Positions 1-64,000 of a stretch of DNA of 64,000 bases are shown here, piece after piece. The stretch is from Patescibacteria group bacterium. GTDB taxonomy: Bacteria; Patescibacteriota; Microgenomatia; UBA8517. The notes under the pieces are model-generated. The model made no database searches, was not told where the DNA came from, and saw nothing but the letters and a program-made list of their open reading frames with translations. Position numbers and translations under genes: made by a program. Location: positions 6,571 through 70,570 of the forward strand of contig JBGQJK010000002.1 in NCBI GenBank assembly GCA_041499035.1. The letters run 5' to 3'. How positions within the stretch are numbered: the stretch's first letter is position 1; every line of letters starts with the position of its first letter.

Positions 1-399
1 TTCCGTCCGGCCTTTTTAAGTTCGATCCTCTCTCCTATAATCGAAACAATATCAGTTTTACTTTTTACTTCCTGCACCTGATCGTTCATTTCAAATGTAG
101 TTTACCATAGAAAGACCGAAGAAAACCTGAAGTAGTCCGCGCCTAATGTTGCCCCTAGTCTTTCCCCAAACCTGACTGAGTCCCTAGCTGTGGGGTCGGG
201 GTTACAGCAGCAGGAAGGTCGACTTTAGTTTCCGCAGATTGCGTTTTGTTTAAACTCAAGTTGTAGCGCCCCGTCTCTCCGCCCCCGTGCGAAGTAGCAA
301 CGACTTTTGCTAGTTCAAGTAAATAATTTATCCTGTCTGCCTTCATGACCTTAGTTATATACCAAATCGGGATGATATTGTCAAACAACTGAACGAAAA

Positions 400-909
400 C
401 TACTTGAAAAATTTCTTTTTATCAATCCTCTTCCCCTTTAAAATCGCATCAACCATTTTTATCTCTTCTCCAATTCCGGCTATCAGATCATATTTTTCCG
501 AGTCTTTTGCCGGAAGCCAAGCAAAATCAATACTTTCCGAATTGAGTCTAATACTTCCCTTTTTTATCGGTGCATAAAAACTGAAAGCAATTACCGGAAT
601 GTTATCGGGCCTGATAAAGGTAAGGTCTAAAAGATAGTCAATTTTGCCTACCTCAACACCAACTTCTTCCATAATTTCCCTCCTCAAACTATCTTCCAGG
701 GCAAAATACCAAACTTTATCTTTTTTGGTTGTGGGGGCTTTCTTTACATAGTCATCAATAGTCAGCCCCCCACCCGGTACTGTCCACTTCCCCGGCCAGA
801 CTTTTTTATCCAAACTTCTTTTGGTAATCAGATACCTGCTGTCTTTATAAATTATCGCTGTGGAGACAATTCTATGGAGCTCTCTGTTTTTAATCTGCCC
901 ATATTTCAT
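400..909 (-). CDS. Nudix hydrolase
   Basis: Nudix box GGG-x5-E-x7-REIMEEVGVEV in translation 'PGGGLTIDDY...LRREIMEEVGVEV'. Confidence 0.75.
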   Translation of the reverse strand: MKYGQIKNRELHRIVSTAIIYKDSRYLITKRSLDKKVWPGKWTVPGGGLTIDDYVKKAPTTKKDKVWYFALEDSLRREIMEEVGVEVGKIDYLLDLTFIRPDNIPVIAFSFYAPIKKGSIRLNSESIDFAWLPAKDSEKYDLIAGIGEEIKMVDAILKGKRIDKKKFFK

Positions 910-947
910 AAAATAATTTTAACACTTTACCCGAAGAAAAGGAGAAG

Positions 948-1661
948 TTATACCTCAAAATCCAAAATTAACGGGAGGTGGTCGGAAATTTCCAAATATG
1001 GAACCTCAAATTTTTTAACTTTAACCTCGGGGGAAATAAAGCAATAATCTGCAAAGTACTGTTTTCCAAAATACTGCTTATCCTTTTTTGTATGGTCAGC
1101 TAAATCATTCCTTGTTGTTCTAACTTTAAAATCCTTGATTAGATTTTTATAGCCGGAGGCCTCAAAAACCTTTACGCTTTCTGTATCAGGCATTAGATTA
1201 AAATCACCCCCAATTATCTTTGGGCCAGTAAATTCATGAGCGAAGTCAATAATTTTTGCGGACTGTGTAAGCCGATCTTCCGAATCGAGTTTGTCACCTG
1301 GATATGCCATCCCCTGAAGATTTAAAACTGTCGTGCTTCCTAAATCAACCGCCTGAACAAAAGCAGGAACTTCCGTACCTCCAACACTCTCAAGAGCATC
1401 ATAAAGAAGTAACTTCTTGTAATCTAATACCAGAAGCTCCTTATTAACAAAAACTACTTGTGAGCTTTTAGAGTTTTTCAAACTATCATCAAAAGCAAAA
1501 TATCCTCCAAAATTGTCTAATAGAAATTGTAATTTTTTGTATAAAGTGGGTGTAACTTCTGAAAGACAAAAAGTACTTGTGGCCGAAGATTGTTTTGAAA
1601 TAAATTGAAGTAGCCCTCTCTCCACCTTTCCGCTCCAAGTATTTAGAAAAATAGCTCTCAT
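948..1661 (-). CDS. endonuclease/exonuclease/phosphatase (EEP) family protein
   Basis: C-terminal 'EISDHLPLILDFEV' is the typical EEP terminal SDH motif; 'GGDFNL' catalytic-type motif. Confidence 0.65.
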   Translation of the reverse strand: MRAIFLNTWSGKVERGLLQFISKQSSATSTFCLSEVTPTLYKKLQFLLDNFGGYFAFDDSLKNSKSSQVVFVNKELLVLDYKKLLLYDALESVGGTEVPAFVQAVDLGSTTVLNLQGMAYPGDKLDSEDRLTQSAKIIDFAHEFTGPKIIGGDFNLMPDTESVKVFEASGYKNLIKDFKVRTTRNDLADHTKKDKQYFGKQYFADYCFISPEVKVKKFEVPYLEISDHLPLILDFEV

Positions 1662-2155
1662 TTCTTGTTTTGGATCAACTTTTTCGCCTCTTTTAAAAAC
1701 GTCAGATCTCTTTTCTGAATAAAATGTCCTTGGTAATCTTCAGGTTTATCATTTTCGGTCTTCTTAATTGCTTCGTCCAAAGATAACCAGATAAGTCTAA
1801 AGCCTTCGTCTATCTCATCTTTTTCAAAATCCGGATTTCCTTTAGACAATATCTCCCCGAAGTAACAATACGATGTTTGTTTCAAATTAAATTCGGATCG
1901 AAACTCAACGACTTTGCCTATTTCTTTGCCTACTTTGATAGTGCTTCCAACTTCTTCCTTTACCTCCCGTACCAAGGCCTGAATTTGACCCTCCCCCTGC
2001 TCAATTCCACCACCAGGAAGTTTGTGATAGTTATTTTTGGAAACAAAAAGAAGCGGAATCAAGTTCTCACTATCAAATAAAACCGCCCTCGAAGCCTCAC
2101 GTGTTTTATGGTCTTTAGTAAAATCTTTATCCTTTATTGTTTTTAAAAGCCTCAT
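1658..2155 (-). CDS. Nudix hydrolase (start trimmed to internal Met; the longer ORF would overlap tRNA-Ser)
   Basis: Nudix box 'GGGIEQGEGQIQALVREVKEEVGS'. The six-frame ORF extends to 2227 but overlaps a canonical tRNA, so the internal Met 'MRLLKT' is the likely start. Confidence 0.65.
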   Translation of the reverse strand: MRLLKTIKDKDFTKDHKTREASRAVLFDSENLIPLLFVSKNNYHKLPGGGIEQGEGQIQALVREVKEEVGSTIKVGKEIGKVVEFRSEFNLKQTSYCYFGEILSKGNPDFEKDEIDEGFRLIWLSLDEAIKKTENDKPEDYQGHFIQKRDLTFLKEAKKLIQNKK

Positions 2156-2164
2156 AAACGAATG

Positions 2165-2247
2165 CGGAGGAGGCGAGACTCGAACTCGCGAGGGCTTGCG
2201 CCCGCACGCTTTCCAAGCGTGTACCATAGCCGCTAGGTGACTCCTCC
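2165..2247 (-). tRNA. tRNA-Ser (anticodon GGA)
   Basis: Reverse complement folds as 7-bp acceptor GGAGGAG/CTCCTCC, anticodon loop TTGGAAA, long variable arm, T-loop TTCGAGT, discriminator G. Confidence 0.8.
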
Positions 2248-2272
2248 AGAGTCTGTATTATACCCTAAAATG

Positions 2273-2344
2273 TGCCTCTGGACAGATTCGAACTGTCATC
2301 AAAGGATCCGGAATCCCTCATTCTATCCGTTAAACTACAGAGGC
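2273..2344 (-). tRNA. tRNA-Arg (anticodon CCG)
   Basis: RC: GCCTCTG acceptor pairs CAGAGGC, D-loop AACGGAT, anticodon loop TTCCGGA, T-loop TTCGAAT. Confidence 0.75.
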
Positions 2345-2875
2345 AAGTAGGTCTTTAGCTTTAACAAGTATCTGTTTCTCCCCACCGAAGGAAAGCTGTT
2401 TTTTAGCTTCCTCAAACGGAAGCCAAACAACTTCCTCAGTCTCCCAGTCATGCCCTTCGGGTAAATCTTTTATATACTCCATTAAGTAAAAGGTTACAAA
2501 TTTTAATATCTTCCCCACCTTGACATCGGTAAAAGAATACATTGAGGTGCCTATTTTTTTGACTATTTTGGCCTCAACTCCGGCTTCTTCCTTGACCTCT
2601 CTAATCGCCGCGTTTTCAAGAGAGGCTACATCAGCTTTAATTTTTCCGGAAGCCATTGGTCCCGGAAGATCACCGTCAGTATCGTCGATTCGCCCCTTGG
2701 GAAGCATCCAATATTGTTTTGGATAAAGGGCGCTAGCCGTGGTTTTTCTGATAAGCCAGAGTATTTGGCCATTATCTATTTTGAAGACTACTCCCCCAGA
2801 GGAAAACTCTCTGGTAACGGAGCTTTTTAGAACATCACCACTTCCTGTTTTTTGAGATTGTGTGTTTTTTCCCAT
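2330..2875 (-). CDS. Nudix hydrolase
   Basis: Nudix box 'LPKGRIDDTDGDLPGPMASGKIKADVASLENAAIREVKEEAGVE'. Confidence 0.7.
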   Translation of the reverse strand: MGKNTQSQKTGSGDVLKSSVTREFSSGGVVFKIDNGQILWLIRKTTASALYPKQYWMLPKGRIDDTDGDLPGPMASGKIKADVASLENAAIREVKEEAGVEAKIVKKIGTSMYSFTDVKVGKILKFVTFYLMEYIKDLPEGHDWETEEVVWLPFEEAKKQLSFGGEKQILVKAKDLLASVV

Positions 2876-3294
2876 TCTTTTAGAACGTCCTTCGCGCCTT
2901 TTAGCATGTCCTTTTCCCTTTTAAGACCCAGTCTTTTTAAAGCTTCGCCAAAATCCAGCCATTTAAATTGATCAAAGCCAATCAGCTCGCTGCTCCCACC
3001 TTTTTGCAACATTAAATAATAATAAAACTTTTGGGGAATTGATTTGGCATTAACAATTGTTGTTCCAGATGAGCGTCCTGCTTCTTCTAATACCCTTGCC
3101 GCCATTCCACCCTGCTCACTGGCCAAACGGATTGCGGCTCTGACAGAAGATTCCCCTTTCCTTACAGTCACTTTGGGAATCTCCCAATCGGGAGCCTCTC
3201 TCTGTTTCACCAATAAAAACTGCCGCTTGCCGCGGTTCTCTCTAAAGAGCACTGCCCCGCCTATTACAATTTGTTGATTTTTTCCGTTTTTCAT
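2827..3294 (-). CDS. Nudix-like hydrolase (degenerate Nudix box)
   Basis: 'GGAVLF...LLVKQREAPDWEIPKVTVRKGESSVRAAIRLASEQGGMAARV' has Nudix-fold spacing with a partly degenerate box. Overlaps the neighbouring gene by ~49 nt. Confidence 0.45.
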   Translation of the reverse strand: MKNGKNQQIVIGGAVLFRENRGKRQFLLVKQREAPDWEIPKVTVRKGESSVRAAIRLASEQGGMAARVLEEAGRSSGTTIVNAKSIPQKFYYYLMLQKGGSSELIGFDQFKWLDFGEALKRLGLKREKDMLKGAKDVLKEWEKTHNLKKQEVVMF

Positions 3295-3415
3295 TTTGTT
3301 TTTATGTTCTCGTCTGCCCGAAATTGTACAACAATTTCGAGAGGAGTAATAAACTTGCGTAAGTTTCCAAAACTTTCGTTTTGAGAAACTGCTAGCAACG
3401 TTTGATTACGACGAG

Positions 3416-3500
3416 CGGAGGGTACAGGATTTGAACCTGTGTAGGGATTACTCCCTCGAGTTTTCGAAACTCGTGCAATTGGCCGCTATGCGAACCCTCC
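3416..3500 (-). tRNA. tRNA-Ser (anticodon CGA)
   Basis: RC: acceptor GGAGGGT/ACCCTCC, anticodon arm CGAGT-TTCGAAA-ACTCG, long variable arm, T-loop TTCAAAT, discriminator G. Confidence 0.8.
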
Positions 3501-3510
3501 TCGCTTAGTG

Positions 3511-3582
3511 TGCCCTCGATCAGAATTGAACTGATATCTTAGGTTCCGCAAACCCATACTCTATCCGTTGAGCTACGAGGGC
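3511..3582 (-). tRNA. tRNA-Arg (anticodon GCG)
   Basis: RC: acceptor GCCCTCG/CGAGGGC, D-loop AACGGAT, anticodon loop TTGCGGA, T-loop TTCAATT. Confidence 0.7.
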
Positions 3583-3588
3583 TCATTT

Positions 3589-3663
3589 GACTCTCCGCAG
3601 GCTCATACTCTACTGCGAGCCCTCGAGCCAGCAAGCTCTGCTTATCCGTTAAGCTACGGGTGC
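3589..3663 (-). other. tRNA-like remnant (5' half resembles tRNA-Arg; no canonical cloverleaf)
   Basis: RC begins GCACCCGTAGCTTAACGGATAAGC, near-identical to the acceptor and D-arm of the adjacent tRNA-Arg. I could not find a pairing anticodon stem or a 3' acceptor strand. Confidence 0.3.
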
Positions 3664-3667
3664 AAGT

Positions 3668-4246
3668 CTATTTGTTCCCAGACAGTTTTTGTGTAAACCA
3701 ATCTGCGAGCTTATCAAGCCCAACAGTGGGTACTTCCTCATATGGAATGTAGGCAGAAACCTCTCTTTTTAAACTATCTTTAATTTCGGTATTTATTACA
3801 AGCTCAATTCGCCCCGGAATTAAAAATGTTTCAAGAATTATAACCTCGCTCCCGCTCCTCTTTCTAAACCGAAACCGGGTAAGCGTTTGCCACTCTGTCA
3901 GCTTGCCTGCAATTTTTACGCCTTTGGTAGTTATTTTGTATTCAATGTTTTCCGGCGGTACTGTCGAAAGAACATAATATAAAAACACCAGTGCAACTAT
4001 CAAAATAACAGGCATAATTCCCTCAGCCAGAAAAAGAACCAAGCTGATAATGCCTGCAATTGCAAAAACCGTTGTATAAAACTGACGGTCGCGCTTCATA
4101 AACGGCCTTGCCGGCGCTATCCATATAAGCAAATCGCGCTCAGGCTCACGCCTGACAACAACAGTCTGCGGCTCTTTATTTAAAGTGCTTTGATTGGACT
4201 TTTTTTCTTCTTTGGCAGCATCCATACCGACCTTATTATACCTCAA
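3668..4246 (-). CDS. membrane protein with bacterial PH-like (bPH_2/YdbS-type) domain
   Basis: Charged N-terminus, two TM helices, then a C-terminal beta-rich domain 'KITTKGVKIAGKLTEWQTLTRFRF'. Confidence 0.45.
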   Translation of the reverse strand: MRYNKVGMDAAKEEKKSNQSTLNKEPQTVVVRREPERDLLIWIAPARPFMKRDRQFYTTVFAIAGIISLVLFLAEGIMPVILIVALVFLYYVLSTVPPENIEYKITTKGVKIAGKLTEWQTLTRFRFRKRSGSEVIILETFLIPGRIELVINTEIKDSLKREVSAYIPYEEVPTVGLDKLADWFTQKLSGNK

Positions 4247-4273
4247 AACCTGCTATAATTGCAGTGCCTAAAA

Positions 4274-4361
4274 GGAGGATATGCCGAGCGGCTAAGGCAA
4301 AGGTTTGCTAAACCTTGGCCACGCAAGTGGCCGGTGGGTTCGACTCCCTCATCCTCCGCCA
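4274..4361 (+). tRNA. tRNA-Ser (anticodon GCT), CCA encoded
   Basis: GGAGGAT acceptor, D-arm GCCGAGCGGCTAAGGC, anticodon loop TTGCTAA, long variable arm, T-loop TTCGACT, 3' GCCA. Confidence 0.85.
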
Positions 4362-4362
4362 T

Positions 4363-4444
4363 GGTGGGCGGGCAGGACGGTAATGCGCGGGTCTTGAAAA
4401 CCCGTGAGCGCAAGCTCTAACAGGTTCGACCCCTGTGCCCACCG
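4363..4444 (+). tRNA. tRNA-Ser (anticodon TGA)
   Basis: Acceptor GGTGGGC/GCCCACC, anticodon arm CGGGT-CTTGAAA-ACCCG, long variable arm, T-loop TTCGACC. D-arm pairing is atypical. Confidence 0.65.
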
Positions 4445-4445
4445 C

Positions 4446-5126
4446 TTACCGTGCAATCGTCATTCCCCAAACTTTTTTAACACCTCCGTGTTTTAGCACT
4501 TTTGCGGCCTCGTGGAGGGTAGAGCCCGTGGTAAAAATGTCATCGAAAAGCAGTATATCGGCAATAGTATGTTGTATATAGGAAGGATTAAGATAAAAGG
4601 CCCCTTTGAGATTATGTTTACGCTCCTCAACTGACAATTCAACCTGAGAAGAGGTAGATTTATGCTTTATTAAAAGATCAGGATTAAATCCCCACCCCAT
4701 CTCTTTAGCTACCAACTTGCCGATTTCTACTGATTGGTTAAACCCGCGTACGTTTTGCCTGTGCCAATGAATTGGAATGGGAACAAGGGAATTAGTATTT
4801 GGTATGTAGTATTTAGCATATTGGGACCTAAGGGTATCCAAAAAAGCAGAAGATAGCTCACGGCCAACTTCGGTGGAGTATTTAAATTTTAGTGCCAATA
4901 TAGCCTTCTTAATTACACCTTCATATTTCCAGATAGAAGTCAGGCCGTCCAGACCATACTTTCTCCTACATTTGATGTGCGTAAAACCGTCAATTGACGC
5001 CTTTTCGCAATAAGGACAGGCCGGCTTGAGTATTCTGACCTTGCTCAAACAATTCTCACAAATATATTTGCCTTCTTTTCCACAGTCCAAACAAGCTTTC
5101 GGGAAAATCAAATTAAGTAGGTCCAT
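4446..5126 (-). CDS. comFC: ComF-family phosphoribosyltransferase-like protein
   Basis: N-terminal 4-Cys zinc ribbon 'CLDCG...CENC...CPYC', C-terminal PRTase motif 'LLFDDIFTTGSTLHEAAKVLKHGG'. Confidence 0.7.
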   Translation of the reverse strand: MDLLNLIFPKACLDCGKEGKYICENCLSKVRILKPACPYCEKASIDGFTHIKCRRKYGLDGLTSIWKYEGVIKKAILALKFKYSTEVGRELSSAFLDTLRSQYAKYYIPNTNSLVPIPIHWHRQNVRGFNQSVEIGKLVAKEMGWGFNPDLLIKHKSTSSQVELSVEERKHNLKGAFYLNPSYIQHTIADILLFDDIFTTGSTLHEAAKVLKHGGVKKVWGMTIAR

Positions 5127-5578
5127 TGAGGTACAATATAAGTATGAAATTATTCAACAAAAGAGCAAGATTTGAATATGAACTCACAGGAGAGGGAGTT
5201 GAGGCCGGATTGTCCCTAAAGGGAGCCGAGGCTAAATCTATCCGCGAAGGCCGGGGGGATTTGTCCAATTCTTTCGCAAAAATCATGGGTAATGAAATTT
5301 ATTTGGTCAATGCCAACATCCCGGCACAAGGGCTGGAAAAATATGACTCTACCCGCACCAGAAAACTCCTTTTGCACCACCAGGAGATACTGTCGCTAGG
5401 AACAAAAATGAAGCAAAAAAAGTTGCAAATTGTGCCTCTACGGCTGTATAATAAGGGTCGCTTAATCAAGCTCTATCTAGAGCTAGGCAAGCCTAAAAAG
5501 CAGTTTCAGAAGAAGGAGGCAATTAAGCGCCACGATATAAAGCGAGATATTGAAGGTGAATTTAAAGCTTCGCTTTAA
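5126..5578 (+). CDS. smpB: SsrA-binding protein SmpB
   Basis: 'NKRARFEYELTGE...GAEAKSIREGR' SmpB signature; immediately upstream of the tmRNA gene. Confidence 0.85.
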   Translation: MRYNISMKLFNKRARFEYELTGEGVEAGLSLKGAEAKSIREGRGDLSNSFAKIMGNEIYLVNANIPAQGLEKYDSTRTRKLLLHHQEILSLGTKMKQKKLQIVPLRLYNKGRLIKLYLELGKPKKQFQKKEAIKRHDIKRDIEGEFKASL

Positions 5579-5581
5579 ATC

Positions 5582-5942
5582 GGGGACGATCGGTTTCGAC
5601 GGGAAGCTCTTTGACAAAACGGCAAGCAGACTTTGACTCTAGGTCTTTGATAAGAGTTAAAAAACAAAAGCTACGAATTTATTCGAAGCTCCAGCCTACA
5701 ACGTAGTTTACGCTTAAGCTGGCGTCCTGAGATCTGATTCTCGATCGGGTCGACTGGGTGTAAACCATTCGAGATGCTGTTTAAGCTTTAATGATTTAAA
5801 GGTTTAAACAAAAGACAAATAAATCTTACCTTGAAATTCCTTTTTGGCTAGATAAGTTCAGGGAAAATTTAAAAACCAAATAAGCTTGTAGAAGTTTTGT
5901 TATTATGTTTTTCGGACGCGGGTTCGATTCCCGCCGTCTCCA
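5582..5942 (+). ncRNA. ssrA: transfer-messenger RNA (tmRNA, ssrA)
   Basis: 5' GGGGACGATCGGTTTCGACGGG (tRNA-like acceptor/D region), 3' GGACGCGGGTTCGATTCCCGCCGTCTCCA (T-arm plus acceptor), internal tag ORF ending ...YNVVYA-TAA. Adjacent to smpB. Confidence 0.8.
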
Positions 5943-6339
5943 CTTAAAAAATAATATTAGTTCTGAACTCTCATTTCAAAATCGTATTTTTATGCACCCT
6001 GGTGCAGGTGGTATTTATGCTAACGAGGGACATAGTATGACAGTTAACGGCAACGGGAGTAGTAATTTTCAGGGAATCCATTTTCATCATTCAGAACCTC
6101 TAACGGTAATCAAGTCAACGGCACTGCTCAGATTAAAAGGATTAATTCGCGACAACGAATCGGTTGTCGAGTTAAGAAGTTGTGGAACAGATAACAGAGG
6201 CGTTGAGGGATTCGCCGCGCGGACAGATAAAATGTTCGACAGTTATGAGCCTCACGTGTCGTTAGGCGATCTCTTTGATTCGATAAACACACTTCGCAAT
6301 TCCTCACTTTGGCCGAAGAAATAAGTATCTCGAACAAGA

Positions 6340-8241
6340 CTACTGATTCTGAATATCTAGCGAATACAGCTTGTCTCCTGTAAGAAGAATTATTTTCTTA
6401 TCAGCTTCCGAAACTACCAAGTTTATGCCTCCCGAAATTAATGAATCTTCATATTGGGCCTTATAAACACCCTTCTTATCGGTAACCACCACCCTGCTGC
6501 CTGCTTTATCAAGCAAATAAATATACTGATTATCCGGGTTGGCATAAATGGCGTCAATATTTCCAATTTCCGGAATTACACCAGAAACATTAAAGTTTTG
6601 GGGACTGCCCTGGCTGAACTTAAGCACTTTAGAGTTAGGATACAGGGCATAGATTGATCCGTCTATGGTTATCTGCAAAATATTCGAAAAATTAACATTA
6701 GTTCCTGCTGCAAGCCAATTTTGTTTATCACCAAACGAGTTCCCTGTCCCAGCATATCTATAAATTGCATTTCCGGCTTTGTCTATTACATACATATTTC
6801 CGGCAAAGGCTGATATAAGCGCATCAGATGTCCATACTTTACTGATAACCTTACTATTACCTGAATCAACTTCATAAATACCATCACTTTCAAGAACAAA
6901 GACTTTGGCTTCGTAAGCCGCCAGTGCGGAGGCCGAATTTATTACCCCGGGTCCTGCAACCACCCTGCTCTTTTTTGTGGAAAGGTCAACGCTAACTATT
7001 CGTTGTCCAGATTTATCGAGAACGTAGATAAACCCGCCCGAAAAAGCTACTATGTCGCCTTTAAACCCGGAGGAAAGCAGTGTCAAATCCAAAAACATCT
7101 GGGGCGTCTCCCGGTATTCCCCAAGAACTGCAGCCCGGCTGTCATCAATCTTTTTCTTGAGAGCGTCGATTTTAGTGTCATGTACGTTCATAGCAGTAAT
7201 TCGATTCAGTTTTTGTTCGCTGTCGGCAAACAGCTCACGGCTCCGCTCAGAACTGACACTCGCCAGGCTTATAGCCTGATCAGCCTCGCTTGTTGCCTGC
7301 GCAAGAATTCCCTGATATTTACTTTTCAAATCATTGATCTTTTTCTGACGTATGCCAAATCCGATACTTACTCCTAAAAGCACCAGAAGAATCGCCGCAA
7401 CCGTAAAAGTAAGCTTTTTGCTTTCGGGGGAAGCTTGGGGAGCCTGTTCCGCCTTTAAATAGATATTTTTTTGAGGAATTCTTTTGAAAAGCTTGGAAAC
7501 AAATTCCTGAATCTTATCTGATATCATCAACGGGTTTCTAAAATCTAGACTCAATTTGTTAAATTTTCTTGGTTCCGCGATTTCCGGACGCGCTTCTGCA
7601 AATAGTGTGTTTGCGTCTTCTTTTTCCTCAAATTTAATCACGGTTGCAGCCAAGTTTCCCTGGCTTTCTGAGCCAAGCACGATAGGACCGAACGTCTCAA
7701 TTGAATCTTCGGAAGTTTTTGCCGAAAGCGCAGCTCTAAGTATTCCGTTCGGGACCTTCTCAAAAAATGTTTTTGTCGCCAAAAGTATAACGTCGCCACT
7801 CTTGGGAAAACCCGAGGCAACAACTACCTGATCTTTTTCACTTTCCAGGATTTTTCCGAGCGAACCGTTCCGGAAAACCATTACGCCTGCCCCGCCAACC
7901 GCTACGGAATAAACAACATTTCCGACGAAAGCAGCTGCAACAATTTCGACGTCCCCCCAGGTGTGCCTGAATTCATCGGCAACTTTCTTGGTAGCATCCC
8001 TGAGAACATTGAAGGGCTTACCTGTCGGGTTGCCGTAGTATTCTTCATGGTACCTGGTTAAAAGTTCCCGTCCGGCAGCAAGTGTGTCTATACCGCTCTC
8101 TGTGTGACTGGTAGAAACTATCGCAAATAAGTGTCCCCGGAGTTTAAGCTTATCAGAATCCTCCGGTTCAAACTCATGTACTTGTGCCCACCCGGACGGC
8201 CCAGGCGCACCAGTCAACTTGGAGGCACTAGAAATTAACAT
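6340..8241 (-). CDS. transmembrane protein: degenerate PP2C-like N-domain, single TM, coiled coil, C-terminal beta-propeller-like repeats
   Basis: N-term 'IVAAAFVGNVVYSVAVGGAGVMVFRNGS' resembles the PP2C 'LYVANVGDSRAVLxRNG' core with Asp/Ser replaced by Gly. TM 'LTFTVAAILLVLLGVSIGFGI'. Five to six repeats of type 'YVLDKSGQRIVSVD / IYLLDKAGSRVVV'. Confidence 0.5.
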   Translation of the reverse strand: MLISSASKLTGAPGPSGWAQVHEFEPEDSDKLKLRGHLFAIVSTSHTESGIDTLAAGRELLTRYHEEYYGNPTGKPFNVLRDATKKVADEFRHTWGDVEIVAAAFVGNVVYSVAVGGAGVMVFRNGSLGKILESEKDQVVVASGFPKSGDVILLATKTFFEKVPNGILRAALSAKTSEDSIETFGPIVLGSESQGNLAATVIKFEEKEDANTLFAEARPEIAEPRKFNKLSLDFRNPLMISDKIQEFVSKLFKRIPQKNIYLKAEQAPQASPESKKLTFTVAAILLVLLGVSIGFGIRQKKINDLKSKYQGILAQATSEADQAISLASVSSERSRELFADSEQKLNRITAMNVHDTKIDALKKKIDDSRAAVLGEYRETPQMFLDLTLLSSGFKGDIVAFSGGFIYVLDKSGQRIVSVDLSTKKSRVVAGPGVINSASALAAYEAKVFVLESDGIYEVDSGNSKVISKVWTSDALISAFAGNMYVIDKAGNAIYRYAGTGNSFGDKQNWLAAGTNVNFSNILQITIDGSIYALYPNSKVLKFSQGSPQNFNVSGVIPEIGNIDAIYANPDNQYIYLLDKAGSRVVVTDKKGVYKAQYEDSLISGGINLVVSEADKKIILLTGDKLYSLDIQNQ

Positions 8242-8244
8242 TCT

Positions 8245-8466
8245 TTAAAGAATTATTAGAGCAGCCAGAAAAACTAAAACCGCAAAAGCTAAATGAATAT
8301 AGCCAAGCAGGATTATCGGAGCATCGAAACCAAGCGAGAGCGTGGATGTCATTAGTCTGATCTGCCGGACCATAATCAAAGCGAACACAAGATACATTGC
8401 CAAAAGCAGAAGAGCCGCGATTTTAATCACCAGCCAAATAGAAATTCCAAAAATAGGGTTGATCAT
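8245..8466 (-). CDS. small two-TM membrane protein
   Basis: Entirely hydrophobic 73 aa; translationally coupled (ATGA overlap) with the upstream gene. Confidence 0.4.
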   Translation of the reverse strand: MINPIFGISIWLVIKIAALLLLAMYLVFALIMVRQIRLMTSTLSLGFDAPIILLGYIHLAFAVLVFLAALIIL

Positions 8467-9131
8467 TTTCTTTTATCTTTTGTAATCAGATCCTCAATAA
8501 TTTTTGCCACCTTATCAGGATTTGGCACCGCTACGAAATCAAATTCGGCAACTTCCGCGGCAGTTTGAACAAAAACGTCCCCGTAATTAAAAATCGTCCT
8601 GGCAACCCCACCCATATTATATGTAACATCCTGAATTTTATCCAAGTTGGCGTCGGAAACCTCCTTATAAATTAAGTTGTAAAAATCGACGTCGACTACT
8701 CTCATATTTGTAACTATATAAACGTTAAAAAACCAGCTCAAAAAGTTTTCGAAAGCGTATGCCAATGTAATCAAATACCAGGCCATTGTGATAACCAATT
8801 CAAACCCGACCGGAAGAGATGAAAATACACCGAAGGCCGCCATAGTTGCCGGCACAAAAAGCAGCAGTATTGTAACCAAAATCCACTTAACATTAACTAT
8901 CAGGTGTTGCCTTAAAAGCAAAACTATTTTTTCTTCCTTAGAACGGGACTCAAAATCGATATGGTCGGGATAAAAGTAAAAGGCGGACAGGGGGCTATGG
9001 GTGTGTCCGGGGAGTTTAGACTTTTCAATCTCGGTCACTGGAGACTCTTCCGGCAAAACCGATGAGGCCGGCTCCTCAGGAGCTACTGGCTTTTGAGACT
9101 CATTTTTTGGAGAAACAAACACATCCGGCAT
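8463..9131 (-). CDS. membrane protein with bPH_2 (YdbS/YdbT-like) domain
   Basis: Two TM helices followed by 'YIVTNMRVVDVDFYNLIYKEV...GDVFVQTA', a bacterial PH-like pattern. Confidence 0.45.
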   Translation of the reverse strand: MPDVFVSPKNESQKPVAPEEPASSVLPEESPVTEIEKSKLPGHTHSPLSAFYFYPDHIDFESRSKEEKIVLLLRQHLIVNVKWILVTILLLFVPATMAAFGVFSSLPVGFELVITMAWYLITLAYAFENFLSWFFNVYIVTNMRVVDVDFYNLIYKEVSDANLDKIQDVTYNMGGVARTIFNYGDVFVQTAAEVAEFDFVAVPNPDKVAKIIEDLITKDKRK

Positions 9132-9211
9132 GGCAACCTGATTATATCAGGTCGATCTAATAACTTAAAACTAAAACCTACAGCTATTAGATATTAACTT
9201 TTAGTTATTGT

Positions 9212-10993
9212 TTAATGCTTCTCAATATTGAAGAGTGGTCCGACAATTTGGATGTTGCTCGGGGCTCTAAGGTTAAAGTATGTCTTAAAATCCTGACCGT
9301 CAAAATTTCGGCCGTCAATTGTAACGGTAGTTGTTTTTCCGCTTCCGAAATCAGCATTAACCGATATGTTTGAAGCACTGTCAAATGGTGTAATTCCCCT
9401 CGTAGAAAGTTCACTTTTAACTCTGCCAGCGTCCCAGGTATCAACTCCGTCGGGATTTGGTTTATCAACCTGTGTCAGATGATCCTGAGTTGACCCGTCG
9501 GCTTTGGCGAGCAAAATAATGTTTGCAAAGTCTGCAATCTCCTCGGGCTTCAGCCATGCTGTTTTGTTGTAAGAGGAACGGCTGCCCCAATCGCAGTAGA
9601 AAACCGGCGAACTTTTATCGTAGGTGCTATTTGCAAGATCGGAAAAACTGTTTATCCCACCAGGCGCATCCTTAAGCCTTTTGGTCCAACTTGTATTACT
9701 CCAGCCAATATCCCCCGATGTGTAAGCATAGCCCCCGTGTGTTGAGGAAAACCAAGCTTTTATTGGACTTCCCCCGGTAGTCATTACAATACCGCGTGTG
9801 GCGTCCACTGCAGCCTGCCATGCACCATCATTAAGTTCTTTTTTTACTACCTGGCACTGCTGGCTGGGGCAAATACTGCCTGAGCCATTATTTGTGTAAG
9901 CTAATGCGAACGACCTGGCCGCGACTGCCTGGGCTTTAAGAGCTTCCGGATTCCAGCTTGTTGGCATCTCGTATAAATGTTTAAGATAATCGTCAATGTT
10001 CCAAGTGTCGTTAAATGACTGACCAAATTCGTTGCTGCCGGTTACGTGAATGTTAATTGATTGGTTATAACCCGTTGTGTAATCGGCGTTGTAGTAAGTC
10101 TTGAGAATCGTTTCGGCATTCTGACCAGCCTCGGCCCGGCCTTTGGCTCCAAACTGGTTAAGCCCTATCCTGTTGGGCACTCCGTAGCTGAAAAACGCAT
10201 AAGCCGGGCTAAAACCGGGGTCTTTGAAGGGGTTGATATCACTACTGCATCCACCCTTCATGTTGTAAGCGGATCTTGAAAGGCCTAATGTTGCGAGCTT
10301 TGCTGCCAGGAAGGATTGCTGTTTGGCCGAAAGCGTTGCCAAATATGCGCTGGCTTTTGCAACTTCCCCCGCCAAAAAGTTTGCCTTTTCGGTTACTTGT
10401 TTTTGAGCGGCAGTCAAAGCATCTTTATTCTTCTGAAGAGTATCTTCGTCCTGCTTAAGTTTAATCAGATCAGTGGCATATTGAGCCATCGTCTGTCTGT
10501 CGGAATCCGCCGCTCTTTGCCTAAGGTTAATTTCCTGAAAAGCCTGCGAGGCCGTATCGGCAAAAATAAATGGGGTTATGGGATCATAAAGTCTTAAGAA
10601 AGTATATTGGTCTTTGGCCTTTTGATTAAAAATCTCTCTGGTAAAGGCCATTTTCTCCTCGCGCAGGTTAATATCGGCTTGGGTTTGCTTAAGTTGATCC
10701 AAAAAAGAATTTATTCTCGCCGCTAAATTTGCGAGCTGCTTTTGGAGGGCGCTAAGATCCTGTTTATTTTTTTCATTGGCGGACTGAATCGGAGCCAGAA
10801 GTTGCGGGATTCCTACGTTGTAGCACCAATCCTGGTCCCCCTGCGAAAGATCGCTGACATTTTTAGTAAGACATTCCTGGGCAGTTATGGCAAAAACCAC
10901 AGTCGTTTTTAGAATCAAAAGGCCTAATACGGCAAGGGCCGTAGTAATTAATAATTTGAAAGACCTAGAATTAAATGGAAATTGTTTGCCCAC
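9212..10993 (-). CDS. SpoIID/LytB-domain peptidoglycan-remodelling protein with N-terminal TM and coiled coil
   Basis: 'PEALKAQAVAARSFALAYT' matches the SpoIID/LytB signature (EALKAQAVAARTYAL). N-terminal TM and long Q/K/L-rich coiled coil. Confidence 0.6.
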   Translation of the reverse strand: MGKQFPFNSRSFKLLITTALAVLGLLILKTTVVFAITAQECLTKNVSDLSQGDQDWCYNVGIPQLLAPIQSANEKNKQDLSALQKQLANLAARINSFLDQLKQTQADINLREEKMAFTREIFNQKAKDQYTFLRLYDPITPFIFADTASQAFQEINLRQRAADSDRQTMAQYATDLIKLKQDEDTLQKNKDALTAAQKQVTEKANFLAGEVAKASAYLATLSAKQQSFLAAKLATLGLSRSAYNMKGGCSSDINPFKDPGFSPAYAFFSYGVPNRIGLNQFGAKGRAEAGQNAETILKTYYNADYTTGYNQSINIHVTGSNEFGQSFNDTWNIDDYLKHLYEMPTSWNPEALKAQAVAARSFALAYTNNGSGSICPSQQCQVVKKELNDGAWQAAVDATRGIVMTTGGSPIKAWFSSTHGGYAYTSGDIGWSNTSWTKRLKDAPGGINSFSDLANSTYDKSSPVFYCDWGSRSSYNKTAWLKPEEIADFANIILLAKADGSTQDHLTQVDKPNPDGVDTWDAGRVKSELSTRGITPFDSASNISVNADFGSGKTTTVTIDGRNFDGQDFKTYFNLRAPSNIQIVGPLFNIEKH

Positions 10994-11076
10994 GGCAATC
11001 CATTATATCAAGTGAAACATAGAAGGGGTTTGTTATTTGGAGTCACAAAAGTTAGAATAAATATATATCTAGATAA

Positions 11077-11661
11077 ATGAAAAGAATAGTTTTGTTATTA
11101 GGTCTTTTTGGGTTAATTTTCTTTTTGCTTCCGTATAAAGTTTTGGCAGGTCCTCAATGCTCTACTAAAGGCGGAAGCTGCTCAACCGCATGCAGCATCA
11201 GCGATACCCCTTCAGGACCTTTAGACTGCCCAACCCAAAATGGAGGTAGAGGGGCACCCATTCAACAAGTTTGTTGTGTACCTCAGTCATCAGGCGGTGG
11301 TAGCAGTGGTGGATCTACTAGCGGCAGTTCTCCAGTAAATATACAAGGACGCTGCGCAATCACAGCAATCGATACAGCAATAGGCTGCATTCCTGTCTTA
11401 AACAGCGATAACGGAACGGCATTTATGGGCTTTATCCTTAGATGGGCCGTGGGCATCGGGGGCGGAATCGCTTTTCTTTTAATTCTTTACGGAGGCTTTA
11501 TGATAATGACTTCCTCGGGTAACCCTGAGCGACTTAAAGCGGGACAGGAACTTCTAACTTCGGCAATTGGAGGAATAATTCTTCTTATTTTCTCTGTATT
11601 CCTGCTTAAGGTTATTGGAATTGACATACTCGGTCTTGGATCTTATGGTTTCGGGAAGTAA
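11077..11661 (+). CDS. pilin-like two-TM protein fused to N-terminal Cys-rich secreted domain (paralog 1 of array)
   Basis: Signal peptide, 10 Cys in 'GPQCSTKGGSCSTACS...CCVPQ', Gly/Ser linker, then C-terminal 'GGFMIMTSSGNPERLKAGQELLTSAIGGIILLIF' matching the array motif. Confidence 0.5.
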   Translation: MKRIVLLLGLFGLIFFLLPYKVLAGPQCSTKGGSCSTACSISDTPSGPLDCPTQNGGRGAPIQQVCCVPQSSGGGSSGGSTSGSSPVNIQGRCAITAIDTAIGCIPVLNSDNGTAFMGFILRWAVGIGGGIAFLLILYGGFMIMTSSGNPERLKAGQELLTSAIGGIILLIFSVFLLKVIGIDILGLGSYGFGK

Positions 11662-11669
11662 AAATAGAC

Positions 11670-12005
11670 ATGTTATTGGCACAAAACTTAGACGCAATTC
11701 AAAGCGGAGGAATTCCAGGTTTTACAATCCCTAATGGCGGGCTTGCATCTTCCGGTGTTGGTACGCTAATTACATTATTAATCCCGTATATATTTGAGGC
11801 CGCGGCACTTTTACTTTTAATTTACTTCCTACTTGGGGGGTTACAGCTTATGACGTCGAGGGGAGACCCTAAAGGGATACAAGCTGCTCAGGGAAAAATT
11901 GTCAACGCTTTAATTGGTTTTGCAATTATTCTCCTCGCGGGCTTTGTAGTGCTACTATTAGGGAGATTATTAAGAATAAATGTTTTTACAGGATTAATCG
12001 TTTAA
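11670..12005 (+). CDS. pilin-like (VirB2/TrbC-like) small two-TM protein, paralog 2
   Basis: 'LLGGLQLMTSRGDPKGIQAAQGKIVNALIGFAIILLAGFVV' shares the conserved motif with its neighbours. Confidence 0.5.
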   Translation: MLLAQNLDAIQSGGIPGFTIPNGGLASSGVGTLITLLIPYIFEAAALLLLIYFLLGGLQLMTSRGDPKGIQAAQGKIVNALIGFAIILLAGFVVLLLGRLLRINVFTGLIV

Positions 12006-12010
12006 AAAAA

Positions 12011-12301
12011 ATGGATATAAATAGTATTTTTGGCTCTCCTCTTACCCAACTTACGAATGTGGCAGGGCTAGTTACCATTTTTTTAAACGCGATCTTTGTT
12101 ATTGCCGGTCTTATTCTACTTTTTTACTTTATTTTGGGGGGAATAGGAATGATAAATAGCGCCGGGAAAAACGACCCGCGGGCAGCGGAACAGGCGAAAC
12201 AGACTGTTACTTCGGCTCTTATTGGGTTTGTTGTTGTAATTGCTGCCTACTGGATAGTAAAATTAACAGGAACGCTTTTAGGGATTCAAAATTTAATATG
12301 A
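12011..12301 (+). CDS. pilin-like small two-TM protein, paralog 3
   Basis: 'ILGGIGMINSAGKNDPRAAEQAKQTVTSALIGFVVVIAAYWIV'. Confidence 0.5.
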   Translation: MDINSIFGSPLTQLTNVAGLVTIFLNAIFVIAGLILLFYFILGGIGMINSAGKNDPRAAEQAKQTVTSALIGFVVVIAAYWIVKLTGTLLGIQNLI

Positions 12302-12630
12302 CCAACCCATTCGGATCAGTAAAGATGCCTAATACCGCTCTTGGAACGGATCCTGGCTTAGCTATCGGAAAAATAGTCCAGCTTGTAATTTGGGTTTTAC
12401 TCATAAGTGCTGGTGTTTACGCACTTATTAATTTTATTTTAGCCGGCTATGCATTTATGTCTGCTGGGGATGATGCCAAAAAAATCGAGGGTGCCTGGGC
12501 AAAAATCTGGCAGACAGCACTTGGTCTGGCAGTTGCAGCTGGCGCCTTTGTGCTGGCTGCAATTTTTGGCCAGCTAATTTTTAACGATCCTACAATTCTT
12601 TTCAATCCAACTATCCCAGCCTTACCATAA
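12298..12630 (+). CDS. pilin-like small two-TM protein, paralog 4 (divergent)
   Basis: 'ILAGYAFMSAGDDAKKIEGAWAKIWQTALGLAVAAGAFVLA'; ATGA overlap with the previous gene. Confidence 0.45.
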   Translation: MTNPFGSVKMPNTALGTDPGLAIGKIVQLVIWVLLISAGVYALINFILAGYAFMSAGDDAKKIEGAWAKIWQTALGLAVAAGAFVLAAIFGQLIFNDPTILFNPTIPALP

Positions 12631-12635
12631 ATAGA

Positions 12636-13001
12636 ATGAAAAATTTATTATCGCAAGTCAGTTTTGGTACATTTAAGGGCATCGGATCTGGAAATCTATC
12701 TAATTCAACCGGTGGCATAGCAACCCTGGCCAGTTTTATTACATCTGTAATTGGTGTCATGACAATAGTTGCAGTTATCTGGTTTATTTTTGTGTTTATC
12801 ACCGGTGCAATCGGGATAATTGCAGCAGGAGGAGACAAAGGCGCTCTCGAGAATGCCAGAAAAAGGATCACTACAGGACTAATCGGTTTAGTGGTCGTCA
12901 TTATTGCAACTTTTGTGATTGATTTGATCGGATATTTGCTCGGCTTTCCTTCCAACGGAATTTTAAATATTGTTAACCTGTTTAATACTCTACCCAAATA
13001 A
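12636..13001 (+). CDS. pilin-like small two-TM protein, paralog 5
   Basis: 'ITGAIGIIAAGGDKGALENARKRITTGLIGLVVVIIATFVI'. Confidence 0.5.
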   Translation: MKNLLSQVSFGTFKGIGSGNLSNSTGGIATLASFITSVIGVMTIVAVIWFIFVFITGAIGIIAAGGDKGALENARKRITTGLIGLVVVIIATFVIDLIGYLLGFPSNGILNIVNLFNTLPK

Positions 13002-13005
13002 ATAA

Positions 13006-13323
13006 ATGATAAAAAATCCGGTACTAGGGGGCTTGGGTGCGACGGCCGGCATCACCTTTTTCCAAACATTCTTTGGTAAGCTTGTAGCGGTTGCCCTTAT
13101 AGCAGGATCCGTAATTTTTCTTTTTATGCTGATTACTGGGGCAATACAGTGGATTTCTTCCGGTGGCGACAAGCAGGCACTTGAAAATGCAAAAAGCAAG
13201 GTGACAAACGCGATCGTCGGAATTATAATTCTGTTCGCTATTTTTGCAGTAATAAATTTTGTCAGCTCTTTCTTTGGAAATATCCCAATATTAAACGCGC
13301 CTCTAAATCCCGTTACCCCTTGA
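13006..13323 (+). CDS. pilin-like small two-TM protein, paralog 6
   Basis: 'ITGAIQWISSGGDKQALENAKSKVTNAIVGIIILFAIFAVI'. Confidence 0.5.
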   Translation: MIKNPVLGGLGATAGITFFQTFFGKLVAVALIAGSVIFLFMLITGAIQWISSGGDKQALENAKSKVTNAIVGIIILFAIFAVINFVSSFFGNIPILNAPLNPVTP

Positions 13324-13362
13324 CACGGCGTTTTAAAAAGGCCAATAATATAAAATACAGAT

Positions 13363-13701
13363 ATGGGGAACTCTCTGCTCGCGCAAATAAACTTAAAGCC
13401 GGATGCTAATTCGGGCTTCAGTAACCTGGGAGGCTATACTTTACCCGGAATTATATCCGCTCTTATAAAAGGGGCGTTGGTTGTGGCAGCAATAGTTTTC
13501 TTCTTTATACTCGTCCTCGGCGGAATAAAATGGATTGCGTCGGGTGGCGATAAAGCGGCAACAGAGGGTGCAAGAAATCAAATTACGGCGGCCCTAATCG
13601 GCCTTGTAATAGTCTTTGCTGCTTGGGCAATAGTTTCCTTAATCAATACTTTCTTTAACGTAAACATTTTCTCCTTGACACTTCCTCAAGTTAGCGGTTA
13701 A
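13363..13701 (+). CDS. pilin-like small two-TM protein, paralog 7
   Basis: 'VLGGIKWIASGGDKAATEGARNQITAALIGLVIVFAAWAIV'. Confidence 0.5.
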   Translation: MGNSLLAQINLKPDANSGFSNLGGYTLPGIISALIKGALVVAAIVFFFILVLGGIKWIASGGDKAATEGARNQITAALIGLVIVFAAWAIVSLINTFFNVNIFSLTLPQVSG

Positions 13702-13746
13702 AACGGGCTTGCTCAATCTTGCCCCCTAGTCTAGAATTGTCTTTAT

Positions 13747-14022
13747 ATGGACCCTGCGCGTATAACTGACCTCCAAACAGTCTTTGTTAATGTGGTAAAG
13801 GTTGCTATTGCTGCAGCCGGAATAGCTTTGTTTGTCATGCTTCTTATTGGTGGATTTAAATATATAACCTCGGGTGGGGATCCTAAGGCAACTGAGGGCG
13901 CGCAAAGAACTATCACTTATGCAATCGGCGGACTAGTCCTTATTCTTGCGGCCTACTTAATACTTTTACTCATACGAACCATAACAGGGGCTCAAGTGAC
14001 CAACTTTACCGTGGTCCAATAA
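13747..14022 (+). CDS. pilin-like small two-TM protein, paralog 8
   Basis: 'LIGGFKYITSGGDPKATEGAQRTITYAIGGLVLILAAYLIL'. Confidence 0.5.
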   Translation: MDPARITDLQTVFVNVVKVAIAAAGIALFVMLLIGGFKYITSGGDPKATEGAQRTITYAIGGLVLILAAYLILLLIRTITGAQVTNFTVVQ

Positions 14023-14042
14023 ACCATAATAATAAATCACAA

Positions 14043-16571
14043 ATGAAACGCTTTCTGCCCATTTTCGCAACCCTCTTCGGGCTTTCCTTTTTTTTTCCAA
14101 AAGCTTCAAAAGCCCAATACACACCTTTAAACGATGTCCCAATCCCCCAGATTCACTTTCCCTGTGACAAACAAACTCAACCCGAATTTGCTTCTTTAAG
14201 ACCTTACCAGGCAGCAGCCTGCGGAGACGCTGACAAAGCACTCTACTGCAGCAACGATCTTATATTCCTGGAGACTTTTAACAGCTTTCCGGAATGTGGA
14301 GGCCAAGCGCCCGCAGGGGAGGGAAAATTTATTTGCAACACAAATAAATTTATTCCAAACCATAATTTAATTGTAGATTTGGCCAATAGCGATCTCCCCA
14401 TCCTTGGAAATACCGAGTTAACTAAGGACAGCATCAACTCGACCGATAAAATTAGTGATGCGGGAAAAATGAATGAGTATGCAAGCTGGTACCTTAACGG
14501 AACTCTTAATAGAGCGGAGTACGGACAAATTGACCCTACCCAGATTGCCGATTATTCGGGACCAATTCAAAAAGTCATGCCCCAAGTAATTCTTGAGGCC
14601 GATAGAATAGGCACAATCGCCTCAGCTTCAGCAATGACAACATATATTCCGGAAAATGACAACGGCGGTACTGCGGCCCCACAAGCCACTACTGAGCCCC
14701 AAAACCATAACCAGATAGTTGTTTGCTATAAGAAACAGGCCCAACTTATTCCGCCCATCATCACAAATTTTTTTGGGCTTGGAGCAGTAGGGCTAGGCAA
14801 GGCACTTCCCGGGGATTGTTACGATGGGGCTGGTCACATGACAGATGGGCTAAGCATACTGAGACTTGAAAGTTGGGATAAATCCAGTCCTACTGTTGAT
14901 GTTGCCGGCATTGCCAGCTGGCTTCTTAAAATTTTTCCTCCGAATATTGTGTCTATACTTACAAGTAGCACTGCCATCCTCGATCGCTGGCCATATAAAT
15001 TTCCCCCTCTCCCTTGGTCGGATAAAAACGGTCAGCCTTTTTCTAGTCCGGACGCATATCAAAAGGCTTATAACGAATGGCGGGGGCAACTCTGTGCTTA
15101 TATTTCATTCCCAATACTGGGAACCAAGTTATTTTGTGGCGGAATTCCGGGCGTAACAAATAATGATTTTGCAGACCTTTTTCCCTTTATTCCCCTCGGG
15201 AACACTGTTGATAAACACGGCTCCGAAACCGCATATATAGCGGAAATTCAGCCACTGGGAGAGACCCAGATTGCTGACCCTTCGTACGATGTACCAAAAA
15301 ATGCTCCCCTTTGGTTCTCACACACCGAAGAAGTAATGAACATGTCAAAGTTCTTAAACTCCAGTTATACCCCCCTCGACTGCACAGTAACTAACGGTAA
15401 ACAAACCTGTCAGCCACTTGCCAGTGTAGCGGAACCTAAAACTACGGAGGCGAATGTCTGCAACGTAGTAAATGTAAGAACAAATTCGGGAGATAACCTC
15501 TTCCCCGGCCAAACACATGGAGTCGTGGTCCCCAATGTTCACTACACGATCACACAAGTCCCGTGCGAGAAAAAAATAGTAATACAGACGATCGGAAAAC
15601 CCCCTAATGAAAAAACAGTAAGACGAACCGTTATCACTTGCGATGCCGAAATAAATATAACAATCCCCACAATTACAAAGAGTCCATCACTTGACCCGAT
15701 ATTCCAAAGCACGGTTGCTTATTCCGGGTCTACATTCAGGAAGATCTATCCCAAAGTGGAAACGGGTGCCCCTGTAAATTGTATTGCGGATATTCCGGGT
15801 TCAACCGGAGTTGATTACACGGGAACAGATAACGTACCCGCGGGTGGAAACAGCTCGTTTAAATATAAAAATCCTGCGCTAGGTTCAAACAATGCCTCCG
15901 AACTATATTTTCCACACCTCGGTTCAGTCTATGACTACTTTCTTAAAGGCATTCAAACCGCTCTACGCCCGCAAGGATTCGGAGCCCCAACACCAATAAG
16001 CGGAAAGTACTGCAGTCCGACAGTACCAACCCAGTGCAATGCCAACGTCCCCGATTCAGCCGTCTCCAGCAAATTTCTTGGCGCTTTCAAAACCAACTTT
16101 ATACTCGTTGCCGACAGGTGGACTCTTGACTGCCCCGGGCCGCAATACAATTTGGCTGCTCAATGTTACAACTACGTTGTCAGCGAGGCCCAGAAAGCCG
16201 GTGTTAATCCTGCGTTTGCTTTGTCTATTTGGCTTCATGAATCAGATGCAAGCAACTATTGTCATGGCGGCCTCTCTACTCAGGATTTTGGACAAAATGT
16301 TGCCAGCGAGTATCAAAATATAGTTGCTCAGTTAACTGGATTCTTGGCTATGGCAAAGCAAAAGCTCTGCAACGGCGTTCCGGGATTCCCTGAACCCATG
16401 GCCGGTTGGCTAAGTAGATATAAAAGTAGTTCCGGTTCATGTAATCCGGCAGACTCTGATGCAATGAGCTATTACCCTGAAATTCGGGATACATCCTGGG
16501 GAGTGCTAACTAATTGTGTGAAAGGTACCAAATTCGGAATTACCTGGCCCACCGATATGAGTTGTCCCTAA
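14043..16571 (+). CDS. large secreted Cys-rich protein (842 aa), possible lysozyme-like C-terminal region
   Basis: Signal peptide 'MKRFLPIFATLFGLSFFFPKASKA', >30 Cys. C-terminal 'YNYVVSEAQKAGVNPAFALSIWLHESDASNY' resembles the catalytic E-S region of lysozyme-like/SLT folds; this is weak. Confidence 0.45.
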   Translation: MKRFLPIFATLFGLSFFFPKASKAQYTPLNDVPIPQIHFPCDKQTQPEFASLRPYQAAACGDADKALYCSNDLIFLETFNSFPECGGQAPAGEGKFICNTNKFIPNHNLIVDLANSDLPILGNTELTKDSINSTDKISDAGKMNEYASWYLNGTLNRAEYGQIDPTQIADYSGPIQKVMPQVILEADRIGTIASASAMTTYIPENDNGGTAAPQATTEPQNHNQIVVCYKKQAQLIPPIITNFFGLGAVGLGKALPGDCYDGAGHMTDGLSILRLESWDKSSPTVDVAGIASWLLKIFPPNIVSILTSSTAILDRWPYKFPPLPWSDKNGQPFSSPDAYQKAYNEWRGQLCAYISFPILGTKLFCGGIPGVTNNDFADLFPFIPLGNTVDKHGSETAYIAEIQPLGETQIADPSYDVPKNAPLWFSHTEEVMNMSKFLNSSYTPLDCTVTNGKQTCQPLASVAEPKTTEANVCNVVNVRTNSGDNLFPGQTHGVVVPNVHYTITQVPCEKKIVIQTIGKPPNEKTVRRTVITCDAEINITIPTITKSPSLDPIFQSTVAYSGSTFRKIYPKVETGAPVNCIADIPGSTGVDYTGTDNVPAGGNSSFKYKNPALGSNNASELYFPHLGSVYDYFLKGIQTALRPQGFGAPTPISGKYCSPTVPTQCNANVPDSAVSSKFLGAFKTNFILVADRWTLDCPGPQYNLAAQCYNYVVSEAQKAGVNPAFALSIWLHESDASNYCHGGLSTQDFGQNVASEYQNIVAQLTGFLAMAKQKLCNGVPGFPEPMAGWLSRYKSSSGSCNPADSDAMSYYPEIRDTSWGVLTNCVKGTKFGITWPTDMSCP

Positions 16572-16619
16572 AGGTAAAGGGCCTTTGATTTTTTACGTCA
16601 AACCATTAGAATAAACATA

Positions 16620-18185
16620 ATGTCCAAGCCGCTCAAAAAAATTGTATTTTCTTTTTTAACTGCACTCGTCCTTCTTTTTTCTTTTGCTCCATTTTTTAGA
16701 GCAAAAGCTGCAATCCCACCGGGAGGAATAAATGTCGGCATTGACCCAAGTAATCTTTGGAGTCATACGTGGTATGCCGAGGAGAATCCGTTTGCCTGGT
16801 ATCAAAAAGTTTACGACGATTCTATATCCCCAACCAGCGAGATTTTTGGAGAACGCTATACGGCCGCACAAGTCCAGTGGGTTATTTACGGGCTTTTCTC
16901 CTTCTTCTGGAACTTTATACCTGGAAACCCGCAACTGACAACCTGCGCTATTAGCGGGGATATCAGCAGCTGCCAAACCTTGCTTCAAAAACTCCAAAGT
17001 GCTATCAAAATAGGTGATAGTAGCGGGCCGACGCCGGCATCAACTACGGCATCTATATTTACTTTTGCTGGCCAGAATCCGATTTCAGGAGTTTATTATT
17101 TTAAAAACCTGATCGGGAAATTTTCCCTAATATCCGAGGTTCACGCCCAGGGGTTTGGCTACACAAACGCAGCAAATTCAATTGTAGGTATTTGGAGAGT
17201 TACCAGAAATATTAGCTACGGCTTTATGGTATTGGCCATAATCATTTTTGCTTTTATGATTATGTTTAGAGTAAAAATCAATCCCCAGGTAGTTATTACA
17301 GTTCAACTCGCAATACCGAGACTGGTATTCGCATTAATCCTCATTACTTTTTCATATGCAATCGCAGGGTTCGCGATCGATTTAATGTATGTAACAATCG
17401 GGCTTTTAGCAGTATTAATAAACGGGGCTCAGTTAACAAGCGAGACACCTATCCAGCTGTTCCAAAACTTTGTCTCGAGCAATAGTTTTGTATTATTATA
17501 TAACTACTGGATACATTTATTGGTCGCAAGTATTGTTGCCACGGTTTCGCCCGGTGGAGGATTCGGGCTTGGAATTCTTCTTGTCCTATTCGCAATAATT
17601 GCTATTCTTGCAGTTATATGGTGGTCCCTCAAAATTGTTTGGATGGTAATTAAAACGTTTGTGTCAATTATTCTGACGATCGTCGTTGGACCGTTAGAAA
17701 TAATGCTCGGGACAGTCACTGAATCTACAGGTTTTGGCGCGTGGCTTAAAAGACTGATATCTTATTTGGCGGTTTATCCTATGATGTGTTTAATGTTTTT
17801 TCTGGCATTTTTCTTCCTCAATCAGGGCGGGGACACAGCCGGATTCGGAGGGACAATTCCGTTTAACCCGGCAACAAATTTCATAGGTCCTAATTCGTGG
17901 GTTCCGCCTATGTCATTTTTAACGGGAAACGGACAAAGGTTAATATGGATTCTTGTAAGCTTTGTTATTTTCAGCGAGATAACAAAAGTCGCAGAAATGG
18001 CACAAAAATTTATTGAGGGTAAGCCGTGGGAGTATGGAACTGCTGTTGGAGAAGTGAGACAGGGTGCAAAGAACGTTGGTCAGTCCGCAACCGACTTCGC
18101 AAGACTATATGCCTCCACTAAGGCTATCGGAGGAACTGCACAAGGAGTAGTCAACGCTCTAAAGTGGCTAGCATTTATGCCGTAG
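16620..18185 (+). CDS. VirB6/TrbL-like polytopic membrane protein (type IV secretion inner-membrane component)
   Basis: Signal/TM, ~150-aa extracytoplasmic N-domain, then 6-8 TM helices rich in aromatic and Gly residues. Its position upstream of a VirB4-like ATPase fits VirB6/TrbL architecture. Confidence 0.5.
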   Translation: MSKPLKKIVFSFLTALVLLFSFAPFFRAKAAIPPGGINVGIDPSNLWSHTWYAEENPFAWYQKVYDDSISPTSEIFGERYTAAQVQWVIYGLFSFFWNFIPGNPQLTTCAISGDISSCQTLLQKLQSAIKIGDSSGPTPASTTASIFTFAGQNPISGVYYFKNLIGKFSLISEVHAQGFGYTNAANSIVGIWRVTRNISYGFMVLAIIIFAFMIMFRVKINPQVVITVQLAIPRLVFALILITFSYAIAGFAIDLMYVTIGLLAVLINGAQLTSETPIQLFQNFVSSNSFVLLYNYWIHLLVASIVATVSPGGGFGLGILLVLFAIIAILAVIWWSLKIVWMVIKTFVSIILTIVVGPLEIMLGTVTESTGFGAWLKRLISYLAVYPMMCLMFFLAFFFLNQGGDTAGFGGTIPFNPATNFIGPNSWVPPMSFLTGNGQRLIWILVSFVIFSEITKVAEMAQKFIEGKPWEYGTAVGEVRQGAKNVGQSATDFARLYASTKAIGGTAQGVVNALKWLAFMP

Positions 18186-18192
18186 AATGCAA

Positions 18193-20478
18193 CTAAGCTT
18201 CAAGGCCTTTATTGGTAGCATCTGTGGGGAGTCCCTTGGCTTGGTCTGGAGGGATAATTCCGATTCTTCCTATTCTATAACGTATCCTGTCTATGGCTGA
18301 TACTACCTTGTTTGTCATAACCCCTCTATCTTTGGTTGCTACTTTATCTGCATCTTGCGCCAGCCACTCCTTATACTGAGGGAGTGATCTTATTCCATCC
18401 CAAAAAGCTAGCACCAACTTTTTTTTATAATTCCTTACCTCATCCGTAACGTATTTATCTGTAGCTTTTTTGTTAGCTTTGGCTTGTTCCACTTTTCTTC
18501 TGTCTTTTTTATCCGCTTCGGTTAAGGCTGCCTCGCCTCCTTCTCTAATTCCATTATATATCCCCCTGAAGCGGCCGTTAAACACAACCTGCGCGTTTAG
18601 TGCAATCCCCATATTGGCGGCGAATTTTTCCCAAAAAGTTTTTTCTTTAAGTTCCCGTATATCCCAATCTGTTCTCATCATGTACTGGAAAAGTCCGATT
18701 TTTTCCCGACCGGCAATAAATATTCCAAGGGCTGCCTGATTATATGTTTTTGGATGAAGACCCTCCCACTGCAGCTCACCAAGATGAAATGCTCTTTCTG
18801 CGGGAAGTTCTACCATTTTTCTAAGAACGGGGTCATATCCCTGTCCTTTTCTATACCCCCATCTCATCTCGTCAAATGACCTTTTCCCAACATCTACAAA
18901 CTTCATTTTTATCTTACTCTCGACAAATTGCCTATTACCATCCTTATCCAAATCTTCCACCTCTTTTACCGTCCCGTCATCATTAAGCTCGTGCCCCTTA
19001 CCTGTCCAACTTTTAAAATAGGGAACCGCAAACCTATCAGGATATTTTTGGAAAGCGCCATCGGGTCCAAAACCTCTGATTTCAGGTTTTAAGAACCTAT
19101 AGACCTGAGTAAAAATATTGGGGCCAATTACTTTAATTCTATCGCAGGAAGTCATTCCCCCCATCTCATGGGATATATAGTTACCTTCCGGACGATCAAG
19201 TTCTTTATCATATTCTCTATGGTAAACCTGACCCCCAAGGTCGGAAGCCATTCCGGTTACTCTAAGCATCTCCCAAGCGATAAAGCGGGCATCCCGCGCC
19301 TCTTTTTTAGCCATGTTACCTTTAGCCTCGCTTCCACCCCCTATAAACCTTTCAATTTGTTCAAAAACATGCTCTGCGTCGTTCCACGAAGACTCAACCA
19401 AAATGTTTCCTTTCTCCGTAAGGAGCCCTCTAATGCCTTTGTGTTTTTTATCAGGATCATTAAAGTCGACCGGCTCTTTGTTCCATGACCACGGCTCGCC
19501 AATCCATTTAACCAAAGTAGCATTTAATGTTCTTCCTTGCCTTTCTTCGGGTCTTAAGAAAAGGTCATCTACTTCCTGATCCGAAACCTTAAATAAAAAC
19601 TTAAAACCGGGTCGTGTGACTAAATCTTTAAACTGCTCATAATTTTCGGACTGTGCAGCAAGTTCCAGACATTGGAGCGAAACACTCATTGCGTCCCCAA
19701 ACTCGTGGCCCTTTCTAAATTCCGCTCCGCCTTCTGTTTTTGTAAGAATGCTCTTCCTATCTACCCCTTCTACCCCAGTAAATCTACCCTCGGCGTCGCA
19801 AAGAATTCTCATCGCTTCATGGGTAAGGCTGCCCATAAAATAAAATTGGACTAGGCCCTCCAGATTTTCCGTCTGGTTCCAGACATATCTAGCCATTTTA
19901 ACCATATCTTCTCTGGCAGTCATTTCACCATCAACTCTGGTGAGGACCTCCGCAAGGGCTTTGCGCTGTTCGTCCGTACCGGGTTCGTAAGACACCGTCT
20001 GGCCAATTATCGACTCCTGCTTGATCTTTCCATCCTGATCCTGAACGACCCTCCTTTCCGTCTCCGCCCAAACAACAGTAGAGGTATAAGCATATCCCGG
20101 AAAAGAAAAGGTTGCCTCCCGCTGTTGGTCTCCATTTTCATCTACAACACTTTTGTAAGTAAGGTACCCCATATCCTGAAGATCCTGAAGCGTTTCGTTC
20201 ATTACAGAAATTCTGCCTTCCAGATTAGCTTTCACTTGATCCATACTCCATTCGGCAACTGTGCCGTCCGGCTTAAGGATCATATTTTCAAAGATGGCCA
20301 TATACGACCTACTGGCGTCGATTAATTGTTTGGGGTCTACCGAACGTTCTATGACCTCAATATTTGGAAGTCCTTCTCTAAGATGTCTTGCAGCTTCGGG
20401 TTGTTTATTTTTGTCGTCTTTACCTTGTTCCGTACTAGCACCAGTCGGGAGTTCAGTCATACAAAAATTGTAGCACAA
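18193..20478 (-). CDS. hypothetical large soluble protein (761 aa), opposite strand within T4SS-like locus
   Basis: Long ORF with no TM segment, P-loop or motif I recognise; highly charged. Confidence 0.4.
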   Translation of the reverse strand: MCYNFCMTELPTGASTEQGKDDKNKQPEAARHLREGLPNIEVIERSVDPKQLIDASRSYMAIFENMILKPDGTVAEWSMDQVKANLEGRISVMNETLQDLQDMGYLTYKSVVDENGDQQREATFSFPGYAYTSTVVWAETERRVVQDQDGKIKQESIIGQTVSYEPGTDEQRKALAEVLTRVDGEMTAREDMVKMARYVWNQTENLEGLVQFYFMGSLTHEAMRILCDAEGRFTGVEGVDRKSILTKTEGGAEFRKGHEFGDAMSVSLQCLELAAQSENYEQFKDLVTRPGFKFLFKVSDQEVDDLFLRPEERQGRTLNATLVKWIGEPWSWNKEPVDFNDPDKKHKGIRGLLTEKGNILVESSWNDAEHVFEQIERFIGGGSEAKGNMAKKEARDARFIAWEMLRVTGMASDLGGQVYHREYDKELDRPEGNYISHEMGGMTSCDRIKVIGPNIFTQVYRFLKPEIRGFGPDGAFQKYPDRFAVPYFKSWTGKGHELNDDGTVKEVEDLDKDGNRQFVESKIKMKFVDVGKRSFDEMRWGYRKGQGYDPVLRKMVELPAERAFHLGELQWEGLHPKTYNQAALGIFIAGREKIGLFQYMMRTDWDIRELKEKTFWEKFAANMGIALNAQVVFNGRFRGIYNGIREGGEAALTEADKKDRRKVEQAKANKKATDKYVTDEVRNYKKKLVLAFWDGIRSLPQYKEWLAQDADKVATKDRGVMTNKVVSAIDRIRYRIGRIGIIPPDQAKGLPTDATNKGLEA

Positions 20479-20583
20479 AAAGAAGAGCCAAGAACTTGTG
20501 AAAAGGGATTCCCCTTGCGTCTAGTGCTTCACGAGATAACCTGTAATGAGAGCTGCCCTACTTCGTAGAAGCAAGCTCCGCTT

Positions 20584-21627
20584 ATGGAACAGCACGCAAT
20601 ACCACAAAATGTATCTTCATACCAATTTAAATTGGTTGGAGATATGACGCTTAAACAGTTCTTTCAACTTGCGGGGGGTATTTTGGCCGGCATAATTTTT
20701 TATTCGTCCCCGCTTCTCGGCATAATCAAATGGCCGCTCGCAATTTTATCGGTACTACTTGGAATCGGACTTGCGTTTCTCCCTCTTGAGGAGCGTCCTT
20801 TGGAAAAATGGATCTTCGCTTTCTTTAAAGCAATCTACGCGCCTACTATTTTTTCCTGGCAAAAAGGCGCCACACGCCCAAAGTTTTATCAGGACGAAAC
20901 CCCTACAGCTTCCAACCCCGAACAGGACGCGGCTCTTAAAACTTATTTGGCAACGACTTCTCAAACTTCCACAGCCTTAGGAAATCTGGAAAAGGCGGAG
21001 AGCGGGTTTCTTGCCCAACTCACCGGGCTCTTTTCCCTGGGCCAGGGTACCACCCCCGCGCCCGCCCCCGTAGCGCCCCCGGTAGCCGCGCCGCCAAAGC
21101 CGGCGGTTGTACCGATTCCGGAAAACTCGCCGGTAAAAATTCCGGCAGCACCAACTCACCTGATCGTTGAAGAGAAGTTGATACCCGTAGTTCCCCAAAA
21201 CCAAGTCACCACAAACCAGGTTGTTGGGATTATTGCAGGCAACGAAATGATCTCGACCAAACAGGCAATGTTTTCTGTAGACGCAGCTCCACCCAATCCC
21301 CCCACCTCACCCAATGTAGTGGTAGGCCAGGTCGTAGACCAGGACAGAAAAATCATAGAGGGAGCAATTATGGAAATTAAAGACTCAATGGGACGCCCAA
21401 TAAGGGCCCTCAGAAGCAACAAGGTGGGACACTTCATTACGGTTACCCAACTTGATAACGGAAGATATGAAATTGTTACCGAAAAAGACGGCTATGAATT
21501 TACCCCGGTCTCGTTTGACGCAAACGGCAATCTTATTCCGCCAATTTTGGTTCAAGGAAAAAGGTTGGCACCTGAAGTAGAAGAGGCGCCCCCGGCAATA
21601 GTCAAACCGGCTTACTCAATCAATTAA
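20584..21627 (+). CDS. membrane protein with Pro-rich linker and C-terminal carboxypeptidase-regulatory-like (transthyretin-fold) domain
   Basis: Two N-terminal TM helices, 'PAPAPVAPPVAAPPKPAVVPIP' linker, and 'VVGQVVDQDRKIIEGAIMEIKDSMGRPI...DNGRYEIVTEKDGYEF' resembling the CarbopepD_reg/Cna-B pattern. Confidence 0.4.
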   Translation: MEQHAIPQNVSSYQFKLVGDMTLKQFFQLAGGILAGIIFYSSPLLGIIKWPLAILSVLLGIGLAFLPLEERPLEKWIFAFFKAIYAPTIFSWQKGATRPKFYQDETPTASNPEQDAALKTYLATTSQTSTALGNLEKAESGFLAQLTGLFSLGQGTTPAPAPVAPPVAAPPKPAVVPIPENSPVKIPAAPTHLIVEEKLIPVVPQNQVTTNQVVGIIAGNEMISTKQAMFSVDAAPPNPPTSPNVVVGQVVDQDRKIIEGAIMEIKDSMGRPIRALRSNKVGHFITVTQLDNGRYEIVTEKDGYEFTPVSFDANGNLIPPILVQGKRLAPEVEEAPPAIVKPAYSIN

Positions 21628-21631
21628 TAAT

Positions 21632-22324
21632 ATGTTAAATATTCCAAAAATACCTTACTTATCGGTTCCGGATAAGCCAATCACTTCGACGACTCAAAAT
21701 CACCTGCCTATCGCCGACGTAACAAACGATGTTGCTCTTTATAAGGACGGTGGGGCCGCCCTTGTCATGGAGTCAACTTCCTTAAACTTTGGGCTTCTTA
21801 GTGAAAAGGAACAACAGGCAGTGATAGCCGCATATGCGGCCATGATTAACTCTCTTTCTTTCTCGGTCCAGATAATAGTTAAGACACAGCGAAAAGATAT
21901 TAGCTCCTATATCAGCTACATTGACCAGCAGGCCAAAAAACTTACCCACCCTCTTCTTCAAAAATTGATGGCGGAATACCGCGGATTCATTATGGACTCG
22001 GTTAAAAAGAAAAACGTCTTGGGAAAGCGGTTTTTTGTTGTACTTTACCTTTCCCCCCTTGAACTTGGCGTCGGAAAATCAATAGCGGCAGTAACCAAAA
22101 GGGGCGAAATGCTTCCTTTTACAAAATCGTATGTCGTAAAAAAGACAAAAATAGTTCTCTACCCCCGGCGAGACCACCTGATGCGGCAGGCGGGGCGCCT
22201 CGGAATTAAATTTAGACAACTTACGACTGCCGAACTTATTGATCTTTTCTATTTGGTTTATAACCCGGAACGTCCAGCAGTTAAAAAAGAACCTGAGGTT
22301 ATATTAGAACATAAGCAGCAATGA
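21632..22324 (+). CDS. hypothetical protein; start codon overlaps the stop of the VirB4-like gene's upstream neighbour (translationally coupled)
   Basis: ORF ends in ATGA overlap with the VirB4-like gene; no motif I recognise. Confidence 0.35.
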   Translation: MLNIPKIPYLSVPDKPITSTTQNHLPIADVTNDVALYKDGGAALVMESTSLNFGLLSEKEQQAVIAAYAAMINSLSFSVQIIVKTQRKDISSYISYIDQQAKKLTHPLLQKLMAEYRGFIMDSVKKKNVLGKRFFVVLYLSPLELGVGKSIAAVTKRGEMLPFTKSYVVKKTKIVLYPRRDHLMRQAGRLGIKFRQLTTAELIDLFYLVYNPERPAVKKEPEVILEHKQQ

Positions 22325-24186
22325 AGATACAAGTTCCCGTTAATCAAGTTCCACCTCCGGCGCCCGCTGCAAGTCTTCTTGTTGTGGACAATCACACTTC
22401 AACCCCAGTCATCAAAACTCAGGAACTAAAACCAAAGATGGAAAGCCCCGCTGCAAGTGTGGCTCAAGGAGCAAGTGTTCTTGATATTATTGCCCCCCAG
22501 GCGATCGAAGAAGATTTTGATTTTTTTAAAATCAACGATGTATATTTCCGGACCATTTTTGTGGGCGGTTACCCCAGATTTGTGGCCCCGGGGTGGCTTG
22601 AGCCGGTTGTAAACTTTGATTCAAGCCTTGATATATCTTTCTATGTTTACCCCGTGGACGGAAAAAGCGTTCTCGATGATTTACGGCGCAAAATTGCGGA
22701 GATGGAGGCGGAAATTTCAACAGATATAGAACGCGGCAGAATCGTTGACCCTTCAACCCAAGCCAAACTTGAAGACGCAAGGAGTCTGCAGGAACAACTT
22801 GTCAAAGGCATTGAAAGATTCTACGAATTCAGCTTTTATATAACCATTCCCGCAAACACCGTTGAGGAGCTTAACCACGTGACCAAACAAATTGAGTCCC
22901 AACTCGGCTCACTTTTAATTGTCAGTAAACACGCCCTACTCGACCAGGAAGCCGGTTTTCTTTCAACCGCCCCGTTTGGGATGGACAGACTAAATATAAC
23001 GAGAAATATGGACACAACCTCTGTTGCTACAACTTTTCCTTTAACTTCAACGGAACTTTCAAGTGACCGTGGTGTTCTTTACGGAATAAACTCACAAAAC
23101 GAGTCTTTTATTATTTTCGACCGGTTTTCCCTTGAAAACGCAAACATGACCATTTTTGCTACCTCCGGCGCCGGAAAATCCTACTTTGTTAAGTTGGAAG
23201 CCCTAAGGTCACTTATGATTGGAACGGAAGCTATAATAATTGACCCAGAAAGCGAATATAAACCCTTGGCCCAAGCCGTAGGTGGAGAATATATTTCATT
23301 TAATTTTAATTCCCCTGCTAAAATCAACCCTTTTGACCTTTCTCAAGTCCGTGAAGAGGGCGAAAACCAGCTGGGGCAAAAAATTCTTTCGCTCCATTCA
23401 CTAATGAAAGTTATTATGGGAGTAATCACCCCGACCCAGGAGGCACTCCTCGACAGGGCTCTCGTTATGACCTACCGAAACAAAGGAATAACTATGGACC
23501 CCGACACACAATCTAGGGAACCCCCTCTTATGGAAGACTTGTATAAAACTTTAATCGGCATGGAGGTTCCCGACGCACTGGATCTTTCCGCCCGCATCGA
23601 AAAATTTGTCCGCGGGAGCTTCGTTGGAATTTTTGACAAGCAAACAAATATAAATATAACAAATCCTTTTACCGTTTTTTCGGTCAAAGACCTGCAGGAT
23701 GCCCTGCGTCCCATCGCCATGTTTATAATTCTTGACTATATTTGGACGCGCGTTAAGAAAGACTTAAAGAGAAGGATTCTGATAATTGATGAGGCCTGGC
23801 ACATGATGCGCTATCCCGACACTGCGCAGTTTCTTTGGAGTGTGGTTAAGAGGGCCCGTAAATACTTCCTGGGACTCACTACAGTAACGCAGGACGTCGA
23901 AGACTTCCTGGCGCAAGATATTGGTAAGGCAATCATTACAAACAGCTCCATGGAGGTTCTCCTAAAGCAATCCCCCGCGGCAATTGACAAAATCGGAGAA
24001 GTGTTTTATTTAAGCCAGGGAGAAAAACAACTACTTTTGGCCGCAAATGTCGGCGAAGGAATATTTTTTGCCGGACCCCACCATGCACCAATAAGAGTCG
24101 TGGCTTCCGAGGATGAAAACATCTTAATTACAACCAAGCCCCAGGAAATTGCGAAAGTAAACCCAAATCAATATGAAGCAAAATAA
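22321..24186 (+). CDS. VirB4/TraC-family type IV secretion ATPase
   Basis: Walker A 'FATSGAGKSYFVK', Walker B 'RILIIDEAWHMM' (the DEAW box typical of the VirB4/CagE/TrbE family), ~620 aa. Confidence 0.75.
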   Translation: MKIQVPVNQVPPPAPAASLLVVDNHTSTPVIKTQELKPKMESPAASVAQGASVLDIIAPQAIEEDFDFFKINDVYFRTIFVGGYPRFVAPGWLEPVVNFDSSLDISFYVYPVDGKSVLDDLRRKIAEMEAEISTDIERGRIVDPSTQAKLEDARSLQEQLVKGIERFYEFSFYITIPANTVEELNHVTKQIESQLGSLLIVSKHALLDQEAGFLSTAPFGMDRLNITRNMDTTSVATTFPLTSTELSSDRGVLYGINSQNESFIIFDRFSLENANMTIFATSGAGKSYFVKLEALRSLMIGTEAIIIDPESEYKPLAQAVGGEYISFNFNSPAKINPFDLSQVREEGENQLGQKILSLHSLMKVIMGVITPTQEALLDRALVMTYRNKGITMDPDTQSREPPLMEDLYKTLIGMEVPDALDLSARIEKFVRGSFVGIFDKQTNINITNPFTVFSVKDLQDALRPIAMFIILDYIWTRVKKDLKRRILIIDEAWHMMRYPDTAQFLWSVVKRARKYFLGLTTVTQDVEDFLAQDIGKAIITNSSMEVLLKQSPAAIDKIGEVFYLSQGEKQLLLAANVGEGIFFAGPHHAPIRVVASEDENILITTKPQEIAKVNPNQYEAK

Positions 24187-24188
24187 TT

Positions 24189-27038
24189 ATGGCCGCTATA
24201 GAAGTTCCTAATATTGATCTAAAAACAGCTAAGGCTCTTAGAAAGGCTTTTGGTTATTTCTATTCTGACGTAGATCCCGAAAAGACCGAAGCATTAAGAA
24301 AGGCTTTTGGTTATTTCGGTGATCTAGAAAAAAACGCTCCTGATATTAAAGAGCCTGTCGATTTTAAAGATCCGGATACAGGAATTGCCTTCAAAACGTC
24401 TGCCGACTTTAGAGCCGAATTAAAAAAACTTGGACTTCCGGAAGGCACACCGGTTAAAAACATCGGGATTGAGGTTGAGAGGTGGTATGAAACGCTCCAA
24501 CGGGGCGAGACAACAATGGCCGGGGCTCCGGAACCCGAAAACGCTGCAAATGTACCTAATGCAGGACTCCGGGAAGCCCAAAAAATAGAATACGAACAGC
24601 GACTGGCTGCAAAAATGGCCGCTGATGAAAATGCCAAGGCTGACGTTGAAAGAATGATTAAGAGATATAAAGACCGAACTATAACGGTAGTGCCAAAGGA
24701 TCTCCAAACTCTTACTTTAGATCCGAACCAAAAAATGACTATTTATAGGTACGCTCAAGCTGCAGCTTCTGACCCGGGAATAACACAGGAGGAAGTTGCA
24801 AATATTATGCGGGGTGCAATCCCTGAAGAGCTAAGGGATAGTATCCCCGAACAAGCTATTCAAAATACGGCGCGGGGTTTTGTCGAGAAGGCGCGGGGTT
24901 TTGCCGAATATAAAACGGCTGAAGAGATTCCAACCGAAACTACAATTATGAATCCAGCCGGACCGCCGGCCGCTCTCAATGATCCTAACAATAAAGTTTT
25001 TCAGGAAATAATTCCTGAAGAGGAAGTGAGAGTGGCCCTTGCATCAGATGCCCAGGTTATATCTTATGCATTTGCAGCAAGATACGACACGGAGACAACA
25101 TTAACGGCGCCACTTTTCGGTGGAGATACTACGCTCACATGGTCATTTTATGGTCCGCCATCTACGGAGTTTGAGCCGGTAAAAGGTGAAAACAAAAATG
25201 GTATTAAACTCAACCTTAGCGTAATTCACGAAGCCGGAAGCGATGTAAAAGAGTTTGTTGCCAAAGTGCCCAAGCTAGGAGTTTCCGGGGAGGGAAGAGA
25301 AGTTGCTTCAACAGGCATTGTCCCGACCAGGGTTCCCTATCAATATACGGGCGACGAAGCTCTCGCCAAGCGGGCCCAAGGTTTCTTGCAGAAGGAAAGA
25401 TTCGGAAGATTTAGGGGGTTCAACACTCAAGGCGAATACGCTAAATACGTTACGCGTATTTCCAAAACCTCAGAATTGTCCAGAGATGTCCCCGTTACCC
25501 CTGGCGTTATGGCGGGTTCAACAGATGGTGCTGTAAGGATACTGTTTACACAAATGGCCTTAAAAAAGGCCCCTCTTTTACTCGTACCGAAAGTAACAGA
25601 AGCTATAATTAAGGGTGGTTTCCAAACCACTGCTTTAGCATCACTCGCTACTGAAGGTCGGGTTATATATTTTGCAGGGCTTGGGAAATACTCATTTAAC
25701 ATTGTCAACCTTTCCGGGGCATCCTCTGAACTCTATATAGCTGGTCTAAACTTCGGGAACAGGGCTTTCGGACTAGGTCTTGCAAAAACCGGAGGAAAGG
25801 TTGTGGCCACCGGAATAATCACAAAAGGCGCCACAGGTCAAATAACAACCCGAGCCCTCCCCGCCCTTTTTTCAAAAGTTGGCTCTTGGCTCGGTTCAAT
25901 TGCCCCTATCATTGGCAATATCCTGGGAGCGATATCTGGCTGGATATTCGGAAAGGTACTTGACAAAATCCCCTGGAAAAAAGTTAAAGAATGGTCTGCC
26001 GCAATTCTCGGAACCGCGGCCGCAATAATTTCCTTACCCTTTGTAGGCTTGGCGGCAGCGTTAGGAATAGGTGGGGCTACAACTGTAATTTCTGCGCTTT
26101 TTGGTGGCGGCCTTGGAGGATTAACTTTAGGCGGGGTTGGAGCTAGTGTGGGAGGGTTTCTTGGCGCTCTTATTCTCACAACACTAGGCAACATCGCGGG
26201 ATGGCTTTTTGTAGTATTTATTTCCTTCTCATTAATGGTCACTCTAATTCTTTTTATAATTAATGCAGGCGCTTATGTAGTTCCCCAAATTCCTGAGGTT
26301 GCGACGGGCGCTGTAGGACGAACGGGTGTTAACGTGGTATGTTCAACCGATAAAGGCCCAGTGGGTGTCAGCGGGCCAACGTCCTCTTCTCCTATCGCAA
26401 ACCGCGCATGGGAAATCGTATTTGATCTTTACCAAGGTTTTTGGTGCTTTTGGAATAGATCTCCCAGCAACGTTCCTTGGAATGGCCCCCCCAGACCTGA
26501 TTTTCCCAATGACATCGTCAAATATCCACCAAACTACCCGCAGCCAATATATTTTGACTATAATCTTTACGCAGTAAACAAAAACCCTTCAGAAAAAAGC
26601 GGACCGGACCTTTTTTGGTGTACAGACCTGGTTATCAAGGCATATCAAGAAACCGGCCACAACATCCCACCAGACCTGGGGGTCGCCGAAATGCACGCAC
26701 ACTGGCCTGTAAACAAAATTATTGCCGCAAAAGACGCAACGCCTCAAAATATAGTTCCGGGAAGCGCAGTTTTCTTCAGAGTAACTTCCGGTGATTTCGC
26801 AAACCAGTTAAATCATGTGGGAATTGTCTACTCTGTAGACCTCGCGGGAATTACCGTTGTCGAATCAAATAATGCCGTTAAAAGCGAAAGAATAACTTTT
26901 ACATTTACTACGGCAGGATCCTGTACGCCTTTGTGTCTCAAAAATGCGACTTTCCAGGAATGCGGCTGTTATGGTCAAGTAAATGGCGTGGCGAACCTTC
27001 CCGGAATGCTGGTGGATTCTTTTGGATTACCATACTAA
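24189..27038 (+). CDS. T4SS-associated cell-wall hydrolase-like protein: N-terminal repeat domain, Gly-rich multi-TM region, C-terminal CHAP/NlpC-P60 domain
   Basis: C-terminus 'FWCTDLVIKAYQETGH...HVGIVYSV...VVESN' has the Cys...His...polar pattern of CHAP/NlpC-P60 peptidases. Mid-region 'GGGLGGLTLGGVGASVGGFLGALIL' TM helices. Tandem 'ALRKAFGYF' repeats at the N-terminus. Confidence 0.55.
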   Translation: MAAIEVPNIDLKTAKALRKAFGYFYSDVDPEKTEALRKAFGYFGDLEKNAPDIKEPVDFKDPDTGIAFKTSADFRAELKKLGLPEGTPVKNIGIEVERWYETLQRGETTMAGAPEPENAANVPNAGLREAQKIEYEQRLAAKMAADENAKADVERMIKRYKDRTITVVPKDLQTLTLDPNQKMTIYRYAQAAASDPGITQEEVANIMRGAIPEELRDSIPEQAIQNTARGFVEKARGFAEYKTAEEIPTETTIMNPAGPPAALNDPNNKVFQEIIPEEEVRVALASDAQVISYAFAARYDTETTLTAPLFGGDTTLTWSFYGPPSTEFEPVKGENKNGIKLNLSVIHEAGSDVKEFVAKVPKLGVSGEGREVASTGIVPTRVPYQYTGDEALAKRAQGFLQKERFGRFRGFNTQGEYAKYVTRISKTSELSRDVPVTPGVMAGSTDGAVRILFTQMALKKAPLLLVPKVTEAIIKGGFQTTALASLATEGRVIYFAGLGKYSFNIVNLSGASSELYIAGLNFGNRAFGLGLAKTGGKVVATGIITKGATGQITTRALPALFSKVGSWLGSIAPIIGNILGAISGWIFGKVLDKIPWKKVKEWSAAILGTAAAIISLPFVGLAAALGIGGATTVISALFGGGLGGLTLGGVGASVGGFLGALILTTLGNIAGWLFVVFISFSLMVTLILFIINAGAYVVPQIPEVATGAVGRTGVNVVCSTDKGPVGVSGPTSSSPIANRAWEIVFDLYQGFWCFWNRSPSNVPWNGPPRPDFPNDIVKYPPNYPQPIYFDYNLYAVNKNPSEKSGPDLFWCTDLVIKAYQETGHNIPPDLGVAEMHAHWPVNKIIAAKDATPQNIVPGSAVFFRVTSGDFANQLNHVGIVYSVDLAGITVVESNNAVKSERITFTFTTAGSCTPLCLKNATFQECGCYGQVNGVANLPGMLVDSFGLPY

Positions 27039-27727
27039 TGAAATTTTCATTTAACAAAAAACAAATCGTAATTATTATTTCTATTTTTGCGTTGCTTTTT
27101 GCCGGACTTTACCTATTCCTAAGTAGGGCTGTTCAGCCTACTGTAATAAATACCTCCCCGGATAACGGATCATCCGACGTTTCCGAAACATCACAAATCA
27201 GTATTAATTTTGACGCAAGCATTCAGGAAAAGTCAAAAACAAAAATATTTGTGGCTCTGAAACCTCAAGCAGATTTTGATTCAACATGGCTAGCAAACAC
27301 ATATAAAATAATCCCCAAAACAAATTTGCAAAACAACCAGAAATACACTGTCAATGTGTTATTTGATAATACTAAAATATATAGTTTTTCATTTGAAACA
27401 GAAATTTTTAACAGCGCTGTTATTCAAAAGTACGGCAGTCTTCAATCACAAAACGACTTCGTCTTCGGTCAGGTAACGAAAGACCTTATAACAAAGTATC
27501 CATGGTATACAAGTCTCCCTGTTAAAACCAATAACTATATCGTTGATTACGATTTTGACAAGCAAGAATTTGTAATAACATTTTTGGTTCCGATTGAGAG
27601 TTCTGATCAGCTAAATACTTTAACTTCGGATGTAATGCAAAAACTTAAAGGAATCGGGGTTAAAGACCCGATTACATATTACATGAATATGATAGCTCCA
27701 CGCCCTTCGCCTAACCCTGGACTCTAA
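27038..27727 (+). CDS. hypothetical signal-anchored protein (start trimmed to 'MKFSFNKKQ')
   Basis: ATG overlaps the stop of the upstream gene by 1 nt; N-terminal TM 'IVIIISIFALLFAGLYLFL'; remainder beta-rich. Confidence 0.4.
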   Translation: MKFSFNKKQIVIIISIFALLFAGLYLFLSRAVQPTVINTSPDNGSSDVSETSQISINFDASIQEKSKTKIFVALKPQADFDSTWLANTYKIIPKTNLQNNQKYTVNVLFDNTKIYSFSFETEIFNSAVIQKYGSLQSQNDFVFGQVTKDLITKYPWYTSLPVKTNNYIVDYDFDKQEFVITFLVPIESSDQLNTLTSDVMQKLKGIGVKDPITYYMNMIAPRPSPNPGL

Positions 27728-28826
27728 CAGGCATAATAAGATGAAGGTAGTTTGGGTCGGTTGAATCTGTAAATAGACCCGCTTTGTCCGAGGAAGTAAA
27801 TTCCATTTTAACCTCATCCCCGGCTACAGAATGCAAGAATTCTTCAAGAAATCGGTAGTTAAAGGCAATTTCAAAATCTTTTACGCTGCCTTCAACCCTA
27901 GCCTCCACATCCGTTTCCTGACTTCCCGAAGAACTACTTTCGGCCAAAACCTTAACTGAGTCCTTATATAGTTTAAGTTTGACTATGTTCGCAGCCTCTC
28001 TGGCAAAGATTGATGCCAGCTTTACAGCCCTTAAAAATTCTTCTTTATCCAATCTAACGGAAATAGAAGAACTCTTGGGTATAATTTTTTCAAAATCCGG
28101 ATATTCCCCTTCCAGAAGCCTTGAACTTAAAACTACGTCGCCTAAACCAAAAACAACTTGCCTGTCTTTTTCCTGAATCTCGAGTTGAATCTCATCAATA
28201 TCTCCCGCCGACCTCCCAATCTCCCCCAATATACTCTTTGGAATTACAATTTTTTTCATTACCGGTTCGTTCTTTTGTAATGTCAGAACAACTTTCTTTT
28301 GAGAAAGTCTAAAACCGTCTGTAGCTACCAGAACAAGGCTGTTTTTGTTAAGAATAACAAGTACGCCGGTTAGTACCGGCCGTGTTTCATCCGTACTTGT
28401 GGCATAAATAACCTGCGCGAGAGATTCCAAAATAGCTTTTTTAGGTAAGCTGAAAGGTTTTGCTAAAGATCCCGGAATTTTAGGAAAATCAGACGCATTC
28501 ATGCCCAAAATTTTCGCCGTAAAGCCTGAAGTCGTAATATTAAGTTGTTCCTTTTCCGATTCAAGTGTTACGGTTTCTTTTGGGAGATTGGAAATCAGCT
28601 CTGTTATTACTTTTGAGGGAATACTGATTTCACCTTCACTTTCTATCTTTGCGCCTATTTGGGTAAGAACGGAGACTTCAAGGTTCGTTGAAGCAACTGT
28701 AAGTTTTGTTTTGGTAGCCCTAAGTAAAATATTACCGAGGATTGGAAGTTGAGATCTAAGGCTCACAAATCTTGAAGCTTGTGTAACTGCATTTGTAAGA
28801 TTTTCCTGTAAAACGGTTAATTTCAT
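27711..28826 (-). CDS. dnaN: DNA polymerase III beta sliding clamp
   Basis: 'MKLTVLQENLTNAVTQASRFV...LPILGNILLRA' canonical DnaN N-terminus; ~370 aa; downstream of dnaA. Confidence 0.9.
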   Translation of the reverse strand: MKLTVLQENLTNAVTQASRFVSLRSQLPILGNILLRATKTKLTVASTNLEVSVLTQIGAKIESEGEISIPSKVITELISNLPKETVTLESEKEQLNITTSGFTAKILGMNASDFPKIPGSLAKPFSLPKKAILESLAQVIYATSTDETRPVLTGVLVILNKNSLVLVATDGFRLSQKKVVLTLQKNEPVMKKIVIPKSILGEIGRSAGDIDEIQLEIQEKDRQVVFGLGDVVLSSRLLEGEYPDFEKIIPKSSSISVRLDKEEFLRAVKLASIFAREAANIVKLKLYKDSVKVLAESSSSGSQETDVEARVEGSVKDFEIAFNYRFLEEFLHSVAGDEVKMEFTSSDKAGLFTDSTDPNYLHLIMPVRVQG

Positions 28827-28869
28827 AATGTGTCAGTTATTATATATTAAATAGTAGGAGTAGTAGTAG

Positions 28870-29012
28870 GCACTGTTGATAAGTGCAAAAAAGTCTGATT
28901 TTGAATTTATGTTTCGGATCATGTTTGTGTGAATACCAGCCACGCTGTTTTGTTGATAAAGTTGTGGATAATTCTAAAGCTTGTGTTGATAAGTCTACTC
29001 TTTTATCAAAGC
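28870..29012. promoter_or_regulatory. oriC-type DnaA-box cluster between dnaA and dnaN
   Basis: TTGTGGATAA (28962-28971, perfect TTATCCACA on the - strand), TGTTGATAA at 28874, 28951 and 28984, TTATCAAA at 29003; AT-rich flank 28840-28860. Confidence 0.6.
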
Positions 29013-29016
29013 ATCC

Positions 29017-30378
29017 TCATATCCCCAACTTGATATGCGCGATATCCTCACGGATATGCACATCGGTTGTGGCCAGCTCGGTGATTTTACCCACAGCGTG
29101 CATAACGGTAGTGTGGTCCCTGTCCCCCACGAGCCTACCGACCTCTTCTAATGAAATTCCCAAATGGGTTCTAAGTAAATACATTAAAATTTGCCGGGGC
29201 CTTGCTACCGGTCTGGCACGCGAATCTCCCAGGAGAGCCCGTTTTCCTATCTGGTAGTAACCTGAGACAGCTTCAATCACTTCGGAAGGGTCTTTTTTAA
29301 CCGCTTTTCCGTTTACCTCAATCCCCTTTCCGAGTACAGACTCGATGAGCTCGTTGCTCATTTCAATGTGCTTTAGTTTTATTTCAGTCATGAGCTTAAT
29401 CAATACCCCTTCTATTTTTCTCGCCGAATCAATATTTCCTGCGATCATCTGTATTTGATCCATCGCAAGCTCTAAACCTTTTTCTCTGGCTTTAATTTGG
29501 GCGATTGCGCACCGCAGCTCAAAGTCAGGTGGCGCAACATCGACAATTAGACCAGCCTCAAACCGGCTCCGTAGGCGTTCTTCCAGGCGTGGAATTTCGC
29601 TCGGAGGTCTGTCGCTGGTTAATATGACTTGTCCTCCGGCTGACGTTACCGCGTTAAATGTGTGGAAGAATTCCTCCTGAGCGGTGTCTTTTCCTGCAAT
29701 AAATTGAATATCGTCTATAAGGAGGAGGTCCAGTTTTCTATATTTGTCCCTGAAGCTTTGGGTAGTTTTGTTTCTTATGCCCTCTATGATGTCGTTTGTA
29801 AAACTTTCCCCGGTGCAAAGGAGGACTTTCAGATCAGAGTTTTTTTGCAGCGAAGAGTTACCTACAGCTCCCATTAAATGAGTTTTGCCCACTCCTACTC
29901 CACCCCATATGAAAAGAGGATTATATGCCGACCCCAGGGTTTCTGATACGGCTAAAGCCGCTGCGTGAGCCATTTGATTTGAACCCGAAACGGCAAAGTT
30001 TTCGAAGTTGAAATTAGATCTGATTTTGGCTTTTTGCAAAACCTCAATCAAATTTTCATCCTTGACTTCCTCTTGGAACAGAGGTGAGGCCGTATTTTCC
30101 GCTGCTTTACTCTTCTCCGGACTTTCTTTGACTATAAATACCAGATCGCAGGGTTTGCCTAATACTTTTGAGACGGAGTCTTGAACTAAACCGAAATATC
30201 TTGATTCGATTGTGCTTTTAACAAAAGACGAGGAACAACCTATTTCAACCAACATTCTCTCCCCCATTTCTTTAATTGAAGCTATGTGGGTTTGTGAAAA
30301 CCAGGTAGAAAATATCGCAGGAGAAACCGAAACTTTAACAATCTCTAATGTGTCTTTCCATGAAGATTTATTATCCAT
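29017..30378 (-). CDS. dnaA: chromosomal replication initiator DnaA
   Basis: AAA+ Walker A '[16 protein letters not shown]', Walker B '[13 protein letters not shown]', C-terminal DnaA-box-binding domain '[13 protein letters not shown]'. Confidence 0.9.
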
Positions 30379-30420
30379 ATTTGTTTTAAATTTGCTGTAA
30401 GCATATGTGTATTTACAAAG

Positions 30421-30429
30421 TTATCCACA
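30421..30429 (+). promoter_or_regulatory. consensus DnaA box TTATCCACA in the dnaA/rpmH intergenic promoter region
   Basis: Exact 9-mer seen in sequence. Confidence 0.55.
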
Positions 30430-30474
30430 ATGAGTCAAGTGGCAATTTGTATGATTGTCATATATAATTGCCTT

Positions 30475-30615
30475 ATGTCCACCAAGCGTACTTATCAACC
30501 GAGCAAAACAAAAAGAAGAAATATTCACGGTTTTATGTCGCGGATGAAAAGTGCCGGAGGGAGGAATGTACTAAAAAGGAGAAGACTTAAAGGTAGAAAA
30601 AGTTTGACGGTTTGA
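30475..30615 (+). CDS. rpmH: 50S ribosomal protein L34
   Basis: '[46 protein letters not shown]' matches the L34 family; start trimmed to an internal Met of the longer ORF. Confidence 0.85.
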
Positions 30616-30633
30616 CCTTCAACCTGATTAATA

Positions 30634-30978
30634 ATGTTGGCAAAAAAATATAGACTCACAGGTTCAAGTGACTTTGCAAAAGTCCAGGCCTCAGGGAAAA
30701 CTTTTCAATCGGAGAATTTTGGTGTGGCGATTCTTGAGAGGGGAGATGACGCTCCACCTCGGTTTGCTTTTGTAGTTTCTACGAAAATTGCAAAAGATGC
30801 GGTTGACCGGAATACTATTAAACGGCACATGAGCGAAACGGTCCGTTTGATGACGAACGAAGTTAAAAATGGACTGGATGTAGTTTTTTTGGCGAAGACC
30901 AACATAATGAGAGTTCCGGCTGACACAATCGTTCGGGAGGTTCGTGCCGCGGTTAGGGAGAGCGGGATAACCAGGTGA
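30634..30978 (+). CDS. rnpA: ribonuclease P protein component
   Basis: ~114 aa basic protein directly after rpmH; '[14 protein letters not shown]...' RnpA-like. Confidence 0.75.
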
Positions 30979-31205
30979 AAATTTTTTTGATTTTTCTTCT
31001 TACGTCGTATCAAAGAATCGTTTCACCGACTTTAGAAGTTCTTTTGGGTAAGGCTTGCAGGTTTACACCGACCTGCAGTCAGTATACAATTGAGGCTCTC
31101 GAAAAATACGGGGCATCTAAAGGTTTGAGTTTGGGAATTAAAAGATTTCTTAGATGTCACCCTTGGGGAGGGTCAGGATACGACCCCGTACCAAATAATA
31201 AGTAA
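30975..31205 (+). CDS. yidD: membrane protein insertion efficiency factor YidD
   Basis: 'YQRIVSP...[19 protein letters not shown]...[14 protein letters not shown]' is the YidD signature. Confidence 0.85.
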
Positions 31206-31206
31206 A

Positions 31207-32055
31207 ATGGGACAATTTTTTGGAACACTATTTAACATTATTCAATGGCCGTTAGCAAACGGTCTTATTCTTTTTTATAATTTTTTTGGCCACAATTTGG
31301 GAGTTGCCACAATTCTTTTTAGTACATTCCTTTTCTTAATTACACGCCCGCTCAGTAAGCCTCAAATGGATTCAATGAAGAAGATAAGAGAAGTCCAGCC
31401 GCTTGTCGATAAGCTTAAGAATAAATATGGGAGCGACAAAATGGGTTTTTCCAAGGCTCAGGCGGAGCTTTACAAACAGAAGGGAATTAACCCTGGGTCG
31501 GGATGCATTTTCCAAATTTTACAACTTGTGATTTTAATCGCCTTTTACCAGGTTTTTGCTTCATCTCTATCAAACAATGTTGATTCTATAGCCAAACTGA
31601 ACGCTCACTTATATCCCAGTCTAAGAATAGAATCCCAAGCCACATTAAATACAAACTTCCTTTATCTGAACATTAGCAAGCCCGACCTTTTCAATGTCCC
31701 GGGTTTGGCGTTTGGTCTCCCTGGAGTTTTTCTGATCTTGGCCACAGTTTCACAATTTTTGTCAATTAAAATCACGGCCCCCTTTGTTGAAGCCGAGAAG
31801 AAAGTTGTGAAAGCAACAAAAAGCGAGACCGATGATATGCAGCTTGCCATGAGCTCCAGCATGATGTACACCGTACCTTTGATGACATTATATTTTGGTT
31901 ACAAATTTCCTTCCGGGCTTGCTCTCTACTGGCTCGTGTTTTCACTTGGCACCGTTTGGCAGCAGGTGTCTTCTAACGGATGGGGAAGTCTGACCCCTTT
32001 TCTTCGCCGCTATGGTCTGCTACAATCAGAGCCTAGCAATGGAAAAAAGAGTTAA
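31207..32055 (+). CDS. yidC: membrane protein insertase YidC (short form)
   Basis: Position after yidD, 5 TM helices, 'GLALYWLVFSLGTVWQQ' C-terminal YidC/Oxa1 motif. Confidence 0.75.
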   Translation: MGQFFGTLFNIIQWPLANGLILFYNFFGHNLGVATILFSTFLFLITRPLSKPQMDSMKKIREVQPLVDKLKNKYGSDKMGFSKAQAELYKQKGINPGSGCIFQILQLVILIAFYQVFASSLSNNVDSIAKLNAHLYPSLRIESQATLNTNFLYLNISKPDLFNVPGLAFGLPGVFLILATVSQFLSIKITAPFVEAEKKVVKATKSETDDMQLAMSSSMMYTVPLMTLYFGYKFPSGLALYWLVFSLGTVWQQVSSNGWGSLTPFLRRYGLLQSEPSNGKKS

Positions 32056-32500
32056 AGATCTTAAGAAAATAACCGACGAACTTCTTTCCCTAATGGGGAC
32101 AAAAGCGGCCGCAGAAGTTTCCTACGACAAATCGAACGAATGCTATTTGGTCAATATCGACGGGGGCGATGAAACAGGACTTATAATTGGCAAAAAAGGG
32201 GAAACACTTCTGAGTCTGCAAACAATGCTTGGCATCCTTCTTAAGGGTAAGACCGGAGAGTGGGAAAGGGTTACGGTTAACGTAGGAGATTATTTGGAAA
32301 AGGAGGAAGAATATCTCAAAAACCTTGCCGAGAGTGCAGCAACGAGGGCAAAAGAGACTGGAGATCCCCAAAGCCTCTATAATCTAAAACCAGCCCAAAG
32401 ACGAATCATCCATATGGTTTTGGCGGAAGATAAAGACATTACAACAGAGTCTCTGGGGGAGGGAGAAGAGAGATATTTAGTTGTGAAAGCTTCAAAATAG
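32039..32500 (+). CDS. jag: Jag/KhpB-like RNA-binding protein (KH + R3H)
   Basis: Follows yidC as in the conserved rpmH-rnpA-yidC-jag cluster; 'LIIGKKGETLLSLQ' KH-like and 'LKPAQRRIIHMVL' R3H motifs. Confidence 0.7.
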   Translation: MEKRVKDLKKITDELLSLMGTKAAAEVSYDKSNECYLVNIDGGDETGLIIGKKGETLLSLQTMLGILLKGKTGEWERVTVNVGDYLEKEEEYLKNLAESAATRAKETGDPQSLYNLKPAQRRIIHMVLAEDKDITTESLGEGEERYLVVKASK

Positions 32501-32515
32501 AGTAAAATCCAATAA

Positions 32516-33769
32516 GTGATCAGGAACTTCAAGACACTGGAAAAATATTTAGTGGTTTCTTTTCTTTTTTTACTTCCAACACAGCTCGCCCTGCACTTTT
32601 GGCCCAATTGGGCATTTGTATTTGGGCTACGGGTAGACATCCTCGCCCCCGCAATTTATTTAACTGACGTATTTATAGTCGCCCTTCTCATATTTAAAGT
32701 CTTTAAAGACAAAGAATTTTTCAAGCCTATGACAAGCCGGAAAACTTACTTGGGCTTGTTTGTAGTCTTTGCCGTTATAAATTGTGTTTTTTCTTCATCT
32801 CCACCTGTGAGTGTTTATAGATGGTTTAAGGTGGCAGAGTATTCCTTCGCTGCCTATTATTTTTTTAGGCAAGACATTTTAAAACTTTCTTCAGTTATTA
32901 AGATTCTTTTTTGGTCCTCGATCACCTTTTCCTTAATAGGTATATTTCAATTTTTAAAAGGAGCGACCATTGGGGGCCCATTGTACTATTTAGGTGAGAG
33001 GACCTTTAATATGGGAACCCCGGGAATAGCTTTAGTTAGTTTAAACGGAGTAGAGCACCTGAGAGCATATTCAACCTTTTCGCACCCAAACTCACTGGCG
33101 GGATTTTTGGGGGCGGTGGTTCTTTTTATTCTTCTAAGCGGGAAATTAAGAAGAAGTTTTTTTAATTTCTTTGGACTATTAATAATACTCGTTTCATTTC
33201 TATTGTCGTTTTCTATATCCGCTTATTTGGGAATATTTTTAGCATTCTCCTTCTATTTATTTTCCAAGAATAAAGGATTTTTCAGGCGAGCCGTAATTAC
33301 CTCATTTTTCCTACTCGTTCTCGGGAGTCTTTTATTACCTCTTCTTTCCCCATGGTTTCTGGAAAGATTCCCCTTTGTCGGACAAAACATCGGTGAGAGA
33401 TTGGACCTGGCCTATCTTGCAGGAAAGATGATAAGTCAAAGATTTTTGATTGGGGTGGGCTTGGGCACTTTTATAGTTAACCTACCTCTTTTCAAAGGTA
33501 TTTTTTCCTATTCTTGGCTCTTGCAGCCGGTTCATAATATTTTTCTGCTCGTTTTGTCCGAAACGGGGATTGTTGGCCTTCTAATATTCTGTTTTGCGGT
33601 TTACAAAACTCTTGTTACGCAGCTGAAAAGTAAAACACTTTACCTGATCTTACCAGTTCTATTTATTTTATTTACGGGTCTTTTTGACCACTACACGCTG
33701 ACCCTTCAGCAAAATATGCTGCTTTTTAGTATCTTCATGGGCATATCTTTTAATGTTAAAATGGCCTAA
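32516..33769 (+). CDS. O-antigen ligase (Wzy_C)-family polytopic membrane protein
   Basis: ~10 TM helices; 'VHNIFLLVLSETGIVGLLIF' matches the conserved H-N-x-x-L-x-x-x-x-E-x-G motif of the O-antigen ligase/polymerase family. Confidence 0.55.
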   Translation: MIRNFKTLEKYLVVSFLFLLPTQLALHFWPNWAFVFGLRVDILAPAIYLTDVFIVALLIFKVFKDKEFFKPMTSRKTYLGLFVVFAVINCVFSSSPPVSVYRWFKVAEYSFAAYYFFRQDILKLSSVIKILFWSSITFSLIGIFQFLKGATIGGPLYYLGERTFNMGTPGIALVSLNGVEHLRAYSTFSHPNSLAGFLGAVVLFILLSGKLRRSFFNFFGLLIILVSFLLSFSISAYLGIFLAFSFYLFSKNKGFFRRAVITSFFLLVLGSLLLPLLSPWFLERFPFVGQNIGERLDLAYLAGKMISQRFLIGVGLGTFIVNLPLFKGIFSYSWLLQPVHNIFLLVLSETGIVGLLIFCFAVYKTLVTQLKSKTLYLILPVLFILFTGLFDHYTLTLQQNMLLFSIFMGISFNVKMA

Positions 33770-34185
33770 TGCAAAACGGTCATATAACTATCCACACCGA
33801 CGGCGGTTCCCGTGGGAATCCCGGGACTGCTGCCTGTGCTTTTGTAGTTGAGGAAGGGGATAGGGAAATTTATAGAGGTTCAAGATATTTAGGGCATAGA
33901 ACCAACAATGTTGCTGAATATAGTGGAGTGTTACTGGCTCTAAAGTGGTTAGTAGAAAACAATAAACAGAACTCCTTTGTGAGCTTTTATCTTGACTCGG
34001 AACTTGTGGTGAAACAGATAAATGCAGTTTATAAAGTTAAGGACGAAAATTTAAGAAACCTTTTATCCGAAGTTTTGTTTCTTCTAAAAAAGTTTGATGG
34101 CGAAGTGGTTTTTAAAAACGTTCCCCGCGAAAAAAACAAAATTGCAGACCTTTTGGTTAATCAGGAATTGGATAAAAATCTTTAA
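33769..34185 (+). CDS. rnhA: ribonuclease HI
   Basis: 'ITIHTDGGSRGNPG...NNVAEYSGVLLAL...LDSELVVKQI...ADLL' gives the RNase H DEDD arrangement. Confidence 0.75.
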   Translation: MQNGHITIHTDGGSRGNPGTAACAFVVEEGDREIYRGSRYLGHRTNNVAEYSGVLLALKWLVENNKQNSFVSFYLDSELVVKQINAVYKVKDENLRNLLSEVLFLLKKFDGEVVFKNVPREKNKIADLLVNQELDKNL

Positions 34186-34293
34186 CTGCCTTTGGGATAC
34201 TTTCGTGTGAAAGTTTCACGTCAGGTATTAGGTTCAAAATCTTTTAGTCCCAATTTCTTGTAGAATTAAATACTACGCTGTTGCGGTAATATA

Positions 34294-36933
34294 ATGGCTG
34301 ACATGAATAGAGAATCAAAACTTCTGGTTTGTCTTTTTTCCGACCCGAACTTTTTAGCTATTACTATTCTGGAGAACCTTCTTGCTAAGAATTGTTTAGT
34401 AAAGATTGTTACAGGGAACAAACGTCTCTGGAGTGAAAAAACACAGCACATTTCACAAACAGGAAGATTCTCTTTCATAGGTCTTGAAGAATATAAGCAG
34501 TTTGGGAATTTTTCATACGCAATATTTTGTGGAGGTTTCCTAAAGAAAGAGACCGCTTACACCGATTTTAAAAAGTTTATATCTAACAAAAACTTCGGGG
34601 ACGCCAAAACCCTGGCAATCTTTCCTTTTGAAACATTTTCACTTAAAAGGAGCAGCAAAATTGCGATAAGCGGGAATGCCGGAATTATCTACTTGGGTGA
34701 TCTTATGGGACCCCGGATTGATCTCTCTAGCGATCTTTTAGTTCCATCATTAATAAACGAAATGGTTACCCAAAGGTCCGTAACCTTAGGAGTAGGGGAG
34801 CTTTTTTATCCGCTTTTTATAGCGGACGCGGGCAGAGTTATCGTTAAGTGGTTGCTGTCGTTTGGCCCTTATGGTAAAGACACTTTTCTTTTAGGCAAGC
34901 AGGTTTCAAGCGGAGATTTTTGGAAACAAAACCTAAAGTCTTTCCCGGATCTAAAAATTCTTTATGATACCGATATCGAAACCCGTTTTATTCCAAAGGG
35001 CTATGAAACACAATATATAAACTCAAATTTAAACATTTGTCTCAACGAGACATACAAGTGGATAATAAAAGAGAAGATTTCGGGAGCTACAAAACAAACG
35101 AAAAATCTTGCGCCTAAAAAAGCTAAGATAAGAAAACCTTCACGGCTCAGGTTTTTAAGACCTTTTCTTATACCTTTTTTTGTAGTTTTATTTTTTCCAC
35201 TTATCACCTCGATTATATCCGGCGGTCTTTTATACCTATCTTATAAACAGTTCCTCTCGGAGAAAATACCGAGTGCCCAAAATACTGCGCTACTGGCAAA
35301 GACTGTTTTTGTTATTGGAAAGTCGGAGAGCGATCTGTTGAGTATATTACCTTTAATAGGTAAACCCTTTAAGGAAACCTCTTATATTTCCAAGGCTGGC
35401 GAAACTCTGTCCGATATGGCGGTTAATGCTATGCCGATTCTGGATACGGCTCGTAGTATGGTGCTTACCATTTTAGGCACAGGGGTATATGACGTAAAAG
35501 CTCCTTCTCAGGAAATAAAGACGGGGATGGAATATATATATAAAGATATTTCTATCTTTGAGATTATTACTAAAGAAAAGGCTGGCCAAGGCGTCCTCTC
35601 CGCAAAACAAGTGCTTCAGGTTTTAGACCTCGCTAAACTAAAGACTCTTTCTCGGGGGGGGAGCCTTCTTGCGGGGCAGTTGCCTTTGATCTTAGGTGCG
35701 GATACGGACAAAAATTATTTGGTGCTTTTTGAAAACAACATGGAGCTTAGGCCTACCGGCGGATTTGTAGGTTCATACGGAATTGCAAATTTTGGCGGGG
35801 GAAAATTAAATGGGTTGACAATAAACGATATTTATTCAGCCGACGGGCAGCTTAAGGGCCATATAGAGCCCCCGGCGCCCATTAAGACTTATTTAAATGA
35901 AGCAAACTGGTGGTTTAGAGATAGCAACTGGGATCCGGACTTTCCTACCTCAGCTGAGCGTGCCGAGTGGTTTTTGGGCAAAGAAATGAATCAGAATGTC
36001 GACGGGGTTATTGCGGTCGATTTGGAACCCATTAAGAGCCTTCTAAAATACACGGGCCCGATTTTTTTGCCCGACTACAATTTAACCGTAAACTCTGATA
36101 ATTTATATGAAAAGACACAGGAAGAAGCACAGTCTGATTTTTTCCCGGGATCAAGGAAAAAAGCAAGCTTCTTAACGGCTCTTTCAAGGTCTCTTCTGGG
36201 TGAAGTGCCGAAGCTGAGTTCGATTAACAGAGTTTTGACATTGAAAGCTTTATACGAAAGCCTGAACGGGCGCCATATTCAGGTTTATCTTCATGATCAA
36301 AATTCGGAGGCTGCGCTAGACAGCCTGGCTTGGGATGGAAAAATTCAATCATATTCTTGTGGTGACAGTTGTTATTCAGATTTCTTTGGGGATGTTGAAG
36401 CAAATGTTGGCGTTAACAAGTCCAATTATTTTGTAAGCAGAAAGTTTGATTTTAAAGTAAATATAAGTCCCCAAAAAATTTCCAGACAACTTACGATTAG
36501 CCTTACTAATTCCTCTAATCCCTCCCTCGGGCCCTCGGGTGTTTATAAACCCTACTTGAGGCTTCTGATCCCTACCGACTCGGAACTTTTAGGCGTTAAG
36601 GTTGTGAGCAGTGGAAACGAAAAGATCTTAACTCCCGATATAACCCGGGAAAAAGGCCGGCAGGAGGTAGGGGTGTATTTCGAGATGACTCCAGGACAAA
36701 AAGATGACATTGAGTTTATGTGGCAGAACACTATTTCTCCTGAACCTGCAATAAAAAGTTATGGCCTGTTTGTTAGAAAGCAGGCTGGAGTTGACGCAGA
36801 TCCAATAACAGTTCAATTTACGGGAACGAGGAACGTTCAGAGCCAGCCGGTGTTTTCCTTGACCAAGGAGGGTGTTTACACGTATAATACTGCCTTAGGC
36901 AAAGACCTCTTTGCGAGATTAACCTGGAAGTAA
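34294..36933 (+). CDS. large membrane-anchored hypothetical protein (879 aa)
   Basis: ~270-aa cytoplasmic N-region, single TM 'FLRPFLIPFFVVLFFPLITSIISGGLLYL', ~580-aa extracytoplasmic region; no motif I recognise. Confidence 0.4.
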   Translation: MADMNRESKLLVCLFSDPNFLAITILENLLAKNCLVKIVTGNKRLWSEKTQHISQTGRFSFIGLEEYKQFGNFSYAIFCGGFLKKETAYTDFKKFISNKNFGDAKTLAIFPFETFSLKRSSKIAISGNAGIIYLGDLMGPRIDLSSDLLVPSLINEMVTQRSVTLGVGELFYPLFIADAGRVIVKWLLSFGPYGKDTFLLGKQVSSGDFWKQNLKSFPDLKILYDTDIETRFIPKGYETQYINSNLNICLNETYKWIIKEKISGATKQTKNLAPKKAKIRKPSRLRFLRPFLIPFFVVLFFPLITSIISGGLLYLSYKQFLSEKIPSAQNTALLAKTVFVIGKSESDLLSILPLIGKPFKETSYISKAGETLSDMAVNAMPILDTARSMVLTILGTGVYDVKAPSQEIKTGMEYIYKDISIFEIITKEKAGQGVLSAKQVLQVLDLAKLKTLSRGGSLLAGQLPLILGADTDKNYLVLFENNMELRPTGGFVGSYGIANFGGGKLNGLTINDIYSADGQLKGHIEPPAPIKTYLNEANWWFRDSNWDPDFPTSAERAEWFLGKEMNQNVDGVIAVDLEPIKSLLKYTGPIFLPDYNLTVNSDNLYEKTQEEAQSDFFPGSRKKASFLTALSRSLLGEVPKLSSINRVLTLKALYESLNGRHIQVYLHDQNSEAALDSLAWDGKIQSYSCGDSCYSDFFGDVEANVGVNKSNYFVSRKFDFKVNISPQKISRQLTISLTNSSNPSLGPSGVYKPYLRLLIPTDSELLGVKVVSSGNEKILTPDITREKGRQEVGVYFEMTPGQKDDIEFMWQNTISPEPAIKSYGLFVRKQAGVDADPITVQFTGTRNVQSQPVFSLTKEGVYTYNTALGKDLFARLTWK

Positions 36934-36937
36934 AAGT

Positions 36938-37636
36938 ATGGACAAAAAAGTATTAAAAGCGGAACAAAGAAAATTAAGCGGGAGAAAAGTGAAAACCTTG
37001 CGTACCACGGGCCTCATCCCAGGAAATATTTATGGAAAAAAGACCAAATCTTTGGCCGTCCAGGTTGATAAAAAAGAGTTTGAGAAGCTTTACAAGGAAG
37101 TCGGGGAAACCGGGTTGGTTACACTTCAAGTAGGCAGTGATGAGCGGCCCGTTCTTGTTAACAATGTTCAGGTGCATCCCGTTACGGACGAGCCTATACA
37201 TATTGATTTTAGACAAGTTGATCTTAAGGTAAAAGTCACAGCTGAAGTTCCTGTAGAAGTAGTGGGCGAGTCGCCTGCAGAAAAACAGGGGATTGGAACC
37301 GTTGTTCAATACCTTAAAGAAGTCGAGATTGAAGCCCTCCCCTCGGATTTACTCGAGAAGTTTGAGATTGACGCTTCAATTCTCGCTGAAGTTGATCAGG
37401 CAATTTACGTGAAAGACTTGAAAGTAGATGCCTCGAAAGTTGAGATTAAAACAGGGGCCGAGGAAATTGTAGTAAAGGTTGAACCTCCTCAAAAAGAGGA
37501 AGTTGTGGAAGTTCCAGTAGTTCCTGTAGAAGGTGAAGTCCCGGCAGAGGGAGCGCCTGTAGCCGAAGGTCAAACACCTGGTGAGCAACCCGCCTCAGCT
37601 GAAGCTCCGTCGGGCAAGGAAGAACCTAAGGCCTAG
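36938..37636 (+). CDS. rplY: 50S ribosomal protein L25/general stress protein Ctc with acidic C-terminal extension
   Basis: 'LKAEQRKLSGRKVKTLRTTGLIPGNIYG...PVLVNNVQVHPVTDEPIHIDF' is the L25/Ctc signature. Confidence 0.8.
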   Translation: MDKKVLKAEQRKLSGRKVKTLRTTGLIPGNIYGKKTKSLAVQVDKKEFEKLYKEVGETGLVTLQVGSDERPVLVNNVQVHPVTDEPIHIDFRQVDLKVKVTAEVPVEVVGESPAEKQGIGTVVQYLKEVEIEALPSDLLEKFEIDASILAEVDQAIYVKDLKVDASKVEIKTGAEEIVVKVEPPQKEEVVEVPVVPVEGEVPAEGAPVAEGQTPGEQPASAEAPSGKEEPKA

Positions 37637-37952
37637 TATAGTTTGGATCGATCTCCATTGCTTTATCCAACTTTCCTGTTTCAATCCATCCGGGCACATA
37701 GCTTGGGTTTTTATCCAAAAAAACTTCCCAAAAGTCTGTTGACTTATTTTGAGTCTCCGCCGCCAAAACCTTGACTTTTTTAGGTCTTAAATATGTGCTA
37801 ATATTTATTAAGGTTAGAAGAAGAGTAAAGAGTAGAGCAACGTAGATAAATAACTCTTTGGAAGCCATTTTGAGAGCATCGTTCTTGTTAGCAGTTTTGG
37901 GCATTTTCAAGTATTGTAAAAACATGCTACTATAAATCATGGACGCAAACAA
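37626..37952 (-). CDS. small single-TM hypothetical protein
   Basis: ORF with one hydrophobic helix; weak support. Confidence 0.25.
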   Translation of the reverse strand: MFASMIYSSMFLQYLKMPKTANKNDALKMASKELFIYVALLFTLLLTLINISTYLRPKKVKVLAAETQNKSTDFWEVFLDKNPSYVPGWIETGKLDKAMEIDPNYTRP

Positions 37953-38469
37953 TTCACAACCAACAGGGGGTAATTCAAATTTAAATAAGATAGAGGAAGA
38001 TTTGCAAAAACTGACTAAAGAAGCTGCGTCGACTGCGCCGGTCGCAGCCGAAGTTCCTGCACAAACTAGTCAAGAAATCCCTGCAGTAGAACCGCTGACG
38101 CCTGTTTCCCCGCAGCCCGCACCTGTTTCGGTTGAACCGGTTAACGTTTCCACTACTCCAGGAGAGACTCCGCCCCCGCCGCCGAATGTCCCGGTAGAAG
38201 GTGATAAAAAGGGTATGCCCTTGATGACCATTGCTATGGGAATTTTGATACTGGCACTGGTTGTTGTAATCGGTTATGTAGTTTACGTTAAAGTTACAAC
38301 TCCCGCTGCGCCTGCAGCAGTACAAACAGTAGACACTCCTCAACCGACAGATGTTCCTGTTACCGATGTAACCCCGGCTCCCGACGCGGCAGCAACACCG
38401 GCTGATGCAGTGGTTCCTACCGATACTCCGGCTGCTACCGACTCCGCGCAACCGAGCCCTACCCCTTAG
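37939..38469 (+). CDS. Pro/Thr/Ala-rich single-TM hypothetical protein
   Basis: Low-complexity 'PVSPQPAPVSVEPV...TPPPPPNVP' flanks TM 'LMTIAMGILILALVVVIGYVVYV'. Confidence 0.35.
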   Translation: MDANNSQPTGGNSNLNKIEEDLQKLTKEAASTAPVAAEVPAQTSQEIPAVEPLTPVSPQPAPVSVEPVNVSTTPGETPPPPPNVPVEGDKKGMPLMTIAMGILILALVVVIGYVVYVKVTTPAAPAAVQTVDTPQPTDVPVTDVTPAPDAAATPADAVVPTDTPAATDSAQPSPTP

Positions 38470-40612
38470 GCCAACTAGAAGTTATTAGAAGATCCTTGTT
38501 TCCCATTTCGTGCCAGATTTGTTCTGTGACAAAAGGCATAAAGGGGTGAAGAAGTTTCAAGAAAGTTTCTAGTCCTTTAATCATAACGTCTCTATCTATC
38601 ATTCCGACTTTTGTATGTTCTATACAAATATCGCAGTACCAATGCCAAAATTCATCATAAAGCTTTTCAGAAGCAAGGTTTAGTTGATACTTTTCTAACA
38701 ACAATGAAACCTCTTCAATGATTTTCTTGATCCTTTTGTTGAATTCATTGTTTTCACTTCCTGGGTTTTCACCGGATTTATTAGACTGAAGCATAAATAA
38801 AAACCTCGCAGCATTCCAGATTTTATTTGAAAAGTTTCTCATACCCTTTACCTTATCTTCAGATAGAATTACTTTTCCACCCGCCGGGGAGCCATAGAGA
38901 AGCGACATCCTTAATGCGTCGGCGCCGTACTTATCTACAAAATCCAGTGGGTTAACCACATTGCCCTTACTTTTACTCATCTTTTGGCCTTTTGAATCGG
39001 CAAGCATGCTCCAAAGGTAAACATCTTTAAAAGGAATTTCCTTTTTCAAGTAGAGCGAAAAAAGAATCATTCTGGATACCCAAAACTTAAGAATATCGGA
39101 AAGAGTTGCCATAAGGTCAGTTGGGAAGCGGGTTTTAAATTCATCTTCTTTTAGCGTGACCATTGGCCATTGACCTGAAGAGAACCAGGTGTCAAAAGTG
39201 TCTGTCTCGGGCAAATATTTACCTTTGGGTTTTCCTCTACTTACTATATATTTTGCGCTTGCGGGTGCTCTTACGGACTGAAGGCCTTTTTCCACATCAC
39301 CGAAATCAAAGTCTGATACTTTACCAAACTTCTTTTCTCGATCTTTTCCGATGAAGGAAACTTGTAAATCAGGATTGTCAGAAACGGAATACCAAACTGG
39401 GATTTGAATCCCCCAAACTATTTGTCTGCTGATCGGCCAGTCGTGCATGATATCAAGCCAAGTCAGCATATGCCGCTTAAATTTCTTGGGGTAAAACTTA
39501 ATTTCGTCTTTTTCTACAACCTCTTTAACCTTTTCTTTGAGCGTTTCTACTTTTATAAACCAATTCGGTATAGTTAGGGGTTCAAGAACATGACCGCATT
39601 TGTAACATGTGATTACGTTGTGTGTATAGTTTTCGTCAACTTTTTCTAAAAGGCCTTTCTTTTTTAGGTCTTCGACTACCTTTACCCTAGCTTCCATAAC
39701 TTTCATTCCTGCATAAGGTCCAGTTATACTTGTGAGCCTACCCCTAAAGTCGATGACGCTTTTTATTTCAAGTCCATGCCTTTTACCCATTTCGAAATCG
39801 GTTGGGTCGTGTCCTGGCGTTACTTTAACTACGCCGGTCCCGAAAGCTGGATCTACCGATTCGTCCTCAATTACTTTTAGTTTAAATTTACCCAAAAGTC
39901 CTTCGACTTCAATTTCTTTGCCAACCCATTTTTTGTATCTTTTGTCTTTAGGGTTTACTGCTACCGCCGTGTCACCGAATTTAGTTTCAGGTCTTACTGT
40001 AGCCAAAGTAAATGGCCCGTACTTTATATAATAGAGGGGATCTTTTTGTTCGACATGTTTTACTTCGAGTTCTGCTAAAGAAGTGCCATCGTGGACGCAG
40101 TAGTTGACGATATAACTATCTCTATATACCAGACCTTCAGCTTCCATCTTCTTGAAGGTCTCAAAAACCTGATTGATTACGTTTTCATCGAGCGTAAAGA
40201 CGCTTCTATCCCAATCAGCGGAGAAACCAAGGCGCTTAAATTGTTCAAAAATAAGTCCGGAATTGTTTTTGACAAAATCAAAAATGTTTTGATATAAAGT
40301 CTGGCGGTCAAAGTCCATTCTGGATTTACCTTCCTTGGCCAATTGTTTTTCGTAAACATACTGCGTCTCAAAGCCAGCGTGATCCATTCCCGGAATCCAA
40401 AGTGCGGAATAGCCATTCATTCGTTTGTAGCGGATCAAGATGTCGTCCACTGTGTACATTGCATGCCCGGCATGAAGTGAGGCATTGGCGTTTGGTGGGG
40501 GCATTAATATTGTATAGGGAGTACCCGTCTTACTTGCTTTAAATGCGCCGGACTCCTCCCATTTTTTATAAATTTCGCTCTCAAATTTTTTGTGATCGTA
40601 TTGAGGATCCAT
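38459..40612 (-). CDS. valS: valyl-tRNA synthetase (compact form)
   Basis: Class I HIGH 'PPPNANASLHAGHAM' (ValRS-type PPPN-x-x-G/S-x-LH-x-GHA) and 'KMSKSKGN'. Shorter than typical ValRS; lacks the C-terminal coiled coil. Confidence 0.7.
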   Translation of the reverse strand: MDPQYDHKKFESEIYKKWEESGAFKASKTGTPYTILMPPPNANASLHAGHAMYTVDDILIRYKRMNGYSALWIPGMDHAGFETQYVYEKQLAKEGKSRMDFDRQTLYQNIFDFVKNNSGLIFEQFKRLGFSADWDRSVFTLDENVINQVFETFKKMEAEGLVYRDSYIVNYCVHDGTSLAELEVKHVEQKDPLYYIKYGPFTLATVRPETKFGDTAVAVNPKDKRYKKWVGKEIEVEGLLGKFKLKVIEDESVDPAFGTGVVKVTPGHDPTDFEMGKRHGLEIKSVIDFRGRLTSITGPYAGMKVMEARVKVVEDLKKKGLLEKVDENYTHNVITCYKCGHVLEPLTIPNWFIKVETLKEKVKEVVEKDEIKFYPKKFKRHMLTWLDIMHDWPISRQIVWGIQIPVWYSVSDNPDLQVSFIGKDREKKFGKVSDFDFGDVEKGLQSVRAPASAKYIVSRGKPKGKYLPETDTFDTWFSSGQWPMVTLKEDEFKTRFPTDLMATLSDILKFWVSRMILFSLYLKKEIPFKDVYLWSMLADSKGQKMSKSKGNVVNPLDFVDKYGADALRMSLLYGSPAGGKVILSEDKVKGMRNFSNKIWNAARFLFMLQSNKSGENPGSENNEFNKRIKKIIEEVSLLLEKYQLNLASEKLYDEFWHWYCDICIEHTKVGMIDRDVMIKGLETFLKLLHPFMPFVTEQIWHEMGNKDLLITSSWPKG

Positions 40613-41327
40613 GGCTGTATTGCTTTGCCCTTCCGAAGCTTTATGCGAAGGAGGGTAGCATCAGGTTATATTCTATCATCCGAGTTTGCATTTTGCAGAG
40701 GGAGCGAGTAATATCTGAGCATGCAAGAATTTGGATCGTCACAGGCAAGAAAAGCGAATCTTTTATGCACTGATTCATCTTGTGAATTAAATGAAACAGA
40801 ATCCCAACTACGGCCAGTTGAGGAAGTAATTGCTCTAGCTATGGAACACGATAAATTGGTAGGACATGAGGCTGTTGTAGTTCGCCACGATGATAGCCAC
40901 CCGCTTACTTCAGAAGAAGGAACAAAAGCCTGGATTGCAACTGGTACACTCCTTGTGTAAACCTTTTATTTATTTCTTTTTAAGCGTCTTGAAGATTAAA
41001 AAACCCAAAATTGCCAGGAAGATTGAAACAATGGCAGATAGAATAGTCACGCTTACCGTCATTTGTTAATTTTAGCACCCAAACTTGATTTTTGCAGAAT
41101 GAAGCATATGATTGGGCTATATGGAGTTTGCTAAACCGGGATATCCCGAGGAACGTTTGTACAATTTAACCTTGGCGATTAGAGATGGTTTATTGGCAGA
41201 AAGGCAACAACCACAAGGTTCTATTACACTCATTTACAGTTTTGAACTTCTAAGAGAGGCGGCAAAAAAAACCGGTGATTCCAAAACGGAAGAAGAAGCA
41301 AATGCCCTTGTAGAGTACTTGTATAAA

Positions 41328-42356
41328 TCACAACAGCCTTAAATTGGGGCTCCGGTCAATTATATCTGGATTTGTAAATTCTCCTCTATCTGCCTTGAAA
41401 CTTGCGGCTACCCCGATCATTGCGGCGTTGTCTCCGTAGAGTCTTTTGGTATATGGGAACCAAAGTCTCAAGCCATATTTTTTACATAAACCCCTCAACA
41501 TTTTTCTTAAAGTGACGTTTGCCATTACCCCGCCTCCGGCCAAAACATCTTTAGCACCACCGATTTTTTGATTACGGATCGTATATTCAAAGACCCTGAT
41601 GAAATGGGTAAACGCAGCATGTTGGAACGACGCAGCCAGGTCTTTAATGGCCTGAGTATTTAGGCCTTTTTTACGTTTCAATTCTCCAACTTTTCTAAAC
41701 ATCGACGTTTTTACTCCCGAATAACTAAAGATCATTCTTTTTTCCTGACCTAAGAGGGGAATAGGGAGTGGATATTTTTTTGGATCACCTTCCTTTGCGA
41801 GTTTTTCTATAATATGACCCCCGGGGTAGCCAAACCCCAACATTCTTGCAGCCTTGTCCAATGCCTCACCGATCGCGTCATCTACCGATTGGGCAAGAAG
41901 TTTGTAACTTCCGATTTTGTTTATAAGAATAATATCCGTGTGTTTTCCTGAGGTTGTGATTCCAATAGCAGGAAAATCGGGAAGTTTTTCCAAATTCGCG
42001 AGCGGGCTTAATATGTGACCTTCAATGTGGTTCATGGCCAGAAAGGGCTTATTATATTTTTCCGACAGCTCTTTGGCTTTTTTAATCCCAACTTCAAGAG
42101 CAATGGCCAACCCGGGTCCAACAGTAACCGCTATGCAGCCCAGGTTTTCCATTTTCCATTTTCCATTTTCCATTGCTTTGCTTACTACAAAATCTATTCT
42201 TTCCTCGTGTTTTCTTTTGGCCAGAGAGGGAACAACCCCGCCGAACTTGGCGTGGAGTGAAGCCTGTGACCAAATGGTATTACTTAAAATTTTTGTTCCT
42301 TCAGTTACTGCTACGGCTGTCTCGTCACAGCTCGTGTCAATTGATAATATTTTCAT
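41328..42356 (-). CDS. tsaD: tRNA N6-adenosine threonylcarbamoyltransferase TsaD (Kae1/Gcp family)
   Basis: 'MKILSIDTSCDETAVAV' N-terminus and 'GGVMANVTLR' are typical of TsaD. Confidence 0.85.
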   Translation of the reverse strand: MKILSIDTSCDETAVAVTEGTKILSNTIWSQASLHAKFGGVVPSLAKRKHEERIDFVVSKAMENGKWKMENLGCIAVTVGPGLAIALEVGIKKAKELSEKYNKPFLAMNHIEGHILSPLANLEKLPDFPAIGITTSGKHTDIILINKIGSYKLLAQSVDDAIGEALDKAARMLGFGYPGGHIIEKLAKEGDPKKYPLPIPLLGQEKRMIFSYSGVKTSMFRKVGELKRKKGLNTQAIKDLAASFQHAAFTHFIRVFEYTIRNQKIGGAKDVLAGGGVMANVTLRKMLRGLCKKYGLRLWFPYTKRLYGDNAAMIGVAASFKADRGEFTNPDIIDRSPNLRLL

Positions 42357-43412
42357 TTATAGATTGCCCCAACTGATTAATCTTTCATTCTCTCCTGACC
42401 CGTATTTAATTTTTACCCAAATAATAATTGCTTCATCGTCAAACTCGCGAATGGTGTCGGAAACACGCTCGGCCCACTCAACAGCAATAACGGATCTGTC
42501 TTTAATTAGTTTTTCAAAATCCAAGTCGCGGATTTCGTTAGGATCGCTCATTCTCCAGGCGTCAAAGTGAAACAGTTTTTCTTTACCCGTTGCATATTCG
42601 TTTTCCAAAATAAAAGTTGGGGAGGTAACTAGTTCAGTTATTCCCATTGCGCGGGCCAGGCCCTTGGTAAAAACAGTCTTACCTGCTCCCATTTCGCCTT
42701 CAAGCGCGAAAACAATTGCGCGTTTGCCCTCATTGTTTTGATATTTTTGCCAGATCTCTTTTGCTAAATTTTGAGTGTTCTCTTCACCCCGGCTCAAGAC
42801 CTTATTTTCGTTAGAAAGTTTTATTTCTCCCTGTCTAAGGACCACAGGGTCGTCAAGAGTTGTATCGACTACCGTTGAAGGATCATTTTTTGGTAATTCC
42901 CCGGCGTCAATTATTAAATCAATCAAGCTTTTTTGTTTTGCGCTGATGTTTTCCAAAATATCCGATATTTGATAAGGTCTCTTTTTATAACTGGCATTGG
43001 CTGATGTTGAGGTTATTGGCTTTCCAAATTTCTTAACGATATCAATAACAAGTTTGTAATCCGGAATGCGAATTCCCAAGGTTCCGTCCTCACTTTCAAC
43101 TTCGGGAGCGGTTTTGTGCTTGCCTTTGGAAATGATGGTTAGCGGTCCCGGAAGGAATTTCTCGTACAAATTTTTCGCTGACTGGTTTAGAGTTACATAT
43201 TCTTCCGCCATTTTTTCATCAGTTACAGCTATTGAATAAGGTTTGCCGAACGGCCGGTTTTTGTATTCGGTTAATTTCTTAACAGCATCGGGGTTTGTGG
43301 CGTCGGCGCCGATTCCGTAAAGAGTTTCCGTCGGATAGATAATAAGTCCACCACGCTTAAGTACTTTAACCGCTTTTTGAACCGTACGTTCGTCATTTTT
43401 GGTCACTTGCAT
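42357..43412 (-). CDS. fusion protein: threonylcarbamoyl-AMP synthase (TsaC/Sua5/YrdC) + TsaE (YjeE) P-loop ATPase
   Basis: N-half 'GLIIYPTETLYGIGADA...GIRIPD' is YrdC-like; C-half 'RAIVFALEGEMGAGKTVFTKGLARAMGI...PTFIL' is TsaE-like. Confidence 0.7.
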   Translation of the reverse strand: MQVTKNDERTVQKAVKVLKRGGLIIYPTETLYGIGADATNPDAVKKLTEYKNRPFGKPYSIAVTDEKMAEEYVTLNQSAKNLYEKFLPGPLTIISKGKHKTAPEVESEDGTLGIRIPDYKLVIDIVKKFGKPITSTSANASYKKRPYQISDILENISAKQKSLIDLIIDAGELPKNDPSTVVDTTLDDPVVLRQGEIKLSNENKVLSRGEENTQNLAKEIWQKYQNNEGKRAIVFALEGEMGAGKTVFTKGLARAMGITELVTSPTFILENEYATGKEKLFHFDAWRMSDPNEIRDLDFEKLIKDRSVIAVEWAERVSDTIREFDDEAIIIWVKIKYGSGENERLISWGNL

Positions 43413-43454
43413 TTGGCTATTTTACCACGAGATCTTTTGTAATATAGTACCCAC

Positions 43455-44060
43455 ATGTATCAGATGGTCGAAATGATGAGGAACTTTAAGCCCGCAAAAG
43501 ATGTCTATGATACGGTTGGCAAAAAACGAGCAGAGGACATCTTTAAAAAAATAGAAAAATATCTCGGTAAAAACGATAAAATTTTGGAACTGGGAGCCGG
43601 AACTTGCCATATCGTTGAATTTCTGAGGAATCGTAACTTTGATGTAACCCCATTGGACGTTATAAATATAAGCTTCATTGATGGTATAAACCCGATAATA
43701 TACGATGGAAAGACAATTCCCTTTAAGGATAATTATTTTGACATTTCGCTATTAATCACTGTATTACATCATTGTCAGGATCCTGAAGACGTCTTAAAAG
43801 AAGCTAAGAGAGTATCAAAGAAAGTAATTGTTATCGAGGATGTTTATGATAACACTTTTGAGAAGTACGTGACTTTTGTATGGGACAGTTTAATAAATTT
43901 AGAATTTTTTGGACATCCCCACTCAAATAAAAGTCACAAAGAATGGAGGGAAACATTTAAAAAACTTGACCTAAAACTCGATGGTTATGATAGGAGTCCT
44001 CTGGTAGGCGGATATTTGAACGGCACTTACTTTCTTACGAAAACCAAACCGCAACCCTAA
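43455..44060 (+). CDS. class I SAM-dependent methyltransferase
   Basis: Motif I 'ILELGAGTCHIVEFL', acidic motif II 'VTPLDV'. Confidence 0.6.
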   Translation: MYQMVEMMRNFKPAKDVYDTVGKKRAEDIFKKIEKYLGKNDKILELGAGTCHIVEFLRNRNFDVTPLDVINISFIDGINPIIYDGKTIPFKDNYFDISLLITVLHHCQDPEDVLKEAKRVSKKVIVIEDVYDNTFEKYVTFVWDSLINLEFFGHPHSNKSHKEWRETFKKLDLKLDGYDRSPLVGGYLNGTYFLTKTKPQP

Positions 44061-44071
44061 GCACGGGTGTA

Positions 44072-45874
44072 TTATTGGGGTGCCGTACCTCTTAAATATA
44101 TTGCCTGCCAGGGTTGGTAGTTGCTTACGAAGGTTTTCTTATAAACCTGTTCACCCGCTCTAACTACGGAATAATTGAAAACCACTTTAGCTCCCCAGGC
44201 GGCGAAATCAGTTTGTTTAACAGTTCCGGTGGGGATAGTTGGGTCGTCCTGATAAAGGTCAGGTAGGGGTGGGGTAACGTTACTAATAACCGGTTTTGTA
44301 ACTACCGAAACGCGCCCGTCGCTTGTTCCGTAAAGCTCGAAGGATAAAGCAAGCTTCTTCGGGTCGTTTTTGGCTACGATTAAAATATATCCTGGAGTAT
44401 CGTTGGTGAATTTAAAATCGGGTGAAGGGGCATAAACGGTTGCGTCGATTCCGGGAGGCGAGTTTTGTTCATAATAACCGACGCGGTAAGCGTGAGCAGC
44501 CCGCTCGTTAATTGGGAGGCCGGCATTTAATGCCGCCCGGAACAAAGTTGTTGAAACCTGGCATACTCCTCCACCATCACCGAGGATTGTTTTTCCAGCC
44601 GAGATTATATAAGCCTGTTGGTAGCCAGTGAATTTAGAAACATCACCCAGGGTTTGATTAAAGGAAAAAGTATCGCCCGGTTTAACCAAAGTACCGTTTA
44701 TCCTGCTGGCTGCCAGGTTTACGTTAAAAACACGTCCGGGAATTGAGTGGAAATAAGTTGAATTACCCCGGCCAATTAATTCCTTAATCCCCAAATTGTT
44801 TACCTGGTCTATGGTAATCTCAGGTTTTATTCTCGTTACCGGAATGTCAAAAGCTAGAGTTTTACTCTCCCCGGCGCCCAGATCATCGATCTTTGCCAGA
44901 AGAAGCTCTTTCAGTTTTTCGTTGTCGAGGGTTATTCCGTCAAGCGCGGGTTGGAACTCCGTAACTTTTTTTCCGTCAAAATCAAACTTTGAATTTTGAG
45001 GATCCCTGTTTATTTGGGTAGCAATTTTATAAATAGCATTATTAACCACATTATCCGAATATCCGCCCGCAGGGTTTAGAAACGTCAGAAGATTGTTTCG
45101 GGAATAGTCAAAACTTTGTGCTTCAAAGTTCATGGATAAAGTTTTACCCAAATATTTTTCCGCTCTGTCTTTTGCAGCCAAAGCTTCTTGATCGTTTAAT
45201 GTCGGATCGACTACCGAGAGAGGAATGGTTATATCGCCTGCGGTCGCATACGCCAAGTTGTGGCCGACCAAGGCCCTAAATAATTGAACGTCGATTTGTG
45301 ATCCGAGAGTTCCGCGGTTCACCCGAATATTTTGGCCGGATACTTCAACCGTAGGATAAACAGGACTTAGAGTTACTTGGCCTGCTATAACTGATGTAAA
45401 GTTCGTAAGTTTTGTTTCGTCAAGATTTGTTATTAAGCCAATGTCTTCCCGGTTTCTTAGGAGCCCAACCCTTTTAACCGAGTCAAGGAAAAAGTTCCCG
45501 GTCCGGGTCAGGTTGAACGCCCGCTCAGCAGACTCCATAAAATCGTAATTCAAGTCGATACTCTCGGTGTTTAATTCAAAAGACGCTGAGGGCGTAATAA
45601 AATTTATTTTTGCCGGTTTAACGATCTTTTGTGAAAGAAGTTCCGTTGCCTCGGAGGGAAGTTTGCCTCCAACGTTAACCCCGCCAACAAATGTATTTGG
45701 ATAGATTTTACCCATAAAATTTATACTATAAAGTAGAAACGGGCTCAGAATAAAAATGATAATTAGAGATAAAAAAACGATAGTTGGATGGGCAATTTTG
45801 CCAACTTTTGATATCGCGCGGCTCATTCCGATATGATACCATTTAGTTATGGACGGAAACCAGAACTCATCCAA
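44072..45874 (-). CDS. VanW-family protein (N-terminal TM)
   Basis: 'GDGGGVCQVSTTLFRAALNAGLPINERAAHAYRVGYYE' matches the VanW signature. Confidence 0.65.
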   Translation of the reverse strand: MDEFWFPSITKWYHIGMSRAISKVGKIAHPTIVFLSLIIIFILSPFLLYSINFMGKIYPNTFVGGVNVGGKLPSEATELLSQKIVKPAKINFITPSASFELNTESIDLNYDFMESAERAFNLTRTGNFFLDSVKRVGLLRNREDIGLITNLDETKLTNFTSVIAGQVTLSPVYPTVEVSGQNIRVNRGTLGSQIDVQLFRALVGHNLAYATAGDITIPLSVVDPTLNDQEALAAKDRAEKYLGKTLSMNFEAQSFDYSRNNLLTFLNPAGGYSDNVVNNAIYKIATQINRDPQNSKFDFDGKKVTEFQPALDGITLDNEKLKELLLAKIDDLGAGESKTLAFDIPVTRIKPEITIDQVNNLGIKELIGRGNSTYFHSIPGRVFNVNLAASRINGTLVKPGDTFSFNQTLGDVSKFTGYQQAYIISAGKTILGDGGGVCQVSTTLFRAALNAGLPINERAAHAYRVGYYEQNSPPGIDATVYAPSPDFKFTNDTPGYILIVAKNDPKKLALSFELYGTSDGRVSVVTKPVISNVTPPLPDLYQDDPTIPTGTVKQTDFAAWGAKVVFNYSVVRAGEQVYKKTFVSNYQPWQAIYLRGTAPQ

Positions 45875-47345
45875 TACTTACACTATTCCGGCGACTCCGC
45901 AGGCCCCAAAACCGTCTGAAGTTCCATCTCCGGCACCGTCTTCATCACCAACACCTGAGCCACAAATAGCGCCGCCCGGTCAGCAAACGGCACAGACCCC
46001 AAACACAACTCCGCCGGTCGTTCCGGCCCCTCCCAATAAAGGTTTTCCTAAAGTAGCCATTTTTGCCGGGGTTGCCTTTGTTGTTTTAATTTTGATCTTT
46101 GTGGTTTTTAAGGTTTTAACTTCGTCTTCACAGTCACCAACCGGGACGATTACCTGGTGGGGCCTTTGGGAAGATCCGGTAGTTGTTAAACCACTTATCG
46201 ATAGTTATCAGTCGCAGCATAGTGGTATAAAAATAAACTATATTAAACAGTCCCCTCAGGATTATAGAGAGAGGCTTACCAGTTCGCTTGCGAAAGGCAG
46301 CGGCCCTGACATTTTTGCTTTTCATAATTCCTGGGTGCCGATGTTTCGAAGCAGCCTGGATGCACTCCCTGCGGCGGTTATGAACCCGGCTGATTTTGCA
46401 AAAACTTTTTATCCGATTGCTTCGTCAGACTTAACATCCGGTGCCAGTATAGTCGGGATACCGCTCGAGTATGATGCTCTAACACTCTATATCAACCAGG
46501 ATATATTTGATAAAGCAGGTAAAACTCCACCGACGAGTTGGGACGATTTTAGGTCTATTGCCAAATCTCTCACCGTTAAAGACGACCAGGGGGTAATTAC
46601 CCAAGCTGGAGCCGCAATGGGCCGAACAGAGAATGTAGACCATTGGCCGGAGATACTTGCGCTTTTAATGCTTCAAAACGGAGTGGATTTAGGTAGTCCC
46701 ACGGGGTCAAATGCCCAGGGTGCACTTACCTTTTTTACACTTTTCTCTACAACAGACGGTGTTTGGGATGCAACGCTTCCGAGTTCAACCCAAGCTTTTG
46801 CTGCCGGCAAGTTGGCAATGTATATTGCCCCAAGTTGGAGAGCGTTTGATATTTTGCAAATGAACCCCAATCTCAGATTTAAGACTTTTCCTATCCCGCA
46901 GCTCCCTAAAGATAGTCCAAGTCAGCCCGATATCACCTATGCAACATATTGGGCGCAGGGAGTATGGTCGGGAAGTAGTCATAAAGCTGCTGCATGGGAT
47001 TTCCTGAAGTTTCTTTCCACCCAGGACTCTTTAACTAAGCTGTACCAAAATGAAAGTAAGACCCGCAGTTTTGGGGAGCCTTACCCAAGAACTGATATGA
47101 CAAGTTTACTATCCAGTCATCCGATTGCAGGGTCAGTGATTTCTCAGGCCCCGGGTGCAACAAGCTGGTATCTTGATTCGCGTACTTTTGACGGGCCAAC
47201 GGGAATAAATTCTCAGATGATTAGTTATTTCGGGGATGCCGTCAATGCTGTCGCTAACGGGACAACAACTCCGGACAAAGCTCTGGTAACGGCGGCGCAG
47301 GGAATTCAACAGGTGTTGACTCAGTATAAGCTAATCGCACGCTAA
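45849..47345 (+). CDS. ABC transporter substrate-binding protein (family 1, sugar-type), membrane-anchored with Pro-rich linker
   Basis: Pro-rich N-terminus, TM 'VAIFAGVAFVVLILIFVVF', then the 'TITWWGLWEDP...GSGPDIFAFHNSWV' periplasmic-binding pattern. Confidence 0.6.
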   Translation: MDGNQNSSNTYTIPATPQAPKPSEVPSPAPSSSPTPEPQIAPPGQQTAQTPNTTPPVVPAPPNKGFPKVAIFAGVAFVVLILIFVVFKVLTSSSQSPTGTITWWGLWEDPVVVKPLIDSYQSQHSGIKINYIKQSPQDYRERLTSSLAKGSGPDIFAFHNSWVPMFRSSLDALPAAVMNPADFAKTFYPIASSDLTSGASIVGIPLEYDALTLYINQDIFDKAGKTPPTSWDDFRSIAKSLTVKDDQGVITQAGAAMGRTENVDHWPEILALLMLQNGVDLGSPTGSNAQGALTFFTLFSTTDGVWDATLPSSTQAFAAGKLAMYIAPSWRAFDILQMNPNLRFKTFPIPQLPKDSPSQPDITYATYWAQGVWSGSSHKAAAWDFLKFLSTQDSLTKLYQNESKTRSFGEPYPRTDMTSLLSSHPIAGSVISQAPGATSWYLDSRTFDGPTGINSQMISYFGDAVNAVANGTTTPDKALVTAAQGIQQVLTQYKLIAR

Positions 47346-47346
47346 C

Positions 47347-48210
47347 ATGCTTAACCTTTATACAGTCTCGACGAGAAACGAAAGTACAGAAGGCCGGTTT
47401 ACAGCGGGTGAAAGAATTTCGATCCTGTACCACGACCTTTTTGACTACCCGTTAAGCATGGCAGATTTGATTAAGTGGAAGGCTGGGGAGAACGTTTTAG
47501 AAATAAATGATGACCAAACCGTGACCGGTAAAAACGGCTACTTTTATTTGGAAGAGCGTGAGGGGCTAATCTATAAAAGGCTTCTCCGGAAGCGAATTTC
47601 GGTCAAAAAGATGAAAATTGCAGAAAGAGTTGCAAAGCTCATCGCATTTTTACCGGGTGTAAAAATGGTTGGGGTCACTGGGTCGCTGGCCATGGAGAAT
47701 TCCCCCGACGAAAGCGATATTGACTTGATCGTAATAACTGGTGAAGGCTTACTTTGGACAACGCGGGTGCTTGCCTATACAGTTATTCGCTTGGCAGGAA
47801 TTCATACACGTACACCCAATGATAAACACCAAAAGGACAAACTATGTCTTAATATATGGCTTGACGAAAGCGATTTGGTTTGGCCCAAGAAAGATCGTAA
47901 TTTATACACAGCCCATGAAATTGCCCAGATTATATCGATCGTTAATAAAGACAAAACTTATGAAAAGTTTTTATATAAAAATAAATGGCTCCTTAATTTC
48001 TGGCCTAATTCGGTAAAGGTAAATAGCAAGTTGGGGCATACTAACCCTGGACGGTCAGCCCTGTTTGCTGTCTTTGAAAAGTTTGCTTTTTGGATTCAAT
48101 ACAGGCATATGAAAGTAAAAATTACCCGCGAGGTAATTTCTCCAACCCGCGCCCTTTTCCATCCGCACGACTGGGGAAAGGTTGTTTTAAGCAGATTAAA
48201 GGTCCAGTAA
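47347..48210 (+). CDS. nucleotidyltransferase-domain protein
   Basis: 'GVTGSLAMENSPDESDIDLIVIT' is a Pol-beta-like NTase motif (GS...D-x-D). Confidence 0.5.
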   Translation: MLNLYTVSTRNESTEGRFTAGERISILYHDLFDYPLSMADLIKWKAGENVLEINDDQTVTGKNGYFYLEEREGLIYKRLLRKRISVKKMKIAERVAKLIAFLPGVKMVGVTGSLAMENSPDESDIDLIVITGEGLLWTTRVLAYTVIRLAGIHTRTPNDKHQKDKLCLNIWLDESDLVWPKKDRNLYTAHEIAQIISIVNKDKTYEKFLYKNKWLLNFWPNSVKVNSKLGHTNPGRSALFAVFEKFAFWIQYRHMKVKITREVISPTRALFHPHDWGKVVLSRLKVQ

Positions 48211-48483
48211 CTGGCAAAGATACTCAAAGAGAAAAAAGACGGTAGATGGGCCAGGTGTTGCTTACCGAGGGTTTAAGTAGTCTAAAATTCACAACTAATG
48301 TCATGGAAATAATGCCTATGCATTGATTAACCAATACATAGGCATTCAAAGCTAGCACCTGTTCAAATATAAGGAAACAAAAGAACAGGTTCCGACCTGA
48401 CAGGCAAAGATTCGAAACGTCCGTGGTCAACCAATCAGTAGGTCAAAGTATGTATAACTAAAAAATACATAGTTGGATTCCTC

Positions 48484-48537
48484 TTGACATTAGGCGATCG
48501 GATTCGTAGAATAGCACTCAGAGAGTTAGAATGCTAA
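48484..48537 (+). promoter_or_regulatory. groESL promoter (TTGACA-17-TAGAAT) with CIRCE-like HrcA operator
   Basis: TTGACAT 48484-48490 and TAGAAT 48506-48511; ATAGCACTC-N9-GAATGCTAA at 48511-48537 differs from CIRCE TTAGCACTC-N9-GAGTGCTAA at 2 positions. Confidence 0.6.
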
Positions 48538-48565
48538 GTGATTAGCATTATTTTTTCGCAAAAAA

Positions 48566-48859
48566 ATGGCAAAACTTAATTTAAAACCAACCGCAGGCTA
48601 TCTTCTTGTCGAGCCTCTGGAAAAAGAGGTAAAAACTGCTTCGGGCATTTACCTTCCCGATAATGCAGGCGAAAAACCCCAAAAAGGTAAAGTGTTAGCA
48701 GCGGGCGGATCAATTCCTCAAGATGGTCAAAAGGTCCCCTCACCAGCAAAAGTGGGCGACACAGTTCTTTACAAAAAATGGGGCGGTAATGAAGTAAAAG
48801 TTGACGGTAAAGAGTATCTATTTGTAAAATTTGAGGACGTTCTGGCTATCGAGGTTTAA
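48566..48859 (+). CDS. groES: co-chaperonin GroES
   Basis: 'LKPTAGYLLVEPLEKEVKTASGIYLPD...VLAAG' ~97 aa. Confidence 0.9.
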   Translation: MAKLNLKPTAGYLLVEPLEKEVKTASGIYLPDNAGEKPQKGKVLAAGGSIPQDGQKVPSPAKVGDTVLYKKWGGNEVKVDGKEYLFVKFEDVLAIEV

Positions 48860-48862
48860 GGA

Positions 48863-50506
48863 ATGGCAAAGCAGTTAAAATTCAGTAAAGATGCAAGAAA
48901 AGCCCTTTTGAAGGGTATTGATATTGTGGCCAAAGCAGTTGTTACTACGCTCGGGCCAAAGGGCAGGAACATTGCCTTGGATAAAAAATGGGGAGCTCCA
49001 AACATAGTTCACGACGGAGTTTCCGTAGCTAAAGAAATTGATCTTCCTGATCCATTCGAAAACATGGGCGCGCAACTTGTTAAAGAAGCCGCAAGTAAAA
49101 CCAATGATAATGCAGGGGATGGAACCACGACTTCTACGCTTTTAGCACAGGTTTTGACTCAAAAAGGTATGGCCAAAATTGACGCTGGAGCCAATCCGAT
49201 GATTGTCAAAAAAGGTATAGAAAAAGCGGTTGAGGCCGTTGTGGCAGAGCTCAAAAAAATGTCCAAACCAATTAAGGGCAAAGTGGAAATCGCCCAGGTT
49301 GCTACAATTTCGGCGGGCGACGTTGCAATCGGAAATAAAATTGCGGAAGCATTGGATAAGGTCGGGCGTGACGGAGTTGTAACGGTCGAAGAGGGAAAGG
49401 GTCTTACCATCGATATAGAATATAAAGAGGGAATGGAGTTTGATCGTGGCTACGCTTCAGCCTATTTTGTGACCAATGCCGACAGAATGGAAGCGGAAAT
49501 TGAGGATTCCTACATTCTTTTAACAGACAAGAAGATTTCCTCTATTCAGGATCTTCTCCCATTTCTGGAGAAATTTGTAAAAGTCAGTAAGAGCCTGGTA
49601 ATTATTGCCGATGAGATTGAGGGAGAAGCCTTGGCTACACTCGTTGTAAATAAGCTCCGCGGTACTTTCAATGTTTTGGCAATCAAAGCTCCAGGGTTTG
49701 GTGACCGGCGCAAAGAGATGCTTGAGGATATTGCAACTCTTACGGGCGGGACGGTTATAAGCGAAGATACCGGCAGGACTTTTGAATCAATTGAAGTAAC
49801 AGATCTGGGTAGGGCTGATAAAGTTTGGGCAGACAAAGACAACGCAAGGATAATTGGAGGCAAGGGGGATAAGAAGTTAATCGACAGCAGGGTGGAATCA
49901 ATAAAAAAACAGATTAAAGCTAGCGACAGCGATTTTGATAAGGAAAAGTTCGAAGAGCGATTGGCCAAGCTTTCCGGCGGGGTGGCCCAGATCAACGTTG
50001 GCGCGGCAACCGAGATTGAGCTTAATGACAAGAAGGAAAGAGTTAAAGATGCAGTCGGAGCTACCAAAGCAGCAGTTGAAGAAGGTATAGTTCCCGGAGG
50101 CGAAACTGCACTCCTCAGGTCCCGAGACGCACTCAAAAAAGTTAAAGTCGAAAAGGGGGACGAGAAAATTGGGCTGGACATTGTCTCAGAGGCTTTGGAA
50201 GAACCGATCAAATGGTTGGCTAAAAATGCTGGGGATGATGGGGCAGCCGTTCTTAAGAAAGTGTTGAGCAAAAGCGACAACGATTTTGGCTACAATGCCC
50301 TAACGGGCGAGTTCGGCTCAATGACTAAAATGGGCATAATTGACCCTGTTAAAGTTACCAGGAGCGCACTTCAAAATGCGGCCAGTGTTGCCATGATGGT
50401 ATTAACCACGGAGGGATTGGTTACGGATATCCCCGAAGAAAAGAATCCTTCGACAGGCTCAGGATCAATGCCCCCGGGTGGCGGCATGGGCGGAATGGAC
50501 TATTAG
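48863..50506 (+). CDS. groEL: chaperonin GroEL
   Basis: '[38 protein letters not shown]', 'DGTTTST', C-terminal 'GGGMGGMDY'. Confidence 0.95.
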
Positions 50507-50514
50507 ACTACTTC

Positions 50515-50736
50515 ATGTCAGAAAAAGGATCACAAGGGATAAAAGGTTGGTGGGATCTGTCATGCGAGGAACTTTTGGAGGCGGTATTAAATACAAAATC
50601 CTCCGATGTCAATAAAATTTCAGGGTTTGATTCACTTAAATCGAGGATAGATGAGTGTTTGGAAGCGGGGAAAATAAAGCCCGAGCAGGCTCAAAAAGCC
50701 ATTAGTCATATAGAATCCCTCAAGCCGCGAGTGTAA
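50515..50736 (+). CDS. hypothetical small protein
   Basis: ORF only. Confidence 0.25.
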   Translation: MSEKGSQGIKGWWDLSCEELLEAVLNTKSSDVNKISGFDSLKSRIDECLEAGKIKPEQAQKAISHIESLKPRV

Positions 50737-50748
50737 TATAATAGCTTC

Positions 50749-51348
50749 ATGATGTGGCAAAAGGCAGAGAAGTTTCTTCTTAAAGATAAATACATGGCAC
50801 CACTTATTAAGAAGTGGGGACATTGCACTATTGCACCAAAACTTCATATTGATTACTTTCAAGGCTTAGTAGGGGACATTATCGGTCAGCAGCTTTCAGG
50901 ACGCGTGGCAGACGTAATTGAAGGCCGCCTCAAGGCTAAAATTAAAGGCATTATGACTCCGGAAAAAATTCTCAAGTTGGATGAAAACGAATTAAGGGGC
51001 TGTGGCATGGCTTGGAGCAAAGTCCGCGCCATTAAAGACTTGGCGCTAAAGACCAAAAATGGCGAGTTGAAGGTTAAGAGCCTGGATAAACTCGGCAATG
51101 AAGAAGTCAGAAAAGAGCTGGTTGCAGTTAAGGGAATTGGTCCTTGGACTGCGGATATGTTTTTGATGTTCAAACTTGGCAGGCCCGATATTTTTCCTGT
51201 CGAGGATCTGGGTATCAAAAATGGCTTTGAAAAAGTCACCGGTAAGAAGTTTGACAAGCTTAAATCCGCCAAATTTGCAGAGAAGAATTGGAAACCGTTT
51301 AGAACAGTAGCAAGCTGGTATCTTTGGAGATCTCTCGAAAACGACTGA
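50749..51348 (+). CDS. HhH-GPD DNA glycosylase (3-methyladenine DNA glycosylase II / AlkA-like)
   Basis: HhH 'LVAVKGIGPWTADMFLMFKLGRPDIFPVED' with catalytic Asp. Confidence 0.65.
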   Translation: MMWQKAEKFLLKDKYMAPLIKKWGHCTIAPKLHIDYFQGLVGDIIGQQLSGRVADVIEGRLKAKIKGIMTPEKILKLDENELRGCGMAWSKVRAIKDLALKTKNGELKVKSLDKLGNEEVRKELVAVKGIGPWTADMFLMFKLGRPDIFPVEDLGIKNGFEKVTGKKFDKLKSAKFAEKNWKPFRTVASWYLWRSLEND

Positions 51349-52080
51349 TTACCTTGGCAGAACCGAAAGGGGGTTTACGGGGAGGCCGTTTTGGTGAATT
51401 TCCAGATGCAAATGGGGGCCGGTTGAGCGTCCTGTTACCCCAACTTGTCCAATCTCTGTATTAGTAGTAACTTCATCGCCTGTTTTTACCTCAATTTTGC
51501 TCAAATGAGCATAGCGCGAACTTAACCCCTGGCCATGGTCGATCAAAATAGTATTTCCATAGCCGTCGGTTGTGTATCCTGCCTCGATAACCTCGCCAGC
51601 TTTGACCGGCTCAACTGGGTCCCCGATTTCGGCTCCCAAGTCAACTGCCGGGTGAAAGAAACTGAACCCCTGGTTGATTTTGACGGTACCAAGGGGATAT
51701 TGAATAGATTTGACGGTATTTAGTGTATTCTGGGTTTGAATGACGGTTTCATCAGGCTGGGTATCAGCAGAGGCTGCCTGCGCGTTGCTTTGGCCGGTAG
51801 GCAAGAGCGTGCCTGCAATAACCAATGCGCTCAAGTTGGCCGCAAAGAACTTTCTGGTGCTTTTATGCTCACTTAGGTGCCTGACAATCTTACCCAACAG
51901 GCTCCCGCTTCTGTATTTCTTGTTAACCACAGAAAGAGTAGGCACAAAAGGGTCGTGCACAAGGGGCTTTCGCCTTTTAACGAGCCTCATATGAAGCTGA
52001 AGGCGGTACTTAGGCAGTTCAAGGCTAAATTTGTGCATAGTCGGGCAGTGACCAAAAAACCCGCTAGTATAGCGGGTCAA
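51349..52080 (-). CDS. M23-family peptidase
   Basis: 'GDPVEPVKAGEV...GYGNTILIDHGQGLSSRYAHL...GRSTGPHLHLEIH' is the LytM/M23 HxxxD...HLH signature. Confidence 0.75.
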   Translation of the reverse strand: MTRYTSGFFGHCPTMHKFSLELPKYRLQLHMRLVKRRKPLVHDPFVPTLSVVNKKYRSGSLLGKIVRHLSEHKSTRKFFAANLSALVIAGTLLPTGQSNAQAASADTQPDETVIQTQNTLNTVKSIQYPLGTVKINQGFSFFHPAVDLGAEIGDPVEPVKAGEVIEAGYTTDGYGNTILIDHGQGLSSRYAHLSKIEVKTGDEVTTNTEIGQVGVTGRSTGPHLHLEIHQNGLPVNPLSVLPR

Positions 52081-52131
52081 GCCGCTATTCTAGCTTAGTC
52101 TGAGCTTGAAAGTCAAGTTTCCTGAGGCTAC

Positions 52132-52521
52132 CTAAAACTGGATGTCGAAATTTAAAACTGGCGGAGTAAGACGGCTTTGATGAACATCCAAATTGTTTAT
52201 TTGATTTTTTAGATCTTCCAGTTTGGTTTGCGATTTTATTAGAACGTCAGAAGACCCGGAGGCTTTCGGGGTACTTAAGATAAAGGGACTTGGGGACGGA
52301 GTGACACGAGTAGTTTGAGTCGAGCGTATTTTTGCGGAAACAGCAGCAAGCAGAATAAGAAGAAATAGGAAACCCAGTCCTATACTTACCGGCCAAAAGA
52401 TTTTTTTGTTCGAGTAAAACTTATCCCACAAACTTTTCAATATTGGCTTGAGGTTGGTCAGCAAGGATTTCCAGTTCAAGCCGGAGGCCGGCATTTCCGG
52501 ATTTATCTTCTGTTCTGTCAT
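52132..52521 (-). CDS. hypothetical single-TM protein (possible FtsB/DivIC-like)
   Basis: TM 'IFWPVSIGLGFLFLLILLAAV' and short coiled coil; weak support. Confidence 0.3.
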   Translation of the reverse strand: MTEQKINPEMPASGLNWKSLLTNLKPILKSLWDKFYSNKKIFWPVSIGLGFLFLLILLAAVSAKIRSTQTTRVTPSPSPFILSTPKASGSSDVLIKSQTKLEDLKNQINNLDVHQSRLTPPVLNFDIQF

Positions 52522-53330
52522 TGTGTTTGGTTTTGTATCGTCGTTAGCATTTCTGTTAAGTAGTTATTTAGTTGTGTCAGAGGACTAATGGAGTTGGCAA
52601 GGGCCTGGATGGCATTATTGTAGCCTTGGCTGAGTCCGTAATCCTGAGTATAAAGTAGTTGTATCTTAGCTGCTGCAGCAGTTTCATTAGTCTGGAGCAT
52701 GGTGAGAACCGCATCTGTGTCATTAAGCCACCTGTTAAAAGGGTCAATTCTAAGTTTTCCCGCCTCTACTTGGTCGTTAATGTAATTAGTAAGATCGGAG
52801 TAGATTTGCTGGTGGGCAATCCGAAGACCAATTTCCTGGCTCAGTCCGATATCAAACAGCGACTCGTCTATAACCAGTAAAGTCGAAGCCGTATACCTGG
52901 CTTTGCTCCCATCGGACTTAACAAAAAGTGTATCCAGGGGATCGCCATCCTGATAATTCTGCATATGGTCTTTGTACCACGCCACTTCCGGATCAATTTT
53001 GCCGAAAATAGGGCCTTTTTGATTATCATCAAAGCCCGTCGTTTCGACAAATTGCATTCTTATCGCCGTTAAATAGACAATCATTAACTGATCTCTATTT
53101 TTAAGCATATTTAGAGTCGCTTTCCTTGCGTCCTCTCTGAGTTGCAGGGTGGGGTTGCCTTTGTAGAAAGTTTTGGCGTCCTGATAATCTGAATTAGCCT
53201 TCTGATATATGCTTAATTGATACTGGTAATCGGAGTATGCTTTTTGGGCGTTAAAAGTTTGGGCAAAAACCCTGGCCGGTGCCAAGGCAAATACAGAGAG
53301 GGAGATTAGTATAAGGGCAGTTTTTTTCAT
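52518..53330 (-). CDS. secreted hypothetical protein (start trimmed to 'MKKTALILISL'; the longer ORF would overlap tRNA-Cys)
   Basis: Signal peptide; Tyr/Gln/Asn-rich. Confidence 0.4.
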   Translation of the reverse strand: MKKTALILISLSVFALAPARVFAQTFNAQKAYSDYQYQLSIYQKANSDYQDAKTFYKGNPTLQLREDARKATLNMLKNRDQLMIVYLTAIRMQFVETTGFDDNQKGPIFGKIDPEVAWYKDHMQNYQDGDPLDTLFVKSDGSKARYTASTLLVIDESLFDIGLSQEIGLRIAHQQIYSDLTNYINDQVEAGKLRIDPFNRWLNDTDAVLTMLQTNETAAAAKIQLLYTQDYGLSQGYNNAIQALANSISPLTQLNNYLTEMLTTIQNQTQ

Positions 53331-53337
53331 TTTTGGG

Positions 53338-53410
53338 AGGCCACGACCAGAATCGAACTGGTGCGATAGCTGTTTTGCAGACAGCCGTGTTTCCACTTCA
53401 CCACGTGGCC
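53338..53410 (-). tRNA. tRNA-Cys (anticodon GCA)
   Basis: RC: acceptor GGCCACG/CGTGGCC, anticodon arm GCTGT-CTGCAAA-ACAGC, T-loop TTCGATT. Confidence 0.75.
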
Positions 53411-53494
53411 CTGTAGCAGTATTCTATCATTTGGGCCACCAAATGGCCAAGCTATTTGGTCTCTATAAAATATGATACACTCGAGGCTACTTAA

Positions 53495-54379
53495 ATGAAA
53501 ACCCTAAAAGTTATCTTCGTGGTACTGGTTACTCTCGCCGTAGTTTTGGCTACAGGATTTTTCCTGATAGGCTATTTTAAGCCAAAACCTGGCGGGCTTA
53601 TGGTCGACACAACCCCGAGCTCGAGCGTTTATATTAACGGCAATTTTGCCGGCAAAACACCTTACAAGGGCACTTACGCTGCGGGACAAGTGAGTGTTAA
53701 GCTTGTACCTGATCTTTCCGGTCAAAACCTTGTTCCCTACGAAACAAAAGTGAGTCTGGATGCAGGCATTCAGACAGTAATACAGCGTGAATTTGGAGCA
53801 ACCGAAGACCTGTCTTCCGAGGACGTTATATCTTTTGACAAAACCGGCGGGAGTTTTGCAAGTCTTGTGGTTATTTCTACACCGGACAACTCACAGGTAT
53901 TAATTGACGGATTGGCCCAGGGTTTTTCGCCATATAACACCGACTCCACAGCCGCCGGGTCACACCAAATTATGGTTAGAGCACAGGGTTTTGCCGACAA
54001 AACCATGAATGTAAAAACTCAGATCGGCTATCGTTTGACTGTTTTTGCAAAGCTAGCAAAGTCCCAGGACGCGCTTCCGTCCCCGAGCCCTTCGCCAACC
54101 CCTGCTTCCTCCGTAAAAACCTATGTTTTGATAGGCAACACCCCCACGGGATTTTTGAGGATGAGAACTGAGCCTGCCACAAAAGGAGAAGAGATAGCGG
54201 AACTAAAACCCGGGCAGAAATATTTGTATTTGGATACGGATGCAGCTAGCGGTTGGTACAAAATTCAATATCAAGATCCAGCCCCCGGATTGCCCAATGG
54301 AATTACGGGTTGGATTTCCAACCAATATGCCTCCCTGGCTACTCAAAGCGCCACTCTAGCCACCCCAACACCCAAATAA
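53495..54379 (+). CDS. secreted protein with two PEGA-like domains and C-terminal SH3b-like domain
   Basis: 'TTPSSSVYINGNFAGKTPY' and 'STPDNSQVLIDGLAQGFSPY' are PEGA-like; C-terminal 'KPGQKYLYLDTDAASGWYKIQY' is SH3b-like. Confidence 0.45.
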   Translation: MKTLKVIFVVLVTLAVVLATGFFLIGYFKPKPGGLMVDTTPSSSVYINGNFAGKTPYKGTYAAGQVSVKLVPDLSGQNLVPYETKVSLDAGIQTVIQREFGATEDLSSEDVISFDKTGGSFASLVVISTPDNSQVLIDGLAQGFSPYNTDSTAAGSHQIMVRAQGFADKTMNVKTQIGYRLTVFAKLAKSQDALPSPSPSPTPASSVKTYVLIGNTPTGFLRMRTEPATKGEEIAELKPGQKYLYLDTDAASGWYKIQYQDPAPGLPNGITGWISNQYASLATQSATLATPTPK

Positions 54380-54729
54380 GTTTGACATTTATTATCTTAT
54401 AGTACATAATCATCGCATTATGGTGGATAAACTTTGTGGAAACTGTAAATTATGCGATTTTTCAAGCGATGCAGCTAAAGCCAAGGCTCTAGACGTCGGG
54501 GGAAACATGTTAGTAAGAGCTGCAACTCAGCTTTCGAATAACTCCGAGATTTTGAAAACAGACGATATGGGCAAAAGGTTAGAAAGACTTCAGGAGTCTT
54601 TGGACGACGCAACTGATACACTTTTGGATGCCTTGTATCCGAGGGGTATAAAACAATGTAGTGGAATGGAAGGAGTGGTAACAAGTTCGAATGAAAGCTG
54701 TACAAATCCGATGTATTATACTCCACTCA

Positions 54730-55698
54730 CTAAATAGACCCGGTTACCGATATTCCCGAATAAAGTACCCAGTAAACAAGGAGTACCCAAAGGGCGACGG
54801 CAATAATTAGAGCCTTGTCGGTTAAAAGCAACTTCTCGGGGGTTTCGGATCTGTTTGCAAAAATTAATGACTCATAGCGCATTATTCCAAAGATTGTAAC
54901 AGGGATAGTGAACATCAATAGTTTATTGATCGTGGTGGTTCGACTCAGTTCAGCCAGAACCAGCCAAAAGGGAATAGTTGCTTTTGGACTTTCAAAAAAA
55001 GTAAAAAGCGCCCAGCTCATCCAAGACGCGTTTGCAAACATGGTCACATATGAGTTAAGAAGCTCCTTCTTATAATCTCCCAAACTCTTTCTCGTTACCG
55101 GATTGTCTTCACCAACCAGATTGAGTTCAGCCCGGCGTTTTCCGGAAGCCAAAAAGAGAGCTACAGAAATCACACAGAGCAGGAACCATACGGAAAGGTG
55201 GGCGTTTACGACAAACGCTCCCGCATAAACTCTCATTACAAATCCGGTGGCGATAATGACGATATCAACGATGGCGATATTTTTAAGGCCCAAACTGTAA
55301 AAGACTTGAAGAATAATATAGCCTACGACGAGTAAAAAGAGGAGCGAGTTTAAACCTGCGCTTATTAAAAGTGCCGCGCCGGCTAAAACTACAGCTTCAA
55401 CTATTGCTACAGGAACAGGGAGGGCGCCGGAAGCGATTGGCCTGAACCTTTTCCCGGGGTGCAATCTGTCGCGTTTCATATCGAGTAAATCATTAATTAC
55501 ATATGTCGCGGATGTGGCAAAACAGAATGCAACAAAAGCCTGAACAACAAGTGCAAGGAGGCCCTTGTCAAACATAATGCCCGAAAGGAATACCGCGGCA
55601 AAAAGCGAGACGTTTTTAACCCAGTGAATGGGCCGCGCAACTTTAATTGCTGCAAGTATCAAATTATCTTTTTGTTTTTGGATCGGTAAGTTAGCCAT
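54730..55698 (-). CDS. UbiA-family prenyltransferase (decaprenyl-phosphate phosphoribosyltransferase-like)
   Basis: 'NDLLDMKRDRLHPGKRFRPIASG' (Asp-rich motif plus the KR-x-RPI element typical of DPPR synthase-type UbiA members); 8 TM helices. Confidence 0.6.
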   Translation of the reverse strand: MANLPIQKQKDNLILAAIKVARPIHWVKNVSLFAAVFLSGIMFDKGLLALVVQAFVAFCFATSATYVINDLLDMKRDRLHPGKRFRPIASGALPVPVAIVEAVVLAGAALLISAGLNSLLFLLVVGYIILQVFYSLGLKNIAIVDIVIIATGFVMRVYAGAFVVNAHLSVWFLLCVISVALFLASGKRRAELNLVGEDNPVTRKSLGDYKKELLNSYVTMFANASWMSWALFTFFESPKATIPFWLVLAELSRTTTINKLLMFTIPVTIFGIMRYESLIFANRSETPEKLLLTDKALIIAVALWVLLVYWVLYSGISVTGSI

Positions 55699-56729
55699 AT
55701 AATTAGCCCTCCGAGAAACGCAGCTACTCCCACCATTGTATAAACCTTTGCTCCGGTATTCAAATTTACTGCTATGACGCCAAGAACCGCCGTTACCGTC
55801 CAGTAGAAAAGTGCCACCTGGCCTTTTGTTAGTCCGGCATCGAGTAGTCTGTGGTGTAAGTGACCCCGGTCGCCCCAAACTGGGGATTTACCATTTAGAA
55901 CCCTGTTGATAATAACATAGCCGGTATCAATAAGCGGGATACCAAGTACTACCAAGAGGACCCCAACTTTAGCCGTCGCCAAAATCGAAAGTACTCCGAG
56001 GAGGTAGCCGGCTAGGGTACTGCCCCCGTAACCCGGCATTATTTTCTGGGGAAAGACATGCCATGGTAAAAATCCGAAATATGCCCCCGCAGTAATTGCT
56101 GCCAGGATTATAACCGGCCACTGGGCTATGTCTGCGGAGTAGCGGAGGGAAAGAAACCCAATAGTAAGCGCCGCGACAACCGTTACCCCGCTAAGTTGTC
56201 CGTCGACTCCTTTTGCACCCATATTAATCATATTCATTAAAAAAGTTATCCAAAATAGAGCAAAGAGGTCGGCAATTAGCCAAATACTATGTATACCAAA
56301 TAGACTGAAAGTAATCTGCGGCTGGCTTAGATTAATGGTTCCGCCTAAAGGGTTGGTAATAAATGCAATTCCGATTCCGGCAGCGATGGGTGCTCCCGCC
56401 GCAATGAAACCAAGGCCCAGTCTGACATAAGGGTTTAGGTTATATTTGTCATCCAGTATTCCCATTACAACCAAGACCCCCGCTCCAACCAAAACGCCAA
56501 TCATATGTTTATCGATTGGCAGAAAAAACAAAGTTGTGATGAGTAAGGCAAGAAATATTGGGATTCCGCCGCCTCTAGGGGTGGGGATAGTATGAATAAC
56601 CTTTGGATGGCTGCTTTTTTTAGGATCATCAATGATGCCCAGTTTACCTGCGAATTTGATTACAACAGGAGTAATAAGAAAGGAGATTAAGGCAGATACC
56701 AGCCACGGAAATAAAAATATATCCTTCAT
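55659..56729 (-). CDS. glycosyltransferase family 4 (WecA/MraY-like polyprenyl-phosphate sugar-1-phosphate transferase)
   Basis: 10-11 TM helices; 'LLDDKYNL', 'MNMINMGAKGVDGQ' (N-x-x-N-x-x-D-G-x-D-G box), 'HHRLL'. Confidence 0.7.
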   Translation of the reverse strand: MKDIFLFPWLVSALISFLITPVVIKFAGKLGIIDDPKKSSHPKVIHTIPTPRGGGIPIFLALLITTLFFLPIDKHMIGVLVGAGVLVVMGILDDKYNLNPYVRLGLGFIAAGAPIAAGIGIAFITNPLGGTINLSQPQITFSLFGIHSIWLIADLFALFWITFLMNMINMGAKGVDGQLSGVTVVAALTIGFLSLRYSADIAQWPVIILAAITAGAYFGFLPWHVFPQKIMPGYGGSTLAGYLLGVLSILATAKVGVLLVVLGIPLIDTGYVIINRVLNGKSPVWGDRGHLHHRLLDAGLTKGQVALFYWTVTAVLGVIAVNLNTGAKVYTMVGVAAFLGGLIIWLTYRSKNKKII

Positions 56730-56730
56730 T

Positions 56731-57063
56731 TTAAAAAAATCCGACCAGTAAGATTATTTTAGTCACTGCAATTGCTAACAGCAAAGAAACAAAGGCGCTT
56801 GAAATCATCAAAGTTTTTTTCAAGAATAAATCTTTGGTAAGCATGCTCACCAGGATGTTTATGGCGGTTATAATAAAACCCACTCCCGGGGCCAAAACAA
56901 GCCAGATTGCAGGTTTCAGCTGCTCCGCCCCCGACGGAAGCCCGTAGAAAAGAGGTGTTATTGGCGGAAGAATCTTTTTTAAAGCCAGAATGGCGATAAT
57001 GGAGATGGCATTTAGAACTATTGAGAAATAGACACAACCTTTAAACGGTAAATTTTTCCACAT
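56731..57063 (-). CDS. small 3-4 TM membrane protein
   Basis: Hydrophobic ORF immediately upstream of the GT4 gene (1-nt gap). Confidence 0.35.
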   Translation of the reverse strand: MWKNLPFKGCVYFSIVLNAISIIAILALKKILPPITPLFYGLPSGAEQLKPAIWLVLAPGVGFIITAINILVSMLTKDLFLKKTLMISSAFVSLLLAIAVTKIILLVGFF

Positions 57064-57160
57064 CTAGCCTGATTTTACCATAAACTCAAGGATACCTCGC
57101 TATGTCCCAAGAGGATGAATTGAATTTATGGCCAAGGCTTCACCTTGTTGAAGCCTTACA

Positions 57161-58672
57161 CTACTTACCCTTGGGAGCAAAATCAATTCTGGAGTAAATG
57201 TTTGCATTTTCAATCTGGTCGATCAACAAGTATTCGGATTTGATGAGCGGTGTTAGCTCGGGGAAAGGTCGGCCCGAAGTCAGGATAATAAACTTAGGCG
57301 GGTTGAGCGTAATCTGATTTGCCGCTTCGCTGAGACTTGAATAGTCGGTAACGTGGTAGTCGGCCACATATTTTATAGGCGGAAGCCGGCGGGACAGGGC
57401 ATAGACAGCCGGGCTATCGGAATCCCACATAAAAACTTTTTCACCCGGTTTACTTGAAGCGACTATGAAATCTGCGATTTTATAATTTCTGTTAACGGTT
57501 GGGCCAAAACCCCGAAAATACTCTGTCCGATCTATCTTTCCGGCTGCAAAGTTTATAAAACGCACGTAGTAGCTTGCGGTTTGGTAATAATAGAATTTGT
57601 AATAAACGGGTACAAAAAAACTTAGAGCTAAGGGGAGTACCACAAAGGACTGCTCAACGCTTTTTTCGGCAAAAAACATGCCCAAAAGGAATGAAATTGG
57701 AGCAAGCACCTGGACAAAATAGTGCGGATAGGGCCGCTCGGATAATGTTACGGCAAATAACCCCAAAAGTGTCCAAACACAAAAAAGAATAAAGTTCTTT
57801 GACAACTTTTTCCGTGATAAATAAAGAATAAGTGTCCCGACAAAAACAATTGCAGCCCGGATTAGGAGAGGGCCGTTTCTGATATAAAAAGGTTTTTGGA
57901 CATCTCCAGGTCTGAAACTACTTAAATAGCCGACGTTTTGTAAGAATGCAGCTTTAATATATTCAGGGAGAGCTCCTTTCATGTAGTACCATAGAAATGT
58001 AAAAAGGATTGGAGTTGTAAATCCTAGCCCCAAAATAAATGTGTTTTTTATTACTTTAGGCCAGCTTTTGAAATCATTTGTGATGAACCAAAAGAGAACA
58101 ATGACGGGCATATCGAAAGCGGCAGGAATTTTAAAAAGAGTTCCGATTCCAAAAAGAAATCCGGCAAAAAAAATCATTTTTGAGGTCAATTTTTCCGAGA
58201 GAAGTACATAAAGAGCAATTAGTGTAAAGCCGATCATAAAAAGCTCGGCGTTAACAATATTACCTTCGAAAAGCGGAATCGTAGTTAGAATCGCAAAAAT
58301 AAAAGTTGACACTTTTACAACCTTTCCGCCCCCTTCCGAAGTCTTTGACGAATGAGGGTCAAATAACTTTACCGAAAGCTTATAGAAGAAGGCGACTGCC
58401 AGTAAACTCCAGAAACAGAGGATAACTTTGAATAAGAAAAGGTTGCCAGCCGCCGCTGCTGTTAAATAAAGAAGCGGGGGTTTATTATCATGGATATCCT
58501 TGTACAAACTTAGGCCTTGTCTTACCCCTTGCCCCAGGGTGATGTAAATCATTTCGTCACCGTAATAGTATGGTTCAAAGAATGATGGGATCCTGAGGAT
58601 CAAAACCAGAGCCAAGATGCCCACAACCCAAGTAGGAAGGTGAATTTTCTTGATCCAGTCTGTCTTTGGCAT
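57161..58672 (-). CDS. glycosyltransferase family 39 (ArnT/PMT-like) polytopic membrane protein
   Basis: ~12 TM helices; N-terminal 'YYYGDEMIYITLGQ...YKDIHDNKPPLLY' is GT39/PMT_2-like. Confidence 0.6.
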   Translation of the reverse strand: MPKTDWIKKIHLPTWVVGILALVLILRIPSFFEPYYYGDEMIYITLGQGVRQGLSLYKDIHDNKPPLLYLTAAAAGNLFLFKVILCFWSLLAVAFFYKLSVKLFDPHSSKTSEGGGKVVKVSTFIFAILTTIPLFEGNIVNAELFMIGFTLIALYVLLSEKLTSKMIFFAGFLFGIGTLFKIPAAFDMPVIVLFWFITNDFKSWPKVIKNTFILGLGFTTPILFTFLWYYMKGALPEYIKAAFLQNVGYLSSFRPGDVQKPFYIRNGPLLIRAAIVFVGTLILYLSRKKLSKNFILFCVWTLLGLFAVTLSERPYPHYFVQVLAPISFLLGMFFAEKSVEQSFVVLPLALSFFVPVYYKFYYYQTASYYVRFINFAAGKIDRTEYFRGFGPTVNRNYKIADFIVASSKPGEKVFMWDSDSPAVYALSRRLPPIKYVADYHVTDYSSLSEAANQITLNPPKFIILTSGRPFPELTPLIKSEYLLIDQIENANIYSRIDFAPKGK

Positions 58673-58759
58673 TTACACCTACACCACTCACATACAGATG
58701 TGTGTTGGTTGTAGTTATTTCATTATAGAGATACTCAAGAGAGAAGATCAACTATACGT

Positions 58760-60619
58760 TTGGCGAGGCGGGATGGCATGTGCAATAATCAAAGTATGAT
58801 AACTAAAAAACGAGACGTGATTAGACCGATTAAACAAACACTTTTCAATTTGAAAAGAATGCTAACACTGGCCTGGACTATGGATCGGACAATAATGCTT
58901 GGTTATTATCTAACCACTATTATTGCCGCTGTTGCAGCAATTGTTGTTAGCATTATCTTGAAATTTTTGGTTGACGATCTAATTGTCTCCCAAAACCTAG
59001 GCATAGCTAAATCAATTCCAACAATAGTAATAATTGTTCTTGGCGCAAGATACCTGATGGGGTTGATAAGTGAAATAACCGTTTTTGGTTTGAACCAGGT
59101 TTATTTTGATTATTTGTTTCGATACAAACTTCAAAATTACATAAATTATTCTTTTTACCAAAAACTTACAAATCTCGATATAGCACAATTGGAAGATCCA
59201 GACACGCAAAATTTAATTGCTAAGGCAAAAGATACAATGACCTGGAGACCTCCTGATTTTTTGCGTTCGTTTTCTTATTTTTTAAGTAGCGTTGTAACCT
59301 TGATTGCCGCTTTTATTGTGCTTTTGCCCTTTGGTTGGTGGATTCCAGTGTCAATTACTTTGCTAAATATTCCATTTCTGTACCTCAGGGCGAAGTTCGG
59401 AAGCATCCAGTGGTCACTATATGGGTCGGGTGCACCCGAAGTCAAAAAACTCTGGTATTTTACATGGCTTCTTTCAACAGAAACTGCAATTAAAGAAATG
59501 CGGATCTTTAAATCAACCGCTGTACTTCTTGAAAAATTTAAAGAAGTACAAAAATATCTTTTTGATTTAAATTCCGGACCGATAAAATCGTATCTCAAAA
59601 TTTTATTAGTACCTTCTTTTTTTGAAGCCGTGGTAATGTTTTCTCTTGCTTATTTCAAGTTGGGGGACGTGACGCGCGGCATTTTAAGCGTCGGTAGTTT
59701 TACATTACTTGTTAATATGATCGACACCCTTAATGGAAATGTCGGTGGCGCGGTTATAAACTTTGGCGAGATTTACACCCACTCATTATATGTTGACCAC
59801 TATTTCCAAGTTATGGAACTTCCAAAACTAGTTAAGGAAATTGAGAACCCGATCACTTTTAAGAAATTAGCTCCTCCAAGAATTGAATTTAAGAATGTTT
59901 CCTTTGCATATCCTAATGGTTCCCTGGTCTTAAAAAATATATCCTTTGTTATTAATCCTGGAGAAAATATTGCCTTTGTCGGTGATAATGGGGCAGGTAA
60001 ATCTACAATCATTAAGTTAATTTGTCGATTTTACGACGTGACCGACGGTGAAGTTTTAGTCAACAGAGTCAATATAAAAAAGATCAAACTTTCCCAGTGG
60101 TATGGTTTTTTGGGAACACTTTTTCAAGACTTTGTTCAGTATCATTTTACAGTTAAAGACAATATTTCTCTTGGAAGCTCTAGAAAACAAAATATTATAA
60201 AGATTCGCGAGGCTGCAAAAAAGGCCGGCGCACTAGAATTTATCGAGAAACTTCCTCAGGGATTTGATACTATGCTCGGTAGGGAATTTGAGGAGGGTAA
60301 AGAGCTATCCATTGGGCAATGGCAGAAATTAGCAATCGCAAGAGCCTTTTATGAAGAAGCGCCTTTACTTATCCTTGACGAACCAACAAGTGCAATTGAT
60401 GCCGAATCGGAATATGAAATTTTTAATAATTTATCAAAAACTTATAAAAACAAATCACTTATTCTTGTTTCACACCGTTTTTCTACCGTCCGCAATGCGG
60501 ATATGGTTTTTGTTGTACAAGATGGACAAATCACAGAGAATGGAACGCATGAGGACTTACTTAAGTTAAATGGAAAATACGCAAGAATGTTTACCGTCCA
60601 AGCAAAAGGTTATAGCTAA
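58760..60619 (+). CDS. ABC transporter permease/ATPase fusion (MsbA-type exporter)
   Basis: 6 TM helices then an NBD with Walker A 'GDNGAGKST', signature 'LSIGQWQKLAIARA', Walker B 'ILDEPTSAID'. Confidence 0.8.
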   Translation: MARRDGMCNNQSMITKKRDVIRPIKQTLFNLKRMLTLAWTMDRTIMLGYYLTTIIAAVAAIVVSIILKFLVDDLIVSQNLGIAKSIPTIVIIVLGARYLMGLISEITVFGLNQVYFDYLFRYKLQNYINYSFYQKLTNLDIAQLEDPDTQNLIAKAKDTMTWRPPDFLRSFSYFLSSVVTLIAAFIVLLPFGWWIPVSITLLNIPFLYLRAKFGSIQWSLYGSGAPEVKKLWYFTWLLSTETAIKEMRIFKSTAVLLEKFKEVQKYLFDLNSGPIKSYLKILLVPSFFEAVVMFSLAYFKLGDVTRGILSVGSFTLLVNMIDTLNGNVGGAVINFGEIYTHSLYVDHYFQVMELPKLVKEIENPITFKKLAPPRIEFKNVSFAYPNGSLVLKNISFVINPGENIAFVGDNGAGKSTIIKLICRFYDVTDGEVLVNRVNIKKIKLSQWYGFLGTLFQDFVQYHFTVKDNISLGSSRKQNIIKIREAAKKAGALEFIEKLPQGFDTMLGREFEEGKELSIGQWQKLAIARAFYEEAPLLILDEPTSAIDAESEYEIFNNLSKTYKNKSLILVSHRFSTVRNADMVFVVQDGQITENGTHEDLLKLNGKYARMFTVQAKGYS

Positions 60620-60628
60620 GGTATAATA

Positions 60629-61576
60629 ATGTATATGGAAAAGGTTTTAGTGACCGGGGGAGCTGGTTTTATCGGAAGCCATCTTTGCGATTATTTATTG
60701 AATAAAGGCTATAAAGTTACATGTCTTGACAATTTAGTGACAGGGACCAAAAAAAATATTGAGCCATTCTTAGGAAATCCGAACTTTGAATTTATCGAAG
60801 GCGACGTCCGTGAACTTCCCGACCATATATCTAATCAGCAAATTACACATATTTTTGATCTTGCCTCACCCGCTTCACCGGTAGACTTTGAAAAGCTCTC
60901 CGAAGAAATACTGACAGTAAACTCTCTGGGAACTTTAAAGCTTTTGGAATTGGCAAAAAAGACAAAAGCGAAGTTTTTGATGGCGTCGACATCTGAAGTT
61001 TATGGTGACCCGCTTGAACATCCGCAAAAGGAGGCTTATTTCGGCAATGTTAATTCATTTGGAAGAAGGTCATGTTATGACGAGAGTAAGCGATTTGCCG
61101 AGGCCGCGTGCTATGTTTACCTAAACAAATATGACGTCGACCTCAGGGTAGTTAGGATTTTTAATACGTACGGACCAAAGATGAGGATTGACGACGGCAG
61201 GGCATTGATAACTTTTGTAATGGAAGCGATAAAAAATGAGCCGTTTACGGTTCATGGCGACGGTAGCCAAACCCGCTCACCTTGCTACGTCACCGACATG
61301 GTAGAAGGGCTTTTCAAAGCGATGTTTACGGAAGGGACAAAAGGAGAGATCTTTAATATAGGTAACTCGGAAGAAGTTTCTATGTTGGAACTGGTTAAAA
61401 GAATTTCTAAAATTACCGGCGCTGAAGAAAAAATTGAGTATAAACCGCTTTCCCAAAATGACCCGGTAAGGAGATGTCCGGATATTTCAAAAGCCGAAAG
61501 AGTTCTCAATTGGAGACCTGCTGTTAATTTGGATGAGGGTCTTCAAAAAACAATTGAATATTACAAAAGTTTATGA
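60629..61576 (+). CDS. NAD-dependent sugar-nucleotide dehydratase/epimerase (UDP-glucuronate decarboxylase/UXS-like)
   Basis: 'VLVTGGAGFIGSHLCDYL', 'SEVYGDP', 'YDESKR' catalytic YxxxK, ~315 aa. Confidence 0.7.
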   Translation: MYMEKVLVTGGAGFIGSHLCDYLLNKGYKVTCLDNLVTGTKKNIEPFLGNPNFEFIEGDVRELPDHISNQQITHIFDLASPASPVDFEKLSEEILTVNSLGTLKLLELAKKTKAKFLMASTSEVYGDPLEHPQKEAYFGNVNSFGRRSCYDESKRFAEAACYVYLNKYDVDLRVVRIFNTYGPKMRIDDGRALITFVMEAIKNEPFTVHGDGSQTRSPCYVTDMVEGLFKAMFTEGTKGEIFNIGNSEEVSMLELVKRISKITGAEEKIEYKPLSQNDPVRRCPDISKAERVLNWRPAVNLDEGLQKTIEYYKSL

Positions 61577-62496
61577 CGAAGGTTCTTGTAACCGCCAAGC
61601 TTAATCCCGACTTGGATGGTACTTCCTGCTCTTTAGCTTACGCAGATTTACTCCGGCAACTTGGAGACGATGCAGAAGGTTGGGTTACCGGCCAGCCTCA
61701 GCCCGAAACCAAATATTTTATTGCGAAATATAATATCAAAATTCCGGTAAGACCCGATAAGTCTTCGGGAAATTGGGACAAATTTATTCTGGTTGATGCA
61801 TCTTCCATGAAGGGCATGCCAAAAGTTGTTATTGCCGAGAGGGTAATTGAATCTATCGATCATAGAACCGGCGAACCGGAAAAAGAATTTCCTAACGCCA
61901 AAATCCAAAATGAATTAATTGGTGCAGCAGCTACCATTGTTGTGGAAAGATTTATTAAAGCAGGAAAGAAGATCCAGACCGACCATGCGAGACTATTGTA
62001 TGGGGCAATTTATCATAATACCCTTAATTTTATTGCTACAAACGCGACCCAGAGAGATAAAGAGGCTGCAGGGTATCTGGAATCAAATTTTGGCCTCGGA
62101 GAAAATATTATTCTGGAGATGTTTGATTATGCAACTCGTGAGGTTGAAGGAAATGTTCGGGTAGCCTTAGAAAATGATGCTAAAGAATTTGGTACCGGTT
62201 GGAAAATAGGGGCCTATCAACTTATCATGTGGGGAAAGGGAATCTTTACTCAAACAGAACTAATTGAAGAGGGCGTAAGGGATTTGAAAATTAAAATGGA
62301 AGCTAATTGGTCCTTTGTAAATATAGTTGACCTTCAGACAAAGAAAAGTCACATTTTTGTTACGGGATCGGAAGGGGAGCAAGTCTTATCAAAAGCACTT
62401 AATGTAAAGTTTGAAAACAATTGGTCTATTTTGCCTGCTTTATTAAGAAAGCAAATAATGCCTAAGATCTACCAAGAATTAGAGCGAGCTCGGTAA
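61573..62496 (+). CDS. DHH-family phosphoesterase-like protein
   Basis: N-terminal 'LNPDLDGTSCSLAYADLL' resembles DHH motif I/II; 'IDHRT' is a degenerate DHH triad. Confidence 0.4.
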   Translation: MTKVLVTAKLNPDLDGTSCSLAYADLLRQLGDDAEGWVTGQPQPETKYFIAKYNIKIPVRPDKSSGNWDKFILVDASSMKGMPKVVIAERVIESIDHRTGEPEKEFPNAKIQNELIGAAATIVVERFIKAGKKIQTDHARLLYGAIYHNTLNFIATNATQRDKEAAGYLESNFGLGENIILEMFDYATREVEGNVRVALENDAKEFGTGWKIGAYQLIMWGKGIFTQTELIEEGVRDLKIKMEANWSFVNIVDLQTKKSHIFVTGSEGEQVLSKALNVKFENNWSILPALLRKQIMPKIYQELERAR

Positions 62497-62501
62497 TAAT
62501 T

Positions 62502-63992
62502 TTAAACTTTCTCTGTGACTCTATACTCTATGTATTTCCCTAGCATGAGTCTTGTGTGGGCGTCTATACCGGGGAGGGCGGAGAAAAAGAAACCGGCGAT
62601 TGGCATCAAAACAAACTCAAGCGGAGCCAGAATTTGTTTCCAAACCGAAACTTCTTTAGGGCGGGGTGGTTTTTGGATATTATCAATAACAAGCATGACG
62701 ACCAGGAATACCAGCGAAATAGTAAGAATAAAAGATGACAGCTTAGGAACCGTGTAACCCAAGGCGGTTCTGCCGAATGCGGGGCTAATAAGAGTTGGGA
62801 TAGTTAACCCAATTGTGATAAGGAACCAGTTTACTGGCCAGAGGAAATGCGCCCATATAACTTGAATCAGTCTCATTGTTTTGTCCCAAAAAGGAACATT
62901 CCGGGCCAATAAATAACTTTTTATAATCCATGGGTCATCACTTACTCCCCAAGCCCATCTCTGGATTTGTTGGTATTGGTTTTTTAGAGTTTTCCAGAGT
63001 GACGTGGATTGTGCCGCGTCGGCCAAAAGAGGCAAATAAATAGGCTCTACTTCAAGCCCCCCGCCTACTTTATAAAACGCCTTAAAAAATATACCCCAAT
63101 CCTCCGGAATTTTGTCCGCGTCCCAATAACCCACCTCGTCCAATAGTTTGAAAGAGAGGGAATAGTTTTGGGCATTAATAAGCCGGTCGCGGCGGGGGAG
63201 TTGGGAAAGATTCCAAATTGACATTAATGTATTTGGGACGCGGGTAATTGCCGGAATTTCCCAGATATTGTTATAAAACATAACGGCCGGCTGCCAGAAC
63301 CTTCTGTAACGGTGAGGATTATCTAAGAACTTGAAAGCAAGGTTTGCAAAATGCTTAGGATGGAATTTATGGTCGGCATCGCAGGAAGTTACAGTTACAT
63401 AGTTAATATCAATTTTGTTGAGGTCAATATAATTTTTCTTGATCCAAATGGCTGCAAATCTTTCGTTGCTGGCTTTACCTGTAACCTCTCCCATTTCCAG
63501 TTCATGAACTGTCATATAAAAGTGGCCGAATATGCGACCATATTTTTCGTTCAACACTTTCCATTTTTCCTCCCTCTGTTGCCGGGTTTCTTTACCCTCC
63601 ATAGCAAGAACCGGAATAATTTGCTTAGTTGGGAAGTCCTGTGCAGCCAAAGAATCAAGGGTACGCTCGAGAATATAAATTGGCTCCTGGTAAGTTGGAA
63701 TAATTACAACATGGCGCAGCTTTTCCCAGTCCGGAAACCCTTTAACATCCGGCATCCAGTCATATACTTTAGCTGCTTGGATTTTTAAGTGAGAAATGAT
63801 TGATGAAACAGCAAGCTGGAGTGATTGATAAAACCAGTAAATGTTGAAGAATAAAATGAAATAAGCAACAAAGACCGGAAAAACAAAAATACCCCAGTAG
63901 GGGAGGAGGATCAGGTTCCAGGAGGTAAATCCCGGTAAAATTTCCAGAGCGCGAAGAATTCCCTTGTCGTGTTTGATAATAAAGTCTCTCAT
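62502..63992 (-). CDS. family 2 glycosyltransferase, membrane-integrated processive type (cellulose-synthase-like)
   Basis: 'TSCDADHKF' (D-x-D), 'QIQRWAWG' (Q-x-x-RW), N- and C-terminal TM helices. Confidence 0.65.
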   Translation of the reverse strand: MRDFIIKHDKGILRALEILPGFTSWNLILLPYWGIFVFPVFVAYFILFFNIYWFYQSLQLAVSSIISHLKIQAAKVYDWMPDVKGFPDWEKLRHVVIIPTYQEPIYILERTLDSLAAQDFPTKQIIPVLAMEGKETRQQREEKWKVLNEKYGRIFGHFYMTVHELEMGEVTGKASNERFAAIWIKKNYIDLNKIDINYVTVTSCDADHKFHPKHFANLAFKFLDNPHRYRRFWQPAVMFYNNIWEIPAITRVPNTLMSIWNLSQLPRRDRLINAQNYSLSFKLLDEVGYWDADKIPEDWGIFFKAFYKVGGGLEVEPIYLPLLADAAQSTSLWKTLKNQYQQIQRWAWGVSDDPWIIKSYLLARNVPFWDKTMRLIQVIWAHFLWPVNWFLITIGLTIPTLISPAFGRTALGYTVPKLSSFILTISLVFLVVMLVIDNIQKPPRPKEVSVWKQILAPLEFVLMPIAGFFFSALPGIDAHTRLMLGKYIEYRVTEKV

Positions 63993-64000
63993 GTTGTTTT

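Follow-up and report, generated by a model that had tools for sequence, protein, structure and literature searches.

Analysis of a 64,000-nucleotide stretch of DNA, here called the window, leads us to favor, on balance, the view that the first gene of an eight-gene T4SS_pilin array encodes a T4SS pilin with a displayed beta-defensin-like recognition head. This gene, here named pilin-1 (11077..11661, + strand), has a product of 194 aa, as the first-pass annotation of the window had described it. The open reading frame is real and intact, without interruption, and it is a genuine fusion of a pilin core with a six-cysteine head. The locus is a monoderm-type T4SS of a Woesebacteria/Microgenomates (Patescibacteria) bacterium. 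We consider the architecture of the protein and its assignment to a pilin family to be very likely correct.

All features given with coordinates lie on the + strand. The 83-bp intergenic region shared by pilin-1 and a divergent SpoIID-domain gene contains a weak sigma-70-like promoter match, TTGTTA-17-TAGAAT (11030..11058), detected by consensus only (9 of 12 positions) and located 19 bp 5' of the start codon. The protein starts with a predicted Sec-type signal peptide (aa 1-24, 11077..11148; cleavage at VLA|GPQ), for which we relied on visual inspection and hydropathy only: MKR, 17 hydrophobic residues (IVLLLGLFGLIFFLL) and PYKVLA|G provide the n-, h-, and c-regions with small residues at -3 and -1, hydropathy peaks over aa 1-27, and AlphaFold2 models aa 2-17 as a helix. 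The signal peptide had been proposed from the beginning, and so had the Gly/Ser-rich linker, which occupies aa 71-88 (11287..11340; SSGGGSSGGSTSGSS at aa 71-85) and is presented as flexible, with pLDDT below 50 at aa 74-82. Between the two lies the head module (aa 25-70, 11149..11286), with the pattern C28-x6-C35-x3-C39-x11-C51-x14-C66C67. The first-pass annotation had counted ten cysteines in an ectodomain of about 100 aa. We counted eight in the protein (positions 28, 35, 39, 51, 66, 67, 93, and 104), and only six of them belong to the N-terminal module, whereas Cys93 and Cys104 sit in a conserved loop that is part of the pilin core. The predicted mature extracytoplasmic part spans about 90 aa (25-113), and the Cys-rich module makes up only about 45 aa of it.

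The N-terminal segment of the pilin core (11341..11415) carries Cys93 and Cys104 and a predicted beta-hairpin (aa 97-106, IDTAIGCIPV), with strands at aa 97-100 and 103-106 in the AlphaFold2 model. Two transmembrane/pilin helices follow, supported by hydropathy, AlphaFold2, and the PF18895 match: helix 1 (aa 114-145, 11416..11511) and helix 2 (aa 150-184, 11524..11628), joined in the model by the short loop SSGN (11512..11523), after which comes PERLKAGQE. The short, presumably extracytoplasmic C-terminal tail LGLGSYGFGK and the stop codon complete the gene (11629..11661).

The group of pilin-1 orthologs comprises 1502 database matches, with relatives in 119 species-level genomes (Woesebacteria, Microgenomates, Patescibacteria, and Blackburnbacteria), and pilin-1 is always array gene 1, directly after the divergent SpoIID-domain gene. 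The identity of the core across genomes is typically 60-80% and reaches 84%; many of the best matches reach 70-84% identity when just the core segment is compared, and full-length matches are 39-60% identical. C104, A101, and G103 are invariant among 51 orthologs, the inter-helix loop region (residues 148-158) is nearly invariant, the FGFG(K) tail is kept, and a cysteine 5' of the IDTAIGCIPV motif is present in all orthologs inspected. The orthologs differ in a cassette inserted after the signal peptide and ahead of the pilin core. Among the 120 best of the 1502 matches, 40 are headless, 46 carry a single six-Cys module, which belongs to one of several unrelated types, and about 21 carry at least two modules. 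The signal peptide is kept in orthologs with or without a head. For example, the ortholog P0020 of locus L005 has the signal peptide, the Cys loop, and the core, but is headless, and pilin-1 is 81% identical to it over 103 aa, a level that only pilin 7 approaches (69-78%). Pfam searches of the other head types gave the pilin domain and nothing else. ORFs extracted automatically from 80 genome loci include some wrong starts and missed motifs and were used only qualitatively.

The first-pass annotation had described pilin-1 as a chimera. A Cys-rich domain is indeed fused to the pilin module in the first array gene, but this is not a one-off event. The term needs qualifying because the conserved pilin-1 group has both the signal peptide and the Cys93/Cys104 loop as features of its own, and only the cassette varies. 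A conserved pilin-1 core with a variable N-terminal head (none, one, or several Cys-rich modules) appears to be new. Two studies of Patescibacteria T4SSs (PMC10633639, PMC12102498) describe neither a Cys-rich-headed pilin nor a pilin-1 ortholog group, nor a 1:1 orthology extending over the array.

Sequence profiles and structure prediction together indicate that the head probably has a beta-defensin-like fold. In the AlphaFold2 model of the protein it forms a short helix and three strands (pLDDT 81-92), as in beta-defensins. For the isolated module, four of the five models have a pLDDT of only 60-67, and the predicted fold may have been memorized from the cysteine pattern. The head resembles beta-defensins, big defensins, and crotamine (trans-defensin superfamily; PF00711, PF13841, PF14862, and PF00819) in a six-Cys framework C-x6-C-x3-C-x11-C-...-CC, with a longer C4-C5 loop, in the signature residues GG-x-C and G-x-x-C, and in the predicted short helix with a three-stranded sheet; its best structural and sequence-profile matches fall in this same group. 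A profile of 20 module sequences searched against PDB sequences retrieved crotamine (E=5e-4), and a profile of 72 sequences retrieved it at E=6.8e-7, with a beta-defensin fold in 24 of the 25 matches at E<=10. P0064, a syntenic ortholog, scores above the gathering score of PF00711, the Defensin_beta family of Pfam (23.8 vs 21 bits), and its module alone reaches 29.4 bits (E=8e-7). PF13841 is matched by 6 of the 20 modules, all below threshold (best 21.6 vs 22.2 bits). By hhalign, the module aligns with animal beta-defensins at 93-96% probability, and none of 150 column-permuted nulls reached the observed score. A different six-Cys head type, used as negative control, gave no defensin match.

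It is also conceivable that convergence, or an artefact of the cysteine spacing, accounts for the likeness to beta-defensins, and that the head is a generic disulfide-knotted stabilizer or spacer unrelated to defensins. We regard this as unlikely, although several observations give it weight. The domain is very small, and most of its signal comes from six Cys and one Gly; no Pfam defensin family matches the module found in the window even at E<=10; and with mammalian-only beta-defensins the hhalign probability is just 45.7%. The beta-defensin consensus framework is C-x(4-8)-C-x(3-5)-C-x(9-13)-C-x(4-7)-CC. Four of the five spacings of the head fall within it, and the C4-C5 loop is too long (14 residues vs the canonical 4-7), being x5-x11 in the relatives P0012 and P0016. 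The net charge of the window's head is 0, and the mean over 20 modules is -0.5, compared with +8 for crotamine, +4 for CpoBD13, and +5 for hBD106 (segments). The head differs from animal defensins in being prokaryotic, neutral, long in the C4-C5 loop, and below every Pfam threshold; it also differs in being fused N-terminally to a membrane/pilin hairpin, whereas beta-defensins are free secreted peptides, while big defensins likewise combine a defensin domain and a hydrophobic one. More than one convergent origin is assumed for defensin-like frameworks; cis- and trans-defensins have been treated as evolutionarily unrelated groups, and trans-defensins have been placed only in animals, namely vertebrates and some invertebrates (PMC11561630). 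Bacteria do encode defensin-like disulfide-rich peptides such as the cis-defensins xanthusin and actifensin (PMC11561630), which have the CS-alpha-beta (cis) fold and not the beta-defensin (trans) framework. All of these are free secreted peptides and none is fused to a pilin, as the pilin-1 head is. The same holds for laterosporulin, another bacterial peptide of this kind. In the literature covered, which leaves out most subscription journals, we found no earlier description linking defensins with Patescibacteria, CPR, or pilins.

Other pilins and surface proteins of CPR bacteria contain the module as well, and so does a DPANN archaeon. Its fusion partners are other T4SS_pilin proteins, dockerin, GLUG, and GH25 proteins, and small membrane-anchored proteins. 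The GH25 muramidase P0128 carries nine tandem copies, and in P0145 the module stands behind a hydrophobic N-terminal anchor, in a gene neighborhood where no informative neighbors were seen. The N-termini of P0142, P0145, and P0146 look archaeal pilin-like, by impression only. The search with the 72-sequence profile, with 8 candidates, returned P0139 as its single match, itself a contributor to the profile and encoded on a sparsely coded, probably eukaryotic contig, which makes this search uninformative. It is possible, though we consider it doubtful, that the beta-defensin domain has genuine prokaryotic homologs, as a mobile module of ultrasmall CPR/DPANN episymbionts that serves as an exchangeable host-recognition head on pilins and surface proteins. 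If this were true, the fold would predate animals or would have passed between animals and these microbes, and the T4SS filament of Patescibacteria would act as a modular device for targeting hosts.

The C-terminal part of pilin-1 belongs to the T4SS_pilin family, PF18895, which matches aa 118-180 (28.1 bits vs a gathering cut-off of 26.6, E=2.2e-6). The first-pass annotation had spoken of a pilin-like module, and neither this T4SS family nor the beta-defensin-like nature of the head had been recognized. The C-terminal similarity to the downstream paralogs that it described is significant: an HMM built from these paralogs alone scores the pilin-1 C-terminus at 28.4 bits, and the maximum in 2000 composition-matched shuffles is 12.1. 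By BLASTP, pilin-1 matches paralog 8 at E=1.2e-9. The helical hairpin is recovered by hydropathy (aa 116-149 and 156-191) and by AlphaFold2 (pLDDT about 80 over the two helices). Pilin-1 resembles VirB2/TrbC/TraA (PF04956) in its leader peptide, two hydrophobic helices, short polar loop, and T4SS locus, and has no significant PF04956 match. It differs from these Gram-negative systems in that the organism is a monoderm and the array encodes eight subunits vs one, and canonical VirB2 and TraA lack the folded, disulfide-rich N-terminal domain of about 45 aa and the linker that pilin-1 is predicted to have.

The seven further T4SS_pilin paralogs (11670..14022) are without cysteines and without a signal peptide; they are encoded at 11670-12005, 12011-12301, 12298-12630, 12636-13001, 13006-13323, 13363-13701, and 13747-14022. 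Two conserved genes follow 3' of the array (14043..18185), syntenic in L001-L007, which encode an 842-aa secreted protein without a Pfam match and a polytopic membrane protein of 521 aa, called VirB6-like from nothing but its position and hydrophobicity. The core T4SS genes (20584..27038, including a precomputed PF26593 match) comprise a PrgI/VirB3-like gene (20584-21627), a TraC-like gene (21632-22324), a VirB4-type ATPase gene (22321-24186), and a gene for a CHAP-domain protein of 949 aa (24189-27038), which place the pilin array within a T4SS cluster. The ORFs scanned in the window included neither a relaxase nor a coupling protein, and no VirB5 homolog was identified at the pilin-1 locus. 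The locus fits the published picture of Patescibacteria T4SSs with VirB2-like pilin arrays (PMC12102498, PMC10633639, PMC12857230); in Microgenomatia these are tandem arrays of 2-11 divergent pilin genes beside VirB4, VirB3/PrgI, and VirB6-like genes (PMC10633639, PMC12102498), of the same Pfam family PF18895 (Wang et al. 2023, PMC10633639; Quinonero-Coronel et al. 2025, PMC12102498).

The identity of paralogs 2-8 to pilin-1 is 9-27%, in line with the mean of 25% reported for Patescibacteria arrays, and each of the eight pilins has a collinear 1:1 ortholog in related genomes, at 46-81% identity, which rules out a recent local duplication or variant array. Pilin arrays as such were already published; this 1:1 collinear orthology of all eight members appears to be new. 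Antigenic or host-range variation among paralogs has been proposed for Patescibacteria pilin arrays (PMC10633639, PMC12102498). The individual orthology of each array position across genomes argues against simple antigenic variation of this type: every paralog is conserved in its own right, and it is the pilin-1 head that varies. The eight members appear to be anciently diverged VirB2-like pilins, with the pilin-1 core among the two best conserved, and their individual orthology suggests a fixed hetero-oligomeric assembly. The suggestion that pilin-1 is a minor pilin found no support; a well-conserved core and the first position in the array would, if anything, be expected more of a principal subunit.

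Eight different subunits, each conserved individually, look less like a homopolymeric filament than like a fixed hetero-oligomer, and one may ask whether pilin-1 and its seven paralogs stay in the membrane as a T4SS channel or platform, with the head as a surface domain on a two-helix anchor. Gram-positive-type T4SSs are mostly without pili (PMC12102498, PMC10633639), and the full-length pilin-1 model has no significant Foldseek match to solved pilus subunits in the PDB, although helical hairpins are poorly discriminating in Foldseek. We consider a membrane-bound assembly improbable in view of the T4SS_pilin membership and the VirB2-like helical hairpin of pilin-1. In addition, the top Foldseek match, while non-significant, is a conjugation pilus (8dfu, Aeropyrum pernix, E=0.68), and the literature treats these arrays as predicted pilins, essential in Southlakia epibionticum. 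To our knowledge, no pilus built from PF18895 proteins has been visualized so far.

Returning to the pilin reading, pilin-1 would be exported by Sec and its signal peptide cut after Ala24, which would leave the mature N-terminus outside the cell. Helix 1 would then run inward through the membrane, the loop SSGNPERLKAGQE would be cytoplasmic, and helix 2 would lead back outward. In F and T pilus structures, the pilin termini point outward and the loop towards the lumen. By analogy with the published VirB2/TraA structures and from the signal-peptide topology, we infer that the inter-helix loop points to the cytoplasm when the protein sits in the membrane and to the lumen when it is part of a filament. 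The mature N-terminus would carry the 45-residue beta-defensin-like domain, with putative disulfide bonds, tethered by about 20 flexible Gly/Ser residues to the presumably disulfide-stapled hairpin that opens the pilin core. If the core polymerizes like VirB2/TraA, the head would sit on the filament exterior; if it does not, the head would sit on the cell surface. The core is nearly invariant and the head is absent, replaced, or multiplied in orthologs, suggesting that the head is dispensable for assembly. Its exchange for other heads in related species points to a probable role in surface recognition, and a lineage-specific ligand-binding module, for host recognition or adhesion, would be its most likely nature; display for recognition is a step we propose tentatively, with slightly less than even confidence. 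A conserved core with a hypervariable extracytoplasmic head would be compatible with the adhesin or tip subunit suggested earlier. Two-domain fimbrial adhesins such as FimH combine a lectin domain with a pilin domain, and VirB5 is a T4SS tip protein. Pilin-1 would share with them the logic of a conserved polymerization module whose variable binding module sets target specificity; folds and assembly pathways are unrelated, so that the likeness is one of functional logic and does not imply a location at the tip.

The fold and sequence signature of the head could instead speak for a defensin-type effector, released or filament-borne, that perturbs the host envelope, for instance by binding lipid II or the membrane, and opens host resources. 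The nine modules on the muramidase P0128 suggest a link to cell-wall targeting, and Patescibacteria, as episymbionts, cannot grow on their hosts without the T4SS. We find this quite improbable: a net charge near 0, vs +4 to +8 in antimicrobial beta-defensins, makes a cationic membrane-disrupting peptide unlikely and disfavors the reading of the head as a cationic antimicrobial peptide; about one third of the orthologs are headless and many have unrelated heads, which argues against a single conserved effector activity; and no processing site is evident between head and core. Finally, an assembly, frameshift, or gene-calling artefact joining the gene of a secreted Cys-rich peptide to a pilin gene can be rejected, given the continuous reading frame, the identical 194-aa protein in three independent assemblies (a JGI metagenome, an NCBI MAG, and a Logan assembly), the dozens of full-length orthologs with the same order of parts, syntenic ones among them, and the similar third-position GC of the two halves (0.35 vs 0.40).

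The only Patescibacteria that are genetically tractable cannot sustain their epibiotic life without the T4SS and its pilin array (PMC10633639, PMC12857230). A conserved core with an exchangeable disulfide-rich head offers a concrete and testable handle on host recognition: the head type could be correlated with host range, and heads could be used as probes for host-surface ligands. Prokaryotic domains with beta-defensin-like signatures and a predicted fold of this type would also bear on the origin of beta-defensins.

The first gene of the T4SS_pilin array in the window, pilin-1 (11077-11661, plus strand), is a continuous ORF whose 194-aa product was largely rightly described in the first-pass annotation with respect to the ORF, signal peptide, Gly/Ser linker and two hydrophobic helices, while the 10 cysteines counted there are actually eight (residues 28, 35, 39, 51, 66, 67, 93 and 104). 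More specifically, a Sec-type signal peptide (aa 1-24; MKR, a 17-residue hydrophobic stretch and VLA/GPQ) is followed by a six-cysteine module, the head (aa 25-70; C-x6-C-x3-C-x11-C-x14-CC), and by the linker (aa 71-88). C-terminal to the linker lies the core: first a stretch containing Cys93 and Cys104, then two long hydrophobic helices and finally a short tail. None of the seven downstream paralogs (paralogs 2-8, 11670-14022) has cysteines or a signal peptide. The C-terminal similarity to these paralogs, noticed in the first-pass annotation, is real: PF18895 (T4SS_pilin) matches pilin-1 at aa 118-180 with 28.1 bits (gathering score 26.6) and six of the seven paralogs, four of them above threshold; an HMM built from paralogs 2-8 alone scores the pilin-1 C-terminus at 28.4 bits (maximum of 2000 composition-matched shuffles, 12.1 bits), and paralog 8 is matched by BLASTP at E=1.2e-9. 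In pairwise alignments pilin-1 is only 9-27% identical to the paralogs, in agreement with the ~25% reported for Patescibacteria pilin arrays in PMC12102498. Paralog 4 (12298-12630), whose start overlaps the preceding gene by 4 nt, is the sole array member without a PF18895 match at E<=0.1, yet it can be aligned to the others; as the 63-67% identity among its orthologs shows, it is a true and conserved member overlooked by the Pfam model.

A database search returned 1502 relatives of pilin-1, and a scan of species-representative genomes placed relatives in 119 genomes titled Woesebacteria, Microgenomates, Patescibacteria or Blackburnbacteria. By title, many TPA MAGs are "uncultured Gammaproteobacteria bacterium" (among loci L012, L018, L022, L025 and ~30 more, one title reading Alphaproteobacteria and one Bathyarchaeia) though their contigs bear typical Patescibacteria pilin-1 loci, probably reflecting placeholder or wrong taxonomy in the submissions. 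In all five loci examined, pilin-1 opens the array after a divergently transcribed SpoIID-domain gene; seven or eight further pilin genes come next, and then the same two large genes. All eight window pilins have collinear 1:1 orthologs, at 46-81% identity, in four other Woesebacteria/Microgenomates genomes (window 11077-14022; L004, 8001-10909; L005, 8001-10859; L006, 8001-11133; L007, 4541-8114), conservation being highest in the pilin-1 core (81% over 103 aa, to L005) and in pilin 7 (69-78%); the L007 array has a ninth member, of 171 aa, at position 6. This collinearity points to an ancient, fixed eight-subunit set rather than to recent variants, and does not fit the proposal in PMC10633639 and PMC12102498 that the paralogs provide antigenic or host-range variation.

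Of the two genes after the array, one encodes a protein of 842 aa and the other a polytopic membrane protein of 521 aa, and further downstream lie genes for PrgI/VirB3-like and TraC-like proteins, a VirB4-type ATPase (TraG P-loop/AAA_10) and a CHAP-domain protein. The locus is the Patescibacteria T4SS of monoderm type published in 2023-2025, and the array and T4SS themselves are already known: PMC12102498, PMC10633639 and PMC12857230 report 2-11 VirB2-like pilin genes per array, particularly in Microgenomatia, and an array essential in Southlakia epibionticum. The 842-aa ORF (14043-16571, with a signal peptide) and a 761-aa ORF (18193-20478, minus strand) have no Pfam match and are syntenic with the array in all related loci; from genome to genome, identity of the 842-aa protein is just 30-34%, much below that of the pilins. 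Upstream of the SpoIID-domain gene, a minus-strand block (6340-9131) holds a 73-aa DUF5657 protein (8245-8466) flanked by two proteins, one of 633 aa without Pfam match and one of 222 aa whose sole match, slightly under threshold, is a bacterial PH domain. This block adjoins the array in related genomes (though gene calling gave no DUF5657 gene in L005) and so may belong to its functional neighbourhood. Elsewhere in the window, a tmRNA gene (5582-5945; 143.7 bits; tag peptide ATNLFEAPAYNVVYA) directly follows ORF 5126-5578, which holds the SmpB position, a mechanical ORF (5905-6324) overlaps the tmRNA 3' end, and paired tRNA-Ser/tRNA-Arg genes cluster at 2164-4445.

The signal peptide is common to all inspected pilin-1 orthologs, as are a Cys-x(~10)-Cys loop with (I/L)(D/N)TAIGC(I/V)P at its end, both helices and an FGFG tail; the segment from signal peptide to loop is variable. 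Among the best 120 of the 1502 relatives, 40 lack additional cysteines (forms of 135 aa, e.g. P0020 in L005), 46 have exactly six of them and about 21 have at least two modules (up to ~19 extra cysteines). The six-cysteine heads fall into several unrelated frameworks, that of the window being found in 16 of these 120, and the other head types matched no Pfam family. A subset of orthologs (P0002, P0011, P0021, P0049, P0053) has an additional cysteine pair in the C-terminal tail (e.g. ...GLCNFGFGTCS), pointing to one more extracytoplasmic disulfide in these proteins that is absent from the window protein.

In both sequence signature and predicted fold, the head resembles beta-defensins. Aligning 20 modules gave six invariant cysteines, one nearly invariant glycine and the consensus AGPxC-xxxGGxC-xTxC-xxxExxxGxxDC-...-CCxP. 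AlphaFold2, proposed in the first-pass annotation, predicts a short helix and three strands, with a mean pLDDT of 80.9 for the isolated module (four of five models being of lower confidence) and 81-92 within the full-length model; names listed with this prediction are hBD2, hBD6, oyster big defensin, crotamine, AvBD11, gallin, platypus DLP and sea-anemone Hact-4. Searched against 177,635 PDB sequences, the 20-sequence profile gave five matches at E<=10, all defensins (crotamine E=5e-4, CpoBD13 E=4e-3), with the six cysteines and the GG-x-C and G-K-x-DC motifs in register; with a 72-sequence profile crotamine reached E=6.8e-7, and 24 of 25 matches had the beta-defensin fold. The window module (C4-C5 loop of 14 residues) matched no Pfam family, Defensin_beta_2 matched six of the 20 modules below threshold, and P0064, the syntenic ortholog in L007, passes Defensin_beta (29.4 bits as isolated module, 23.8 as whole protein; cut-off 21). 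Among matches of the module profile in 1.84 billion representatives were two porcelain-crab proteins annotated as beta-defensin polyproteins (P0121, P0133), one carrying Defensin_beta_2 at E=9e-17. The top match, a 2051-aa Petrolisthes cinctipes protein, has 33 matched stretches forming tandem beta-defensin-like units, an architecture of which we know no earlier example. The prokaryotic module profile aligned by hhalign with crab units at 96% probability, with a pooled set of crab units, PDB segments and mammalian peptides at 93%, and with five mammalian peptides (sequences entered by hand) at 46%. Homology to animal beta-defensins is plausible on these comparisons. The domain is very small and cysteine spacing makes up most of the defensin signal; none of 150 column-permuted profiles reached the observed hhalign score in any set, and the profile of a different six-cysteine head type gave no defensin match. 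Convergence, with the head as a generic stabilised spacer, seems to us somewhat unlikely.

The signal peptide, being cleavable, and the requirement for an oxidising compartment imply that the mature N-terminus would be extracytoplasmic, helix 1 running inward, the conserved SSGNPERLKAGQE loop being cytoplasmic and helix 2 returning outward, the same topology as VirB2/TraA. Solved conjugative pili have their termini on the outside and the loop lining the lumen; if pilin-1 polymerises likewise, the head would decorate the filament surface through a ~20-residue flexible tether. An invariant core with an exchangeable head suggests that the head is dispensable for assembly and acts in recognition specific to each lineage, the most plausible target being the surface of the host cell in these episymbionts. 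A membrane-resident platform instead of a filament is unlikely.

Judged by its distribution, the module is mobile. More distant T4SS_pilin proteins (P0122, P0134-P0136, P0143, P0149, P0151) carry it, as do dockerin proteins (among them P0127 from Ca. Shapirobacteria, and P0130), the GLUG-repeat protein P0144, small proteins anchored by a hydrophobic N-terminus and an 817-aa Cys-rich protein from a Ca. Aenigmarchaeota (DPANN) MAG (P0123/P0158). In P0128, nine copies in tandem lie N-terminal to a GH25 muramidase. That the head is a defensin-type effector, released or presented, is unlikely; the net charge is 0 in the window module and -0.5 on average (neutral to slightly acidic), whereas defensin segments carry +4 to +8. 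An assembly artefact is refuted, as three assemblies (a JGI metagenome, NCBI MAG GCA_041496805.1 and a Logan assembly built from an SRA run) contain this 194-aa protein unchanged and with the same neighbours. The orthologous fusions sought in related genomes are indeed numerous, full-length and with equal order of parts, and third-position GC is alike in head (0.35) and core (0.40).

The accessible portions of PMC12102498, PMC10633639 and PMC12857230 make no mention of a Cys-rich head on a pilin. Against the searchable literature, the pilin-1 ortholog group with its exchangeable Cys-rich head, the 1:1 orthology of all eight array positions and, in CPR bacteria and DPANN archaea, a family of beta-defensin-like modules all appear new. 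If the homology to animal beta-defensins were true, the finding would be of considerably greater interest.

Follow-up and report, generated by a model that had tools for sequence, protein, structure and literature searches.

A secreted, cysteine-rich T4SS-locus protein of Microgenomatia with a lysozyme-like C-terminal domain in an exchangeable cassette

The 842-aa protein encoded at positions 14043-16571 of the plus strand of the window (the whole stretch of 64,000 nucleotides that was analysed) is part of the known chromosomal, non-conjugative T4SS/pilus locus of Patescibacteria, class Microgenomatia. The C-terminal domain of this protein is an exchangeable cassette, which is shuffled independently of the core and is bounded by a conserved junction. 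In our reading, to which a probability of about 0.5 is given, the protein works with the T4SS or pilus as a lineage-specific accessory component in Woesebacteria-type Patescibacteria, and cleaves peptidoglycan with a catalytic module that can be exchanged; the target is probably the wall of a host. Among the wall-penetrating, adhesive and secreted-substrate roles that had been offered for this gene in an earlier note, the evidence favours machine-associated wall cutting. The family is, with that, a candidate wall-cutting component for the T4SS of Microgenomatia.

The secreted protein and its place in the T4SS locus

The open reading frame of 842 aa is real, as had been described, and lies on the plus strand. 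The N-terminus, MKRFLPIFATLFGLSFFFPKASKA|Q (residues 1-25 before the bar; 14043..14117, plus strand), is a Sec-type signal peptide as judged by rule, with K/R residues, a hydrophobic core and S-K-A at positions -3/-1, and cleavage is predicted after SKA. Of 120 homologues, 114 begin with K/R residues and a hydrophobic stretch. In the model of the window protein, the pLDDT is below 50 at residues 1-4 and 15-30. Both the signal peptide and the lack of a transmembrane segment had been proposed in the earlier note and are borne out; in a Kyte-Doolittle scan, no 19-residue window beyond the signal peptide exceeds 1.5-1.6. Also, no cell-wall anchor, lipobox or transmembrane segment that could explain retention at the surface was found. 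The richness in cysteine holds as well, at a lower count than was noted: the protein has 24 Cys rather than more than 30, which span residues 41 to 841 and make up 2.85% of the protein, compared to 0.55% for the 38 window ORFs with 200 aa or more (a 5-fold enrichment). Of the 24 Cys positions, 17 are occupied by Cys in 35 or more sequences of a 42-sequence alignment. Judged from these sequence features, the protein would be exported by Sec, after which the signal peptide would be removed, and about 12 disulfides may stabilise the protein outside the cell.

Upstream of the gene are eight VirB2-like T4SS pilin genes, pil1-pil8 (11077..14022, plus strand), of which pil1 is matched by Pfam PF18895 and several are present among precomputed hits. 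Each pilin paralogue is positionally orthologous across loci, and in 64 of 67 loci the orthologue of pil8 is the gene that directly precedes the family gene, at a median distance of 12 bp. Directly downstream, in 61 of 66 loci and with a median gap of 48 bp, is a gene for a polytopic membrane protein; in the window, this is a 521-aa protein (16620..18185, plus strand) with a signal or transmembrane segment and about 8 transmembrane segments in a hydrophobicity scan. This neighbour has no Pfam, NCBIfam or PDB sequence matches, and is called a candidate VirB6 analogue, or VirB6-like, from its topology and position. Of the placement described earlier, the upstream pilin array is thus confirmed, and the VirB6-like label of the downstream gene is kept in this qualified form. 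No terminator-like sites are present in either of the gaps flanking the family gene.

The family gene lies 4 kb upstream of PrgI-TrsD-VirB4. The T4SS core genes (20584..27038, plus strand), which are syntenic in most loci, were recognised with Pfam and NCBIfam and encode a PrgI/VirB3-like protein (20584-21627), a TrsD/TraC-like protein (21632-22324), the VirB4 ATPase (22321-24186) and a 949-aa membrane protein with a C-terminal CHAP domain (24189-27038), in which no lysozyme-like domain was found by sequence. Divergent from the pilin array, on the minus strand, is the gene for a 593-aa membrane-anchored SpoIID-domain protein (9212..10993; Pfam PF08486, E 4e-15), the position of which is kept in 67 of 85 loci. 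The locus is chromosomal, adjoins smpB and dnaN/dnaA, and no relaxase was seen in it.

At 50% identity, the family falls into 825 clusters, and those records that bear a name are MAGs of Woesebacteria/Microgenomatia. The earlier note had suggested looking for the gene beside VirB6-like genes in other genomes, where its absence would have counted against the proposal; the gene keeps its place in about 70 species-level genomes. Where the gene order differs (loci L070 and L079), the homologue remains in the VirB4 operon. A phage origin was rejected because no relatives occur in viral contigs (none of 22 pattern matches encodes one) and no PHROG match was obtained. An origin from a mobile or conjugative element is unlikely, since the locus sits on the chromosome beside smpB and dnaN/dnaA and keeps its synteny in about 70 species. 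To judge from the tight and conserved operon position, the core of the protein would be associated with those parts of the machine that do not vary, namely the pilins and/or the polytopic VirB6-like protein.

A conserved core and an exchangeable C-terminal cassette

The extracellular core (residues 26-644; 14118..15974, plus strand) is mixed alpha/beta and contains 15 of the 24 Cys. Residues ~30-644 are modelled confidently, and this conserved body makes up about 75% of the protein. For these residues, neither a related solved structure nor a match in Pfam, NCBIfam or PHROG was found. The polar residues H222, Q224, D390, H427, E430, R479, N481 and D484 are invariant in the core and, tentatively, could mark a second active or metal-binding site. 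This 620-residue core with no known fold is a feature that the earlier note did not contain, and the same applies to the shuffled C-terminal cassette.

The boundary between the core and the exchangeable domain is formed by the junction motif TALRPQGFGAPTPI (15957..15998, plus strand), for which the family consensus is IQTALRPKGYGEP..SG..C; the junction residues F633, L634, G636, I637, Q638, R642, P643 and G645 are invariant. Beyond the junction, the C-terminal domain falls into at least six sequence classes. Core identity within a C-terminal class (0.509) is nearly equal to that between classes (0.486), and the nearest neighbour by core belongs to the same C-terminal class in only 75 of 120 cases. 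Within classes, the tail is at least as conserved as the core in five of six, and for the four classes that provide over 30 pairs, the correlation between tail and core is only weak. In one pair, P0045 and P0053, the cores are 97.8% identical and the tails are unrelated past 'GYADPNPISG' at the LRPxG[YF]G junction. The DNA of this pair is 92% identical up to the junction, where identity stops at approximately residue 622, and realigns from 8 nt before the stop codon. Co-variation between the C-terminal class and the kind of VirB6-like protein encoded downstream, as would be expected of an interacting pair, was rejected (partial correlation 0.08).

A conserved N-terminal region, a junction and exchangeable C-terminal domains are features of polymorphic toxin systems, and all three are present here. 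The protein could be read as a secreted polymorphic toxin or substrate, that is, a wall-lytic effector which is encoded with the T4SS, does not belong to the machine and is released into the medium or onto competitors. This reading is very unlikely, however, as no immunity-like gene lies downstream, the VirB6-like gene following closely at nearly all loci. Nor were orphan cassettes seen: the tandem double matches in L064, L084 and L085 were considered as such and rejected, being split or frameshifted genes. The Sec signal peptide, moreover, implies an export that is independent of the T4SS channel, and the conservation of the 620-residue core far exceeds what a delivery stalk would require. 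The combination of a conserved extracellular body and a putative enzymatic tail that close relatives swap points to the host interface.

The lysozyme-like domain and the wall it may cut

The C-terminal domain in the window (residues 645-842; 15975..16568, plus strand) has nine Cys, belongs to sequence class 1 and ends in WPTDMSCP. The earlier note had pointed to the string 'SEAQKAGVNPAFALSIWLHESDASNY' as resembling the catalytic Glu region of lysozyme-like folds; this string is present in the protein, and its Glu is E733 (GAA codon, 16239..16241, plus strand), the putative catalytic residue. The domain has an alpha-helical lysozyme-like fold, so the structural similarity on which that suggestion depended was indeed found. 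E733 and S734 in 'IWLHES' are located at the C-terminal end of a helix, as in the E-S motif of GH23. E733 is invariant in a 45-sequence alignment (A3). In goose lysozyme (3wyh/3mgw), its counterpart is the Glu of 'ISRES', according to a PDB profile match with an E of about 1; for the window protein, no match by sequence to a lysozyme or SLT family is significant. The lysozyme-like segment with a putative catalytic Glu is supported by the fold and by the conservation of E733.

Other classes provide similar links. The class-0 profile places its own invariant Glu on the catalytic-Glu helix of MltC, and a class-2 relative matches Pfam SLT with an E of 7e-4 and 19.5 bits, under the cut-off of 21.3 bits. 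An equivalent Glu, following a hydrophobic helix, is invariant in four other C-terminal classes. Classes 3, 4 and 5 may also be lysozyme-like, to judge from the conserved Glu motif and weak profile links. Even at E-values of up to 5, neither the window protein nor its C-terminal domain is matched by the curated Pfam models for SLT (PF01464), SLT_2 and Glucosaminidase. No Pfam, NCBIfam or PHROGs match was obtained for the 842-aa protein or the domain, and phmmer against the PDB returned nothing. With the C-terminal domain alone as the query for homologues, one 202-aa fragment was retrieved.

The C-terminal domain would cut the glycan strands of peptidoglycan by means of E733, for which the fold and the conserved Glu speak. 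A lysozyme-like hydrolase (VirB1, PrgK, TcpG) is usual in T4SS loci, and the protein could be a functional VirB1, a secreted enzyme that opens the peptidoglycan of its own cell for the T4SS channel and the eight-pilin filament, with the core only positioning the enzyme. The lysozyme-like fold, the conserved Glu and the fixed position in the pilin operon all fit this explanation. In addition, homologues of VirB1 and VirB6 are rarely detected in Patescibacteria and are scarce in Microgenomatia, according to PMC12102498, so the protein could fill the VirB1 gap. However, the membrane-anchored CHAP protein is already encoded directly after VirB4, with a typical PrgK-like position and architecture, and the SpoIID-domain protein is present too. 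A domain for the cell's own, slowly changing wall is also not expected to occur in six swapped classes among near-identical cores, which makes a role on the own wall doubtful. The exchangeable cassette, together with the SpoIID and CHAP wall enzymes already in the locus, makes the wall of a bacterial host, at the site of contact or of the pilus, the most likely substrate, rather than the own wall.

The lysozyme-like domain might alternatively bind glycans without cutting them and serve in the recognition of host surfaces, with the protein as a structural or adhesive analogue of VirB5 at the tip of the pilus. In the virB operon of Agrobacterium, virB5 is located between the pilin gene and virB6, and the window gene has the corresponding position and a signal peptide; the large, conserved, disulfide-rich body and a variable distal domain would also suit host recognition. 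VirB5 is helical and ~220 aa in size, whereas the window protein is mixed alpha/beta, has 842 aa and does not match Pfam VirB5. The Glu that is invariant in class 1, with its equivalents in four other classes, argues for retained catalysis, and a mainly structural or adhesive role is accordingly improbable.

The reading of a machine-associated wall-cutting protein can be extended, tentatively, to a host-breaching 'warhead' of the Woesebacterial T4SS pilus, in which a body of novel fold would be docked on the filament of eight pilins or on the VirB6-like channel, and an interchangeable, disulfide-hardened lysozyme-like cassette would cut the host wall. If this somewhat unlikely extension is true, the exchange of cassettes would track the chemistry of host walls or the lysozyme inhibitors of hosts, and the family would give the first molecular access to the way in which these uncultivated epibionts breach the host. 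Small and probably disulfide-bonded, the C-terminal domains should be expressible, and tests of their specificity could help to guess hosts.

Comparison with known systems

The locus belongs to the same system as the T4SS described for Patescibacteria (CPR) by Wang et al. 2023 (PMC10633639) and Quinonero-Coronel et al. 2025 (PMC12102498): it has VirB4, TrsD, PrgI and a pilin array, lies on the chromosome beside dnaN/dnaA, and no relaxase was seen in it. According to PMC10633639, the T4SS of Patescibacteria is encoded on the chromosome, in most cases without a relaxase, and a Saccharibacterium, the one species tested, requires it for epibiotic growth. No description of the 842-aa family was found in the searched portions of the two papers, and the Saccharibacterial locus SEML1_0006-0019 has no equivalent gene after the pilin array.

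Similar to VirB1, PrgK, TcpG and TraG (pIP501), the window protein is exported, is encoded in a T4SS locus and has an SLT/GH23-like domain with a single conserved Glu of the catalytic type. Unlike these enzymes, it has no significant SLT or VirB1-type match among the Pfam and NCBIfam profiles, its hydrolase domain follows, at the C-terminus, a 620-residue body of no known fold, at least six domain classes are shuffled, and a separate CHAP protein occupies the PrgK-like position. It also differs from the hydrolases of Gram-positive systems, which have an N-terminal membrane anchor, in its predicted cleavable signal peptide. The resemblance to the VirB5/TraC family is limited to gene position and signal peptide. 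Compared to goose-type lysozyme, the soluble lytic transglycosylases (GH23) and the GH73 glucosaminidases, the C-terminal domain shows only 9-14% identity, is unmatched by Pfam models and has nine Cys; it may belong to either GH23 or GH73.

Two further systems share the modular design. Polymorphic toxins such as CdiA-CT, Rhs and MafB also have a conserved N-terminal body, a sharp junction, interchangeable C-terminal modules and breakpoints at the junction, but the family studied here has neither an immunity gene nor orphan modules, and its classes resemble diverged forms of a single fold more than a set of unrelated toxins. The family differs from phage tail-tip lysins in having no relatives in viral contigs, and resembles them in carrying a wall-cutting module on the structural body of a penetration device.

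A predicted exported cysteine-rich protein of the type IV secretion locus

The window gene is an open reading frame at 14043-16571 (+) encoding 842 amino acids, as was claimed in the earlier note, and its start codon is right because homologues align from residue 1-4 onward. The N-terminus, MKRFLPIFATLFGLSFFFPKASKA with the cleavage placed before QYTP, has K/R residues, a hydrophobic core and small residues at -3/-1. This is the pattern of a Sec signal peptide, and both the signal peptide and its cleavage were judged by rule from this pattern. No lipobox cysteine is present at the N-terminus, and a hydrophobicity scan gave no other segment hydrophobic enough for a transmembrane (TM) helix, which agrees with the previously suggested secreted protein lacking TM segments. 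More than 30 cysteines had been reported, but the count is 24, between residues 41 and 841. The cysteine content is 2.85%, versus 0.55% across the window's 38 long ORFs. An alignment of 42 sequences shows Cys at 17 of these 24 positions in at least 35 sequences, as is expected of an exported protein with disulfides. With 24 cysteines, such a protein would depend on an oxidative folding system. A DsbB-family gene is found a few kb from the locus in one of the related genomes (L004, 898-1407).

The gene is located in the Patescibacteria type IV secretion system (T4SS) locus described in PMC10633639 and PMC12102498, and belongs to the T4SS/pilin operon. The local order starts with a divergent block (6340-10993, -) encoding a 633-aa protein without family, a DUF5657 protein (73 aa), a 222-aa membrane protein with a weak bPH_2 match and a SpoIID protein with an N-terminal membrane anchor (593 aa). 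In 61-67 of 85 loci, the genes of this block are conserved together with the pilin operon, and they may be part of the same apparatus. Eight T4SS_pilin-like genes (11077-14022, +), the window gene and a candidate VirB6-like gene for a 521-aa polytopic protein with ~9 hydrophobic segments (16620-18185, +) follow, and then a 761-aa protein on the minus strand, PrgI/VirB3-like, TrsD/TraC-like and VirB4 genes, and a 949-aa membrane protein with a CHAP domain at its C-terminus. The end of the CHAP gene is overlapped by another gene (26933-27727, +), for a protein of 264 aa that combines a hydrophobic segment at its N-terminus with a bacterial Ig-like domain (Big_5) and may be an additional surface component. 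Directly behind the cluster are a dnaN-like (27711-28826, -) and a dnaA-like gene (29017-30378, -), named by N-terminal sequence and position, not by family search; if these are dnaN and dnaA, the locus would adjoin the replication origin, an arrangement reported for Microgenomatia in PMC12102498. Elsewhere in the window, four NUDIX-domain genes (400-909, 1658-2227, 2330-2875 and 2827-3294, all -) are clustered at 400-3294 with an endonuclease/exonuclease/phosphatase gene (948-1661) among them, and may be tied to nucleotide salvage in a reduced genome.

The proteins of the window were used as queries against ORFs called in each of the 85 fetched loci. The position between the pilin array and the VirB6-like gene is kept elsewhere: an orthologue of the eighth pilin lies immediately upstream of the family gene in 64 of the 67 loci with enough flank (median gap 12 bp), and the polytopic protein gene immediately downstream in 61 of 66 (median gap 48 bp). 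In the window itself, neither flanking gap contains a terminator-like site. Homologues in a sub-lineage are longer, with 930-1090 aa and ~285-345 extra N-terminal residues (L070, 8996-12127; L079, 8972-12247; L082, 2-2800). In a minority arrangement, seen in L070 and L079 (1043-1091 aa, ~340 extra residues), the homologue is found at the end of the PrgI-TrsD-VirB4 operon and not behind the pilins; as it is still in the VirB4 operon, the T4SS link survives rearrangement.

The eight pilin paralogues are positionally orthologous in ~70 species-level genomes (loci L004-L085), the n-th small ORF of each array being best matched by the n-th pilin of the window, indicating eight distinct subunits that form an ancient and fixed set. 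Such a set is easier to reconcile with a heteromeric filament than with recent amplification or antigenic variation, which PMC12102498 suggests. Only the first pilin (11077-11661, +, 194 aa) has a Cys-rich, Gly/Ser-rich N-terminal extension (CSTKGGSCSTACS...CCVPQ) before the pilin domain.

The same protein is on record in GCA_041485065.1, on a 690-kb contig. A word-indexed search gave 307 homologues with 33-66% identity, all annotated as hypothetical and all without a Pfam domain, and a profile run exhaustively against 1.84 billion cluster representatives gave 825 matches at E <= 1e-3 and 456 at E <= 1e-30. From species-representative genomes, 78 loci were recovered. Record titles that name a lineage give Candidatus Woesebacteria, Microgenomates, Microgenomatus or "Patescibacteria group"; many "uncultured Gammaproteobacteria" bins carry the same locus and are evidently mislabelled. 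None of the 22 matching stretches in a scan of viral contigs encodes a relative, and the saccharibacterial locus SEML1_0006-0019 has no gene at the equivalent position behind its pilin array. The family looks specific to Microgenomatia.

Predicted structure and putative catalytic residue

The full-length AlphaFold2 model (120-sequence alignment) has a pLDDT of 87.8 and a pTM of 0.79, with disorder in residues 1-30 only. Modelled alone, the C-terminal 198 residues are all-helical (pLDDT 90.7, pTM 0.86), and their predicted fold stands beside LytB, MltC, Slt70, FlgJ, MltD, the T6SS effector Tse3, phiKZ gp144, the T3SS enzyme EtgA and the Tn916-like Orf17 hydrolase 4hpe, supporting the lysozyme-like C-terminal segment proposed earlier. 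The C-terminal string quoted for it is present, and its Glu is E733 (codon GAA, 16239-16241). Among PDB sequences, the family profile matched only the goose-type lysozymes 3wyh and 3mgw, with an E of ~1, which is not significant alone. This alignment sets "...VNPAFALTIWLNESGASNY" on "...VDPAVIAGIISRESHAGK", so that E733 falls on the catalytic Glu of goose-type lysozyme, and "DFGIN" on "GfGLMQ". All members of a 45-sequence alignment, which covers two C-terminal classes, have Glu at the position of E733. The window protein matched no curated sequence model, and membership of the GH23 or GH73 sequence families is thus not established.

The well-predicted body, three quarters of the protein, is without a solved structural relative. 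Its invariant or near-invariant polar residues H222, Q224, D390, H427, E430, R479, N481 and D484 (14043-15974), in motifs including NHNQIVVC, NTxDK, FAHTxEV and VNVRxNxGD, could be the signature of an additional catalytic or metal-binding site.

Cassette exchange at a conserved junction

For most homologues, the alignment with the query covers residues 1-650 only. Past an invariant junction (...FLKGIQTALRPxG[YF]G.P..SG..C), the sequences split into at least six classes of 180-290 residues with characteristic cysteine counts of 7, 9, 11, 13 and 19. Core identity is nearly independent of tail class (mean 0.509 within and 0.486 between classes), and in only 75 of 120 cases does the nearest core neighbour have the same tail class. 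Comparisons inside each class show a tail at least as conserved as the core in five of six classes (0.52 versus 0.44 in class 1, that of the window protein; 0.70 versus 0.56 in class 3), class 0 being the exception (0.45 versus 0.53). Tail and core identities are weakly correlated (r 0.16-0.38 for the four classes that have over 30 pairs), and together with the tail conservation this indicates discrete modules that are shuffled rather than fast drift.

The exchange is clearest in two homologues, P0045 and P0053, whose cores are 97.8% identical and whose tails are unrelated immediately past "GYADPNPISG". Their DNA is 91.8% identical across the pilins and the core, to about residue 622, is not alignable in the tail region, can be aligned once more (82%) starting 8 nt ahead of the stop codon and on through the first ~72 codons of the next gene, and is 98% identical at PrgI.

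Each class has an invariant Glu behind a hydrophobic helix ("GEG", "EIES", "NENGG", "LETG"). The class-0 profile weakly matches the catalytic-Glu helix of MltC (E 0.43), and a class-2 member matches Pfam SLT (E 7e-4). With the junction removed, profile-profile links join classes 2-4 (96%), 1-3 (54%) and 0-2 (52%). From these sequence comparisons we infer that all tail classes are divergent lysozyme-like domains; the structural model covers class 1.

Separately, two close relatives, L086 (4440-8350) and L087 (5983-10080), have flanks that are 92-98% identical; the VirB6-like gene body, the large minus-strand gene and the small gene behind it (window 16620-20478) have diverged beyond DNA alignment. 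With phmmer, the 761-aa minus-strand protein is recognizable in no more than 4 of 85 loci, and a minus-strand gene of 660-890 aa fills its position in every locus with called genes listed. The T4SS locus thus has a second hypervariable module.

Proposed role and comparison with known systems

The conserved core would bind the conserved machine, that is, the pilins and/or the polytopic protein, and the tail would cleave peptidoglycan. The Sec signal implies that the T4SS channel is not needed for export. Pertussis toxin and its Ptl system use a two-step route, and a similar one is conceivable for the window protein. As for the target, the cell's own wall could be remodelled by the CHAP protein, in a PrgK-like position, and the SpoIID protein, and it is not obvious why a domain acting on the own wall should be exchanged among strains that are nearly identical. 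Exchange would make sense for a domain confronted with host walls that vary or with lysozyme inhibitors of the host, and the host wall is therefore favoured. A classical polymorphic toxin was also considered; no immunity gene and no orphan module occur at the loci examined, which counts against it.

The T4SS itself is already known (PMC10633639, PMC12102498 and PMC12857230), and no description of this protein family was found in the portions examined of these three sources. A 2025 survey reports that VirB1 and VirB6 homologues are scarce in Microgenomatia (PMC12102498). In its predicted function, the window protein resembles the VirB1/PrgK-type hydrolases, but four features set it apart from them: its large core has a novel fold, its signal peptide is cleavable and takes the place of a membrane anchor, its composition is disulfide-heavy, and its putative catalytic module is shuffled.

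Follow-up and report, generated by a model that had tools for sequence, protein, structure and literature searches.

The question raised by this locus is what a single large gene does when it runs against all of its neighbours inside a type IV secretion system (T4SS). In Patescibacteria the T4SS is essential for epibiotic growth, as was found in Southlakia (Wang et al. 2023 Cell, PMC10633639; Quinonero-Coronel et al. 2025, PMC12102498). These systems have pilin arrays and no recognisable coupling protein or relaxase in the cluster, and their substrates are unknown (PMC10633639; PMC12102498). We analyzed one such locus in a 64-kb stretch of Microgenomatia DNA (hereafter, the window), compared it with related loci, and asked what the opposite-strand gene might contribute to the secretion machine.

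The T4SS locus and its opposite-strand gene

The features of the locus are as follows, in coordinates of the window.

11077 to 14022, plus strand: array of eight small VirB2-like (T4SS-pilin-like) genes, with T4SS_pilin matches and 2-3 hydrophobic segments each
14043 to 16571, plus strand: 842-aa protein of the T4SS operon, fast-evolving (29-51% identical across loci), without a TM segment in the hydropathy profile and without a Pfam match
16620 to 18185, plus strand: VirB6-like polytopic membrane protein of 521 aa with about 8 hydrophobic segments and a first external loop of about 170 aa
18054 to 18185, plus strand: C-tail of the VirB6-like protein (last 43 codons and stop), after the motif GKPxxYGxxxGE; basic, predicted cytoplasmic, part of the swapped cassette
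18193 to 20460, minus strand: slot occupant gene; encodes a soluble and acidic protein of 755 aa, largely alpha-helical, from subgroup S1 of superfamily A, with a predicted novel fold
20461 to 20583, no strand: divergent spacer between the occupant and prgI, with an extended -10 box (TGcTACAAT, 20475-20467, minus strand); belongs to the variable cassette as its right-hand part
20584 to 24186, plus strand: machine core, consisting of PrgI/VirB3-like (20584-21627), TrsD/VirB4-N-like (21632-22324) and VirB4 (22321-24186)
24189 to 27727, plus strand: 949-aa CHAP-domain wall hydrolase (VirB1-like role) and Big_5 gene
27711 to 30378, minus strand: dnaN and dnaA

The VirB4 protein belonged to the CD1110 family (NCBIfam conju_CD1110, 368.6 bits against a cut-off of 325), and TrsD and PrgI were matched immediately upstream of it. 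The label of the 521-aa protein as VirB6-like was based on position and topology only, and this protein had no Pfam match. No relaxase or VirD4 domains were found among the locus proteins scanned. A SpoIID gene flanks the locus on the side away from dnaN and dnaA, and because the latter two adjoin it, the locus is chromosomal and origin-proximal. It is a dnaA-proximal Patescibacteria T4SS of the Microgenomatia/Woesebacteria type, related to MPF-FATA, and its type has already been described. Like the published Patescibacteria systems (PMC10633639; PMC12102498), it has a VirB2-like pilin array, PrgI/VirB3, TrsD, a CD1110-family VirB4 and a CHAP/M23 hydrolase, it lacks a relaxase and a coupling protein in the cluster, and it adjoins dnaN-dnaA. 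However, the opposite-strand soluble gene, the variable slot in which it lies and the cassette that it forms with the VirB6-like tail are described in neither PMC10633639 nor PMC12102498. A counterpart gene is absent from the Southlakia cluster (SEML1_0006-0019), which instead encodes a pair of extended VirB6-like proteins whose hydrophilic C-terminal domains are ARM-like.

A first-pass annotation of the window had called this gene the only minus-strand gene of the locus, and for the stretch that starts with the pilin array (11077) and ends with the Big_5 gene (27727) this was confirmed. It is divergent from the PrgI-TrsD-VirB4 operon across a 123-bp spacer, also as annotated. On its other side it converges on the VirB6-like gene, although the gap is 7 bp (18186-18192) and not 8 bp. 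The annotated open reading frame, 18193-20478 with 761 aa, was uninterrupted and its translation had no internal stops, but its start had to be moved. The six codons of the TTG-initiated extension make up the promoter of the gene itself (TGcTACAAT at 20475-20467, with its end 6 nt upstream of an ATG at 20460). An identical database protein, P0001, has 755 aa and starts at this ATG, and the alignments with homologues also begin there. Therefore, the true start is the ATG at 20460, and the protein begins with MTELPTG.

The protein has a mass of 86 kDa and a pI of 5.8. It had been described as highly charged, with no TM segment, no P-loop and no recognisable motif, and all of these held: 31% of the residues are charged, the Kyte-Doolittle maximum (19-residue window) was 0.85, no Walker A motif was present, and no match was obtained in Pfam, NCBIfam, PHROG, PADLOC or the PDB sequences (searched with phmmer). 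No signal peptide was found either. Profile searches against Pfam and PDB with 47 family members returned nothing significant, and none of the 47 had a relaxase (MOB) domain match in Pfam or NCBIfam. A type IV coupling protein (VirD4/TcpA) or VirB11 identity was not indicated, as the protein lacked Walker A, TM, AAA and T4CP matches in Pfam and NCBIfam. With the anti-phage defence models of PADLOC, no family was hit at E ≤ 0.1.

Because 22 full-length homologues with 36-51% identity and 77 cluster representatives were recovered, the latter by profile search, the reading frame is not a chance one. The named relatives came from a Microgenomates-group MAG and a Woesebacteria MAG (a GTDB scan returned two genomes only). 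Conservation extended along the whole chain in 65 members, and the near-universal residues were R83, R166, G255, W326, R344, N352, G409, D440, K443, R527, E531 and G629. No further copy of any occupant family was found elsewhere in the 64-kb window.

One slot, several kinds of occupant

Every long contig with a homologue, however close (51% identity) or distant (about 20%), had the gene in the same slot and in the same opposite orientation. Read from dnaA-dnaN, the hydrolase, VirB4, TrsD and PrgI genes point towards dnaA-dnaN, the occupant points away from it, the VirB6-like gene, a gene for a protein of about 800 aa and eight pilin genes again point towards it, and SpoIID points away. Members of the family in long contigs were all in the T4SS slot and nowhere else.

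We then retrieved related loci through VirB4 and obtained 80 metagenomic loci with VirB4 at 72-91% identity, 41 of which had both flanks and formed the comparable set. In all 41 the slot held one large opposite-strand ORF of 595-1232 aa, and in all 41 this ORF abutted or overlapped the 3′ end of the VirB6-like gene (an overlap is seen, for example, in L045). The occupants across loci were all soluble and acidic with about 30% charged residues. Only about half of them belonged to the family of the window gene. Clustering and profile-profile comparison gave the following superfamilies.

Superfamily A: subgroups S1 (the window gene), S2, S3 and S10; 21 loci
Superfamily B: S4 and S5, with S6 and S12 more weakly joined; 13 loci
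Superfamily C: S7 and S11, with S8 linked only through a common N-terminal leader; 5 loci
Superfamily D: S9; 2 loci

An optional N-terminal leader (MPDxMSPE...PDIRMQL) was present in some members of A and C and was not in the window protein. No Pfam domain was found in superfamilies B, C and D. Homology between superfamilies was not detected by hhalign, with probabilities of 0.1-5% for A against B and D and at most 38% for S1 against S8. Judged in this way, the occupants appear to represent at least four unrelated superfamilies without detectable cross-homology. The hallmark motifs of superfamily A were absent from B and D, where the only trace was a weak co-located similarity at A391-K443. 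Because of this weak similarity, it is possible that all occupants share one ancestral fold, in which case they may be extremely diverged forms of it.

Exchange of the occupant between lineages

The occupant was far more variable than the machine beside it. When all the locus proteins of the window were compared by tblastn with the homologue-bearing loci, identities were 76-87% for VirB4, 60-79% for TrsD, 48-65% for PrgI and 56-63% for DnaN, and 23-51% for the occupant. The occupant had 23% identity in both L011 and L012, though L012 is otherwise among the closest genomes. Among the loci themselves, VirB4 proteins were 72-97% identical, and the occupants went down to about 20% or to no detectable homology. 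On a neighbor-joining tree of VirB4, TrsD and PrgI together, the occupant types were interspersed.

Close pairs of loci show the replacement directly. L001 and L022 are 97% identical in VirB4, 98% in TrsD and 89% in the VirB6-like protein, and their occupants are about 20% identical. L030 and L039 have VirB4 proteins with 94% identity and occupants with 6%. L001 and L024, with VirB4 at 93%, have occupants of different superfamilies. The DNA of L022 aligns collinearly with that of L001 at about 88% identity; the collinearity breaks about 150 nt before the stop codon of the VirB6-like gene and resumes at the start of prgI. The same two boundaries were found in L024/L022, L030/L039, L016/L017 and L019/L015, which makes five close pairs. 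These alignments show an occupant that is decoupled from the phylogeny of the machine and has been exchanged between lineages with sharp boundaries. A second, independent break in the DNA covered the C-terminal portion of the hydrolase together with the gene after it. The locus holds at least two independently recombining cassettes.

Coupling of the occupant to the VirB6-like tail

As the DNA break lies about 150 nt before the stop codon of the VirB6-like gene, the C-tail of this channel protein travels with the occupant. The swapped segment takes in the last 45-60 residues, downstream of the conserved GKPxxYGxxxGE. Between L001 and L022, the body of the VirB6-like protein is 89-100% identical and the tail 17-42%. 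In 35 loci, the similarity of occupants was correlated with that of tails when the VirB6-like body and the core of the machine were controlled for (partial Mantel r = 0.205, P = 0.0005), a correlation to which the physical adjacency of tail and occupant could contribute. The correlation of the occupant with the VirB6-like body was lower (r = 0.136, P = 0.019). As a control, we used the hydrolase, which is equally hypervariable but distant, and the occupant did not co-vary with it (r = 0.02, P = 0.35). Tails also carried motifs that went with the occupant type: ...NALKWL... was found with S1, and ...PSWIQALR..GIIKK was found with S4 members in separate clades of the core.

A crude estimate from hydropathy and the positive-inside rule gave the VirB6-like protein about 8 TM segments, a cytoplasmic N-terminus and a cytoplasmic tail with a net charge of +3 to +5. 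The tail is thus predicted to be in the same compartment as the occupant. We infer that the occupant and the basic cytoplasmic C-tail of the VirB6-like protein form a cognate cytoplasmic pair.

The promoter and the divergent spacer

The -10 box of the occupant, only 6 nt from the ATG, implies a leaderless-type start. Nearly all occupants, whatever their superfamily, have such an extended -10 box, located 6-7 nt upstream of their ATG. We considered whether such a promoter is a special feature of the slot and rejected this, as 13 of the 57 gene starts in the window are alike and only 3 of the 57 have an SD-like sequence, so that the arrangement is genome-wide. It shows only that the occupant forms a transcription unit of its own. 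Palindromes had been reported upstream of the gene (20479-20583). This claim is unsupported, because the spacer contains no inverted repeat of at least 8 nt and scans for promoters and terminators were at background. In other loci the spacer carries small extra ORFs, a toxin-antitoxin pair or a gdh gene; these passengers are NTP_transf_2/HEPN in L006, a glutamate dehydrogenase in L013 and small ORFs of unknown nature in L001 and L004.

Predicted structure and C-terminus

The AlphaFold model of the occupant had high confidence (pLDDT 87, pTM 0.88). No specific structural relative of this model was found in the PDB or among viral structures. In the model the occupant is a single compact architecture, and its predicted fold is without known match. 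Remote-homology and structure searches, which the first-pass annotation had proposed, accordingly produced neither a family nor a specific fold relative. They also did not place the protein in a housekeeping enzyme family unrelated to secretion; the sole enzyme-like lead, to FtsH/M41, was not significant. The disordered C-terminus typical of T4SS substrates, another feature proposed for checking, was not there, as the chain was modelled with pLDDT 86-96 to about residue 750. The C-terminus is basic, with a net charge of +2 for the final 30 residues and +5 for the final 50, and includes a confidently folded RIRYRIGRIG stretch. C-terminal motifs were not the same between the occupant superfamilies.

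What the occupant may do

The window gene lies in a fixed, always-filled, sharply bounded and recombining cassette inside a conserved, probably essential T4SS locus. An obligate hypervariable cassette in a conserved machine is what one typically sees for cargo or specificity genes of secretion loci. Our preferred reading, to which we give a probability of about 0.4, is that the occupant is the dedicated, strain-specific cargo or effector of the system, recruited by the VirB6-like tail with no locus-encoded coupling protein. The window gene is one allele of a hypervariable, exchangeable cassette in a chromosomal, oriC-proximal T4SS locus of the Microgenomatia type, and the cassette comprises the last 45-60 codons of the VirB6-like gene, the large opposite-strand soluble gene, which has a leaderless-type promoter to itself, and the spacer as far as prgI. 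According to our preferred reading, the occupant would bind the basic cytoplasmic C-tail of the VirB6-like subunit and be delivered towards the host cell as a strain-specific translocated effector. The tail would serve as the cargo receptor where the locus encodes no coupling protein, and the occupants would have diversified through specificity for particular hosts or through an arms race against them. A further step, that the tail is an allele-specific receptor and that tail-plus-cargo cassettes are shuffled by recombination between lineages so that the effector of each strain sets its host range, seems doubtful to us at present.

The gene had been proposed as a candidate secreted effector or toxin. 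The obligate occurrence (41/41) of a hypervariable cassette in a conserved machine is in favor of this proposal, but no toxin or enzyme domain and no disordered C-terminal signal were found. Nor was there a consistent immunity-like neighbor: the 123-bp spacer of the window has none, and the small ORFs found in the spacer of some loci are not conserved. In addition, the layout of polymorphic toxins, with a conserved N-terminal trafficking region and a variable C-terminal toxin, was not observed in the 65 members.

An equally coherent alternative is that the occupant is a non-secreted partner of the VirB6-like tail. As a subunit or adaptor in the cytoplasm, it would correspond to the large hydrophilic domain of 'extended VirB6' proteins in detachable form, and would dock on the short tail and gate or scaffold the channel or give it specificity. 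It would then evolve fast along with the variable central block, that is, with the 842-aa and 521-aa genes. In this specific form we regard the explanation as possible but somewhat unlikely.

It is also conceivable that the occupant is a passenger in a recombination hotspot, where a permissive site between conserved operons collects unrelated accessory genes such as anti-phage defence genes or selfish elements. The sharp boundaries of the cassette, its non-homologous contents and the other passengers of the same spacer (in L006, L013, L001 and L004) would fit such a site. However, gene number, orientation and occupancy vary in recombination hotspots, which are often empty, whereas all 41 loci had exactly one large soluble ORF, always antisense and always abutting or overlapping the VirB6-like gene at its 3′ end. 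The VirB6-like tail is part of what is swapped, no PADLOC model matched, and the long-contig family members are confined to the T4SS slot. We therefore consider a mere passenger improbable.

An enzymatic role was suggested by a marginal match of the family profile to three FtsH protease-domain chains (E = 0.027-0.29) at the most conserved helix of the family. Two consecutive M41 landmarks occurred in the same order in FtsH and in the occupants, LLGGRAAE corresponding to ERFIGGG and ND..AT.LAYRMV..WGMS..VG to DARDARFIAWEML..TGMASDLG. The occupant could on these grounds be a divergent, possibly inactive FtsH/M41-like zincin, a protease or pseudo-protease that acts on T4SS components or on host proteins. 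This was not supported, as HExxH is absent from the protein, PF01434 was not matched even at E ≤ 10 and the best PDB profile hit was marginal at E = 0.027, and we judge it very improbable.

Least credible of all is a regulator, a role also raised in the first-pass annotation. It would control the T4SS operons at the transcriptional or post-transcriptional level, through the divergent promoter region or convergent antisense transcription. The gene does diverge from the prgI operon and converge on the pilin-VirB6 operon, which ends 7 bp away (with overlap in L045), but none of 47 members had a domain for binding DNA or RNA, 86 kDa is very large for such a role, hypervariability and non-homologous replacement are unexpected where the regulated machine is conserved, and the spacer is without operator-like palindromes.

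Likeness to other secretion systems

Variable cargo slots are known from the vgrG/PAAR-linked effectors of T6SSs, the LXG toxins of T7SSs and the cdiA-CT/cdiI modules of CDI systems. The slot described here resembles them in its conserved machine, in a bounded, recombining and hypervariable gene at a fixed position, and in non-homologous alternatives in close strains. It differs in lacking a constant trafficking domain tipped with an exchangeable toxin, a recognisable toxin fold and a cognate immunity gene. The element co-inherited with the putative cargo here is the tail of a channel subunit, not an immunity gene.

In the T4SS of Xanthomonadales, antibacterial X-Tfe effectors have a C-terminal XVIPCD that is recognised by VirD4, and X-Tfi proteins provide immunity. 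Our locus is similar in concept only, as a T4SS that would deliver proteins to another bacterium; it has no XVIPCD or other common C-terminal domain (Pfam negative), no VirD4 and no immunity gene.

The C-terminal domain of F-plasmid TraG and entry-exclusion pairs show allele-specific co-variation, and the Eex proteins are small membrane proteins. In extended VirB6 proteins, a channel subunit of the VirB6 family has a large hydrophilic, helix-rich module of unknown role (FEMS Rev 2025, PMC12857230). Both likenesses, the large hydrophilic helix-rich module and the allele-specific co-variation with a VirB6-family region, are found here. However, the hydrophilic module is a separate polypeptide in our case, encoded on the opposite strand, soluble and 86 kDa in size.

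Significance

Although the locus type was already known, the gene family, the fold, the slot and the cassette of tail and occupant are undescribed, as far as the searched literature shows. To our knowledge Microgenomatia are uncultured, which makes direct tests hard. The tail and the occupant offer a concrete, testable pair. The Patescibacteria T4SS was the first T4SS shown to be essential for the growth of its owner, on a host bacterium (PMC10633639), and the substrates that it transports and the way in which they are recognised are open questions (PMC10633639, PMC12857230). For a cargo or a specificity determinant, these genomes offer no more obvious candidate than the occupant. If the tail is indeed an allele-specific receptor for a co-inherited cargo, the occupants would be the first candidates for substrates of this essential T4SS, and their recruitment by a channel tail would be a new substrate-recruitment logic for T4SSs. 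The presence of at least two independently recombining cassettes in a supposedly conserved locus also bears on the host range and the strain-level diversity of CPR bacteria.

The slot occupant and its optional leader

The slot occupant of the window showed a marginal likeness to the FtsH M41 protease domain at residues ~370-415 (nt ~19216-19351), which was not significant (E = 0.027). The likeness spanned two consecutive landmarks (LLGGRAAE ... ND..AT.LAYRMV..WGMS..VG) and was located at the most conserved helix of the family. No HExxH motif was found in the window protein.

An optional N-terminal leader of ~60 aa, MPD(G/N)MSPE ... FPQPESK..PDIRMQL, was common to some members of superfamily A and to the non-homologous occupants of superfamily C. 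The hhalign match between S7 and S8, a subgroup joined to superfamily C through this leader alone, reached 99% and was confined to residues 1-71. At the DNA level, the leader formed an island of identity within the variable cassette (L030, 4041-4245). It was absent from the window protein. The leader may serve as a portable module for targeting, or may simply belong to the recombination flank.

Occurrences of the N-terminal leader
Related T4SS loci: L001 (occupant N-terminus), L030, L032, L039, L072
Database relatives of the window protein: P0002, P0004, P0005, P0009, P0040, P0046, P0063

One distant family member, P0028 (NCBI TET21298.1), lies on a 5-kb contig and bears the label 'Candidatus Aminicenantes bacterium'. 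This label is probably a binning error, because elsewhere the family was found strictly in a CPR T4SS context.

Additional elements in related loci

In some genomes, the divergent spacer of the cassette takes additional passengers: an NTP_transf_2/HEPN pair, a glutamate dehydrogenase gene, or one to five small unknown ORFs. In two related loci, L004 and L006, the VirB4 gene is split by an intein that carries a LAGLIDADG homing endonuclease; the VirB4 of the window (621 aa) has no intein.

Spacer passengers and inteins
L006, 9010-9703: spacer passenger region
L013, 7224-8486: spacer passenger region
L001, 9163-9999: spacer passenger region
L004, 6687-9911: spacer passenger region
L004, 1342-4881: intein-bearing VirB4 gene, product 1179 aa
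L006, 3712-7284: intein-bearing VirB4 gene, product 1190 aa

The occupant ORF of locus L045 (4239-6458) runs ~217 nt into the 3′ end of the VirB6-like gene, which converges on it; in the window the two genes are separated by a 7-bp gap. This arrangement implies that transcription of the occupant and VirB6-like genes would be convergent and overlapping in some genomes.

Translation starts and RNA genes

Over the whole window, a Shine-Dalgarno sequence preceded just 3 of the 57 gene starts, so the genome is almost free of such sites. A TAnAAT box was present 5-9 nt 5′ of the start codon at 13 of the 57, typically in operon-first genes. This pattern suggests that leaderless mRNAs are widespread in this CPR genome. 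Upstream of the T4SS region lie clustered RNA genes.

2164-5943: six tRNA genes (four Ser, two Arg) and a tmRNA gene
5582-5943: the tmRNA gene, tag ATNLFEAPAYNVVYA

Variation beyond the slot

DNA comparison of close genomes revealed a second hypervariable cassette in the T4SS locus, comprising the C-terminal part of the wall hydrolase and the next gene, which is Big_5-like. Identity was lost at the hydrolase C-terminal part and restored at dnaN. The hydrolase, 949 aa long in the window, carries CHAP there and M23 in other loci. This cassette and the slot occupant varied independently (r = 0.02, P = 0.35).

Regions containing the second cassette
Window, 24189-27727
L022, 13700-15545
L016, 11760-14506

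The 842-aa gene (14043-16571) and the 521-aa VirB6-like gene (16620-18185) evolved at a far higher rate than the machine core, from which they were decoupled. For example, between loci L050 and L056 the similarity of the VirB6-like body was 0.36, compared with 0.94 for the core. Therefore, fast evolution is not confined to the slot but extends across the entire central block of this locus.
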